A DNA stretch of 47,055 nucleotides from Candidatus Fervidifonticultor quintus. Its GTDB lineage: Bacteria; Sysuimicrobiota; Sysuimicrobiia; Sysuimicrobiales; Humicultoraceae. Positions within the stretch are counted from its first letter, which is position 1; every line of letters starts with the position of its first letter. A model generated the notes under the pieces. That model worked only from the letters and a program-made list of their open reading frames with translations. It did no database searches and was not told the origin of the DNA. Shown in pieces: positions 1 to 47,055 of this stretch. The position numbers and the translations under genes were made by a program. The DNA lies in the NCBI GenBank assembly GCA_031459535.1, contig JAVKIJ010000014.1, positions 1 to 47,055 on the forward strand, in the 5' to 3' direction.

Positions 1-141
1 TGAGCACGGGATGATCCCGGCCCAAGAGCTTTCCTGGCCTGGTACTCGCTTCACAAGCAGGTCAGGTCTCATAGCATCTCATCTCGACGCCATTTCCGGG
101 ACGGGCTCCTAGCGGGATTCGGCGCCCGTTTCCGCTCTACA

Positions 142-1172
142 GCCAGCCACCCGATCGTGCATGGCTGGCTGAGGTGGTCGAGCGCACAGCCGGCGCGGTC
201 GTCCAGGCCGCCGAGCGCCTGTCTGTGGCTGACCTGACGGTCGCGGTGGGGCAGGAGACGACGATTGCGCGCAACCGGCGCCGACCCCACGGCCTAGTGG
301 ATCCCACAGTAACCGTCCTGCGGGCCGGACGCGGGGCCTTACCGGCAGCCTACTTCCTCCACTACGCCTGCCACCCGACGGTACTCGGGCCGGACAACCT
401 GCTCATCTCCCGCGACTACGTGGGCTTCGCGGTGGACGCCCTCGCGCGCGCAACGGGCGGGTGGACGATGTTCGCCAACGGCGCCTGCGCCGACATCAAC
501 GTGGGCCATTCGGCCGACCGCTCGGCACTCGGGCTGCCTAGCCCAGGTCGGACGTTCGAACGGGCAGAAGCCCTGGGACAGAGGCTGGCCGCCGAGGCCG
601 GCCGTGCGCTTGCGGACGCCCGGCCCGCCGTCGTCGGTGACGAGCAACGACGCACGCTGGCGGCCAACAGACGCGCAGTCCTGGTCCCGCTGCGGCCCGC
701 GCCTCGGCCGGAGGACGCTCGTCGGGCGGTGGCCTCGTGGCGCGAGAGGGTTCGAGCCCTCGAGCAGGCAGGGGCGGAGCTCGAGACCCAGCACGCCGCC
801 CGGCTGGAGCTCATGTATGCGGACCTGGCGCTCCAGTGGGTCGAGTCACGAAGCGACGCACAGACCGAGGCCGCCGAGGTCCTGGCCCTGGCCATCGGTG
901 ACGTGGCGCTCGTGGCGCTGCCCGGTGAGTTCTTCGCGGAGTCGGGGCTGCGCCTGCGAGCCCAGTCTCCGTTTCCCTGCACGATTCCAGTGGGATACGC
1001 TGGCGGCGGGATCGGCTATGTGCCGCCTGCCGCGGCCTTCGAGGAAGGGGGCTACGAGACCCGACTGACGCCGTGGAGCCGGGTTGCCCCCGACGCCGAA
1101 GCCCGCATCCTGTCTGCCGCGATCGATATTCTCCACGCCCTGCGCCGCCAGCAGCGCGAGGGACCCGGGTAG
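142..1172 (+). pseudogene. Neutral/alkaline ceramidase-like hydrolase, N-terminally truncated or interrupted
   Basis: Motifs NRR..G.VDP, YACHPTVLG, ISRDY, NGACADIN, LPGEFF, GYVP..F.EGGYE. The frame is closed upstream by TAG at 72-74, and the N-terminal HTHSGP-type region is absent from all three + frames of 1-173. Confidence 0.65.
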
Positions 1173-1357
1173 TCGCCAAGGGTTCCCGTCCACCGTCGAA
1201 GCAGCCGGCACGGCAGGAGGAGGGCCCCTCCGGGAGAATCTAGATGGAGCACCGGAGCGCTACGACATCGACGGCGCACTTCCGGACTGGCCGATGCGCC
1301 AGCCTCGTCCTCCGCGTCATGGGGACGTGTTCGCAACGCCTCCGAACGGAGTGTCTG

Positions 1358-2005
1358 ATGCGGGCGATTTGGCTAGGGTCCTTCATCACCGATACCGTCT
1401 ACCTGGCAGCCGGCGCCTGGACGGGCGGGTTCGTGGGGTCGTCCCTGCAGAAGGCGCTGGCCAGGCGGCGCTACGGCGCGCTGGCCTCGCACTACGACGC
1501 CGACGTCATTCCCCAGCCCGGGTACTTCGCGCCGCTACACGCGGCCCTCGACCGGCTCCCCGAACCGCCCGCATCCACCCTGGACGTCAGCACCGGGACC
1601 GGCGCGGTGGTGCAGACCGTAAAGCGCCGCTTCCCAACCTGCCGCGCGGTCGGCGTTGACCTCTCGCCCGCCATGCTGGCCCAGGCGGTGCACAATGCGG
1701 GCGCCGCGGGCCAGGCGATCCGGTTCGCCTCGGCCGATGCCGCGCGGCTGCCGTTCGCCTCGGGCACGTTCGACCTGGTGACGGTGCAGAACGCCTTCCC
1801 GGTGCCGCGCGAGATGGTCCGGGTGACCCGTCCGGGCGGGTGGGTGATCCTGTGCTACTCCGCCGGCGGCCCGGTCCTGCCCTGGATCGTGCAGTCGCTG
1901 GTCGGGCAGCTGCGCGGGTTGGGCTGCCAGCCCGTGGAGACCCGGCAGGTGCAGGCGGGCAGGTACTTCCTGGCCCGGCGCGCGCCGGCCGCTGTGGGCG
2001 CATGA
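1358..2005 (+). CDS. Class I SAM-dependent methyltransferase
   Basis: Motif I-like LDVSTGTG, GVDLSPAML, ADAARLPF..GTFDLV, RVTRPGG. ATG 1358 follows GGAG, so it is preferred over the ORF-track start at 1244. Confidence 0.85.
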   Translation: MRAIWLGSFITDTVYLAAGAWTGGFVGSSLQKALARRRYGALASHYDADVIPQPGYFAPLHAALDRLPEPPASTLDVSTGTGAVVQTVKRRFPTCRAVGVDLSPAMLAQAVHNAGAAGQAIRFASADAARLPFASGTFDLVTVQNAFPVPREMVRVTRPGGWVILCYSAGGPVLPWIVQSLVGQLRGLGCQPVETRQVQAGRYFLARRAPAAVGA

Positions 2006-3576
2006 GCGTCTCCTGCGTGATTGCCGCCTACAATGAGGAGCGCACCATCGGCTCCGTCATCGCAGCAGTGCGGCTGGTCCCCGAGGTCTCGGAGATCATC
2101 GTGGTCTCCGACGGGTCGAGCGACGCGACCGCCGAGGCCGCCGCAGCCGCAGGGGCCGACCTCATCGTTCAGTTGCCCAGGAACCTGGGCAAGGGCGGGG
2201 CGATCATGGCCGGCGCCCGGCGGGCGAGCGCACCGGTCCTGCTGCTGCTCGACGCGGATCTGCAGCAGTTGAAGCCGGACGAGATCAGCGCGCTGATCGC
2301 ACCGGTGCTGCACGACCACGCCAACATGGCGGTGGGTGTGCTGGCCGAAGATCTGGTGCAGACCGTGCTCCCGTCGCTCTCAGGCCTGCGGGTCGTCCGG
2401 CGCGACGCGCTGCTCTCGAGGCCCGACCTGGCGGCGACACGGTATGGCTTCGAGATGGCGCTGACCGAGATGGCGCGCAGCCTCCGGTGGAAGGTGGCGC
2501 GGGTGCCCTTCACCGGGGTCCTCCACCTGCGCAAGGACCAGAAGTACGATCTCGTCCAGGCCTATCGAGGCAAGGTGGGCATGACGCTGGACCTGCTGGG
2601 CCTGCGTCGCCGACGTCGCAACGGCGTCGCGCGACCCCCCTCGCGCGTACTGGTCCTGACTGGCCTGGTGGCGGTGATGGCCTACTTGAGCATCGGCACA
2701 TTCTCGGCAAAGCCTGCCGTCGGCAGTGCCCTCGATCTGTTCCCCGAGCCCTCGGCAGGCGAGCGCTACCTGATCTTTGCGGCGCACGCCGATGACGAGC
2801 TGCTCGCCGCGGGCGGGCTGATGCAGCGGGCGATCGGCGTCGGCGCAGAGGTCTGGGTCGTGTTCGCCACCAACGGTGACGCCAACCGGCTAGCCGCCTC
2901 GATCGAGGGCAAGCGGCTGCTCCCGCGACCCAGAGACTTCATCGCCGAGGGCGAGCTGCGGCAGCAGGAAGCCCGCCGTGTCCTCCAACACCTGGGTGTG
3001 CCGCCGGAGCGCATCGTCTTCCTCGGATACCCGGACCGGGGCCTGCTGGCCCTGGCGTCGATCCGGCGAGATGCGTCCAGACCCTACGTCTCTCCATTCA
3101 CCAAGGCCTCGGCGTCACCGTACCGCCTGACGTTCAGGCCGCGCGCCGCCTACACCGGCACCGACCTCCTGCGCGACCTGGAGGCTGTCATGTTGCTGGT
3201 GCGCCCGACGGTGGTCCTGGCGCACCACCACAAGGACCGCCACAGCGATCACCAGGCCCTCAATCTGCTCGTGCGCGAGACGATCCGTACGCTCGACCAG
3301 CAACACCGGCTGCCCCGGCCGCGTCTGTTCACCTACCTGGTCCACGCGTGGGACTACCCTCGCCCGCTCCGCTACGCGCCCGAGCTGCCCCTGCTGCCGC
3401 CGAAGTCGCTGCGGGGCGAACATCACTGGGTCCGGTTCGACCTGACCTCGGAGGAACTGGCAACGAAACAGGCGGCGATGGCTGAGTACCGTACCCAGCT
3501 CGACAGCCCCTACCTGCGCCTGCTGATGCGCAGCTTCCTGCGGCAGAACGAACTGTTCGCCGCAACCGAGCCCTGA
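2002..3576 (+). CDS. Fusion of GT2 glycosyltransferase, TM segment and PIG-L/LmbE-family deacetylase
   Basis: VIAAYNEE, DGSSD, NLGKGGA, DAD (GT-A DxD); hydrophobic VLVLTGLVAVMAYLSIG; AAHADDE, RQQEA, LGYPD, HSDH (PIG-L Zn motifs). ATGA overlap with the upstream stop. Confidence 0.85.
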   Translation: MSVSCVIAAYNEERTIGSVIAAVRLVPEVSEIIVVSDGSSDATAEAAAAAGADLIVQLPRNLGKGGAIMAGARRASAPVLLLLDADLQQLKPDEISALIAPVLHDHANMAVGVLAEDLVQTVLPSLSGLRVVRRDALLSRPDLAATRYGFEMALTEMARSLRWKVARVPFTGVLHLRKDQKYDLVQAYRGKVGMTLDLLGLRRRRRNGVARPPSRVLVLTGLVAVMAYLSIGTFSAKPAVGSALDLFPEPSAGERYLIFAAHADDELLAAGGLMQRAIGVGAEVWVVFATNGDANRLAASIEGKRLLPRPRDFIAEGELRQQEARRVLQHLGVPPERIVFLGYPDRGLLALASIRRDASRPYVSPFTKASASPYRLTFRPRAAYTGTDLLRDLEAVMLLVRPTVVLAHHHKDRHSDHQALNLLVRETIRTLDQQHRLPRPRLFTYLVHAWDYPRPLRYAPELPLLPPKSLRGEHHWVRFDLTSEELATKQAAMAEYRTQLDSPYLRLLMRSFLRQNELFAATEP

Positions 3577-4526
3577 GTCACCGCGGCGCGGACCGCAGTG
3601 ATGCCCACGCGGCGGCGAGCCGCTCGCGGAGGGGATACGCCCAGGTCACCGCGGCCGCGATCCTGTGGGGGACGATCGGCCTGGCGGCGCGCCGCCTCTT
3701 CGCCGCCGGCCTCACGCCCCTCGACGCGGCGATCTGGCGGGCGGCCGGCGCGTTCATCCTGTTGTGTGCCTTCGGCCTCATCGCCGACCGGCCCGGGCTC
3801 CGCATCGCTGTGCGCGACCTGCCGCTGCTGGCGGCCTACAGCGCGGTGAGCGTTGCGGGGTTCATGACCATCTACTTCACAGCCATCGACCTGACGACCG
3901 TGGCCACGGCAGCTGTGTTGCTCTACACGGCGCCTGCGTGGGTCGTGGTGCTGGCACGCGTGGTCTTCGGCGAGCCGATCACCCCCATGAAGACGGTGGC
4001 TGTGGCGCTGACCTTCCTCGGGTGCGTGTTGGTCGTGGGCGCAGCGGACTCCGCTGCGGTTCGCCTGACACGCGCGGGATTGCTGGCCGGTCTGGGCGCC
4101 GGGTTCACCTACGCGCTCTACAGCATCCTGGGCAAGACGGCCCTCAGGCGGCTCCGGCCCCAGACGACCGTGATCTACACCCTCGGGCTCGGCGCCCTGG
4201 TCCTCGCCGTCATCGCCCGCAGGCTCCCCCCTCTTCCGTCGCAGAGCCTGGCACCGCTTGGCTACACCATCATCTTCCCCACCGCGCTGGCCTATCTACT
4301 CTATATCCACGGGCTGCGGTGGGTCGAGGCCGGGCGGGCCGCCGTGGTCGCCACGCTGGAGCCGGTGGTCGCGGTGGCTGCCGGCGCCCTGGTGCTGCAA
4401 GAGCCGTTCGGGCCGTTGCAGTGGATCGGCGCGGCGCTGGTGCTCGCCGGTGTGGTGCTCGTCCAGGGCGAGCGGAGCCTCAGCGCAGCCGCAGGGTCGC
4501 GACCGCCAGAATCGCCCCCACCGTGA
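3573..4526 (+). CDS. EamA/DMT-family transporter
   Basis: About 10 TM segments, AAILWGTIG, LLYTAP, LEPVVA. The open frame extends upstream of the track start (3762) to a CTG overlapping the previous TGA. Start is uncertain. Confidence 0.8.
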   Translation: MSHRGADRSDAHAAASRSRRGYAQVTAAAILWGTIGLAARRLFAAGLTPLDAAIWRAAGAFILLCAFGLIADRPGLRIAVRDLPLLAAYSAVSVAGFMTIYFTAIDLTTVATAAVLLYTAPAWVVVLARVVFGEPITPMKTVAVALTFLGCVLVVGAADSAAVRLTRAGLLAGLGAGFTYALYSILGKTALRRLRPQTTVIYTLGLGALVLAVIARRLPPLPSQSLAPLGYTIIFPTALAYLLYIHGLRWVEAGRAAVVATLEPVVAVAAGALVLQEPFGPLQWIGAALVLAGVVLVQGERSLSAAAGSRPPESPPP

Positions 4527-5664
4527 TCGCAGCGGCGCTGGCCAGGAAGGGCGCGCGCGGGCCCGCCGCATCCCACAGAAAGCCGCCGAGCAACGGTCCG
4601 AGCACGATGCCCAGCCCCTGCACGGTCTCCGAGGCGCCGATCGCCAGGCCCAGCCGACCGGGCGGCGCCATCTCCGAGACGAGAGCGAGCCACGCCGGGA
4701 ACACCAGCGCATACCCGATACCCAGCAGCAGTCCGGCGAGAATCAACCCGCCCAGGCGGCTGCTGATCGGGATCAGCCACATCCCCAGCGCACCGCAGAT
4801 CATCCCTATCTTGACGACTGCGGGTTTCCCGGCCCGGTCGGCGAGCTTCCCGGTCAGGATCGTGGCCACCGCCACCGCCGCCACGACCACCAAGAACACG
4901 GCGCCAATGGCGTGCTCGCTCAACCCGACGACCTGCTTGGCATAGATCGCGGCGATCGGCACGAGCATGCCCACGCCGAACATCTGCACGAACGCCACCA
5001 GGTACAGGCTGAACAGCTGGGGCGACGCCTGGAAACTCTCGGCCATCGCGCTCAGATAGGTCGCCCGCACATTGCCACGATAGCCTCCGGGTGGGTCCAG
5101 GAGGCCGTGATCCTTCAAGACGAGGGTCAGGCTCAGCATCGCGGCCAGCAGCAGCAGTCCGCTGGCCAGGTAGAACCCGGCGCGGGTATCACCCGCGAAG
5201 CCCGCGACGAACAGACCCAGGGAGGGTCCGCCGGCAACGCCGGCCAGAAAGGCCACGTTCAACAGCCCCATGCCGGTGGCCCGGCGATCCGGCGTCGTCA
5301 CGTCGGCGACCGCGGCAGCCGCGGCGGGCCACAGGGCCGCGGAGCCCATCCCGTCCACGAGGCGCAGGGGCACAAAGAGGATCGGCGCCCGCAGCACCGT
5401 CATGACCAGCGGCGCAACGGCGCTGAGCACCAGGCCGACCACCATGACCGGCTTGCGGCCAAGCCGATCTGCCAGCCCTCCCCACGCGGTCTTGAAGAAC
5501 GTCTCGACCAGGGCAAACGTGGCGACCACCAGCCCCACGAGCTTCACGCTGGCACCCAGGCGTTCGGTCAGGTGCAGCGGCAGCAGCGGGATGACTGTTG
5601 CAAATCCCAACTGGGCAATGGCGACGACAATGGCGACCCGCCAGAGAGCCCGACGGTCGTTCAA
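4480..5664 (-). CDS. MFS transporter (DHA1-like)
   Basis: About 12 TM segments, motif A GGLADRLGRK repeated as GKLADRAGK; TTGA overlap with the gatD stop. Confidence 0.88.
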   Translation of the reverse strand: MNDRRALWRVAIVVAIAQLGFATVIPLLPLHLTERLGASVKLVGLVVATFALVETFFKTAWGGLADRLGRKPVMVVGLVLSAVAPLVMTVLRAPILFVPLRLVDGMGSAALWPAAAAAVADVTTPDRRATGMGLLNVAFLAGVAGGPSLGLFVAGFAGDTRAGFYLASGLLLLAAMLSLTLVLKDHGLLDPPGGYRGNVRATYLSAMAESFQASPQLFSLYLVAFVQMFGVGMLVPIAAIYAKQVVGLSEHAIGAVFLVVVAAVAVATILTGKLADRAGKPAVVKIGMICGALGMWLIPISSRLGGLILAGLLLGIGYALVFPAWLALVSEMAPPGRLGLAIGASETVQGLGIVLGPLLGGFLWDAAGPRAPFLASAAAITVGAILAVATLRLR

Positions 5665-6452
5665 CGGGCCCTCTCCACAGGTGCCATGGACATGGATCTG
5701 GGGCGCTGGCGCACCGGCGCCGCGCCGGCGCGCCGGGCCGCCGCTCGGGCGGCGCGCTGCTCTTCATCGTCGGGCAGCGGTGCGAGCGCCACGGAGCCGT
5801 AGCGGCGCCGCAGCGCTGCGCCGATCAGCAGGTCGGCGAACCACGCGTTCTTCGGCAGCAGCGGGCCGTGCAGGTACGTGCCGTAGACGGCCCGCCAGAC
5901 GGCTCCCTCGGTACCGTCCTCGCCGTTATTGCCGAAACCTGTTGCGACGCGGCCCAGGGGTCTGGCACCCGGCCCCAGGCGCGTCCGGCCGCCGTGATTC
6001 TCGAACCCGACCAGCATCTGGCCCGATTCCATCTCGTGGATGACGATGTTGCCGATCAGCCGCTTCGCCCCGGGACCGGGGTGCACCGTGTGGAGGTCGA
6101 GGAGGCCCAGGCCTTCCAGATCCGGGCCGTCGGCAGGCCGGTAGTAGTGCCCAAGCAGCTGGTACCCTCCACAGACCCCTAGCACCGCGGCGCCCGTCTC
6201 TGCCGCGTCGCGCAGCGAGGGGCCCTTGATCCGCACCAGGTCCGGCGCGGCCAGCCGCTGCTGGCGATCCTCACCGCCACCGATGAAGTACAAATCGCTG
6301 GCGCGCGGGTCCACGGGATCACCCAGGCGCGCTTCGACCAGGCGCACCGTGATCCCGCGCCACTGGGCCCGGCACACCAGGGTGGCGATGTTCCCGCGAT
6401 CGCCGTAGAGGTTGAGGAGGTCGGGGTAGAGGTGGCAGATCCGCAGCTCCAT
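5661..6452 (-). CDS. gatD: Lipid II isoglutaminyl synthase, glutaminase subunit (CobB/CobQ-like GATase)
   Basis: LYPDLLNLYGDRGN, GVCGGYQLLG (catalytic Cys), GFENHGG, TYLHGPLL; directly downstream of murT. Confidence 0.92.
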   Translation of the reverse strand: MELRICHLYPDLLNLYGDRGNIATLVCRAQWRGITVRLVEARLGDPVDPRASDLYFIGGGEDRQQRLAAPDLVRIKGPSLRDAAETGAAVLGVCGGYQLLGHYYRPADGPDLEGLGLLDLHTVHPGPGAKRLIGNIVIHEMESGQMLVGFENHGGRTRLGPGARPLGRVATGFGNNGEDGTEGAVWRAVYGTYLHGPLLPKNAWFADLLIGAALRRRYGSVALAPLPDDEEQRAARAAARRAGAAPVRQRPRSMSMAPVERAR

Positions 6453-6455
6453 GGC

Positions 6456-7847
6456 CTACTGCTTCCAGAACCCGCGTACGTACCCCTGGCGGGAGAGCAG
6501 GGCGCGCAGGCGGAGCATGGCCGTGTAGGTGGGCAGCACGTAGAGCCGCTCGCCATCGCGCAGCCAGCCCAGCCCGCGCTCCAGCGCCTGCCACCAGTCC
6601 TTCTCCATCACGCAGCGGTCGGCGGGCACGCCCGCATACTTCAGGCGCAGGGCCATGTCCTCGGCGCGCTGTCCGGTCACCACCACGGCGCGCGCGCGAT
6701 CCCGCAACACCTCGAAGTCCACGTCCCACAGCCACGAGATGTCCCGGCCGTCGGCGATCAAGTCGTTGATGGCAATGAGCACCACGGGCGCGGCCTCGGC
6801 CAGCAGCACGGTGCGCAGCACCTCGTTGAATCCCGCGGGGTTCTTGGCCAGCAGGAACAGGATCTCGCGGCCAGCGATGGCCACGCGCTCACCCCGTCCG
6901 AACGCCGGCGCGGTGGCTGTGATGCCGCGGACGATGGTCGGGGGAGAAACGCCCGCCGCCAGAGCGGCCGCAGCCGCAGCGGTCACGTCGTACACGTTGT
7001 AGAGCCCCGGTAGCACCGTGTCCACGTCGAACGACCCCCCCTCGGCGCTGACGGTCAGGCGGGCGCCGTCGGCGCCGCGCAGCCGGATTCGGGAGGCGCG
7101 CACCTGTGGTGCCGGCCGGGTCGTGCCGCACTGCGGGCAGCGATAGTGCCCCATGTGTCCCAGCGTGACCAGCGTGTATTCGTACAGCCGGCCGCAGCGG
7201 TAGCAGTAGCGCGCGTCCGCCGCATGCTCCAGCGTGTGGGCGTCGTGGCCGTGCTCGGGCGCCTCCTCCAGCCCGAAGACCAGCGTGCGGCCGCCGTGGC
7301 TCGACCCCACCTCGGCCACCATGGGGTCGTCGGCGTTGTAGACAACGACCGCGTCCGGCGGCAGCGCCCCCAGCGCCCGGCGCCAGCGTTCGGCGATGAT
7401 GTCGATCTCTCCGTACCGGTCGAGCTGGTCCCGAAAGAGGTTGAGCAGCACGACCACCGACGGCCGGGCGGCCGCCACCGCCGCTGGGAGCGTGAACTCG
7501 TCCACTTCGAAGAGGCCCACGTCTGCGCGCGGTCGGCCGCCCAGGGTGCTGCGCTCCACCAGGGCCGAGGCGATGCCCGAGAGCAGGTTGGCGCCCGCGC
7601 GGTTGTGAATGGAAACCAGCCCGGCGGCGCCGAGGATGCCGCCAAGGAGCCGCGCCGTGGTGGTCTTGCCATTGGTTCCGGACACGAGCAAGACCCCCCG
7701 CGGGAGGCGAGCGACGAGCCGCCCGACGAGGCCGGGGGAGACGGCCATGGCCAGACGGCCGGGCAGGGTGGTCCCCCCACCGGCACGCAGCACACGGCTT
7801 GCCGCAGCAGCAAGCCGGGCCGCGGTGATCGCCACGGTGTCACGCAT
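6456..7847 (-). CDS. murT: Lipid II isoglutaminyl synthase, MurT subunit (Mur ligase + DUF1727)
   Basis: SGTNGKTTT, GANLLSGI, EVDE, LNLFRDQLDRYGE, CYRC..CPQC zinc finger, KNPAG, DGRDISWLWD, PTYTAML. Confidence 0.93.
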   Translation of the reverse strand: MRDTVAITAARLAAAASRVLRAGGGTTLPGRLAMAVSPGLVGRLVARLPRGVLLVSGTNGKTTTARLLGGILGAAGLVSIHNRAGANLLSGIASALVERSTLGGRPRADVGLFEVDEFTLPAAVAAARPSVVVLLNLFRDQLDRYGEIDIIAERWRRALGALPPDAVVVYNADDPMVAEVGSSHGGRTLVFGLEEAPEHGHDAHTLEHAADARYCYRCGRLYEYTLVTLGHMGHYRCPQCGTTRPAPQVRASRIRLRGADGARLTVSAEGGSFDVDTVLPGLYNVYDVTAAAAAALAAGVSPPTIVRGITATAPAFGRGERVAIAGREILFLLAKNPAGFNEVLRTVLLAEAAPVVLIAINDLIADGRDISWLWDVDFEVLRDRARAVVVTGQRAEDMALRLKYAGVPADRCVMEKDWWQALERGLGWLRDGERLYVLPTYTAMLRLRALLSRQGYVRGFWKQ

Positions 7848-7882
7848 GGGCCTGGGCTGTGGGACGGAGGCCGATGGCCGGT

Positions 7883-8788
7883 TTAGAAGCGGCGGGCTCC
7901 CAGGTAGCGCGGCGCGTAGTAGTCATGGGTCATCGAGGTGACCAGCACCCCTCCCGCGCCCGACGACGAATGGATAAAGCGGCCGTCGCCCAGGTAGATG
8001 CCCGCATGCGACGGGCCAGGTCTGACCGTCTGGAAGAACACCAGGTCGCCCGCGCGCAGCTGCTGCCGGGGCACCGGGACACCGGCATCGTACATGTCGA
8101 ATGTGGTCCGCGGCAACGCCACGCCCATGCGGCCGTACACGTAGTACAGGAAACCCGAGCAGTCGAAGCCGGTCGGTGAGGTGCCTCCCCAGCGGTACCG
8201 CACGCCCAGATACCGCCTCGACAGCGCCAGCAGACGGTTGGTCCAGGCCTGGCCCCGCGAGGGGAGGGCCGCCAGGCGGCCGCGCAGGGCGCTGGCGGCA
8301 GGCGCCCGTGCCGCCCCGCCGGGCGGCGCGGGCGTGCCGGGCGGGGGTACCTTCAGGGTCCTCCCGATCGTGAGGATGTCGTCCGGCGACATGGCGTTGA
8401 GCGTCGCGATGCGCTCCGGGCTGATCCCATGACGCCGGGCGATCCCCCACAGCGTGTCACCGGAGCGCACGCGGTACGTGAGGAACACCGCGGCCGGCAC
8501 GCGGCGGCCCGGCGACGCGCCCGAGGCTCCGACCGGGTACCTCTCGTGCGCCGCCGGCACGCGCAGAATCTGCCCGATGGCCAGCGTATCCTCCAGCGCA
8601 ATGCCGTTGGCCGCGGCCAGCGCCTCCGGACGCGTGCCATACCGGCGGGCGATGCTCCAGAGCGTGTCACCCTGCCGAACCGTGTATCGCTGTCCTGATG
8701 ACTGGTGCGCCGGTGACGCCGCGGCGGGGACGGCCGTGATCAGCACGAGCGACACGACGACGAGCACCGGGCCTGCCATACCCCGCAC
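7883..8788 (-). CDS. Secreted peptidoglycan endopeptidase with two LysM domains and an NlpC/P60 domain
   Basis: Two LysM repeats (YTVRQGDTLWSIA, YRVRSGDTLWGIA); YRWGG..GFDCSG and SHAGIYLG..FIHSS; signal peptide; GGAGG before GTG 8788. Confidence 0.92.
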   Translation of the reverse strand: MRGMAGPVLVVVSLVLITAVPAAASPAHQSSGQRYTVRQGDTLWSIARRYGTRPEALAAANGIALEDTLAIGQILRVPAAHERYPVGASGASPGRRVPAAVFLTYRVRSGDTLWGIARRHGISPERIATLNAMSPDDILTIGRTLKVPPPGTPAPPGGAARAPAASALRGRLAALPSRGQAWTNRLLALSRRYLGVRYRWGGTSPTGFDCSGFLYYVYGRMGVALPRTTFDMYDAGVPVPRQQLRAGDLVFFQTVRPGPSHAGIYLGDGRFIHSSSGAGGVLVTSMTHDYYAPRYLGARRF

Positions 8789-8865
8789 GGACGCCTCCTG
8801 CAGAGTATTCCGGCCTACTCGCTTAACGGTATTCCCTTCGCCCGGCCCACGCAGTCTCCTCCCCA

Positions 8866-9747
8866 TCACATGTCGCGGAGCCTCCGGATGCGCTCCTCGA
8901 TGGGCGGGTGTGTGTCGAAGAGGGCGTTGACCCGCCCGCCCCACTCCCGCAGCGGGTTGACGATGTAGAGGTGGGCCGTGGCCTTGCTGGCGACCTCCAG
9001 GGGCTCGGGGTCGGCGCTGATCTTCTCCAGCGCGCTGGCTAGGCCCTCAGGATAACGGGTCAACATGGCGCCGGAGGCGTCTGCCAGGTACTCCCGGTTC
9101 CTGGAGATGGCCAGCCGCATCAACTGCGCGAACAGTGGGGCCAGGATCGCCAGGACGAGGCCGACCAGCACCATGAGCCCGCCCCCGCCGCGGCCCCGAT
9201 GACCGCGCCGTCGGCCCCAGAGCATGCTGCGCTGGAAGATGTCGCTGGCCAGCACAACCACACCCGTCAGAATGCTCACCAGGGTGGCCAGCCGAATGTC
9301 GTAGTTCTTGATGTGGGACATCTCGTGGGCAAGCACGCCCTCGAGTTCGAGGCGGTCGAGCTTCTCCACCAGGCCCGTGGTCACGGCGATGGCAGCGTGT
9401 GCGGGATCACGGCCGGTCGCGAAGGCGTTGGGCGCCGTATCGTCGATCAGGTAGACACGCGGCGGAGGGATCCCGGCGGCGATGGCCAGACCCTCGATGG
9501 TGTTGTAGAGGTACGGGTACTGCTCGCGGGGCGCCTCGCGGGCACGGCTGGCCGACAGAATGAGCCGATCGCTGTGGTAGTACGAGCCCCACGCGCCGGC
9601 GGCTGCCAGGACTGCTGCAACCACCACCGCGAGCGGGCCCAGTTCGAGCGCCCGGCCGAGGACATACCCCAGCGCCGCGACCACGAGCACGAAGGCCCCG
9701 ACCAGGAGTCGCGTCCCGCGGATGTTGCGTTCGACCGCCTCGTACAC
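8866..9747 (-). CDS. htpX: HtpX-type M48 zinc metalloprotease
   Basis: PNAFATG, LAHEMSH (HEXXH), SRNREYLADA, THPPIEERI; follows lemA. Confidence 0.9.
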   Translation of the reverse strand: MYEAVERNIRGTRLLVGAFVLVVAALGYVLGRALELGPLAVVVAAVLAAAGAWGSYYHSDRLILSASRAREAPREQYPYLYNTIEGLAIAAGIPPPRVYLIDDTAPNAFATGRDPAHAAIAVTTGLVEKLDRLELEGVLAHEMSHIKNYDIRLATLVSILTGVVVLASDIFQRSMLWGRRRGHRGRGGGGLMVLVGLVLAILAPLFAQLMRLAISRNREYLADASGAMLTRYPEGLASALEKISADPEPLEVASKATAHLYIVNPLREWGGRVNALFDTHPPIEERIRRLRDM

Positions 9748-9769
9748 GGATGCCTGAGATGCGCAACCG

Positions 9770-10312
9770 TTAGAATTTGACCTGGACGGGCTGGCGGGCC
9801 TCCTCTTCCATCTCGAAGTACTCGCGCACTCCGAATCCCAGGGAATTGGCAACCAGCACGGCCGGGAAGGCCTGGCGAGCGTTGTTGTAGCGCAGCACCG
9901 TGTCGTTGTAGAACTGGCGGGCAAAGGCGATCTTGCTCTCGGTCCCGCTCAGTTCCTCCTGCAACTGCATGAAGTTCTCGCTGGTCCGCAACTGGGGGTA
10001 GTTCTCCGCCACGGCAAACAGGGACCGCAGCGCCTGGGACAACATGTTCTCCGCCTGGCCCTGCTCCCGGACGGTCCCGGCCGCGATGGCCCGGGCCCGG
10101 GCTTCGGTGACCCGTTCAAAGACCTCGCGTTCGTGGGCCGCGTAGCCCTTCACGGCCTCCACCAGGTTGGGGATCAGGTCGTAGCGTCGGCGGAGCTGGA
10201 CGTCGATCTGCGACCAGGCGTTGTCGATCCGGTTCCGGAGCACCACGAGCCGGTTGTACAGGAGAATCGCATAGAGGACCACCAGGGCGACGATCCCAAG
10301 GACCCAGAGCAC
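9770..10312 (-). CDS. lemA: LemA family protein
   Basis: [45 protein letters not shown]. Confidence 0.95.
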
Positions 10313-10391
10313 GCGGCCACCTCCTCAGGCGCGGATCGTGGCAAGCCCGGTACTCTTTCTGCGCAACCCCGGCAATTCCCCTGGACGGGTT

Positions 10392-10400
10392 TGCTATAAT
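10392..10400 (+). promoter_or_regulatory. Extended -10 promoter element TGcTATAAT for the DUF151 gene
   Basis: Exact TATAAT with TGn about 48 nt upstream of the start, in the divergent intergenic region. Confidence 0.6.
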
Positions 10401-10447
10401 GTCCACAGACTGACGTCGTGCGCCGACCGTAAAAGGGGGATGTTGTC

Positions 10448-10957
10448 GTGCGCGGGATGAAGGTTCGCCGTGTCGCCCTCGACCAGCAAAACAACCCCGT
10501 GGTCTTGCTGGTCGACGAGGAAGAGACCATCGCCCTGCCCATCTGGATCGGCCAGGCAGAGGCCATGGCCATCGCCATGCGGCTGCAGGGGGTCACACCG
10601 CCCCGGCCGATGACGCACGATCTACTCCAGAACGTGCTCGAGCAGCTCTCGGCTAAGGTCACTCGCATCGTGGTCAGCGACGTGCGTGACCAGACGTACT
10701 TTGCCGAGATCCATCTGGCCCGCAACGGCACCGCGTTCGTCATCGACTCGCGACCCAGCGACGCCATCGCGCTAGCCCTGCGCGCCGAGGCGCCGATCTT
10801 CGTCGACGACAAGGTCGCCGCCCAGGCGATCGTGCTGCGCAAGACCGGTGACGGCGAGACCCGGGTGAGCGACGCGAGCGACGAGCTCGACCCGCAGGAG
10901 TTCCGGAAGTTTCTCGAACGCGTGAAGCCCAGCGACTTCGAAGGGCCGATCCACTAG
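10448..10957 (+). CDS. Bifunctional nuclease family protein (DUF151)
   Basis: LPIWIGQAEAMAI, PRPMTHDLL, IDSRPSDAIALALR. Confidence 0.92.
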   Translation: MRGMKVRRVALDQQNNPVVLLVDEEETIALPIWIGQAEAMAIAMRLQGVTPPRPMTHDLLQNVLEQLSAKVTRIVVSDVRDQTYFAEIHLARNGTAFVIDSRPSDAIALALRAEAPIFVDDKVAAQAIVLRKTGDGETRVSDASDELDPQEFRKFLERVKPSDFEGPIH

Positions 10958-11625
10958 GCGGCGCCGCCGCCCCGGAAGTCTACGTAGATCGCCTGAGCCA
11001 GCGCCACACCCACGCGCTGGAGTCTGCCCTCCACGTGCACGTCGATGCCCTTCGAGCCGGTCGCCACCACCTCGAGCGCGACCCCCGGGAGCAGTCCGGC
11101 AGCCTCCAGCTCCCGAACGATCCGGTCATCGCGGTCGCTGACGCGCACGATGAGCCCCCGCTGGCCCGGCCTGGCCGCAGCGAGCGTGCGGGCCGTCGAT
11201 CCGGCGATGGACCCATCGCGGGCAGGGATGGGGTCGCCGTGAGGATCCAGATCCGGCTGCCCCAGCGCTACGGCGATCCGATCCTCGAGCTCCTCGGAGA
11301 TGGCGTGCTCGAGCCGGTCGGCCTCGCCGTGCACACGGTCCAGGCGGACGCCGAGGTGGCGGCTGAGGTAGAGCTCCAGGAGCCGGTGGTGCCGGATCAC
11401 CTCCAGGGCAACCTTCTCCCCGGCCTCGGTGAGCTCGACCCCGTGATACGGGCGATGCCGCACCAGGCGCAGCCGCGCCAGGCGCTTGATCATGTTGGTG
11501 ACCGATGCCGGCGAGACGCCCAAGCGCTCGGCCAGGCCGTTGGTCGTGACGCGGGCGTGGGCCTGCGCCAGCGTGTAGATCGCCTTGAGATAGTCCTCGA
11601 CGGCCTGCGAGAGCGGCGCCGGCAT
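10954..11625 (-). CDS. DtxR/MntR-family metal-dependent repressor with C-terminal FeoA-like domain
   Basis: EDYLKAIY, SVTNMIKRL, RHHRLLELYL, EADRLEH, DPHGDPIP; alternative start at 11646. Confidence 0.92.
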   Translation of the reverse strand: MPAPLSQAVEDYLKAIYTLAQAHARVTTNGLAERLGVSPASVTNMIKRLARLRLVRHRPYHGVELTEAGEKVALEVIRHHRLLELYLSRHLGVRLDRVHGEADRLEHAISEELEDRIAVALGQPDLDPHGDPIPARDGSIAGSTARTLAAARPGQRGLIVRVSDRDDRIVRELEAAGLLPGVALEVVATGSKGIDVHVEGRLQRVGVALAQAIYVDFRGGGAA

Positions 11626-11652
11626 GATCGCTTCCTCTTCCTTCATCTTCCT

Positions 11653-12828
11653 TCATCCTGCCACAAACAGCCCGGTGAGGTACATCACGAGCAGTCCGAC
11701 CACAAAGCCCGCGAAGTTGCTCGCGGTCACCAGCTCATCGCCCGCCTGACGGACCATCAGCCGGACCAGCTCGTAGGCCACCTGGAAGATAGCACCGGCG
11801 CCGATCGCCAGGAAGAGCGTCGCAAAGACCGGCGAATAGACGAAGCCGCCCAGCCAGGTGCCGAGGATGGTGGGCAGGCCAGCGAGCGCGCCGAGCTGGA
11901 CGAACCGCGCCAGCGGCGGCCGGTCGGGAGCCAGGGGGGCAGCGATCCCCAGGCCCTCGGTCGTGTTGTGGATCAGGAACCCCAGCACCAGGAAGGTGCC
12001 GAGTGCCACCTCGCCCAGCGCGTAGGCCGCGCCGATCGCCAGCCCCTCACCCAGGTTGTGCAGGCCGATGGCCAGGGCCACCAGTGTCGCCAGGACGAGA
12101 CGGGCCTGCGGTCCATCCAGCTTTCCACGGGTCGCCCGGCGAGTGACGACCACGAGCGCCAGGATCGTGCCCAGCACACCCACCGTGACCAGGCCGGTCC
12201 CCTGGAACGCGCCGGGCACCCGGTCGCGCACCTCCAGGGCCTCGGCCAGGGTGTCCAGCCCGAGGAAAACCAGCAGCCCGCCGGTGAGGCTCAGGAAGAA
12301 ACTCAGCCAGCGCCGGCCGATGCGCTGGAGGAAGGGAAACCACAGCAGACCGATCATGACGGGGACGACCCCCGCGTAGACGCCGATCATGGTGAACGCC
12401 AGCAGAGACCGCCCATCGGGCTTCGGGGTCTGCACCGCCACCGGGACCTCGTGCTCGATGACGACCCCGCTGCTCGTCAGCAGCTTGATCCGGTGGGGTT
12501 CGCCTGCCATCCAGGGATATGGAATGGTCACAGTGGCGCGGCCCAGGCGCGGGATGGTCCGATCGGGCTCGACGGTGTGCTGCCAGTAGGCGTCGTCCAC
12601 CAGCACCTGGGCCACCGTGACCGCAGACGGGCCACCGTTGGTCAGGGAGACGACCATCTGGCCCGGCCGCAGGGTCACCCGGTCGACCGTCAGCTGCTCG
12701 ACCGGTGGGAAGGCGGCCTCGAAGATTCCCAGGGGTCCGTAGGCCAGGAACAGCGCCACAAACACCGCCAGCAGCGCCAGCGGTCCCAGGCCCCACAGCG
12801 CCAGTCGCCGGGTCTCAGACCGCACCAT
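11653..12828 (-). CDS. ZIP-family metal transporter with an extra N-terminal soluble domain
   Basis: GLHNLGEG and IHNTTEG ZIP motifs; N-terminal TM followed by a beta-rich segment of about 95 aa. Confidence 0.88.
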   Translation of the reverse strand: MVRSETRRLALWGLGPLALLAVFVALFLAYGPLGIFEAAFPPVEQLTVDRVTLRPGQMVVSLTNGGPSAVTVAQVLVDDAYWQHTVEPDRTIPRLGRATVTIPYPWMAGEPHRIKLLTSSGVVIEHEVPVAVQTPKPDGRSLLAFTMIGVYAGVVPVMIGLLWFPFLQRIGRRWLSFFLSLTGGLLVFLGLDTLAEALEVRDRVPGAFQGTGLVTVGVLGTILALVVVTRRATRGKLDGPQARLVLATLVALAIGLHNLGEGLAIGAAYALGEVALGTFLVLGFLIHNTTEGLGIAAPLAPDRPPLARFVQLGALAGLPTILGTWLGGFVYSPVFATLFLAIGAGAIFQVAYELVRLMVRQAGDELVTASNFAGFVVGLLVMYLTGLFVAG

Positions 12829-13870
12829 CGGCAATGACCTCGAAGAAGCTCATCCAGCCCAGTTCGACGAACTCGCTCTGGTGCGCGTGGAACATGAACC
12901 GCCCCGGCCGCCTGTACCGGAATTCGAGGACCGCTCGCTCGGCCTGGCAGAGCATGATCGTGTCGGTGAAGTGCGCAGGCACCAGGCGCGTGCCGGTGGG
13001 GTAGACATCGAAGAAGTTGGCGTGCAGGTGGAAGGAGTTGATCGGATCGAACTCGGTAATGTTGACTAGATAGATGCGCACCAGCTCGCCCTGCCTGATG
13101 CGGATGGGATGACGCATGTAGAAGAACGGCACCGAGTTGACCGCGTAGACCTCGTTCTCCCCGTCGAAGTCGGTATCGAAGGCGTTCATCATCATCACCA
13201 GCTCCCGCGCCGGCGGCCGGCCCTGAGGCGGATCAATGATGAACGTGCCGTAAAGCCCCTTGTGGATGTGCCGTTTGAGCGGCTGCACGTGACAGTGGTA
13301 CAGGTGCAGCCCGAAGGGCTCGGCGTCGAACTCGTAGGAGAACGACCCGCCCGGCGCAATGGGATCGATGCCGTCCATCTCGGCGGCGTGGAAGCCGTGG
13401 AAGTGGATGTTGTGGGGGTGCGGCGCCCCGTTGACAAAGTGGACGCGGAGCCGGTCGCCCTCCCGTGCCCGGAGCGTGGGGCCGGGGACCTGCCCGTTGT
13501 ACGTCCAGGCCACAAATGTCACGCCAGGCGCCACCTCGATCTCGCGGACCTGGGCGACGAGACGGTACTCGCGCAGCATCCGCCCGCCGGGCAGCGGCGT
13601 GGCCTTGCCCCAGTCGAACCGGGTCAGGTAGCGCATCGGGTCCACGCCGGCCCGCCGGATGTCCACCTCACCCACCACGCCCAGGTCGCCGCCATGGGGA
13701 ACCGCGCCCCCGGGCGCGTTCGGGTCGGGGGCATGTCGTTCCCGGGTCTGCGGTTGGTGCCGTGGGCTGCCCGCGGCCGGCCCTCCGCCCGCCAGCGCCT
13801 TCGCCGCCAGGCCGGCGGCACTAACAGCAGCCAGGCGGAACAGGCCGCGGCGCGATACGGGTCCACTCAT
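12815..13870 (-). CDS. Tat-exported two-domain multicopper oxidase
   Basis: SRRGLF twin-arginine signal; NGQVPGP; HNIHFHG, YHCH..H, FHLH, FHAH copper motifs; GGAGG RBS. Confidence 0.9.
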   Translation of the reverse strand: MSGPVSRRGLFRLAAVSAAGLAAKALAGGGPAAGSPRHQPQTRERHAPDPNAPGGAVPHGGDLGVVGEVDIRRAGVDPMRYLTRFDWGKATPLPGGRMLREYRLVAQVREIEVAPGVTFVAWTYNGQVPGPTLRAREGDRLRVHFVNGAPHPHNIHFHGFHAAEMDGIDPIAPGGSFSYEFDAEPFGLHLYHCHVQPLKRHIHKGLYGTFIIDPPQGRPPARELVMMMNAFDTDFDGENEVYAVNSVPFFYMRHPIRIRQGELVRIYLVNITEFDPINSFHLHANFFDVYPTGTRLVPAHFTDTIMLCQAERAVLEFRYRRPGRFMFHAHQSEFVELGWMSFFEVIADGAV

Positions 13871-13891
13871 GCCTCCCCACCCCCGGGCATT

Positions 13892-13922
13892 TTTAGTGAC
13901 TTCTAAATTAGTGATGTCTAAA
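13892..13922. promoter_or_regulatory. Tandem DtxR/MntR-type operators (TTAG-N6-CTAA twice)
   Basis: TTTAGtgacttCTAAA (13892-13907) and TTAGtgatgtCTAA (13908-13921), lying just downstream of a minus-strand TTGACA (13950-13945)-N17-CAAGAT promoter. Confidence 0.75.
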
Positions 13923-13972
13923 TCTTGAAGGAACAGCGGCGGACTGTCAAGCCATCGACCGTGCGGGCGGAG

Positions 13973-16111
13973 CTACTCGGGAGGCTCGATGCGAACCGGC
14001 ACGTTGATGTCGGCGTAGCGCAGCGTCATATAGTGGGTCGGCTCGAGCATCAGTAGCCGGCTCACCATGTACCGGTGCAGCCCGACCCAGGCGGCGAAAC
14101 GCGCGCCTCCGTCCGGCGAGGTCCAGAACAGCACACGGCAGGGCTCACCGTCACACCACCCGGTGCGCCCCAGCCTGATCCCCCGCGCCCCACGCAGGAA
14201 GTATAGCGGGCCCTCGACTGGCGTCGGCGAAGAGAACTCGTAGCGCTTCCAGGCGCCGCCGCTTGCGCGTTGATATCGCACGCGGCCCAGCGATACGACC
14301 TGCACGCCCGTCGAGGTCGAGAAGCGCTGCCGGTCTGGCCGCTCGGCCTCCAGCCACGTCAGGTAGGCGTTGCCCGCGCCGTCGGTGAGTTGCTGGATCT
14401 CACGCCACGTGCGCACCGACGCCCACGCTTCCCTGACCCGCTCCAGCAGGCGGAGGGCGTCGGGGCCGGCGATGGGCCTGCACTCTTCCCCCAGGTGCAA
14501 GGGGAAGATCGTCTCTGCATCCGCCCGGCCTGGCCAACGGACGAACACGCTGACCTCCCACCAGCCCGGGGGGCCCAACTCCGCGCCTCCGGCGGCGAAC
14601 TGGCCCTCGCCCAGAGCGGACAGCACCACGGTGGTCGGTTCTGTCGGCTCGTCCAGGTTCACAAACCGCACCAGCACACGCCCAGGTGTGGGGACGGACC
14701 CTCCGTTCCCATTCAGGACGCGCACCTCCACGCGGTTCCAGCCAGGCTCCGCCGGCGCGATCGAGAGCAGAATCCGCAGGGCATCTGCCTGTCCCGACAG
14801 CAGCACAGCGGCCCCCGCGCGGGGCGGGGCAGGCGGCGTGAGCGTGAGAACCGCCACGACCAGTCCGATCACCGCACCCGCGCACACCTCGGCGGTTCCC
14901 AGACCAAGGAACCGCCGTAGCGCGACCGTCGGCACTGCGGCGGTGCTGGCGATCCACCCGCGGACTCCCAAGCGGCCGATGACCGCCATCGCCACCAGCA
15001 CGACGACCAGGACCGTCTTGAGCGTTAGCGTCCTGCCGTAGGCTGAATCGGCCAGGGCCTGCATGCCGGCCACATGGAGCTTGGCGCCGTATGCGCCGGT
15101 GGTGACGACCAATCCCACACAGACAGCGGTGATCGCGGAGAGCCGCGGCGCCAGCCCACGGATGATGCGGGCGCGCCCTGACGGCGGCGTGGCCCAGGCG
15201 ATCATCAGGGAGCCGGCCACGCCGCCGATCCAGACGGCGACCGCCAGCAGATGCACCCAGTCCACCGCCATGGCCAGCCAGCCGCGCCCGGACCCGTGGG
15301 ACCCGAGCGTGACTCCGGCCAGGGCTCCAGCGGAGGCCAGTACCGAGGTCAACTGGGCGGCCGGCCAGGTTCGCCCTGCGCCGCGCGAGACCGTCGCCCA
15401 CAGGGCGACCACAGCCAGGCCTGCCCGACTCACGATGTGCCAGCCCGCCTTGGTCCTCACCAGGAACGGCCACAGAGCGCCGGTGGCGAGGGCGTCCCGG
15501 AGCGGCACCTCGAACAGCAGGGCCGACCCGACGAGCAGATCGGCGACGGCGGCCAGGAAGAGCACGGACGCCGCGCCCATCTGGGCGCGGCGGATCACCG
15601 TTGGCCCTGGCACCGGCGACCAGATCTCGAACGCGACCAATCCCGCCAGCAGCAACGCCGCCAGCAACCCCATCCACCGCACGGCCACCCGGGCCGGGCC
15701 AGGGACGTCCCCCGCCACAGTCCGGACAGATGCGGTCAGCGGCTGGCCCACCGAGAAGGCCAGCGCGCCGCTTGTGATGTGACCGTCCGAGAGAGCCAGC
15801 ACCCTCCACCGCACCGTGTAGATCCCGCGGGGAAGAGCCTCGAGGGCGACCGCCAGCGCGCGGCCGCCGTCTGTGATCTCCGCGCGGCGGCCGTAGCGGC
15901 GGCCTTCGCCGCTCGTGACCACGGCGGTGCTGAAGGCCGGATCGACGGGCTCGCTGAACCACAGCACGATCCGGTCCGGCGCGCGATCGAGCACGGCGTT
16001 GGCCGGAGGGGTCGAGCGTTCGAGAACCCCATGGGCACCGACCGGCACAGCGGACGCGGCCCACAGGCCGAGCGTGAGCAAGACGATGGGAAGAAGACCG
16101 CGAGCGCGCAT
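13973..16111 (-). CDS. CopC-CopD fusion with C-terminal Ig-like (YtkA/FixH-like) and LolA/LppX-like domains, copy 1
   Basis: Signal peptide then HGVLERSTP..DGH (CopC); GSH, DWVHLLAVAVWIGG, YGRTL.LK (CopD); PAEPGWN, PGWWEV. The C-terminal fold assignments are inference. Confidence 0.8.
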   Translation of the reverse strand: MRARGLLPIVLLTLGLWAASAVPVGAHGVLERSTPPANAVLDRAPDRIVLWFSEPVDPAFSTAVVTSGEGRRYGRRAEITDGGRALAVALEALPRGIYTVRWRVLALSDGHITSGALAFSVGQPLTASVRTVAGDVPGPARVAVRWMGLLAALLLAGLVAFEIWSPVPGPTVIRRAQMGAASVLFLAAVADLLVGSALLFEVPLRDALATGALWPFLVRTKAGWHIVSRAGLAVVALWATVSRGAGRTWPAAQLTSVLASAGALAGVTLGSHGSGRGWLAMAVDWVHLLAVAVWIGGVAGSLMIAWATPPSGRARIIRGLAPRLSAITAVCVGLVVTTGAYGAKLHVAGMQALADSAYGRTLTLKTVLVVVLVAMAVIGRLGVRGWIASTAAVPTVALRRFLGLGTAEVCAGAVIGLVVAVLTLTPPAPPRAGAAVLLSGQADALRILLSIAPAEPGWNRVEVRVLNGNGGSVPTPGRVLVRFVNLDEPTEPTTVVLSALGEGQFAAGGAELGPPGWWEVSVFVRWPGRADAETIFPLHLGEECRPIAGPDALRLLERVREAWASVRTWREIQQLTDGAGNAYLTWLEAERPDRQRFSTSTGVQVVSLGRVRYQRASGGAWKRYEFSSPTPVEGPLYFLRGARGIRLGRTGWCDGEPCRVLFWTSPDGGARFAAWVGLHRYMVSRLLMLEPTHYMTLRYADINVPVRIEPPE

Positions 16112-16143
16112 TCTGGCCCCACCCGCGCGGAACGTCCGCAACC

Positions 16144-16152
16144 ATGATAGCA
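16144..16152 (-). promoter_or_regulatory. Extended -10 element TGcTATCAT upstream of copCD copy 1
   Basis: Minus-strand TGCTATCAT about 33 nt before ATG 16111. Confidence 0.45.
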
Positions 16153-16220
16153 GGATGCCAGCCATCGGATGCGAGGCCGGCGCAGGATGCGCGTCGGCGG
16201 GCTGTGCGCTATCGGGCGTC

Positions 16221-16837
<617 letters not shown>

Positions 16838-16838
<1 letters not shown>

Positions 16839-17083
16839 CTGTCCGTAACCGACTCGCCCAGGTGGAAGGCCACGTGCACAGTATCCGCACCATGGTGGCT
16901 GACGGGCGGCCGTGCCCGGAGATCTTGATCCAGATTGCGGCGGCGCGCAGCGCCCTCGACCAGGCGGCGCGCGTACTGCTCGAGGATCACCTCGAGCACT
17001 GTGTGGTAGAAGCCAAGACGCGGGGCAACGTGGCCGCGGCGGTGGCTGATCTCAAAGAGGCCCTCGACCGGTTCATCCGATGA
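16838..17083 (+). pseudogene. csoR: CsoR/RcnR-family metal-sensing repressor lacking its 5' end
   Basis: NRLAQVEGH..CPEILIQIAA..EDHLEHC (C-H-C metal site); no start codon or RBS between it and the antisense ATPase fragment. Confidence 0.8.
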
Positions 17084-17364
17084 GGGGACCGGCGAGGTGC
17101 TTTCACCCGACCGTCATCACTCCATCCGCCGGCTCTTCTCCTGATATGGGGTGCATCGACGCTGCGGGATGCGGTCCGCGTATCCCACGTAGCCGATCCC
17201 GGCGATCCGGCGACCTTGGGGAACGCCCGGGAACTGTCCCAGTGGCGCTAGCGAATGACTGTTGCCTTCCGCCGGATCACGGCTCCCGGCGCGATCAGGG
17301 ACGGCTCTGCCGGACAGCCTCCACAGCCGGTGCGCAGACGTGAGGTTCCTAACCGGGTTCACGC

Positions 17365-17877
17365 TCAATGCGAACCACGGAAAGCGGAGATGATCAGACC
17401 GAGAAGCCCGGTGCAGACAACGTAGAGCAGGACGCCGCCCACTGTCTTCACCGCGGAGTCTCTCTGCATCCCTGGCGCATACAGCGCGGCGATCTTCTCC
17501 TGGCGCGCCGCGCCTGCGTCAACGATGACAGGGATCCACCCCTCAACCGGCCGCGCGCCGTCGGACAGTTCGAGATAGACGAACCATCGGCCGGCCTCGG
17601 GCACATCGAGCCGTCCTTCGAACCGGCGAGCATCCAGCTGGCGCAACGGCGCATAAAGAGTCTGCCCGGCTCGCCGGGCTGCGAGTCGCCTGGGACTCGG
17701 CCGGACGGGATCGTTGCGCGCCAGGACCTCCCCTACCAGATGGATCGTCGTCCCGCGTCGCACGGCCACCAGTCGGACCTGCCCCACATCCTCGCCCTGC
17801 CCGGGATCATGCGCGAGGGCCGATGTCTGCGCCAGCGTCAGGGCTCCGAGGACCACCAGCGCCGCAGCGGGCTGCAC
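17365..17877 (-). CDS. Hypothetical secreted, C-terminally anchored protein (mature N-terminus HDPGQG)
   Basis: Signal peptide ending ALA-H, beta-rich body (GRWFVYLE), C-terminal TM helix; start uncertain. Confidence 0.6.
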   Translation of the reverse strand: MQPAAALVVLGALTLAQTSALAHDPGQGEDVGQVRLVAVRRGTTIHLVGEVLARNDPVRPSPRRLAARRAGQTLYAPLRQLDARRFEGRLDVPEAGRWFVYLELSDGARPVEGWIPVIVDAGAARQEKIAALYAPGMQRDSAVKTVGGVLLYVVCTGLLGLIISAFRGSH

Positions 17878-17882
17878 GACGG

Positions 17883-17899
17883 TGACACGGGAGCTGTCA
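17883..17899. promoter_or_regulatory. Inverted repeat TGACA-N7-TGTCA, candidate TetR operator
   Basis: Lies in the short gap between the divergent HDPGQG gene and tetR. Confidence 0.45.
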
Positions 17900-17904
17900 A
17901 GATC

Positions 17905-18489
17905 GTGATCGAAGACGCAATTCTTGACGGGGCACGGAGGGCGGTTACACGATAGGGCTGGCGGGGGACGACGCTCGAACGCATTGCCCAGGCCGCCGGC
18001 GTCTCGCGGATCACGCTCTATCGCCGGGGCATCACGAAGGAGCGCGTGCTGCAAGCCCTGGTTGAACGGGGCGTGGAAAGCTACCGCCGGGCGCTCTGGC
18101 CCGTCGTGATGGGGCCGGGGAGCGGTCGTCAGCGCCTCGAGCAGGCCCTGAAGGTGCTCATCGGGACCGCCGAGGCCCACCTCTCGCTCCTGGTCGCTCT
18201 TCAGACGGAGGCCGACACGCCCTTTCACCGCCCAGGGAAGGGCGAGGTGCTGACCGACAAAGCGTTCACCGATCCCTTTGAACGCCTGCTCCTCGATGGC
18301 GCCGCCGATGGCTCTTTGCGGACGGTGCACCCTGTCGAGACCGCCACAGTGCTGTTCAACATGGTCGCCTGGACGTACGTCCATCTGCGAACCGGCCACC
18401 GGTGGAGTATCGGGCGCGCACGGAGAGGGGTCCTCGACCTGGCGTTGAACGGTCTCGTCCTGGCACCACGCGACTGGCGACGACGGTGA
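17905..18489 (+). pseudogene. TetR/AcrR-family regulator with an internal amber stop
   Basis: ILDGARRAVTR-TAG(17953-17955)-GWRGTTLERIAQAAGVSRITLYRR HTH, in frame with ORF 18046-18489. Confidence 0.82.
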
Positions 18490-18528
18490 AGCGCCAGGTG
18501 GAGGCGGGCTGATTGTGCAGGTGTCGAG

Positions 18529-19104
18529 GTGAGCATGTCATCGCAGGGTTCGCGCTGGGATTCCACGTCGGCACGCCGTACAGCCGTGGCGACGCTGGCG
18601 GTCTATGCTGTCCTGAGCCTCGCGCTCTCGTCGCGGCCGCCGGCGCAACTGCCGCCTGCTGTCGCCGCGGTGCTGGCGCTCTTCCCAACACTCATCGCCG
18701 TGGTGAACGCCCTGGCCCTGACGTGCCTGATCGCGGGCTGGCGGGCCATCCGGGCCGGACACGTCCAGACGCACCGGCAGTTCATGCTGGCGTCGGCTGC
18801 GCTGATCTCGCTGTTTCTGGTGCTGTACGTCACGCGCGTGGCGCTTGGGGGCACCAAGGTGTTTCCCGGACCGGCCACGGTCCGGTCCTATGTCTATCTG
18901 CCCATCCTGGCCGTGCACATCATTCTGTCCATCGTGTCCGTACCGTTGGTGATCTACAATCTCCTCACCGGCCTCGGCAAAGAGACGCGCGCCGTCGCGC
19001 CTACATGGCACCCGATCGTGGGGCGGGTCGCGGTCGCGCTGTGGTCGGCGAGTCTCGCGCTGGGAATCCTCGTGTACCTGGTTCTCAACGTGGTGTATCG
19101 TTAG
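18529..19104 (+). CDS. DUF420 (CtaM/YozB-like) membrane protein
   Basis: HRQFML, FLVLY, ILAVHIILS, HPIVGRVA..W..S..LGILVY. Confidence 0.85.
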   Translation: MSMSSQGSRWDSTSARRTAVATLAVYAVLSLALSSRPPAQLPPAVAAVLALFPTLIAVVNALALTCLIAGWRAIRAGHVQTHRQFMLASAALISLFLVLYVTRVALGGTKVFPGPATVRSYVYLPILAVHIILSIVSVPLVIYNLLTGLGKETRAVAPTWHPIVGRVAVALWSASLALGILVYLVLNVVYR

Positions 19105-19212
19105 ATTGGTTATCTCACTGCCGGACGCTGGGTGCTCAAGCGACGTCTCACACCCGCATACAGATCTCGTCGGGAGGCGGCATGACGCCGCGCGGCAAGA
19201 CCCCCGTGGGGA

Positions 19213-19983
19213 ATGCCCGTGCGGGAGCTCATCCAGGCCTGGTACGGGTTCCTGAGCACCGGCTACGCCGCAGCGCAAGGGATCGTTGGCGGCCAGACCT
19301 CCGACCCGAACGGCACGCTGCTGACAGCGCTGCTGCTGGGCGTGCTCGGCGCCGCCAGCCCATGCCAGCTCAGCACGAACGCCTCGTCGATCGCGTACAT
19401 CGTGCGGGCAGCCGGTGACCGCCGCGCGCCAGTCGGGTGGTCGGCGGTGGCCTATGCCGTGGGGAAGATCCTGGTGTATTCCGGCATCGGCGTGCTGGCC
19501 GCCCTGATGGGCGAAGGACTGCGGGCGTTGGCCATCCCGACCGTTGCGATTACGCGCAAGGCGATCGGACCGCTGATGATCCTGGTCGGCCTCGCGATGC
19601 TGGAGATCTGGCGGCCGCGCTTCTCGGTCGGACATGGGCTGAGCGCGCGTCTGCTCTCGCGCGCAACATCACGTGGGGCGTCGGGCGCCTTCTTGCTGGG
19701 CGTGGCGTTCGCGTTTGCTTTCTGTCCGACGCTCGCCGTCCTCTTCTTCGGCTATGTGCTTCCCATGGCGGTTGCCAGCAGGACGGCGCCCCTCTACCCG
19801 GCCGCATTTGCGTTAGGCACAATGCTACCGCTCTTCGTCACCACCATCTTGCTCGCGGCGGGCCTGGACGGCACAGGAATCGCCCGGCGCCTTCCGTATT
19901 GGGAGCCACGAATCCGTCGCATCGCTGGGGTCGTCTTCCTGCTCGCCGGGCTCAACGATACGCTGCTGTACTGGTTCCTCTGA
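19213..19983 (+). CDS. DsbD_2/CcdA-like (TauE/SafE-annotated) membrane protein with two Cys motifs
   Basis: SPCQLSTN and FAFCPT in a protein of about 6 TM segments. Confidence 0.75.
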   Translation: MPVRELIQAWYGFLSTGYAAAQGIVGGQTSDPNGTLLTALLLGVLGAASPCQLSTNASSIAYIVRAAGDRRAPVGWSAVAYAVGKILVYSGIGVLAALMGEGLRALAIPTVAITRKAIGPLMILVGLAMLEIWRPRFSVGHGLSARLLSRATSRGASGAFLLGVAFAFAFCPTLAVLFFGYVLPMAVASRTAPLYPAAFALGTMLPLFVTTILLAAGLDGTGIARRLPYWEPRIRRIAGVVFLLAGLNDTLLYWFL

Positions 19984-20058
19984 AGAGCAAGACACGGCCT
20001 TACACGCGCTGCACGTTCGATCACGGCCACGACCCGGCAGCCTCATTGGGCGCACCCA

Positions 20059-20075
20059 TTAACCTTTCCTTAACC
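20059..20075 (+). promoter_or_regulatory. Tandem direct repeat TTAACC-N5-TTAACC (OmpR/PhoB-type box)
   Basis: 11-bp period, 21 nt upstream of the -10-like GAGAAT (20096-20101) before the cupredoxin gene. Confidence 0.55.
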
Positions 20076-20119
20076 ACCTTGGGACTGTCCCACTCGAGAA
20101 TGCTCTGGGAGGTCGCACG

Positions 20120-20608
20120 ATGCCCATACATATCTCCAAGACCGCGGAAGCGCGGCGCAGTGAGCTCCGCCGGAAGACGCTGCGACGAAGATTCGCCCTC
20201 GGCGCCTTTATGGTCGGAGCGTTGGTTGTGCTCGGCGTCTCGGCTTCGCTGGTCGTCAAACCCTTGCGCGCACACCACGAGCCGGCGCAGGCGCCGGCCG
20301 CAACGGGCAAGCAATACCGGATCGTGGTGACCATGGCCGGATGCGATCCCTCGGTGCTGCGCGTTAGAGCCGGTGAGCCGTTCACCGTGCATCTGTTGAA
20401 TCCCGACAGCCGGTTCCATACCGACGGTGGGGGATGGCACCAGTTTCACATCGAGACCCTGGGGATAGACGTTCGCATCCCACCCCAATCCGAACGCAGC
20501 CAGACCTTCGCAGGTCTTGCACCCGGCACGTACGAGTTCTACTGCGACGTCTGCTGCGGTGGCAAGGAGAACCCCACGATGCGCGGGGTGATCGAGGTCA
20601 CCGGGTGA
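20120..20608 (+). CDS. Membrane-anchored cupredoxin-domain protein
   Basis: N-terminal TM; WHQF, PGTYEFYCDVCCGGKENPTMRGVIEV; GGAGG RBS. Confidence 0.85.
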   Translation: MPIHISKTAEARRSELRRKTLRRRFALGAFMVGALVVLGVSASLVVKPLRAHHEPAQAPAATGKQYRIVVTMAGCDPSVLRVRAGEPFTVHLLNPDSRFHTDGGGWHQFHIETLGIDVRIPPQSERSQTFAGLAPGTYEFYCDVCCGGKENPTMRGVIEVTG

Positions 20609-21288
20609 GCGCGCTGACGCTGCCCGCGGTGCTGACCGGCGGCCTGATAGACGGCCTGAACCCTTGTGCGTTCAGCGTCTTACTGTCGTTCGTTGCCCTG
20701 ATCCTGACCAGTGTGGCGCTAACCAGCGATCCCCGGCCTCACCTCTGGCGGGCGGGCGCGACATACATCGCGGGAATGTTCCTCACGTACCTGCTGCTTG
20801 GGCTCGGGGTCATCGCCGCCGTGTCATTCTTCACCAACACCCACCTACCAATCCGCCTGATGGGATTCGCCGTCGTGGTCACGGGCCTGTGGGCGCCCAA
20901 GGATGTCGTCTTGCCCGGCGTGGGGGTTCCGCTGGCGATGCCCGGTCGCTGGCATGGCGCGGTGCCTCAGGCGCTCTCCCGAACCACTCTCGTCGGACTC
21001 TTTACTGCGGGGGCGCTGATAGGGCTGTGCGCGCTGCCCTGCAGCGGCGCGATCTACCTGGGCGTGCTGGCGCTGATCGCCAGGGAACCACTGCCCGCCC
21101 GGCTGGGCTATGTCATGCTCTACAACATCATGTTTGTCGCACCGCTGGTCGTGCTCCTGGCGACGGTGGCCAGCCGGCGGGTGCTCAATCGCGTTGCGCA
21201 CGCCTACCTGCAGCGCAAGGCACTGGCCAAAGCTGCGGTCGGCGCGGTCACGGTGCTGCTGGGTCTTGCTATCCTGATCACGGCCTGA
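20605..21288 (+). CDS. CcdA/DsbD-transmembrane-like thiol-exchange protein
   Basis: DGLNPCAF and LCALPCSGAIYL; GTGA overlap with the cupredoxin stop. Confidence 0.8.
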   Translation: MSALTLPAVLTGGLIDGLNPCAFSVLLSFVALILTSVALTSDPRPHLWRAGATYIAGMFLTYLLLGLGVIAAVSFFTNTHLPIRLMGFAVVVTGLWAPKDVVLPGVGVPLAMPGRWHGAVPQALSRTTLVGLFTAGALIGLCALPCSGAIYLGVLALIAREPLPARLGYVMLYNIMFVAPLVVLLATVASRRVLNRVAHAYLQRKALAKAAVGAVTVLLGLAILITA

Positions 21289-21322
21289 TCTCGCAAGGGC
21301 ACAGCATCGCGGGGAGGGACAT

Positions 21323-21512
21323 ATGACAAGGGATCCTGTCTGTGGGATGAACGTCGACGACAAGGGCGCTGCCGGTTCGTCAGTCTATCACGGCAAGACC
21401 TATCAGTTCTGCTCCACAGGATGCAAGGCTGCCTTCGACGCGAACCCCGACCGCTACGTGGTCCCGTCGGCACAGAAGGGCCATGGGACCAGCGGTCACG
21501 GATCGGGCCATC
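21323..21512 (+). CDS. YHS-domain metal-binding protein whose stop codon appears lost
   Basis: DPVCGM..YHGKTYQFCSTGCKAAFDANPDRY, then a GH-rich tail running into antisense ATPase sequence (frame open to 21931). Confidence 0.75.
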
Positions 21513-21514
21513 CG

Positions 21515-23226
21515 GGAGGTGGCGTTGACCGCAACAATCGGCGAGCTGCCAGCCATCGAGAGCGCGGCGATTTCCGGCCGCAGGATCAGCCCGAACGGCT
21601 CGTAGAGCAGCCCAGCGGCAATCGGGAAGGCGATCGGGTTATAACCGGCGGCCCAGAACAGGTTCTCCTTCATCTTCCGAACGGTGGCCTGGCTCAGCCG
21701 GATGGCTTTGACTACGTCATAAGGATCGCTGCACATGAGCACGACATCTGCTGTCTCCATGGCCACATCGGTCCCCGCGCCTGCAGTTCTTTCACCTTGT
21801 CGGCCTTCTGCCCGGGCAACACATCGGCGAAAACCGTGTCCATCCCCAGTTCGCCCGCGACGCGCTCCGCGGTCGCGCGGTTGTCGCCGGTGAGCATCGC
21901 CACCTGCACGCCGTGCTGGCGTAGACGCTAGACTACGACCTTCGAGGTCTCGCGCACTGCGTCGGCGATGGCGATCAGCACAGCCAGCCGGCCGCCGCGA
22001 CGTGCACCACAGTGCGGCCCGCGCCCTCCAGCGCGGCCGCCCGTTCGCCCAGCCCGTCAAGACTGATACCGCGGTCACGCATGATCTTGCGGTTGCCCAC
22101 CACCACCTCATGACCATCCACGCGCGCCCGGGCGCGGCCGGGGATCGCCTCGAAGTCCGCGGCGTCGGGAATCGTCACGCCACTCGACCGCAGATGCGCC
22201 ACGATGGCCCGCGCCAGCGGGTGCTCGCTGCCCTGCTCGACAGCACCGGCCAGGCCAAGGATCCCGGCACCGTCGGCGGTGACGACCTCCACCACCTGTG
22301 GCTCACCCTTCGTTAGCGTGCAGGTCCTGTCGAAGACCACAGCGTGGATCTTGCTCGCCTGCTCCAGCGCGGCGGCGTTCTTGAACAGGATCCCGTTCAT
22401 CGCCCCAAGGCCGGTCCCGACCATGACGGCAGTTGGGGTCGCCAGACCCAGCGCGTCAGGGCAGGCGATGACGACCACGGTGATTGCCATCGTCAGCGCG
22501 AACACCAGCGAGGCGCCGGTCACGTAGTACCACCCGATGAAGGTGGCCAGGCCGAAGATGACGGCGGCCGCCACCAGCCACTGGGCCGCGGCATCAGCCA
22601 GTCGTTGCGCGGGCGCCTTGGAGTTCTGCGCCATCTGCACCAGCTTGACGATCTGCGCCAGGGCGGTGTCCGCGCCGACCTTCGTCGCCTTGAACCGAAA
22701 TACGCCGGTCTTGTTGATGGTGGCGCCGGTCACCACATCACCGGGCCGCTTCTTCACCGGCAGGCTCTCGCCAGTGATCATGGACTCGTCGACGTCGCTT
22801 TCACCCTCGATCACCTCGCCGTCCACGGGGATCTTGTCGCCGGGACGTACCACTACCGTGTCACTCGTCAGCACGTCGGCCGTAGACACCTCGACCTCCC
22901 GGCCATCCCGAATGACGCGGGCCTTCGGTGGGGCGAGATCGAGCAACGCACGGATCGCCTGCGAGGCGCCGGCCCGCGCGCGCATCTCCATCCAGTGGCC
23001 GAACAGGATGAAGGTGGCCAGCACGGCCGCGGCTTCGTAGAAGACCTCGCTTTCAAAGAGGAATGTGGCGCCGACGCTGAACAGATAGCCAGCACCCACG
23101 CTGAGGGCCACCAGGACCGCTATGTTGACCGTGCGCTGGCGCAGGGCCTGGACCGCCCCGATCAGGAACGGCCAGGTGCTGTAGAAGACGACCGGCGTCG
23201 TCAGGAGGAAGAGCAGGAGACTGATG
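21515..23226 (-). pseudogene. Degraded copper-type P1B ATPase
   Basis: [19 protein letters not shown] in place of DKTGT, SEHPL, frameshift near 21995, TAG at 21930-21928, GDGVND block deleted, YN..P and MAGSS; N-terminus missing. Confidence 0.9.
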
Positions 23227-23297
23227 CAGGGCGGTGAAATCTCTGCCGAAACCCGCCGGGAGGGCGGGGCCCGCTTCACCGTCAGGCTGCCCTCATC

Positions 23298-23318
23298 TTA
23301 ACAAGGCTTTAACAAGGC
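23298..23318 (+). promoter_or_regulatory. Tandem direct repeat TTAACAAGGC twice (OmpR/PhoB-type box)
   Basis: Exact 10-bp repeats at 11-bp period, upstream of TACAAT (23334-23339). Confidence 0.65.
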
Positions 23319-23379
23319 CGGCGATCATCCGTGTACAATGCGACGGCAGAATTTCGAACACGCTCGCCGAAGGAGCAGC

Positions 23380-23790
23380 ATGCGCACCCAGTTCCTTGCG
23401 CGCACGGGCACCGTGCTCGTCGTCTCGGCCGTCATCGCAGGATGCGGCGTCCCCAGCGCCTCGACGCCTCGGCCACAGCCATCGCCGGAGCAGGATCGGG
23501 CCCTCCAAACCGTGACCGTCGTGATGCGGGAGTTCGAGTTCGAGCCGAAGCCGTTGAAGGCTAGAGCGGGCATGGTGCGGTTCGTGCTCATGAACCGCGG
23601 GAGCGTAGACCACGACTTCGCGATCCCGAATCTGGCGGAGCACGGCAACCACGAGCAGCACCTGGTGCCGCCGGGGAAGACACGGACCGTTGACCTGGAA
23701 CTGAAACCGGGAACCTACGAGGCGGTCTGCACCGTTCCAGGCCACCAGAACGCCGGGATGTGGGTGACGGTTGAGGTCGGTTCCCAGTGA
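23380..23790 (+). CDS. Type-1 (blue) copper cupredoxin lipoprotein
   Basis: Lipobox-like IAGC; HDF and CTVPGHQNAGM (H..C-x4-H-x4-M); AGGAG RBS. Confidence 0.88.
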   Translation: MRTQFLARTGTVLVVSAVIAGCGVPSASTPRPQPSPEQDRALQTVTVVMREFEFEPKPLKARAGMVRFVLMNRGSVDHDFAIPNLAEHGNHEQHLVPPGKTRTVDLELKPGTYEAVCTVPGHQNAGMWVTVEVGSQ

Positions 23791-23814
23791 AGCGGCGTGT
23801 CTCGAAGCTCTACA

Positions 23815-24435
23815 CTACCGCGCCCCCGTCACGAGCCGCAGGATCTCTACGATCTGCGGCCCATGACTGCCGAAGTCGATATCCACCCGCTGCACCCGAA
23901 TGATCCCCTCCCGATCCATGACCACGAAGCCGACCAGCCCCCGCATCGGCCGGCCCTCGCCTGGCAGCTCGTACATCCTGGCCACCGTGTAGCCCGGATC
24001 CAGCAGGATCGGGATGCTGAGCCGCGAGGCCTCGCGCACCTTGCGGTTGTTCTCCACCGTGTCGGGATTGATCACATAGACGTCGGCCAGGGCCCGAATC
24101 GCCGCCGCGTGCCGCTCCAGCTCGCCGAGCTGGACCACGCAACGCGGTCAGTAGTAGCCCATGTGCGAGATGAGGACCAGCGGCCGCCCGGTGCCGCCCG
24201 GCGTCACCTGGTAGATGCGCCCGTCGCCATCGCGGAGCGCGAACGCCGGGCCCTTCTTGCCCAGCAGGGTGTTGACGTCCACGGCAATCTCCGGACCGCC
24301 GATGGGACCGGGGATGGCGGCTTGCGGCGGACGAGCGGCTCCCGCCGCGTACCAGGCACCCGCTGCCGCCACTACGAGTGCTGAGAGAGGCACCCATCGC
24401 GTCCACCGTCGTCGCTGTCCCCTGGCCCTGCCCAT
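23815..24435 (-). CDS. Membrane-anchored AhpC/TSA-like thioredoxin-fold selenoprotein (UxxC), 206 aa
   Basis: ORFs 24148-24612 and 23815-24138 share one frame, joined by TGA 24150-24148: PAFALRDGDG..GRPLVLISHMGYY-U-PRCVVQLGEL..INPD..ILLDPG..VARMY..VMDREGII; GGAGG RBS before ATG 24435. Confidence 0.85.
24116..24134 (-). promoter_or_regulatory. Candidate bacterial SECIS hairpin
   Basis: UCCAGCUC-GGC-GAGCUGGA, a perfect 8-bp stem starting 13 nt after the UGA, with a G-starting apical loop. Confidence 0.65.
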
Positions 24436-24494
24436 TGTCGTCCTCCTGCGTCCTGCCTGCGACTTTCCCCGTGTGTTCGGTGCCGCGGTCCGGC

Positions 24495-26885
24495 TCACCT
24501 GGGTCGTTCGATCCGGATCGCGGCGTTGAAGTCGCCCACGCGGGCCGTCATGTAGTGCCGGGGTGCCACCATGAGCACTTTGTGGATCCGCCGCGTTGCC
24601 TCGCCGATCCATCCGGCGAACGCCGCGGCGCCGTCGGGCGCGTCCCAGAGCACCACGCGGCAGGGCTCCTCACCGCACGGCCCCCGGCGTCCGAGGCGCA
24701 CGGACCTGGCGCCTCGCAGGTACTGGAGGACGCCTTCGACAGCCACGGGGCGCGCGAGTTCGTCGTGCCGCCAGGGGGCCGCGCCCTCGCGGAGGTACCG
24801 GGACGGTCCAATAAAGACGACCTCGGCACCGCTCGAGGTCCGAACGTACATACGATCGGGAGGGAGCAGGTCAACGGATGCGATGAGCAGACCGCCGGCA
24901 CCGTCGGTGATCTGCTCAACCTCCCGCCACGCGCGCAGCGCGGCCATCGCCTCCCCCGCCCCTTCGAGAAGGCGAAGGGCGGCGGGGTCGGTCGCAACCT
25001 GCTGCGCGGGGACGAGACGCAGAGGAAACGACGTGACGAGATCGAGCTGACCTCGCCGCCGCAGGATGACCTCGATCTCCCACCATCCCGGTGGCAGGGT
25101 CACGCGGCGTGCGGTGTCCCGTCCGCCCCCCGCAGCGAGCAGCGTCAGCGTGGTGGGGGTCACGTCCTCGTCGAGCTTGATCAGGCGGGCCAGCACGCGG
25201 GATTCACCACTGGACGGCTCACCACCCGTGCGGGCGACCGTCACATCGACCTGGTTCGGTCCCGGCTGTGCTGGCGCCACCACCAGCTCGATCCGCGCCT
25301 CTCCGGCGCTCCCGAGGTAGCGCAGCGCGGACGGCGCGGGTCGGGTGGCGAGGACCACGCGTGCTGGCGGCGTCGCCGCCAGCAGCGCCGCGACGAACAA
25401 CACCACCGCAGCCACACCCACCTCGGCGCCGGCCAGCCGGAGGAACTGCGCGGCCCCCGCAGCGGCACCATCGTCTGACATCACCCCGCCGCGCACCGGA
25501 ACGGCCTGCAGGCGGCGCCGCACGACGAACCGGTTGACGGCGCCGAGCGCGACCAGCGGTACGACGAAGACGAGCTTCGCGGACAGGAAACGGCCGTACT
25601 GGGTGAGGGCCAGTGCCCGCAGGCCTGGCATGTGCAGCCAGATGCCGTAGAGGCCGGTGGTGACCACGACGCCGAGACAGATCGCGGCGAGGCGGGAGAA
25701 CCGCGGCAGGAGGACGGAGGCCAAGCGCTTCCGGTCGTCGCCGCGGCTGGCCAGCACGATCAGCACCAGGCACGCCAGGCCGCCCAGCCACGACGCGTTC
25801 GCCAAGAGGTGCGCCCAGTCCACCACCGCAGCCAGCGGACCGCTCCCCCACGCATGCGAGTTCACCGTGAGCCCAAAGAGCATGATGGCGGCGACGAGCG
25901 GAGGCACGATCGCCAGATCGGGCAGCCGCAGGTCCCGGATCTGAGGCAAGATGATCGCCGCCATCACGCTGGCCAGCCCGTACACTGCGCCTACCAGCAC
26001 CAGCAGAGCCAGATGCGTGCTACCAGCAAGCCCCGAGGGACCGCCCAACAGCGTGAAGACCCCGCCCACCAGTACGAGCCAAGCGAGCCCGGCGGCCTGC
26101 AGGATCCGTCCGGAGGCGGTACGGGGCAACAGCAGCAGGGCGGCCGCGACCGCCCGCACCAGCGCGCTCCAACCCGGTTTCGTCCCCCACACCATCTGGG
26201 CGAGCAGGCCGCTGGCGGCAACCTGCCCCAGCGTCGCGCCGGTGAGGCTCGCGGCGCCCACCACCACCTCGAGTGCGGCCGCACCGATCACCACCCCACA
26301 CCCCGCGGCGGTCACCACACGGATCGGGCGCGCGGCGCGCTCGTGCAGCGCGCCTGCCCCGACCGGCTCCACCTCTCGCAGCGCGGGCGCGAGGATGCGG
26401 GGCCCAAACAGCGAGGCGCCGGCCACGAGCAGCGCGGCGGCCAGCCCGACCCATCGAATGGCGGCCGCGGCGAGGTCCGGCCCCTGGGTCCCGCCAAACC
26501 CCTCCGGTGGCCGGGCTCCGAGTCCCACGGTGAACGCGAAGACTCCACTGGTCGCATGACCGTCAACCGAGGACAGCACACGCCACCGGACCGTGTAGAA
26601 CCCCTTGGGTATCTGCCGCAGCGGCGCGGTGACCCGCCGCCCGTCCTCGGACACCGCCGCGCGCTCTGAGACGAGGGCACCGGCGGGATCGGTCACGGTC
26701 ACGCTGCTGAACGCGGGATCCACCGGCTCGTTGAACCACAGCTCGATCTGGCCGGGGGGTGCGTCGAGCGCGGCGTTGGGCGCAGGAGAGGAGCGCTCGA
26801 CCACGCTGTGGCCGAACGCCGGCGCACAGGCAGCGATCCAGAGACCGAGGATCAGCGCGAGGGGGACCAGCGGTCGCCGCACCAC
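24495..26885 (-). CDS. CopC-CopD fusion with C-terminal Ig-like and LolA/LppX-like domains, copy 2
   Basis: HSVVERSSP..DGH; NSHAW, DWAHLLA..WLGG, YGRFL..K; PAQPGPN; PGWWEI; paralogous to 13973-16111. Confidence 0.82.
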   Translation of the reverse strand: MVRRPLVPLALILGLWIAACAPAFGHSVVERSSPAPNAALDAPPGQIELWFNEPVDPAFSSVTVTDPAGALVSERAAVSEDGRRVTAPLRQIPKGFYTVRWRVLSSVDGHATSGVFAFTVGLGARPPEGFGGTQGPDLAAAAIRWVGLAAALLVAGASLFGPRILAPALREVEPVGAGALHERAARPIRVVTAAGCGVVIGAAALEVVVGAASLTGATLGQVAASGLLAQMVWGTKPGWSALVRAVAAALLLLPRTASGRILQAAGLAWLVLVGGVFTLLGGPSGLAGSTHLALLVLVGAVYGLASVMAAIILPQIRDLRLPDLAIVPPLVAAIMLFGLTVNSHAWGSGPLAAVVDWAHLLANASWLGGLACLVLIVLASRGDDRKRLASVLLPRFSRLAAICLGVVVTTGLYGIWLHMPGLRALALTQYGRFLSAKLVFVVPLVALGAVNRFVVRRRLQAVPVRGGVMSDDGAAAGAAQFLRLAGAEVGVAAVVLFVAALLAATPPARVVLATRPAPSALRYLGSAGEARIELVVAPAQPGPNQVDVTVARTGGEPSSGESRVLARLIKLDEDVTPTTLTLLAAGGGRDTARRVTLPPGWWEIEVILRRRGQLDLVTSFPLRLVPAQQVATDPAALRLLEGAGEAMAALRAWREVEQITDGAGGLLIASVDLLPPDRMYVRTSSGAEVVFIGPSRYLREGAAPWRHDELARPVAVEGVLQYLRGARSVRLGRRGPCGEEPCRVVLWDAPDGAAAFAGWIGEATRRIHKVLMVAPRHYMTARVGDFNAAIRIERPR

Positions 26886-26889
26886 CGCC

Positions 26890-27282
26890 TCAGCGGCTCA
26901 CGACGAACCAGAACGTGCCGGCCGCCAGGTACCCGTCGTCGGCCGAGACCGCTCGCCACCGGACGGTGTACCTGCCGGGTCCGATGGGGCGCAACCGAGC
27001 CACCAGCGTCTTCCGGTCCAGATCGTCGAGGTCCACGCCCCCCTGACCATCGTCCACCCGGCGGCCGCGGCCATCGACGACCGTGATCGCGCTGAGCTTG
27101 GGCGCCAGTTCGTCGTTGAATGTCGCCCGTACCACTCGTGGCGGCACCTTGACCACGCTCCCGGGGGCGGGGGAAGCGCGCAGCAGCTTCGCGTGCGCGG
27201 CGGAGGTGCCAACCAGGGCGCCCACGATGAGGCTCACCGCCGCGGCGACCACGAGGCCACCGGTCAGGCGTTCCGTCATCAC
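26890..27282 (-). CDS. copC: CopC-family periplasmic copper-binding protein
   Basis: Signal peptide SAA-HAKLLRASP, G.YTVRWRAVSADDG; GGAGG RBS. Confidence 0.85.
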   Translation of the reverse strand: MMTERLTGGLVVAAAVSLIVGALVGTSAAHAKLLRASPAPGSVVKVPPRVVRATFNDELAPKLSAITVVDGRGRRVDDGQGGVDLDDLDRKTLVARLRPIGPGRYTVRWRAVSADDGYLAAGTFWFVVSR

Positions 27283-27295
27283 GCCCGTCCCTCCA

Positions 27296-29008
27296 TCATG
27301 ACTTGGGGGGCTGCACGACAGCGGCGCGCAGCCGTTCCTCCAAACGCGCCAGTCCCCAGGCGGCATTCCGGCCCACGTGCACCTTGAGCACCCGGCGACC
27401 CCGCTGCAACAACGCCCGCAGGTCTCCCAGAGCCTGCGCGCGGATCAGCGCGCCGAAGGTGTAGGGACTGTCAGGGACGGGCAAGTCGTCCGGCGGCTCG
27501 TCGACACACTGCAGGAAGATACCGGTCGGGGGTCCGCCCTTGTGCAGTTGACCCGTTGAGTGCAGGAAGCGCGGACCGTATCCCAGGGTGGTCGCGACGC
27601 CGTACGTGGCGGCGATCAGCGTCCGAATCCGCGCAAACGCCCCCGCGGTCTCGTCCGTCGGCGCCAGATACGCCTGGATGCCGATGTAGTCCCCAGGCTT
27701 CACCTGCTGGAGCCACGCTTGCAGCGCATCGTCGAGCGCCCAGGTGTGCTCGGCCGGAATCCCCACCTCCAGGGCGTCCACGTGCGCAGCCTGCCCGGTC
27801 GAGGGGGCCGCGCGCTGCGCCACGGCCTGCGCCGCCAGGTCCTTGGCGAGCTGCACATCGGGTTGGTCAAACGGCTGAATCCCCAGCGCCGCCCCGGCCG
27901 CGGCCGTGGCGACCTCCCACCGGAAGAACTCGGCGCCCAGGTCGGCCTTCTGCGCCAGCTCGATGCGGATGACGGGATGGCCAGCGGCCTCGAGGCGGGC
28001 CAGGGCGGCATCCAGCGGCCGGGAGGGCTCGCCGGCGAGCTGGATAGAGACGAAGACACGATCGTCACCGTAGGTCTCTGCGGGCGCCAGCGGCTCATCA
28101 CAGATAGGGACGATACCCCTGCCGTCCTTCCCCGTGCTCTCGGCGATCAGTTGCTCGACCCACCAGGGCAGCGCGGTCAGCGACGGCGACGTGAAGAAGG
28201 TCAGCTTGTCGCGGCCCGCCAGGGCCAGCTCGCCCAGGGACGCACCCAGCGCGAGGCCGGGGTTGTCGGGGGCTGCGGCGGTGCAGGCCCGGGCCATCGT
28301 GACAGCCGCTCGAGCGAGGGGCTCGAGATCCACGCCGATCAGGACCGCCGGCACCAGGCCGAACACCGAGAGAGCCGAGTACCGCCCGCCCACGTCAGGC
28401 GGCGCCAGGAAGACCCGTCGGAACCCGTGCTGCTCCGCCAGGCGCGACAGCGGGGTCCCAGGATCGGTAATCGCCACGAAGTGCTCCCCCGGCGTCGCGT
28501 TCGCCGCGGCCACCGCCCGCCAGAAATGACGGAAGAAGGACAACGTCTCGGTGGTCGTGCCGGACTTGCTGGAGACCAGGAAGAGGGTGCGGCGCAGGTC
28601 GAGCCGGGCTTCCACCACGCGCACAGCCGCCGGGTGCGTGCTGTCCAGCACGATCAGCTCGGGATGTCCCGACCCGTGGCCGAACGTGCGTTGAAAGACC
28701 TCCGGCGCCAGGCTCGAGCCTCCCATCCCCAGCAGCACCACGTGGCGCGCGCCCTCGGCCTGTACTTCTTGGGCGAAGGTCCGAAGGTCGCCGACCGCGC
28801 CGGGCATCGCCCCGGGCAGATCCAGCCATCCCAGACGATCGGCCAACCCGGGCACAGGCACCGGCGACCAGAGCGTGTAGTCCTTCGCCCACAGGCGCCG
28901 CGCGAAGTCTGCCCGGCACCAGGCACGCAGCCTCGCGTCGATCCGCGCCCTGATGGCAGGATCGGCGGAGAGGGCGTACCAGGGGATACCGGAGGAGTCG
29001 ACACTCAT
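27296..29008 (-). CDS. pgi: Glucose-6-phosphate isomerase (Tal-Pgi-type PGI domain, standalone)
   Basis: RLGWL, GMGGSSL, SSKSGTTTE, VGGRYSALS, EQLIAESTGK, PFDQPDV, HSTGQLHKGG; ATGA overlap with the CDF stop. Confidence 0.88.
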   Translation of the reverse strand: MSVDSSGIPWYALSADPAIRARIDARLRAWCRADFARRLWAKDYTLWSPVPVPGLADRLGWLDLPGAMPGAVGDLRTFAQEVQAEGARHVVLLGMGGSSLAPEVFQRTFGHGSGHPELIVLDSTHPAAVRVVEARLDLRRTLFLVSSKSGTTTETLSFFRHFWRAVAAANATPGEHFVAITDPGTPLSRLAEQHGFRRVFLAPPDVGGRYSALSVFGLVPAVLIGVDLEPLARAAVTMARACTAAAPDNPGLALGASLGELALAGRDKLTFFTSPSLTALPWWVEQLIAESTGKDGRGIVPICDEPLAPAETYGDDRVFVSIQLAGEPSRPLDAALARLEAAGHPVIRIELAQKADLGAEFFRWEVATAAAGAALGIQPFDQPDVQLAKDLAAQAVAQRAAPSTGQAAHVDALEVGIPAEHTWALDDALQAWLQQVKPGDYIGIQAYLAPTDETAGAFARIRTLIAATYGVATTLGYGPRFLHSTGQLHKGGPPTGIFLQCVDEPPDDLPVPDSPYTFGALIRAQALGDLRALLQRGRRVLKVHVGRNAAWGLARLEERLRAAVVQPPKS

Positions 29009-29940
29009 CGGCGCGCGCTCCGCTCGAACGCCGTGCAGCGCGGACACGAACGCTCACAGGGCTCCACGTGGATGGTCACGTCGCTGCCGGGCAGCGCCTC
29101 TTCCACGTGCTGCTCCAGGTCGTCGGTGAGCCCGTGGGCCTGCCCCACGGTGAGCGTGCGGTGCAGGACCAGGTGCAAGTCCAGGAAGCGGGCGGCCCCG
29201 GCCTGCCGCGTCCGCATGCCGTGGTACTCGACGATCTCGTCGCGGTGGGCGTCGAAGATGGCGCGGATCTTCGCCTCGTCGTCGGGCGGGAGTCGCACAT
29301 CCATGAGGCCGCCGATCGAGCGCCGGTACAGGGCGACGCCCATCCAGATGATGTTGGCGCCCACCACCATGGCGGTGATGGCATCCAGCGGCGTCCAACC
29401 CGTCTGGGCCACCAGGGCCACGCCGGCAAATACACCGACGGACGTCAGGACGTCGGAGAGCAGATGCCGCGCCGAAGCCTCCAGGGCGATCGAGCGCTCG
29501 GCGCGGGAGACCCGCAGGAGGACCACCGCGACCGCGAGATTGGCCGCCGCGGCGGCACCCATCAGCGCCAGGCCCAGGGGCAGGCGCTCGAGCGGCTGGG
29601 GGTGGATGAGCCGGTTTGTGGCGCTCGCGACAATGACGAGGCCGGCGACGCCGATCATGGACGCTTCGGTCGCGCTGCTCACGTACTCCGCCTTGGCGTG
29701 GCCGTACTGGTGGCGGTCATCAGGCGGACGCACCGCGACCAGCAGGCTGATCAGGGCGACGTTGGCGGCCACCACGTTGACGATGGACTCGGCGGCATCC
29801 GAGAGGAGCGCAACCGACCCGGTGACCAGATAGGCGGCCAGCTTGAGCACGAGGATGGCCACGCCCGTCATCAGCGAGATTGCGCCCGCACGGACCCTGG
29901 GAGACGATGCGGCTACGCCCGCGGCGACCTGTTGGCGCAT
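29005..29940 (-). CDS. Cation diffusion facilitator (FieF-like)
   Basis: SVALLSDAAES, HQYGHAKAEY, HLLSDVLTS, TIHVEP. Confidence 0.92.
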   Translation of the reverse strand: MRQQVAAGVAASSPRVRAGAISLMTGVAILVLKLAAYLVTGSVALLSDAAESIVNVVAANVALISLLVAVRPPDDRHQYGHAKAEYVSSATEASMIGVAGLVIVASATNRLIHPQPLERLPLGLALMGAAAAANLAVAVVLLRVSRAERSIALEASARHLLSDVLTSVGVFAGVALVAQTGWTPLDAITAMVVGANIIWMGVALYRRSIGGLMDVRLPPDDEAKIRAIFDAHRDEIVEYHGMRTRQAGAARFLDLHLVLHRTLTVGQAHGLTDDLEQHVEEALPGSDVTIHVEPCERSCPRCTAFERSARR

Positions 29941-30070
29941 CGGAACACCTTCCTAATCTTACGTCGCGCTCGCGCAGGGAACCAGCAGGTGCCGGGGGAA
30001 CGTTGCCCATGGTCGGGGTGCAGGTCTGGTGCCGCCTCGCGATACGGCCCCGTCGTCGTGGAGGAGCAGG

Positions 30071-30931
30071 GTGAGGCGCATCCCGTTTCGGCTCGTCGAT
30101 GTGTTCGCGGCGCGGCCGCTGGCCGGTAACCAGCTCTGTGTGGTTCCTGAGGCGGCGAGCCTCGACGAGACCACCATGCAGGCACTGGCGACCGAGATCG
30201 GCTTCTCCGAGATCACGTTCGTCAACCAGAGCGGCGGCCAGCGGTACAGCATGCGGATCTTCACGCCGGTGGAGGAACTGCCGTTTGCGGGCCACCCGAC
30301 CCTCGGGACCGCCTACGTCCTCGTCGCCGAGGGGCGGGTGACCTCGCCGGCCGTCCAGACGACCCGCGCCGGCCAGGTCACGGTCGAGGTTGACGTGCCG
30401 CGTCACGTGGCCCGCATGCGGCAGCTGACACCGACTTGGGAGCCCGAGCTGCTCGATCGCGATGCGGTGGTCGCCGCCGTAGGGTTGGGAGCAGCTGACC
30501 TCCATCCCGACTTTCTACCCCAGGTGATCTCCACGGGACTGCCCCACCTCATCGTTCCGGCGGCCGGCACCGAGGTGGTAGGGCGAGCGCGGCCGGATGC
30601 CGATCGGCTGAAGGCGCTGCTGCAGCGCGTGGGCGCCGCAGGCCTCTATCTCTTCGCGCTGGACAGTGGTGGCGCCAAGGCCCGGATGTTCTATCCCGGC
30701 ACGCGTGCGGCCGAAGATCCGGCCACCGGCTCCGCAGCCGGGCCGCTGGGTGTGTACCTGGCGTTGCGTGGCACCGGGGGCGCCCCCGTCACCCTCACCA
30801 TCCGCCAGGGTGAGGAGGTCGGCCGGCCCAGCGTGTTGCACGTCGAGGTCTCTCACGAGGACGACACCTGGCAGGTCACTGTGGGCGGCGGGGTCTTCAT
30901 CGTCGGGGACGGCGCGTTCACACTGGCGTGA
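30071..30931 (+). CDS. PhzF-family isomerase/epimerase
   Basis: VDVFA..GNQL, FSE, ELPFAGHPTLG, EDPATGSAAG, QGEEVGRPS; GGAGGAG before GTG 30071. Confidence 0.92.
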   Translation: MRRIPFRLVDVFAARPLAGNQLCVVPEAASLDETTMQALATEIGFSEITFVNQSGGQRYSMRIFTPVEELPFAGHPTLGTAYVLVAEGRVTSPAVQTTRAGQVTVEVDVPRHVARMRQLTPTWEPELLDRDAVVAAVGLGAADLHPDFLPQVISTGLPHLIVPAAGTEVVGRARPDADRLKALLQRVGAAGLYLFALDSGGAKARMFYPGTRAAEDPATGSAAGPLGVYLALRGTGGAPVTLTIRQGEEVGRPSVLHVEVSHEDDTWQVTVGGGVFIVGDGAFTLA

Positions 30932-30981
30932 CCGCGGCGGTCCCTGGGGTGGAGCGCGGTGGCCCCACCCGGCCCTTGCAC

Positions 30982-32244
30982 TCAGGCCGGCCGCCCCGGC
31001 GGAATGTCGAACACGATGGGAGAACTGAGGAACTTCGAGGGGACGTACACCTGATAGACATGCGCGCCCGGTTCGGCGTCGGGCCTCGCGTAAGTGAACT
31101 CGATGCCTGGCGATTCCACCGCGTAGACGCTCCAGCGGATCAGGCGGCCGTCCTCGAAGAGCAGCACGCTGCGCGGGCGAGGCCTGGAGAAGGTCAGCGG
31201 AGCGCGCAGGGAGATCTGGACTCCGCGAACCCTAATCGGCGCGAAGCCCGGGGCGGGATCCAGATCCTCGAACTGGAACGCCCCACGGGAGACGCAGGTC
31301 CGCCCGGCGCGCAACGCATCCACGATGGCCTCCTCGGTGCACGCGCGATCGCCGAGGTACACATAGGTGGCGTGGGTGAGCTGCTCGTCCGCGAAATGGG
31401 GGAAGATCGCGGTCTCGGGATCGCCGGCCAGGAATCGGAGCGCGGTGCTGCTGACCACACGGAACAGCCAGGCGTACGCGCGCCGTAGAGGAGGGAAGGC
31501 TTCCAGCATATCTGCGACCGCCGGGACCACTTCGGGCCCCACGTGGTAGTCGCAGCTTGCATACACCGCCTTGGGCCGGTGAAACCGGCGGACGTAGTCC
31601 GCAACGAGCTCCAGGTCCTCGGCCTCGTGGAGAATGTCCGCAGCGCCCGAGTAAAAGAAATCCAGGTACTCGCTCCTCTCGACCCGGGTGAGGTCATAGC
31701 GGTAGTCGGAGTAGCCGCCCCGCGTGCCGAGCGGGCTGTGCTGGAACTGGTGGCTCGCCGCCGGCGGGACGCCGTGCGCCAGGAGCTTCTCTTGAAGGGC
31801 CAGGACCGTCCCCAGACGGCCCTCGCTGTCCGGCCAGTGCCCGAAAGGATCGGTGCCAGGGGTCTGCCAGTCGAACTCGCCTGCCCGCGCGAGGCTGCGG
31901 ATCGTGAACGCGATGGTGTGCGCCTCGGAGAAGTCCTCCACCGCCGGGTTGTTCCAGTGGACCTCCATCTCTCCGCCGGGGATCACAGGGATCCCGACGT
32001 CCCGGCTGGCACGGTCACACGCGCGGATGTAGTCGTCGGGGGTGCGGCGCGTGAACAGCTTGAGGTTGCGCAGGTGGTCGGTGACGACCAGGAAGTCGTA
32101 GCCCCGCCGCCTGGCGATCTGCGCCGCCCGGCGCACGGTGGCCCACCCGTCGGAGAAGCGCGTGTGGAAGTGGATCAGCCCTCTGGCCCAGCCCCGGGCC
32201 CGGTGAGGGTTCGCGCCGTGGGGTCGAGGTGACAGTGGCAGCAT
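30982..32244 (-). CDS. PHP-family metallohydrolase with C-terminal beta domain
   Basis: HFHTRFSDG, VTDH, IPGGE, H, SCDYH, EAIVDALRAGR. Confidence 0.75.
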   Translation of the reverse strand: MLPLSPRPHGANPHRARGWARGLIHFHTRFSDGWATVRRAAQIARRRGYDFLVVTDHLRNLKLFTRRTPDDYIRACDRASRDVGIPVIPGGEMEVHWNNPAVEDFSEAHTIAFTIRSLARAGEFDWQTPGTDPFGHWPDSEGRLGTVLALQEKLLAHGVPPAASHQFQHSPLGTRGGYSDYRYDLTRVERSEYLDFFYSGAADILHEAEDLELVADYVRRFHRPKAVYASCDYHVGPEVVPAVADMLEAFPPLRRAYAWLFRVVSSTALRFLAGDPETAIFPHFADEQLTHATYVYLGDRACTEEAIVDALRAGRTCVSRGAFQFEDLDPAPGFAPIRVRGVQISLRAPLTFSRPRPRSVLLFEDGRLIRWSVYAVESPGIEFTYARPDAEPGAHVYQVYVPSKFLSSPIVFDIPPGRPA

Positions 32245-32255
32245 CTACCTTCGCG

Positions 32256-32287
32256 CCGAGGGCCCGCCGCAAGCGGCGGGCCCTCGG
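32256..32287 (-). terminator. Strong GC hairpin after the solute-binding protein gene (terminator or mRNA stabiliser)
   Basis: CCGAGGGCCCGCCG-CUUG-CGGCGGGCCCUCGG, 14-bp stem, no U-tract. Confidence 0.6.
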
Positions 32288-32312
32288 GATGTCTTCGACG
32301 GGGAGCCCGGCG

Positions 32313-33887
32313 CTACTCTTTGTACAGCAGGTACGTCCGGAAGATCGTCGTCGCGTCCAGGGTGATCCCCCGGACGTTCTTCTGGGCAATCACGTAGCTC
32401 TGCGCCAGGTTCTGCCACAGCGGCACCAGAATGGCCGAGTCCGCCAGCTTCTGCTGGGCCTGCTTGTAGAGCACCGAGCGTGCGTTCTGATCGGCGGTCT
32501 TCTTGGCACCACCCAGTAGCTTCTGGAACTCGGCGTAGAGGGCCTTGTCGATGGAACCGGTGGCCTTGTTCAGGTACGTCCCAAGCCCCTGAGGGCTCTC
32601 CGTCAGCCACGGGGCCAGGAAGTTGTCCGGGTCTACGAAGTCCGGGAACCACCCGAGCAGGAACATGCCGAACTGGCCGGCAGCCATGGCCTTGGTGTAG
32701 TCGCCCCACTCCGACGACTTGACCTCGACCGTCATCAGCCCCGACTCCTCCAGCGAGGACTTGATGACCGCCGCGGCGTCCGATTCGGTGGTCCCGTAGT
32801 GGCTGGGGGTGTACCACAGCGTCAGGGCCAGCTTGTTCCCCTCCGAATAGCCGGCCTCGGTCAGCAGGCTCTTGGCCTTGGCGAGATCCCGCTTGGGGAA
32901 GGCGTCGATGTGGCTCCACATACCCGGCGGCACCATGCTGTAGAGCGGCTGGTTCAGACCGCCGAACACGTCGCTGACAATCCGGTCCCGGTTGACGGCA
33001 TACGCAATCGCCCGCCGGACTTTGGGGTTGTCAAAGGGCGAGGCCGTGACGTTGAACACGATGTAGCGCACTGAGGGGAACGAGTCGCTGCGGACCACCT
33101 GCAGCCGCTCGCTTTTCGACAGCCGCTTGATGTCTTCGGGACTGAAGGACCGGTAGCCCACATCCACCTGACCGGCTTCCACGGCGGCGGCTAGGGCTGC
33201 CGAGTCGGCGTAGAAGACGGTGATGACCCGCCGGTTCCTCGGCTTCGCCCCCCAGTAGCGGGGGTAGGCGTCGAAGACGGTGCGCTGCCCTGGCGTGTAC
33301 TGCGCCAGCCGGTAGGGCCCGGTGCCCGCGTACTGGATGCCCTTCGCAAACGCGTTCGCCGGGGTCGTCTTGGGGCTGACGATGACCGAGATCGCGATGG
33401 ACTCGGAGATCCGGGAGAGGAACGTGGCGTCGGGATCCTTCAGGGCGAACCGCACGGTCCCGGAGTCCACGACGTCGACGGACTTGATGTTCTCGATGAG
33501 CCCCAGCGCCCCTTCGGGGCCCTTCAACTTGAACGCCCGATCGAACGAGAACTTCACTGCCTGGGAGTTGAACGGCGCGCCGTCGGTGAACGTGACCCCG
33601 CGCCGCAGCTTGAACGTGTAGACCTTGCCGTCAGGCGCCACGGTCCAGCTCGTGGCCAGCAACGGCACGATCTGCGTCGTGCCCGGCTTGAAGCCGGTCA
33701 ACGCCTGGGCAGTGTTCTGGAACACGAACCAGGTCCAGTAGTCGTAGGAGTTGGCTGGATCCAGCGTGGTGATCTTGTCGGTGGTCCCCAGGACGATGGT
33801 GTCCTTGGGTACTGCCGCCGGAGTGCTCGTCGGTACCAACAGCGCCAGCGCCGCTATCGCCAGCGCGACGACCGCGAGTCTTCTCAC
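32313..33887 (-). CDS. ABC transporter substrate-binding protein, family 5 (peptide/nickel type)
   Basis: TLDPA, YTFKLRRGVTFTDG.PF, GTGPY, VRRAIAYAVNR, GWFPDFVDPD. Confidence 0.93.
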   Translation of the reverse strand: MRRLAVVALAIAALALLVPTSTPAAVPKDTIVLGTTDKITTLDPANSYDYWTWFVFQNTAQALTGFKPGTTQIVPLLATSWTVAPDGKVYTFKLRRGVTFTDGAPFNSQAVKFSFDRAFKLKGPEGALGLIENIKSVDVVDSGTVRFALKDPDATFLSRISESIAISVIVSPKTTPANAFAKGIQYAGTGPYRLAQYTPGQRTVFDAYPRYWGAKPRNRRVITVFYADSAALAAAVEAGQVDVGYRSFSPEDIKRLSKSERLQVVRSDSFPSVRYIVFNVTASPFDNPKVRRAIAYAVNRDRIVSDVFGGLNQPLYSMVPPGMWSHIDAFPKRDLAKAKSLLTEAGYSEGNKLALTLWYTPSHYGTTESDAAAVIKSSLEESGLMTVEVKSSEWGDYTKAMAAGQFGMFLLGWFPDFVDPDNFLAPWLTESPQGLGTYLNKATGSIDKALYAEFQKLLGGAKKTADQNARSVLYKQAQQKLADSAILVPLWQNLAQSYVIAQKNVRGITLDATTIFRTYLLYKE

Positions 33888-33932
33888 GCAGCCTCACCTC
33901 CCTGCAGTGTGCCTGGCACCCACGGGTGTTCG

Positions 33933-34763
33933 CTATTCGCCTGCCCGGCGCCTCCTGGGGTTCAGGAGGTCGTTGAGACCCTCGCCGACCAGACCGAACG
34001 CCAGCGAGACGAGGACGATGACCAACCCGGGAAATGTGATGAGCCACCAGAATCCGGACATGAGATACCGCTGGCCGTTCTGGATGTCGAACCCCCAGTC
34101 CGGCACGGGCGGCGGCAGGCCAAACCCCAGGAAGGCGAGGGCGGCCTCGGTCACGATGGCATCGGCAATGTTGAACGAAGGAACGGTCATCACCGCGCTA
34201 AGCGTGTTGGGCGCCACGTGGCGAACCAGCAGGCGCAGGGTCGAACCCCCCAGGGCCCGCGCTGCCTCCACGTACTCTTGCTCACGGACCACGAGCACCT
34301 GCCCGCGCGCCACCCGGAAGTAGGCGGGGATGTAGACGAAGGCAATGGCGGCGATCATGTTCTCGAGTCCGGGGCCGAGCATGGCCACGATGGCAATGGC
34401 CAGCACCAGGGCGGGGAACGAATAGATGGCATCCATGATGACGGTGAGGGTGCGGTCGGTCCGGCCGGCGATGAAGCCCGAGAGCCATCCCAGCGCGGTT
34501 CCCACCGTCAGGGAGATCACGCACGAGACCAGGGCGACCAGCAACGGGATGCGCCCACCGTGCAGGACGCGGCTGAAGACATCGCGCCTGAGCTGGTCGG
34601 TGCCCATCACGTGCTTCTGGGAGGGAGGCTGGAGGCGTTCGCTCTCGGGCCCCGTCGTCGCCGTGGGATCGTACGGGGCAAGGATCGGGGCCAGGAGCGT
34701 TGCCAGCACGAACAGACCCACAATCGTCAGCCCAGCGTATAGGAGGATCCGTGGTCCGCTCAC
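33933..34763 (-). CDS. Peptide ABC permease (DppC/OppC-like)
   Basis: HVMGTDQLRRD, EYVEAARALG, FLGFG.PPP.PDWG. Confidence 0.93.
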   Translation of the reverse strand: MSGPRILLYAGLTIVGLFVLATLLAPILAPYDPTATTGPESERLQPPSQKHVMGTDQLRRDVFSRVLHGGRIPLLVALVSCVISLTVGTALGWLSGFIAGRTDRTLTVIMDAIYSFPALVLAIAIVAMLGPGLENMIAAIAFVYIPAYFRVARGQVLVVREQEYVEAARALGGSTLRLLVRHVAPNTLSAVMTVPSFNIADAIVTEAALAFLGFGLPPPVPDWGFDIQNGQRYLMSGFWWLITFPGLVIVLVSLAFGLVGEGLNDLLNPRRRRAGE

Positions 34764-34793
34764 GGCGCGGGCGCGTCTCCCTCGCAGCGTGGC

Positions 34794-35810
34794 TCAGTAG
34801 CGCACACGGGGGTCCAGCCGCGCGTAGAACACGTCCACCGCCAGATTGACCGCCGAGATGAACAGTGCGATGAACACCACGGTACCCTGGATGGCGGGGA
34901 AGTCCCGGTTCTCGATGCTCTCCAACAGGTAGCGCGCGATCCCCGGCCACGAGTAGACCGTCTCCGTCAGGATGGCTCCGCCCATGAGTAGGGCGAACTG
35001 CAGGCCGATGACGGTCACGATGGGGATCAGGGCGTTGCGCAGCGCGTGCCGGCCCACCACGGTCGCCTCGCGCAGACCCTTGGAGCGCGCGGTGGTCACG
35101 TACTCGCGCCCCAGCACCTCCAGCATGCTGGTCCGGCTCATCCGGCCGATGAAGCCTGAGACGACCAGCCCCAGCGTGGTCGCCGGCAGCACCAGGTGGC
35201 GCACCACGTCCACAAACGCCTCCAGGTTGCCGCGCAGCAGCGTGTCTAGCACGTAGAATCCCGTGACCGGATCGAAGAAGGCGCCCGTGACCGGGTCGAG
35301 GCGTCCTCCCACCGGCAACCACCGCAGATTGACCGCGAAGATGATGAGCAGCATCAGGCCGATCCAGAACACCGGCATGGCGAAGGCGGCGATGTTGAAC
35401 AAGCGAATGACGTGGTCTGCCAACCGGTCGCTATGGGTCGCCGCGAAGATCCCCGTGGACATGCCCAGCAGGGTCGCCACCAGCATGCCGGCCACGGCCA
35501 GCTCAATGGTGGCGGGAAACCGCAGCAGCAGTTCCGTGATGACCGGGAGGCCGGTGCGAATCGAATCCCCGAAGTCGCCGCGCCCGATCCCGCCCAGGTA
35601 GGCCAGATACTGGACCCAGACCGGGCGATCGACCCCCAGCGCCTGGCGGCAGTTCTGGATCTGCTCGGGGCCCACGTTGCGACCGCCCAGCATGGCCAGG
35701 CACGGGTCGCCGGGAATGACGCGCAGGATCAGGAACACCACCGTCAGGAGGATGATCAGCATGGGCACGGTCAGTGCCAGCCGCGCCAGGATGTAGCGCC
35801 CGACTCCCAC
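34794..35810 (-). CDS. Peptide ABC permease (DppB/OppB-like)
   Basis: GDFGDS, FPATIEL, YVTTARSKGL, HALRNA, LDPRVRY. Confidence 0.93.
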   Translation of the reverse strand: MGVGRYILARLALTVPMLIILLTVVFLILRVIPGDPCLAMLGGRNVGPEQIQNCRQALGVDRPVWVQYLAYLGGIGRGDFGDSIRTGLPVITELLLRFPATIELAVAGMLVATLLGMSTGIFAATHSDRLADHVIRLFNIAAFAMPVFWIGLMLLIIFAVNLRWLPVGGRLDPVTGAFFDPVTGFYVLDTLLRGNLEAFVDVVRHLVLPATTLGLVVSGFIGRMSRTSMLEVLGREYVTTARSKGLREATVVGRHALRNALIPIVTVIGLQFALLMGGAILTETVYSWPGIARYLLESIENRDFPAIQGTVVFIALFISAVNLAVDVFYARLDPRVRY

Positions 35811-35908
35811 GATCCGCTCCTCGACCGACGGTCGCGTACTCCTCCTTTCGGCACCACCCCGCGCTCTCCTGGACCCGGGCTCGCCCGGGCATCCGGCCCG
35901 GCGCCCTC

Positions 35909-35937
35909 TTGACGGACGCGCAGCTGGCGGATACGAT
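35909..35937 (+). promoter_or_regulatory. Sigma70-type promoter TTGACG-N17-TACGAT of the dpsL operon
   Basis: Near-consensus -35 and -10 with 17-nt spacing. Confidence 0.75.
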
Positions 35938-35943
35938 GAATTT

Positions 35944-35968
35944 ACTCATAGTCATTATGACTATGAGT
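35944..35968. promoter_or_regulatory. Perfect 12-1-12 palindrome, PerR/Fur-type operator
   Basis: ACTCATAGTCAT-T-ATGACTATGAGT over the predicted +1. Confidence 0.8.
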
Positions 35969-36002
35969 TATATCTATCCCAGTACCACGGAGGGGACAGG
36001 TC

Positions 36003-36491
36003 ATGGGTCAAACCGGACGGGCGATTGTCGATCTCAACGTGGAGGAGGTCATCGCAGACCTCAAGCGCGCGTACCTGGACGAGCTGCTGGCATTCTACTC
36101 GTACTGGATCACCGCCACCGTCGCCGAAGGATTCCACGGCGAAGAACTCACCGAGCACTTCAAGGAAGAAGCCCTGGAGGAACTGGGGCACGCCGGCAAG
36201 CTGGCCGAGCGCATCGTGCAGCTCGGTGGGGATCCCGTCGTGCACCCCAGGGACTGGGAGGCCGGTGCCAACGCCCCGTGGACCCGACCGAGGGCGGATT
36301 GGGCGGACGCCGACGGGATGGTGGCCGATCAGATCAACGCCGAGGCTGGGGCGATCAAGGCGTACAACGCCCTGGCCAAGAAGACGTTCGGCAAGGACCC
36401 CGTCACCTACAACCTCGCCGTTGCACTCCTCGAGGACGAGGTAGGGCACGAGGAGTTCCTCGAGAATCTCATCGCCCGCAAGAACCCTTGA
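36003..36491 (+). CDS. DPS-like (DpsL) / bacterioferritin-related ferritin-family protein
   Basis: AYLDELLAFYSY, EELGHA..LAERIVQLGG.P, AE..AI..Y, KDPVTY, LEDEVGHE. Confidence 0.88.
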   Translation: MGQTGRAIVDLNVEEVIADLKRAYLDELLAFYSYWITATVAEGFHGEELTEHFKEEALEELGHAGKLAERIVQLGGDPVVHPRDWEAGANAPWTRPRADWADADGMVADQINAEAGAIKAYNALAKKTFGKDPVTYNLAVALLEDEVGHEEFLENLIARKNP

Positions 36492-36509
36492 GCGCGGGAG
36501 GTTGCCCCA

Positions 36510-36540
36510 GGAGGGCCGGCGGGTCCCCCGCCGGCCCTCC
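36510..36540 (+). terminator. 14-bp GC hairpin between dpsL and perR
   Basis: GGAGGGCCGGCGGG-TCC-CCCGCCGGCCCTCC; no U-tract. Confidence 0.55.
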
Positions 36541-36548
36541 CGACCACC

Positions 36549-37019
36549 ATGGGCGGTACTGACGACACCTGGCACGTGGCGGGCGCGCTGCGCGCCAGCG
36601 GTCTGCGGCTCACCGGTGCGCGCCGGGCCCTGCTGACCTACCTGGCCCGCCGGCGCCAGCATCTCACCGCCGGCGAGATTGCCGACGGGCTGCGCCGTGC
36701 CGGCGCCCGCGTGGGCGTGGCCACGGTCTACCAGAATCTCCAGACGCTCAGTGACCGAGGCCTGCTGAGGCGGTTTGCCGGGCCCGACGGTCTGATGCGG
36801 TACGACGTGAACCTCTCCACCCACCACCACCTGGTCTGTGAACGGTGTGGTCGCATCGCTGATGTGGGCCTCGCCAGCCGGGCGCCGATCCGGCCGGCCC
36901 CGGTGGGCGGGGGAAGCCTCCGGGGATGGGCCGTCCGCCGCCACCAAGTCGAGTTCCTCGGGATCTGCCCCGTCTGTCAGCGGCCGGCCCACCGTCTGGG
37001 GCGAGACGTCCAGCGATGA
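36549..37019 (+). CDS. Fur-family regulator, PerR-like
   Basis: HLTA, ATVYQNL, RYD..HHHLVCERCGRIAD, GICPVC. Confidence 0.88.
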   Translation: MGGTDDTWHVAGALRASGLRLTGARRALLTYLARRRQHLTAGEIADGLRRAGARVGVATVYQNLQTLSDRGLLRRFAGPDGLMRYDVNLSTHHHLVCERCGRIADVGLASRAPIRPAPVGGGSLRGWAVRRHQVEFLGICPVCQRPAHRLGRDVQR

Positions 37020-37020
37020 C

Positions 37021-40000
37021 ATGACGACGCGGGCCGTCGGCGGCAGCACGCCTCATCCCGCCCTGGCCGGCTTCCACGAGCCGGTCCGGGCATGGTTCGC
37101 CGCGTCCTTTGGCGTGCCCACGCCGGCGCAGGCGCTCGGGTGGCCGGTCATTGGGACGGGGGCTTCGGCCCTGATCGTGGCGCCTGTGGGATCGGGGAAG
37201 ACGCTGGCCGCGTTCCTGGCCGCCATCGACCGTCTCATGTTCGCGCCCGCACCCCAGCCCCAGGCCCGCTGCCGCGTGCTGTACGTCTCGCCACTCAAAG
37301 CGCTCGCAGTGGACGTCGACCGCAATCTGAGGACGCCGCTTGGGGGCATCGCCCAGACCGCCCAGCGCCTGGGATACGCCTTCCACGCGCCCGAGGTCGC
37401 CGTTCGGACCGGCGACACCCCGCCCAGAGATCGCGCCCGCTTCCTGCGTGCGCCGGCCGACATCCTGATCACCACGCCGGAGTCGCTGTACCTCCTGCTG
37501 ACCAGCCGGGGGAGGGAGTTGCTCCGCTCCGTGAGGCGGGTGATCGTCGACGAAGTGCACACGCTGGTGGGTACGAAGCGGGGAGCCCACCTGGCGCTGT
37601 CGCTCGAGCGGCTGGAAGCCCTGACCGGGCAGCCCCTCCAGCGCATCGGGCTGTCGGCCACCGTGCGGCCGCACGAGGAGGCCGCCCGGTTCCTGGGCGG
37701 GTTCGCCCCTGACGGCGCGCCGCGTCCTGTTCGGATCGTCGATGCCGGACGTGTGAAAGCGCTGAACCTTACCGTGGAGGTGGCGGTCGAGGACATGGCG
37801 CGAGCGGGCCAGATCGAACAGATCGCCGGCGGTCCGGCCGGCGGCGAGGGCCGCACAGGCGTCTGGCCGGCGATCCACCCGCTCATCCTCGACCTGATCC
37901 GCACGCACCGGTCGACGCTCATCTTCGTCAACAGCCGTCGCCTGGCCGAGCGCCTGGCCAGCGCGCTCAACGAGCTGGCCGGCGAGGTCATCGTCCACGC
38001 CCATCATGGGTCGCTGGCCAGAGACCAGCGCCGCCGCGTCGAGGAGCGCCTGAAAGCCGGCGAGCTGGCCGCGCTGGTCGCCACCTCCTCGCTCGAGCTG
38101 GGGATCGATATGGGTGCCATTGATCTGGTCGTCCAGGTCGAGGCCCCGCCCAGCGTCGCCAGCGGCATCCAGCGCATCGGCCGGGCCGGCCACACGCTGG
38201 ACGCGCCCAGTGTCGGCGTCATCCTCCCCAAGTACCGCGGGGATCTGCTGGCGTGCGCGGCGCTGGTGGAACGCATGCGCGCGGGCGACGTGGAGGCCAT
38301 CCAGTACCCGCGCCTGCCGCTGGACGTGCTCGCGCAGCAGATTGTCGCCATGGTCGCCACGGACGACTGGCGCGCCGACGACCTCGAGCGCGTCGTTCGT
38401 CAGGCGGCGCCGTTCCACGACCTCTCGCGCGGCCTGCTGGAGGGCACGCTCGACATGCTCTCCGGCCGTTATCCCTCCGACGAGTTTGCCGCCCTCCGGC
38501 CGCGCATCACCTGGGACCGGCTGACCGGCGTCCTCACCGCGCGCGAGGGCGCCAGGCGGGTGGCCATCGAGAACGGCGGCACCATCCCCGACCGCGGTCT
38601 CTACGGCGTCTTCCTCGCCGGTGCGCCGCCGGGGCACGGCCGCGTCGGAGAGCTCGACGAAGAGATGGTGTTCGAGAGCCGCGTGGGCGACACGTTCGTC
38701 CTCGGCGCCAGCACGTGGCGCATCGAAGACATCCTGCCGGACCGGGTGCTGGTCTCACCCGCGCCCGGCGAGCCGGGCAGGATGCCGTTCTGGCACGGCG
38801 ACCGGCCGGGCCGGCCGCTGGAGTTCGGCCGCGCCATCGGCGTGCTGGCCCGCACGCTGCGCGCGTTGCCCGAGCCTGCGGCCATCGAGCGCCTCACCCG
38901 GGACCACGCCCTCACCGAGGCCGCGGCACGCAGCCTGATGCAGTACCTGCAGGACCAGCTCGACGCCGCAGGCGTCGCGCCCGACGACCGCACGATCGTC
39001 GTCGAGCGCTTCAAAGACGAGGTAGGCGACTGGCGGATCTGTCTGTTGTCCCCGTTCGGCGGACAGGTCCACGGTCCGTGGGCCATGGCCATCGGCGCCG
39101 CGGTCCGCCGGCGTTACGGTCTCGAGGTGGACGTCCTGTGGACCGACGACGGAATCGTGGTCCGCTTCCCCGACGTGGACGATCCGCCGCCGCCGGGGGC
39201 TCTCCTGCCCGATCCCGACGAGGTCGAAGATCTGGTGGTCGAACACCTGGGCGCGGGCCGGGCCGCGCGGCAGGCGCAACAGGCAGGGGGGACGCCGACG
39301 TCGCTGTTTGCCGCGCGCTTCCGCGAGGCCGCGGCCCGGGCGTTGCTGCTGCCCCGGCGCTTCCCCGGGCAACGCGTGCCGCTATGGCAGCAGCGCAAGC
39401 GCGCGGCCGATCTGTTCAACGTCGCGGCGCGGTTCCCATCGTTCCCCATCGTGCTAGAGACATTCCGCGAGTGCCTCAGGGACGTCTTCGATATCCCGGC
39501 CCTGCGACAGCTTCTCCGCCAGATCGCCACCCGCGAGATCCGCGTGGTCACCGTGGACTCGCGCAGGCCGTCGCCGTTTGCCGCGGCGTTGTTGTTCAAC
39601 TATGTGGCCAATTTCATGTACGAGGGCGACGCACCCCTGGCCGAGGCCCGGGCCGGGGCCCTGCTGGTGGACCCGGCACAACTGCGCGACTTGCTTGGCC
39701 ACGTGGAGCTGCGCGAACTGCTCGACGCCGATGCGCTGGCGGAACTGGAGCGCTGGCTCCAGCACCTGGCGCCCCAGCGCGCGGCGCGCCACGCCGACGG
39801 CCTCCACGATCTGCTGCGCGACCTCGGCGATCTCACGGTGGAAGAGATCCGCGCGCGGGCCGCCGAGGATGCGGACATCGCCGGCTGGCTGGCGCGATTG
39901 AACCGCGAAGGCCGCGCCGTGCGCCTCCAGATTGCCGGCGAGGGACGGTACGTGGCCGTCGAGGACCTCGCGCGGTATCGTGATGCCCTGGGCGTGCCCC

Positions 40001-41577
40001 TGCCCGATGGACTCCCCGGGGCATTCCTCGAGCCCGTCGCCGATCCTCTAGGCGATCTGGTGGGACGCTATGCGCGTACACACGGGCCGTTTGCGCCCCG
40101 CGACGTGGCCCGTCGCTTCGGGCTCGGGCTGTCGCCGGTGCTCGAGACCCTGAGTGCGCTGGAACGGGCTGGCCGGATCGTCCAGGGCGAGTTCCGGCCG
40201 GGCGGAACCGGACGCGAGTGGTGCGACGCAGAGGTCCTGCGCACCCTGCGGCGGCGGTCGCTGGCGCGGCTGCGCCGCGAGGTGGAGCCGGTTGACGGCC
40301 CCAGCCTGGGCCGCTTCTATCTCGACTGGCAGGGCGTCCGGGTCAAGCGGCGCGGACGCGAGGGACTGCTGGCGGTGCTGGCGTCGCTCCAGGGCGCGGC
40401 GATCCCGGCTTCAGTGCTCGAGCGGGACGTGCTTCCCGCACGGCTTGAGGACTACGACCCACGCCTGCTGGATGCGCTTGCGGCATCGGGTGCCGTGGTC
40501 TGGATGGGCGTCGAACCGCTGGCGCCCCGCGACGGCCGCATCCGTGTGTGCCTGGCGGAGGCGGCACCGTTGATGTTCCAGGCGCCCCGCGGCGAGGCGC
40601 CTGATGGCGTCCTCCACCGGAAGATCCGAGACGCCCTCGCCTCGCACGGTGCGTTGTTCTTTCCGCAGCTCCTGCAGGCGGTCGGGGGCGGCTTCGTGCC
40701 CGAGGTGCTGGAAGCCCTGTGGGATCTGGTCTGGGCCGGCGAGGTGACCAACGACACGCTGCAGCCGCTGAGGGCGTACGTGAATCCAGGCCGGTACCGC
40801 TCGCGTCGGGCCAACCGATCCTGGCAGATCGAGCGCATCCGGCGGCCGGGCCTGGTGGGATCAGGCCTGGGGCTGCCGGCCGAGGCCTCGGGCCGGTGGT
40901 CGCTCACAGCGAGCCTGATCGCCGGGGCGCCGACGCCCACGGAGCGCCTGGCGGCCCAGGCCCGACAGCTCCTGGAGCGGTACGGTGTGCTGACCCGGGA
41001 CGCGGTGGTGGCCGAAGGCGTCGAGGGCGGGTTCGCGGCGGTCTATGGCGTGCTGCGGGCCATGGAGGACGCGGGTCGCATCCGGCGCGGCTATTTCGTC
41101 GCCGGCCTGGGCGGCACGCAGTTCGCCCTCCCCGGCGCCGCGGATCACCTGCGCGCGCTGCGCAAGCCGCCGGAGTCCATCGAGATGACGCTGCTGGCAG
41201 CGACCGATCCGGCCAACCCATACGGGGCGGCGCTGCCGTGGCCGCAACGCCCCCAGGACGCGACCGCTCGCCGGCCGGCGCGCACCGCAGGCGCGTTCGT
41301 GCTGCTGGCCGATGGTGCCCTGGCGGCCTGGCTCGCGCCGCGTGAGGGCCAGTTGCTCACGTTCCCGGAGGCCGCAGCCCACAGGCTGCCCCAGGACGTG
41401 GCGCGCGCGCTGGCCGGATGCCTGGCCGCGGAAGTCCGCGCGGGGCGGTGGACAGCACTCGTGCTGCGCGAGGTCGACGGCGTACCGGTGGAGCACTCAC
41501 CGATGGCCGCAGCGCTCCGTAACGCCGGGTTTGTCGCCACGTCCCAGGGGCACCTCATCAGGTTGCAGCCCGGATAG
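37021..41577 (+). CDS. lhr: Lhr-family ATP-dependent helicase, long form with C-terminal domain
   Basis: GSGKT, YVSPLKAL, TGDT, TTPESL, DEVH, SAT, HHGSL, SSLELGIDMG, QRIGRAGH, GTIPDRG, C-terminal ATDPANPYG. Confidence 0.93.
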   Translation: MTTRAVGGSTPHPALAGFHEPVRAWFAASFGVPTPAQALGWPVIGTGASALIVAPVGSGKTLAAFLAAIDRLMFAPAPQPQARCRVLYVSPLKALAVDVDRNLRTPLGGIAQTAQRLGYAFHAPEVAVRTGDTPPRDRARFLRAPADILITTPESLYLLLTSRGRELLRSVRRVIVDEVHTLVGTKRGAHLALSLERLEALTGQPLQRIGLSATVRPHEEAARFLGGFAPDGAPRPVRIVDAGRVKALNLTVEVAVEDMARAGQIEQIAGGPAGGEGRTGVWPAIHPLILDLIRTHRSTLIFVNSRRLAERLASALNELAGEVIVHAHHGSLARDQRRRVEERLKAGELAALVATSSLELGIDMGAIDLVVQVEAPPSVASGIQRIGRAGHTLDAPSVGVILPKYRGDLLACAALVERMRAGDVEAIQYPRLPLDVLAQQIVAMVATDDWRADDLERVVRQAAPFHDLSRGLLEGTLDMLSGRYPSDEFAALRPRITWDRLTGVLTAREGARRVAIENGGTIPDRGLYGVFLAGAPPGHGRVGELDEEMVFESRVGDTFVLGASTWRIEDILPDRVLVSPAPGEPGRMPFWHGDRPGRPLEFGRAIGVLARTLRALPEPAAIERLTRDHALTEAAARSLMQYLQDQLDAAGVAPDDRTIVVERFKDEVGDWRICLLSPFGGQVHGPWAMAIGAAVRRRYGLEVDVLWTDDGIVVRFPDVDDPPPPGALLPDPDEVEDLVVEHLGAGRAARQAQQAGGTPTSLFAARFREAAARALLLPRRFPGQRVPLWQQRKRAADLFNVAARFPSFPIVLETFRECLRDVFDIPALRQLLRQIATREIRVVTVDSRRPSPFAAALLFNYVANFMYEGDAPLAEARAGALLVDPAQLRDLLGHVELRELLDADALAELERWLQHLAPQRAARHADGLHDLLRDLGDLTVEEIRARAAEDADIAGWLARLNREGRAVRLQIAGEGRYVAVEDLARYRDALGVPLPDGLPGAFLEPVADPLGDLVGRYARTHGPFAPRDVARRFGLGLSPVLETLSALERAGRIVQGEFRPGGTGREWCDAEVLRTLRRRSLARLRREVEPVDGPSLGRFYLDWQGVRVKRRGREGLLAVLASLQGAAIPASVLERDVLPARLEDYDPRLLDALAASGAVVWMGVEPLAPRDGRIRVCLAEAAPLMFQAPRGEAPDGVLHRKIRDALASHGALFFPQLLQAVGGGFVPEVLEALWDLVWAGEVTNDTLQPLRAYVNPGRYRSRRANRSWQIERIRRPGLVGSGLGLPAEASGRWSLTASLIAGAPTPTERLAAQARQLLERYGVLTRDAVVAEGVEGGFAAVYGVLRAMEDAGRIRRGYFVAGLGGTQFALPGAADHLRALRKPPESIEMTLLAATDPANPYGAALPWPQRPQDATARRPARTAGAFVLLADGALAAWLAPREGQLLTFPEAAAHRLPQDVARALAGCLAAEVRAGRWTALVLREVDGVPVEHSPMAAALRNAGFVATSQGHLIRLQPG

Positions 41578-41656
41578 CGCGCAGCCAGGGGGGTGGCGGA
41601 GAAGCCGACGGAGAAGGTTACCCTTGCCAGCGAGGCAAGAGCAGGAGGTTTCGCCC

Positions 41657-44080
41657 ATGACCCTCTCTGCGACCTCGGTCGCGCACCGGCCCCGCCGGTT
41701 GGCCCGGGCGGCCGTCCTGGGCGCCGGTGTCATGGGCAGCAGCATCGCGGCCCACCTGGCCAACGTGGGCGTACGGACGCTGCTGCTCGATGTGGTGCCC
41801 CAGGCCCCTACCGACGACGAGCGACGCCGCGGCCTCACCCTGGAGTCCCCGCAAGTCCGCAACCGACTGGCCCGTCTGGGCGTGGACCGGGCGATGGCTG
41901 CGCAGCCGGCGGCGTTCTACAGCCCCGAACGTGCCGGGCTCATCACCACTGGCAACTTCGACGACGACCTGGCGCAGGTCGCCGATGCCAACTGGATCAT
42001 CGAGGCGGTCGTCGAGGACCTGTCCATCAAGCAGGATCTGCTGGCCAGGGTGGAACACCACTGGCGGCCCGGCACCATCGTGAGCACCAACACGTCCGGG
42101 CTGCCTGTGGCCCAGGTCGTCGCCCGATCGGGTGACGCATTCCGCGCGCACTTTCTCGGCACGCACTTCTTCAACCCGCCGCGTTACATGAAGTTGCTCG
42201 AGCTCATCGTCACCCCGCAGACCGAGGCGTGGGTCGCCCAGACTGTGGCGGGCTGGAGCGAGCAGATGCTCGGCAAAGGCATCGTCTACGCCAAGGACAC
42301 GCCCAACTTCATCGGCAACCGCATCGGGACATTCGGGTTCTTCAAGACCGTGCACCTGATGGTGGAGTTCGACCTGGACATCGATGAGGTGGACGAACTC
42401 ACCGGGCCGCTGGTGGGTCGACCGCGCAGTGCCACGTTCCGCACAGGCGACCTAGTCGGTCTTGACGTGCTGCTGCACGTGGCGGCCAATGCCCACCGAA
42501 GCCTGCCCCAGGACGAGGAACGCGCGGTCTACCTACCGCCACCCTTCATGACTGCCATGGCCGAGCGGGGCTGGTTGGGCGAGAAGAGCGGCGGCGGGTT
42601 CTACCGCCGCCGGGACGGCGAGATCTTCACCCTCGACCACCGCACCCTTGAGTACCGGCCCCGAAAGCGGCCGAGCACGGCAGCCCTGGAGGCGGCCAGG
42701 GGTATCCCCGACCTGCCGGCGCGCCTGACCGCCGCGCTGGCCATGCCAGACCGGTACGGGGAGTTCCTGCGGAGGCTCTTCGCGGAGACGCTGCTCTACA
42801 CCGCCCGCCGCATTCCCGAGATCAGCGACGACGTCGTCAACGTGGACCGCGCCCTGCGCTGGGGGTTCGGCTGGGAGATGGGGCCCTTCGAGATGTGGGA
42901 CGCCCTGGCCGCAGCCGGTGCCGCCGATCGCCTCATTGACAAAGCCCAGGCCCTTCCGGAAATCCTGCGGGTGGTCCAGGAGAGCGGCGCCGGCACGTTC
43001 TACCGAGAGGAAGCTGGCGGTCGCGCGTACTTCGACCTGCGGACACGCAGGTATGCGGCAGAACCCGGCATCGCCGGTCGCCTCCAGCTCGAGCCGCTAA
43101 AGCGCGCGAGCCGCGTCGTGGACACCAATCCCGGCGCCAGCCTCATCGATCTGGGCGACGGGATCGCATGTCTAGAGTTCCACACGAAGGTCAACGCGAT
43201 CGGCGAAGACATCGTGGCCATGGGCTTCCGGGCCCTGGAACGGCTGCAGACCGACTTCGACGGCCTGGTCATCGGCAACCAGGGCCAGGACTTCTGCGCC
43301 GGGGCCAATCTCATGCTGCTCCTCCTCGAGGCGCAGGAAGGCGACTGGGACGAGATCGACCTGGCGGTTCGGCGGTTCCAGGCATGGCTGATGGCGTTGC
43401 GCCGCGCGAGCGCACCGGTGGTCGCGGCGCCGTTTGGCCGCACGCTCGGCGGGGGTGTCGAGGTGTGCTTTGCCGCCTCCCGCGTCCAGGCCGCGGCCGA
43501 GACCTACATGGGGATGGTCGAGCCGGGTGTGGGCCTCATCCCCGCCGGTGGCGGCTGTATGGAGATGGCGCGGCGCGCGGCGGAGCGCGTGCCGGACGAC
43601 GTGGGAGCCGATCTGCTCCCGATGCTGCGCTGGGCGTTCGAGACCGTGGCGATGGCCAAGGTCTCCACCTCGGCGGAGGACGCCAGACGCCTGGGGCTGC
43701 TGCGGCCGTGGGACGGGATCACCACGAACGGCGACCTGCTGCTGGCCGACGCCAAGGCCGCGGCACTGGCGCTCGCGCGGGCCGGATACCGCCCGCCGCC
43801 GGAGCCCTCGATCCCGGTGCTGGGGAGCCGCGGCGTGGCAGCCATTGCGTCCCTGCTCCACTTCATGCGCACCGCCAACCACATCACCGATCACGACGTC
43901 ACCGTCTCCGCCAAGCTGGCCTACGTGATGTGTGGCGGCCACGTGCCCGAGGGCACCCGGGTCTCGGCCGAGTATCTGCTCGAGTTGGAGCGCGAGGCGT
44001 TCTTGAGCCTGCTGGGGACGCCGCAGACTCAGGATCGCATCCGACACATGCTGCGGACCGGCAGGCCGCTGCGCAACTAG
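41657..44080 (+). CDS. fadN: 3-hydroxyacyl-CoA dehydrogenase / enoyl-CoA hydratase
   Basis: GAGVMG, IEAVVE, NTSGL, HFFNPPRYM, FCAGANL, LGGG.E; GGAGG RBS. Confidence 0.92.
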   Translation: MTLSATSVAHRPRRLARAAVLGAGVMGSSIAAHLANVGVRTLLLDVVPQAPTDDERRRGLTLESPQVRNRLARLGVDRAMAAQPAAFYSPERAGLITTGNFDDDLAQVADANWIIEAVVEDLSIKQDLLARVEHHWRPGTIVSTNTSGLPVAQVVARSGDAFRAHFLGTHFFNPPRYMKLLELIVTPQTEAWVAQTVAGWSEQMLGKGIVYAKDTPNFIGNRIGTFGFFKTVHLMVEFDLDIDEVDELTGPLVGRPRSATFRTGDLVGLDVLLHVAANAHRSLPQDEERAVYLPPPFMTAMAERGWLGEKSGGGFYRRRDGEIFTLDHRTLEYRPRKRPSTAALEAARGIPDLPARLTAALAMPDRYGEFLRRLFAETLLYTARRIPEISDDVVNVDRALRWGFGWEMGPFEMWDALAAAGAADRLIDKAQALPEILRVVQESGAGTFYREEAGGRAYFDLRTRRYAAEPGIAGRLQLEPLKRASRVVDTNPGASLIDLGDGIACLEFHTKVNAIGEDIVAMGFRALERLQTDFDGLVIGNQGQDFCAGANLMLLLLEAQEGDWDEIDLAVRRFQAWLMALRRASAPVVAAPFGRTLGGGVEVCFAASRVQAAAETYMGMVEPGVGLIPAGGGCMEMARRAAERVPDDVGADLLPMLRWAFETVAMAKVSTSAEDARRLGLLRPWDGITTNGDLLLADAKAAALALARAGYRPPPEPSIPVLGSRGVAAIASLLHFMRTANHITDHDVTVSAKLAYVMCGGHVPEGTRVSAEYLLELEREAFLSLLGTPQTQDRIRHMLRTGRPLRN

Positions 44081-44091
44081 GAGGAGTCGCC

Positions 44092-45267
44092 ATGCGCGAG
44101 GCCGTCATCGTCTCATCGGTTCGGACGGCGGTGGGCAAGGCCCCACGCGGCACACTCAAGGACACGCGGCCGGACGAGTTGGGCGCTCTGGCCGTGCGCG
44201 AGGCCCTCCGCCGCACCCCAGGCCTCGATCCCCGAGACGTCGAAGACTGCATTATCGGCTGTGCCATGCCCGAGGGCGCGCAGGGCCTGAACATGGCCCG
44301 GGTGATTGCGCTGCGCGCCGGGCTGCCCGTGACGACGGCCGGGATGACCGTCAACCGCTTCTGCGCGTCGGGCCTACAGGCCATCGCCATCGCCGCAGGA
44401 CAGATCATGACCGGGCAGCACGAGGTGGTGGTCGCCGGGGGCGCCGAGAGCATGAGCATGGTCCCCATGCAGGGGTTCAAGTACGCGCCCAATCCCCATC
44501 TGGCCGAGGCCTGGCCGGACGTCTATCTGACCATGGGCCTCACCGCCGAGATCGTCGCCCGGCGGTACCAGGTCACCCGCCAGGAGCAGGATCGCTTCGC
44601 CCTGCGCAGCCATCGTCTCGCGGCCGGCGCCCAGCAGTCGGGGAAGTTCGACGACGAGCTGATCCCGGTGCCGACGGTCCGGTGGACCGTCGAGGACGGC
44701 CGGCCCCGCAAGGAGGACGTCACCCTTGCTGCGGACGAAGGCGTGCGCACGGACACCAATCTGGACGCCCTGGCGAGGCTGAAGCCGGTCTTCGCCAAGG
44801 ATGGCACGGTGACCGCCGGGAACGCCTCGCAGACCAGCGACGGCGCCGCCGCGGCGGTGGTGATGTGGGCCAAGCGGGCAGAGGCGCTGGGGGCCCGGCC
44901 CATAGCGGTTCTTCGTTCGTTCGCCGTGGCGGGCGTCTCGCCCGAGGAGATGGGGATTGGTCCTGTCCAAGCCATCCCCAAGGCCTTGGCCCAGGCGGGC
45001 CTGCGCCTGGACGACCTGGGCGTGATCGAATTGAACGAGGCGTTCGCCGCCCAGGCGCTGGCCGTCATCAAACTGGCCGGATTGGATCTCGAGCGCGTCA
45101 ACGTCAACGGCGGCGCCATCGCCCTGGGCCATCCCCTGGGCTGTACCGGCGCCAAGTTGACCGCGACCCTGCTGAGCGAGATGCGGCGCCGGCAGGCTCG
45201 CTACGGCATGGTCACCATGTGCATCGGCGGTGGGATGGGCGCCGCCGGCATCTTCGAGCTGGCATAG
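44092..45267 (+). CDS. fadA: Acetyl-CoA C-acyltransferase (thiolase)
   Basis: NRFCASG, NEAFA, GHPLGCTG, MCIGGGMG; GGAG RBS. Confidence 0.95.
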   Translation: MREAVIVSSVRTAVGKAPRGTLKDTRPDELGALAVREALRRTPGLDPRDVEDCIIGCAMPEGAQGLNMARVIALRAGLPVTTAGMTVNRFCASGLQAIAIAAGQIMTGQHEVVVAGGAESMSMVPMQGFKYAPNPHLAEAWPDVYLTMGLTAEIVARRYQVTRQEQDRFALRSHRLAAGAQQSGKFDDELIPVPTVRWTVEDGRPRKEDVTLAADEGVRTDTNLDALARLKPVFAKDGTVTAGNASQTSDGAAAAVVMWAKRAEALGARPIAVLRSFAVAGVSPEEMGIGPVQAIPKALAQAGLRLDDLGVIELNEAFAAQALAVIKLAGLDLERVNVNGGAIALGHPLGCTGAKLTATLLSEMRRRQARYGMVTMCIGGGMGAAGIFELA

Positions 45268-45283
45268 GAAAGGGGTGGATGAG

Positions 45284-47055
45284 ATGGAGACCAGGACCAC
45301 GTCGGTCGGCGCCCCGGGCGGCTCGTTCCTCATCGCCCAGGCCGCACCGAACGCCGTCTTCACCCCCGAGGACCTCACCGACGATCACCGGCTCGTCCGC
45401 CAGACGGTCGAGCAGTTCGTCGAGGGCGAGGTGCTGCCGCGGACCAGCGAACTGGAACAGCACGGATGGGACCTGACGCGGGCGCTGCTGCGGCGGGCCG
45501 GCGATCTGGGGCTACTGGGGGCCGACGTCCCCGAGGCGTACGGTGGCGGCGGCCTCGACAAGATCACCAGCCTGGTGATCAAAGACAGCATGGGGGCGGC
45601 GGCGTCCTTCGGGGTCACGTACTCGGCGCACACCGGCATCGGGACGCTCCCGATCGTCTTCTTCGGCACCGAAGACCAGAAACGGCGCTACCTGCCCGGG
45701 CTGGCCAGCGGGGAGCTGGTCGGCAGTTACGCGTTGACCGAGCCCACGGCGGGCTCCGACGCCATGGCGATCCGGACGAGAGCGGTGCGCAGCGCCGACG
45801 GGACCCACTATCTGCTGGACGGTAGCAAGCAGTTTATCACCAACGCGTCGTTCGCCGATCTCTACATCACGTTTGCCAAGCTCGACGGGGAGCACCACAC
45901 CTGCTTCATCATTGACCGCGGCAGCCCCGGCGTGACGGTCGGGCCCGAGGAGCACAAGATGGGCATCCGGGGCTCGTCCACTGCGGCCATCATCCTCGAG
46001 AACGCCAGGGTCCCGGCCGGCAACCTGCTCGGTGAAGTCGGCCAGGGGCACAAGATCGCGTTCAACATCCTCAATGTGGGCCGGTTCGGGCTGGCCGCCG
46101 GGGTCGTGGGCGCGGCCCGGCACGCCCTGCGGGAGGCGCTGGTGTACGCCCGGGAACGCAAGCAGTTCGGCAAGACGCTGGTCGAGTTCGGCCTCATCCA
46201 GCAGAAGCTGGCCCGCATGGCCACGGCCATCTTCGTAGCCGAGAGCATGATCTACCGCACCGGCGGCCTGATCAACGACGCGCTGGGCGGCGAGCACCAG
46301 AATACCCAGCAGGTGGTGGCGGCGCTCGAGGAATACGCCGTCGAGTGCTCCATCAACAAGGTGCTGGCCTCCGAGGTCCTCGACCTGGTCGTGGACGAGA
46401 TGGTCCAGATCTACGGCGGCTACGGCTTCATCGAGGATTATCCGGCCTCCCGCGCATACCGGGATGCCAGGATCAACCGGATCTTCGAGGGCACCAACGA
46501 GATCAACCGGCTGCTGGTCCCGGGCATGCTGCTGCGCCGCGCCCAGCGCGGCCGGCTGGCCCTGCTGGCTGCGGCCCAGAAGGTCGCCGGCGACCTGCTC
46601 GCGCCGTCCGGCGGCGACGGCGATCTCTCCGGCCCGCTGGTGGATGAGCGCCGGCTGGCGGACGCCGCGCGGCGAACCGCGCTGTTCGCCGCCGGCGCGG
46701 CTGCCCAGAAATTCGCCGCCGACCTGGAGCGCCAGCAGGAGATCCTGGGGTGGATCGCCGACCTGGTCCTCGAGGTGTTCGCGGTCGAGAGCGCTGTGTT
46801 GCGCGCGGCCAAGACCGCCGAGCGACGCGGCGCGTTGGCCGCCCTGCAGGCGGCGATGGTGCGCCACTACCTCGACGAAGCGCTCCCCCGGGTCGAGGCA
46901 AACGCGCGGCGGGTCCTGGCTGCGACCGAGGAGGGCGACATGCTCCGGACCATGCTGGCCGGGGTGCGCCGCTTCCTCAAGATCCCGGCGGTGAACGCGG
47001 CTGTACTCAGCCGCCAGATTGCCGGGGCGGTCGTCGAGGCCGGCAGGTACATCGC
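45284..47055 (+). CDS. fadE: Acyl-CoA dehydrogenase, runs off the window end (not in the ORF track)
   Basis: Manual translation: METRT..GGSFLI, YALTEPTAGSDA, KMGIRGSST, RKQFG, QIYGGYG, RIFEGTNEINR. Confidence 0.92.
   Translation, partial: METRTTSVGAPGGSFLIAQAAPNAVFTPEDLTDDHRLVRQTVEQFVEGEVLPRTSELEQHGWDLTRALLRRAGDLGLLGADVPEAYGGGGLDKITSLVIKDSMGAAASFGVTYSAHTGIGTLPIVFFGTEDQKRRYLPGLASGELVGSYALTEPTAGSDAMAIRTRAVRSADGTHYLLDGSKQFITNASFADLYITFAKLDGEHHTCFIIDRGSPGVTVGPEEHKMGIRGSSTAAIILENARVPAGNLLGEVGQGHKIAFNILNVGRFGLAAGVVGAARHALREALVYARERKQFGKTLVEFGLIQQKLARMATAIFVAESMIYRTGGLINDALGGEHQNTQQVVAALEEYAVECSINKVLASEVLDLVVDEMVQIYGGYGFIEDYPASRAYRDARINRIFEGTNEINRLLVPGMLLRRAQRGRLALLAAAQKVAGDLLAPSGGDGDLSGPLVDERRLADAARRTALFAAGAAAQKFAADLERQQEILGWIADLVLEVFAVESAVLRAAKTAERRGALAALQAAMVRHYLDEALPRVEANARRVLAATEEGDMLRTMLAGVRRFLKIPAVNAAVLSRQIAGAVVEAGRYI

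Follow-up and report, generated by a model that had tools for sequence, protein, structure and literature searches.

Gene organization of the locus

The window, a 47,055-nt stretch of DNA, contains a frame of 206 codons plus a stop on the minus strand, which follows a copC gene and a copC-copD fusion gene. The frame starts with an ATG at 24435-24433 and ends with a TAG at 23817-23815. A TGA at codon 96 is its sole in-frame stop. The features discussed below are as follows.

23815-24435, minus strand: gene for a membrane-anchored, Prx-like UxxC protein (putative selenoprotein), 206 codons plus stop, from translation with TGA read-through
24441-24447, minus strand: Shine-Dalgarno-like AGGAGGA, 5 nt ahead of the ATG, read from the sequence
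24337-24396, minus strand: hydrophobic segment (codons 14-33), a predicted signal anchor after an Arg-rich tail, from hydropathy and a modeled helix
24148-24150, minus strand: codon 96, an in-frame TGA proposed to encode selenocysteine as the first residue of UxxC, from the frame and the relatives
24139-24141, minus strand: Cys99 (TGC), the putative resolving partner in UxxC, present in 72 of 72 aligned sequences and aligned with the peroxidatic Cys of peroxiredoxins
24116-24134, minus strand: core hairpin (8 bp, loop GGC) that may form the apical part of a bacterial SECIS, from folding and conservation
24105-24147, minus strand: extended stem-loop predicted around the core hairpin (-30.0 kcal/mol, z -3.01)
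23893-24261, minus strand: AhpC/TSA (thioredoxin-fold) catalytic domain, codons 59-181, from Pfam, AlphaFold2 and structural matches
24495-26885, minus strand: CopC-CopD fusion gene, directly upstream (Pfam CopC 2.7e-24, CopD 6.2e-21)
26890-27366, minus strand: stand-alone CopC gene, first of the run (Pfam CopC 2.3e-16)
19213-19983, plus strand: DsbD_2/CcdA-like membrane protein, a possible electron supplier (Pfam DsbD_2 5.8e-19)

The initial annotation had joined two separately called ORFs into one frame broken by a TGA at the first position of a CxxC motif. Translation across the TGA confirmed this reading, and the motif is GYY-U-PRC (U96-P-R-C99). The corresponding database entry is the N-terminal half alone, a 95-aa protein, and the C-terminal half of the same gene was not found among the protein matches listed. 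TGA terminates 21 of the 35 domain-supported genes in the window; it is therefore the usual stop here, and recoding at codon 96 would be local. A search of the window for a second gene with an in-frame TGA yielded none: its four matches were ordinary boundaries of neighboring genes, and the filter was insensitive, missing the target gene too.

Domain architecture and predicted membrane anchor

A single Pfam match to AhpC-TSA (PF00578) covers residues 59-181 in one stretch (E 3.8e-15, 56.4 bits against a cut-off of 26), and the AhpC/TSA-like fold thus continues on both sides of the TGA, as had been proposed. The AlphaFold2 model of the 206-residue protein has a mean pLDDT of 88.6 and places U96 immediately ahead of a helix (97-107). 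The closest solved folds are Bcp-type peroxiredoxins (3drn, TM-score 0.82 by target length; E 8.7e-11), ResA (2h1b, 0.83) and CcmG. No Pfam match to SCO1/SenC was obtained at E<=0.1. The best NCBIfam match, a SelL-related redox protein, reached 22 bits against a cut-off of 120; no curated model therefore covers this protein.

The N-terminus is Arg-rich and then hydrophobic, in agreement with the first reading. Residues 1-14 contain six Arg or Lys and no Asp or Glu, and the best 17-residue hydropathy window begins at residue 15, with six basic and no acidic residues ahead of it. The AlphaFold2 model has an N-terminal helix at residues 8-33. A basic tail followed by a hydrophobic 17-mer was also found in 27 of the 28 Sec-type N-terminal pieces (described below) that have an extension of at least 25 aa, and the N-terminus of the relative L002 is signal-peptide-like. 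The membrane anchor is thus predicted to be a feature of the whole family, with the catalytic domain outside the cytoplasm.

Conservation of the TGA codon among relatives

A scan of a genome collection gave 239 pattern matches, including three relatives. L001, from an Armatimonadota MAG, is the closest to the window gene (75% identity), and L002, from a different MAG, is the second close relative (63% identity). Both have TGA at the same codon (GYY-U-PPC in L001, GYY-U-QRC in L002), and the protein is conserved on either side of it. The third relative (28% identity) has Cys at this codon. At the DNA level, the evidence for a conserved TGA comes from these two close relatives, as the stop codons of the N-terminal pieces described next (34 and 9 in the two protein searches) were not seen.

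An exhaustive protein search returned 668 matches at E<=1e-3, and the best 150 (cluster representatives at 50% identity) were classified. Among these 150, 34 are N-terminal pieces that end exactly ahead of codon 96, 11 are C-terminal pieces that start 2-15 residues past it, and 8 are of other kinds. The remaining 97 cover codon 96 and have Cys (91), Thr (4), Arg (1) or Phe (1) there; neither Trp nor Gly was found in any of these 97. In a word-indexed search, none of the 3753 candidates was a full-length relative of 113-361 aa. The same search gave 72 short relatives, namely 9 N-halves, 62 C-halves and one other; the N-halves, one of which is the window's own, end in SHMG[YF][YF]. Close relatives are present in the protein databases solely as halves. 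A tblastn search of a plasmid collection gave 27 records, all below 60% identity and annotated as peroxiredoxin-like, with no copper context.

The residues ahead of codon 96 distinguish the Sec-type sequences. All 34 N-terminal pieces among the best 150 of the 668 matches have Met-Gly at positions -4 and -3; the Met is preceded by His in 30 of the 34. Across 72 aligned sequences, mostly of the Cys type, the same two columns contain His in 5 cases and Met in 9. The codon-96 column of this alignment contains Cys in 67 of 72 sequences, where the TGA genes of the window, L001 and L002 are written as C. The initial annotation had called for a tBLASTn-style comparison at codon 96, with Cys or TGA expected in homologues of a selenoprotein, and TGC/TGT in close relatives or Trp in homologues taken as evidence against one. 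The outcome was TGA in both close relatives, Cys in 91 of the 97 covering homologues, and Trp in none of the 97.

A candidate SECIS hairpin downstream of the TGA

The 8-bp hairpin with a G-starting loop that had been noted 13 nt past the UGA is indeed present at 24134-24116. Its sequence is UCCAGCUC-GGC-GAGCUGGA, with eight perfect pairs, a 3-nt loop with G first, and additional pairing beneath. The apical loop begins 21 nt past the UGA. A G as the first or second base in the apical loop is described as a hallmark of bacterial SECIS elements (PMC13582414, PMC1088965). A comparable stem, with at least eight perfect base pairs at a SECIS-like position and G as first or second loop base, is found after 10 of the 961 TGA triplets in the window, codon 96 included.

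The 48 nt from the UGA fold with -30.0 kcal/mol (z -3.01), and 3 of 200 shuffled sequences folded equally well; a 76-nt fold of the window sequence gave a z of only -1.42. For L002, the 48-nt fold does not stand out (z +0.18; 107 of 200 shuffles did as well). The window gene, L001 and L002 do not differ in the loop or in the seven inner pairs, while the lower stem is retained in L001 and weak in L002. Compensatory changes are absent from all 18 predicted hairpin pairs, and in L002 one outer pair no longer forms. An Rfam search of 23700-24600 at E<=10 detected no SECIS family and gave three chance-level matches only.

The codons of this region are also conserved. Within codons 97-112, identical residues are encoded by identical codons in 12 of 13, 10 of 12 and 11 of 11 cases for the three gene pairs, against 68 of 129, 55 of 112 and 42 of 99 in the remainder of the gene (one-sided Fisher p = 0.0047, 0.023 and 0.00018, respectively). 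Judged by this codon comparison, synonymous sites in the hairpin region are unusually conserved. The invariant hairpin core also encodes the conserved peptide QLGELE; therefore, its conservation is partly at the protein level.

Copper-gene neighborhood

The UxxC gene follows the CopC-CopD fusion gene on the same strand with a gap of 59 nt in the window and 27 nt in L001. The fusion protein is 57% identical to that of L001 and has a conserved CxxxxC in its C-terminal domain. The order PGI-like gene, copC, copC-copD and UxxC gene is shared by the window and L001. L002 has aminotransferase and sarcosine-oxidase-like genes as neighbors and no copper gene nearby. Hence the copC-copCD context claimed at the outset holds for the window and the 75% relative but fails for the 63% relative, and L001, being syntenic with the window, adds no independent case. 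The UxxC gene probably belongs to the same operon as the fusion gene. A scan of 23300-27600 found no promoter-like site and was uninformative for co-transcription; of its two terminator-like sites (1.1 on average in shuffled sequences), neither lies between copCD and the UxxC gene.

Other genes of the window encode a CsoR-type repressor, cupredoxins, a YHS protein, a multicopper oxidase, a second CopCD, and two DsbD_2-like proteins. The DsbD_2/CcdA-like protein listed above has two Cys residues within hydrophobic stretches, and in NCBIfam it comes closest to an ArsG-type transporter, at a score below the cut-off. Mature CopC contains no Cys. Among the longer relatives of the UxxC protein, 2 of 26 have a YHS domain fused to the AhpC-TSA domain.

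Two P-type ATPase genes near the UxxC gene are decayed, and parts of this island are thus not under selection. The possibility that they represent a single P-type ATPase gene split by a 5-kb insertion was rejected; the N-terminal part runs on, with frame changes, to its own C-terminus.

Probable recoding of codon 96

We consider it highly probable that 24435-23815 of the window encodes one UGA-recoded, membrane-anchored oxidoreductase of the AhpC/TSA fold. The exported or anchored UxxC oxidoreductase suggested by the initial annotation is thus supported by the TGA kept in L001 and L002, the Cys of the homologues, and the family-wide predicted anchor. In this protein the UGA at codon 96 would not be read as a stop. 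The stem-loop inside the coding sequence, 13 nt past the UGA, would most likely recruit the SelB/tRNA-Sec pathway, and selenocysteine would be incorporated there as the attacking member of the redox pair U96-x-x-C99. Sec genes have been reported in Armatimonadota MAGs (PMC13582414). No tRNA gene was found in the 47-kb window or in the scanned parts of L001-L003, and none of selA, selB and selD was found among the scanned genes of the window.

A broken gene, whether through a nonsense mutation, through a sequencing error or through a genuine split that yields proteins of 95 aa and about 100 aa, would be consistent with the separate calling of the halves by gene callers, with the visible decay of the two P-type ATPase genes in the same island, and with the unverified Sec machinery of the genome. 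Such a break would have had to hit one and the same codon in two independent relatives from MAGs (75% and 63% identity) and to leave both halves conserved as protein despite many synonymous differences, next to a conserved hairpin. Moreover, 34 of the best 150 cluster representatives stop at exactly that residue, and because the break interrupts a single fold domain at the position of its catalytic Cys, neither half would be able to fold alone. This explanation is very improbable. The likelihood of a genome-wide reassignment of TGA to Trp or Gly, in which codon 96 would be nothing special, is negligible: nothing but the open frame favors it, and it is refuted by the 21 of 35 domain-supported window genes that end in TGA. 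Neither residue was found at the aligned position of the covering homologues among the best 150 matches.

The identity of the inserted residue requires a closer comparison. A SelC-like, Cys-charged tRNA (tRNA-ReC), delivered by SelB to the same hairpin, would yield an ordinary CxxC oxidoreductase. tRNA-ReC-like tRNAs are reported beside canonical SelC in five of five Armatimonadota genomes with UXXU-type hydrogenases, and earlier work cited in the same source describes such tRNAs as reading UGA as Cys, given a downstream SECIS (PMC13582414). The nearest relative, L001, comes from an Armatimonadota MAG, and Cys is the residue in 91 of the 97 covering homologues. On the other hand, those Armatimonadota genomes have canonical SelC and their UGA sites are treated as Sec (PMC13582414), and upkeep of the UGA and the hairpin in at least three diverged genes, apparently in 34 clusters, would be costly if TGC sufficed. 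Recoding to Cys is accordingly improbable, and Sec at codon 96 is likely from these comparisons; we grade it no higher because MAGs of Armatimonadota, the phylum of L001, are reported to have tRNA-ReC-like tRNAs.

Possible function and relation to copper

[quoted passage not shown] Its gene is the last in the copC and copC-copD run, and for this reason it would most likely supply reducing power for copper acquisition. It may keep Cys ligands reduced, for example those of the C-terminal CxxxxC of CopCD or of the neighboring cupredoxins, or it may reduce Cu(II) to Cu(I). Its own re-reduction could proceed via the DsbD/CcdA-like membrane proteins encoded 3-5 kb away, as putative donors. TlpA, a membrane-anchored thioredoxin-like protein, is described as reducing the cysteines of the CuA site and Sco (PMC9145763). 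As the copC-copCD context is found in two of the three loci, we can only infer a copper role, and a copper-specific function is proposed tentatively, with a likelihood clearly below even.

A genuine selenoprotein without a tie to copper is a serious possibility, not far short of even. The protein would then be a general redox or antioxidant enzyme of the envelope, acting in disulfide reduction or isomerization or in peroxide removal, and would merely adjoin copCD in this lineage. The 63% orthologue L002 with no copper gene nearby points in this direction, and the syntenic window and L001 count as one observation. The closest solved folds are Bcp-type peroxiredoxins, with C99 aligned to the peroxidatic Cys, and published descriptions of the Prx-like UxxC selenoproteins call them redox proteins of unknown function (PMC1088965, PMC13188914). 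However, copCD precedes the gene on the same strand by 59 nt (window) or 27 nt (L001), the window is rich in copper genes, and the metal-binding YHS domain is fused in 2 of the 26 longer relatives. The peroxiredoxin motif is also lacking, with Met for Pro, Sec for Thr and Val at the position of Arg, while the His-Met pair ahead of Sec, found in 30 of 34 Sec-type pieces, is rare in the mostly Cys-type alignment.

The same signature, H-M-G-x-x-U-x-x-C (His91, Met92, Sec96 and Cys99), permits a further proposal, which the residue pattern makes conceivable but which we regard as unlikely. Sec would form part of a copper or cupric-reductase site, where His91, Met92, Sec96 and Cys99 would bind or reduce copper and pass Cu(I) to CopC-CopD. 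If true, the protein would be a selenium-copper protein of natural origin and would fill the place of the reductase missing from the CopCD uptake route.

Implications

A sizeable group of envelope proteins appears to be cut in two systematically by public gene calls, as the recoded codon is where at least 34 clusters (50% identity) end. These split UxxC proteins would be restored by a dedicated model. With the window protein, the UxxC Prx-like selenoproteins would gain an anchored, extracytoplasmic member, and the use of Sec in an Armatimonadota-like lineage would extend past the recently reported hydrogenases (PMC13582414). The position behind copC-copCD, in two of three loci and in effect one lineage, suggests selenium-based redox chemistry in copper acquisition. 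The copper link, if true, bears on how CopC-held Cu(II) is prepared for CopD.

Comparison with known thioredoxin-fold proteins and selenoproteins

The Sco/SenC copper chaperones have a thioredoxin fold with CxxxC plus His. The window protein resembles them as a predicted anchored, extracytoplasmic thioredoxin-fold protein among copper genes, but it has no SCO1/SenC Pfam match, and the spacing of its redox pair is x-x instead of x-x-x.

Similarity to TlpA, ResA and CcmG is more extensive, as predicted for the window protein: an N-terminal anchor, an extracytoplasmic thioredoxin-fold domain, and an x-x-spaced redox pair at the start of a helix. Those proteins use Cys where the window protein would use Sec. 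In the thioredoxin-like reductases TlpA, ResA and CcmG, a cis-Pro loop lies opposite the active site, whereas the window protein has Val at this column (Pro in 23 of 72 relatives). In sequence, it is closer to the Bcp-type peroxiredoxins.

The Bcp/PrxQ-type peroxiredoxins, which share the active-site motif PxxxT/SxxC, provide the best structural matches (3drn), and C99 aligns with their peroxidatic Cys. However, PxxxTxxC is replaced by M-x-x-x-U-x-x-C in the window protein, with Met92 at the Pro and U96 at the Thr position, so that only C99 matches. Val168 aligns with the catalytic Arg of the peroxiredoxins, and an Arg is found three residues earlier; the column contains His in 24, Pro in 23 and Arg in 6 of 72 sequences. 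The proposed Sec also lies three residues ahead of the Sec position in the Sec-peroxiredoxins with TxxU (PMC1088965).

Publications on UxxC Prx-like selenoproteins date back to 2004-2005 (PMC1088965, PMC2398784, PMC9312934, PMC13188914); the Sargasso Sea study calls them "Prx-like protein", the GOS study "Prx-like 1", and the class has the motifs UxxC and UxxU. Selenoprotein subfamilies are defined by domain plus motif (PMC9312934). By domain and motif, the window protein belongs to this known class of Prx-like thiol:disulfide oxidoreductases (PF00578, UxxC). It shares with the class the PF00578 domain, the UxxC motif, Sec at the thioredoxin-type attacking position, and abundant Cys homologues. 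In two selenoproteome reviews, the selenoproteins linked to copper are CopZ-like and SO_0444-type only, although supplements of the published studies may list the subfamily. Our literature search on the copper context found no mention of CopC among the matches listed, which is not proof of absence. Within the class, the subfamily of the window differs in its basic tail and predicted membrane anchor and in its His-Met-Gly-x-x-U signature, and the window gene differs in that it closes a probable copC-copCD operon.

Gene frame and local layout

The feature reported in the initial annotation is real and lies where it was placed, on the minus strand. It had been described as one frame interrupted by TGA in a copC-copCD gene run, and both copper genes are indeed upstream on the same strand.

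Features of the UxxC gene and its upstream genes
27366-26890, minus strand: copC, upstream of the UxxC gene
26885-24495, minus strand: copC-copD fusion, upstream, with a 59-nt gap to the UxxC gene
Five bases 5' of the UxxC gene ATG, minus strand: Shine-Dalgarno-like AGGAGGA (sequence reading)
24435 (ATG) to 23817-23815 (TAG), minus strand: UxxC gene, 206 codons with a single internal stop
24150-24148, minus strand: in-frame TGA, codon 96 (sequence reading)

The local peptide is GYY-U-PRC, with Cys99 encoded by TGC; therefore, the TGA stands where a CxxC-type motif has its first residue. The fold was said to continue on both sides of the TGA. One continuous Pfam AhpC-TSA match (E 3.8e-15) covers residues 59-181, so the fold spans the TGA; Redoxin also matches (E 4.5e-07). 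The N-terminus is Arg-rich and then hydrophobic, as noted earlier, with six basic and no acidic residues among residues 1-14 before the hydrophobic stretch, and an AlphaFold2 model places a helix at residues 8-33.

Conservation of the TGA codon

A single-run scan of a genome collection gave 239 pattern matches, three of which were relatives. The initial annotation had asked whether relatives carry TGA or Cys at codon 96. Both close relatives, L001 from an Armatimonadota MAG (75% identity) and L002 from an unclassified bacterial MAG (63% identity), have TGA (GYY-U-PPC and GYY-U-QRC, respectively), and the protein is kept on either side of it despite many synonymous differences. The third (28% identity) is a TlpA-like protein with Cys. 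An exhaustive search of 1.84 billion protein cluster representatives gave 668 matches at E<=1e-3, and the best 150 were sorted.

Best 150 matches, sorted by their relation to codon 96
N-terminal pieces whose last residue directly precedes codon 96: 34, all ending ..[H/N]-M-G-x-x
C-terminal pieces starting 2-15 residues past codon 96: 11
Proteins spanning the codon 96 position: 97 (Cys 91, Thr 4, Arg 1, Phe 1)
Other: 8

None of the 3753 candidates from a word-indexed search was a full-length relative (113-361 aa). Its 72 short relatives comprised 9 N-halves (one being the 95-aa protein called in the window itself), 62 C-halves and 1 other, and those that carry a name are annotated as 'peroxiredoxin' or 'redoxin domain-containing protein [Armatimonadota bacterium]'. 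Cys in the distant homologues, together with truncated calls for the close ones, is the pattern that selenoprotein families usually leave in databases.

The N-terminal pieces ending before codon 96 (Sec-type) share further features. Met-Gly stands at -4/-3 of codon 96 in 34 of 34, and position -5 is His in 30 and Asn in 4; in 72 aligned, mostly Cys-type sequences, columns -5/-4 hold His in 5 and Met in 9. Of the 28 pieces whose extension is 25 aa or longer, 27 have a basic tail and then a hydrophobic 17-mer, so the membrane anchor proposed for the window protein, itself a prediction, appears general in the subfamily. L002 differs in that its N-terminus resembles a cleavable signal peptide. The Sec-type subfamily is widespread, predicted to be membrane-anchored, and systematically mis-annotated.

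Candidate SECIS hairpin

The hairpin claimed 13 nt after the UGA was recovered at 24134-24116 (minus strand), with a perfect 8-bp stem and a GGC loop. A stem counted as SECIS-like in position if its apical loop measured 3-14 nt, began 16-37 nt downstream of the UGA and had G as one of its first two bases; the geometric limits follow the bSECISearch model. Of the 961 TGA triplets in the window, 10 are followed by a perfect stem of 8 bp or more in such a position. Two papers give G at the first or second apical-loop base as a bacterial SECIS rule (PMC13582414, PMC1088965).

The loop and the seven inner pairs are identical in all three genes (window, L001 and L002). Where residues are identical, codons 97-112 are also identical in 12/13, 10/12 and 11/11 cases for the three gene pairs, against 68/129, 55/112 and 42/99 outside this stretch (Fisher's exact test, one-sided, p = 0.0047, 0.023 and 0.00018). 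This excess suggests that the RNA, and not the protein alone, is under constraint. Folding of the 48 nt from the UGA gave -30.0 kcal/mol (z -3.01) for the window and -26.3 kcal/mol (z -3.11) for L001. Counting against the hairpin are the values for L002 (-17.0 kcal/mol, z +0.18) and for the window over 76 nt (z -1.42). L002 has lost the outermost pair of the stem, none of the 18 predicted pairs showed a compensatory change across the three genes, and an Rfam search gave no match for the hairpin. A conserved hairpin structure is therefore plausible from three sequences, short of proof by covariation.

A broken or split gene is very unlikely because the TGA is conserved in relatives and a single fold runs across it. 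Genome-wide reassignment of TGA is excluded, since TGA is the terminal stop of 21 of the window's 35 genes with domain support. Decoding of the codon-96 UGA as Cys rather than Sec is retained as an alternative of low probability, because Armatimonadota genomes are reported to carry tRNA-ReC-like tRNAs (SelC-like tRNAs charged with Cys) beside canonical SelC (PMC13582414).

Genomic context and possible role in copper acquisition

The window contains a copper island with a CsoR-type repressor, two cupredoxins, a YHS protein, a multicopper oxidase, two CopC-CopD fusions, a stand-alone CopC and two DsbD_2-like membrane proteins.

Further features of the copper island
12815-13870, minus strand: two-domain multicopper oxidase, adjoining the second CopC-CopD fusion
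13973-16165, minus strand: second CopC-CopD fusion, adjoining the multicopper oxidase
16778-17083, plus strand: metal-sensing repressor of the CsoR/RcnR type (PF02583, E 2.3e-24), on the margin of the copper gene cluster
19213-19983, plus strand: DsbD_2-like membrane protein 1, two Cys within hydrophobic stretches
20434-21288, plus strand: DsbD_2-like membrane protein 2, two Cys within hydrophobic stretches
23338-23790, plus strand: cupredoxin, converging on the UxxC gene with 24 nt between stops

Past the CopCD/multicopper oxidase pair (12815-16165, minus strand) come genes for a ZIP-like transporter and a DtxR-type regulator. The first DsbD_2-like protein (19213-19983) scores 169 bits to an ArsG-transporter model, below the cut-off of 200, and a cupredoxin gene (20120-20608) is flanked by the two DsbD_2-like genes. 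The cupredoxin at 23338-23790 has a lipobox-like IAGC and the ligand pattern C..H..M. A P1B-type ATPase gene (21380-23279, minus strand) looks decayed, with frame changes near 21978 and 21790, an internal stop, and the stretch before the GTDVA motif missing; a long antisense ORF (21323-21931, plus strand) that begins with a YHS domain overlaps the 3' end of this ATPase gene. A second P-type ATPase (16221-16829, minus strand) retains only the C-terminal third (Hydrolase profile positions 91-191), and no N-terminal part lies upstream.

Several observations suggest, weakly and short of proof, that the UxxC protein may be an envelope reductase serving copper acquisition. Besides the island itself, the order PGI-like, copC, copC-copD, UxxC gene is common to the window and L001. 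The C-terminal domain (~290 residues) of CopCD (24495-26885, minus strand) carries a CxxxxC at residues 737-742 of the fusion, kept in L001, whose CopCD protein is 57% identical. No Pfam family matched this domain in the window protein; the L001 copy shows weak similarity to YtkA. In L001, the gene right after the UxxC orthologue is a YHS-nitroreductase fusion (10592-11380), and YHS is fused N-terminally to AhpC-TSA in 2 of 26 longer relatives (P0057 and P0101). TlpA, an anchored thioredoxin-like protein, provides a precedent as a reductase serving copper centres (PMC9145763).

A general redox role independent of copper is a strong competing explanation of the function. The copper reading is weakened because L001 is syntenic with the window and so adds no independent observation, Cys is absent from mature CopC, and no copper gene was found near the L002 orthologue in the examined 11.4-kb contig region. 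There (L002 1-6306), the orthologue stands between a class-III aminotransferase and two DAO/GCV_T genes that are sarcosine- or dimethylglycine-oxidase-like.

Comparison with known redox proteins

In the AlphaFold2 model (mean pLDDT 88.6, pTM 0.77), U96 directly precedes helix 97-107, as in thioredoxin-fold redox proteins. No NCBIfam model covers the protein, the best being SelL-related redox protein (22 bits vs a cut-off of 120). Among solved structures, Bcp-type peroxiredoxins come closest, with 3drn at E 8.7e-11 and a TM-score of 0.82 normalised to the target's length; ResA (2h1b, TM-score 0.83) and CcmG are also among the structural matches. Profile searches and sequence searches against solved structures gave concordant results. 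Aligned with an archaeal peroxiredoxin, U96 falls on the motif Thr and C99 on the peroxidatic Cys. The motif Pro is replaced by Met92 and the catalytic Arg aligns with Val168; therefore, identity as a canonical peroxiredoxin was rejected. The cis-Pro column, Pro in 23 of 72 relatives, lacks it in the UxxC protein. The UxxC gene is most likely a recoded selenoprotein gene, with Sec predicted at codon 96, and would belong to an already known class; the GOS study reports 225 'Prx-like 1' sequences (PMC2398784).
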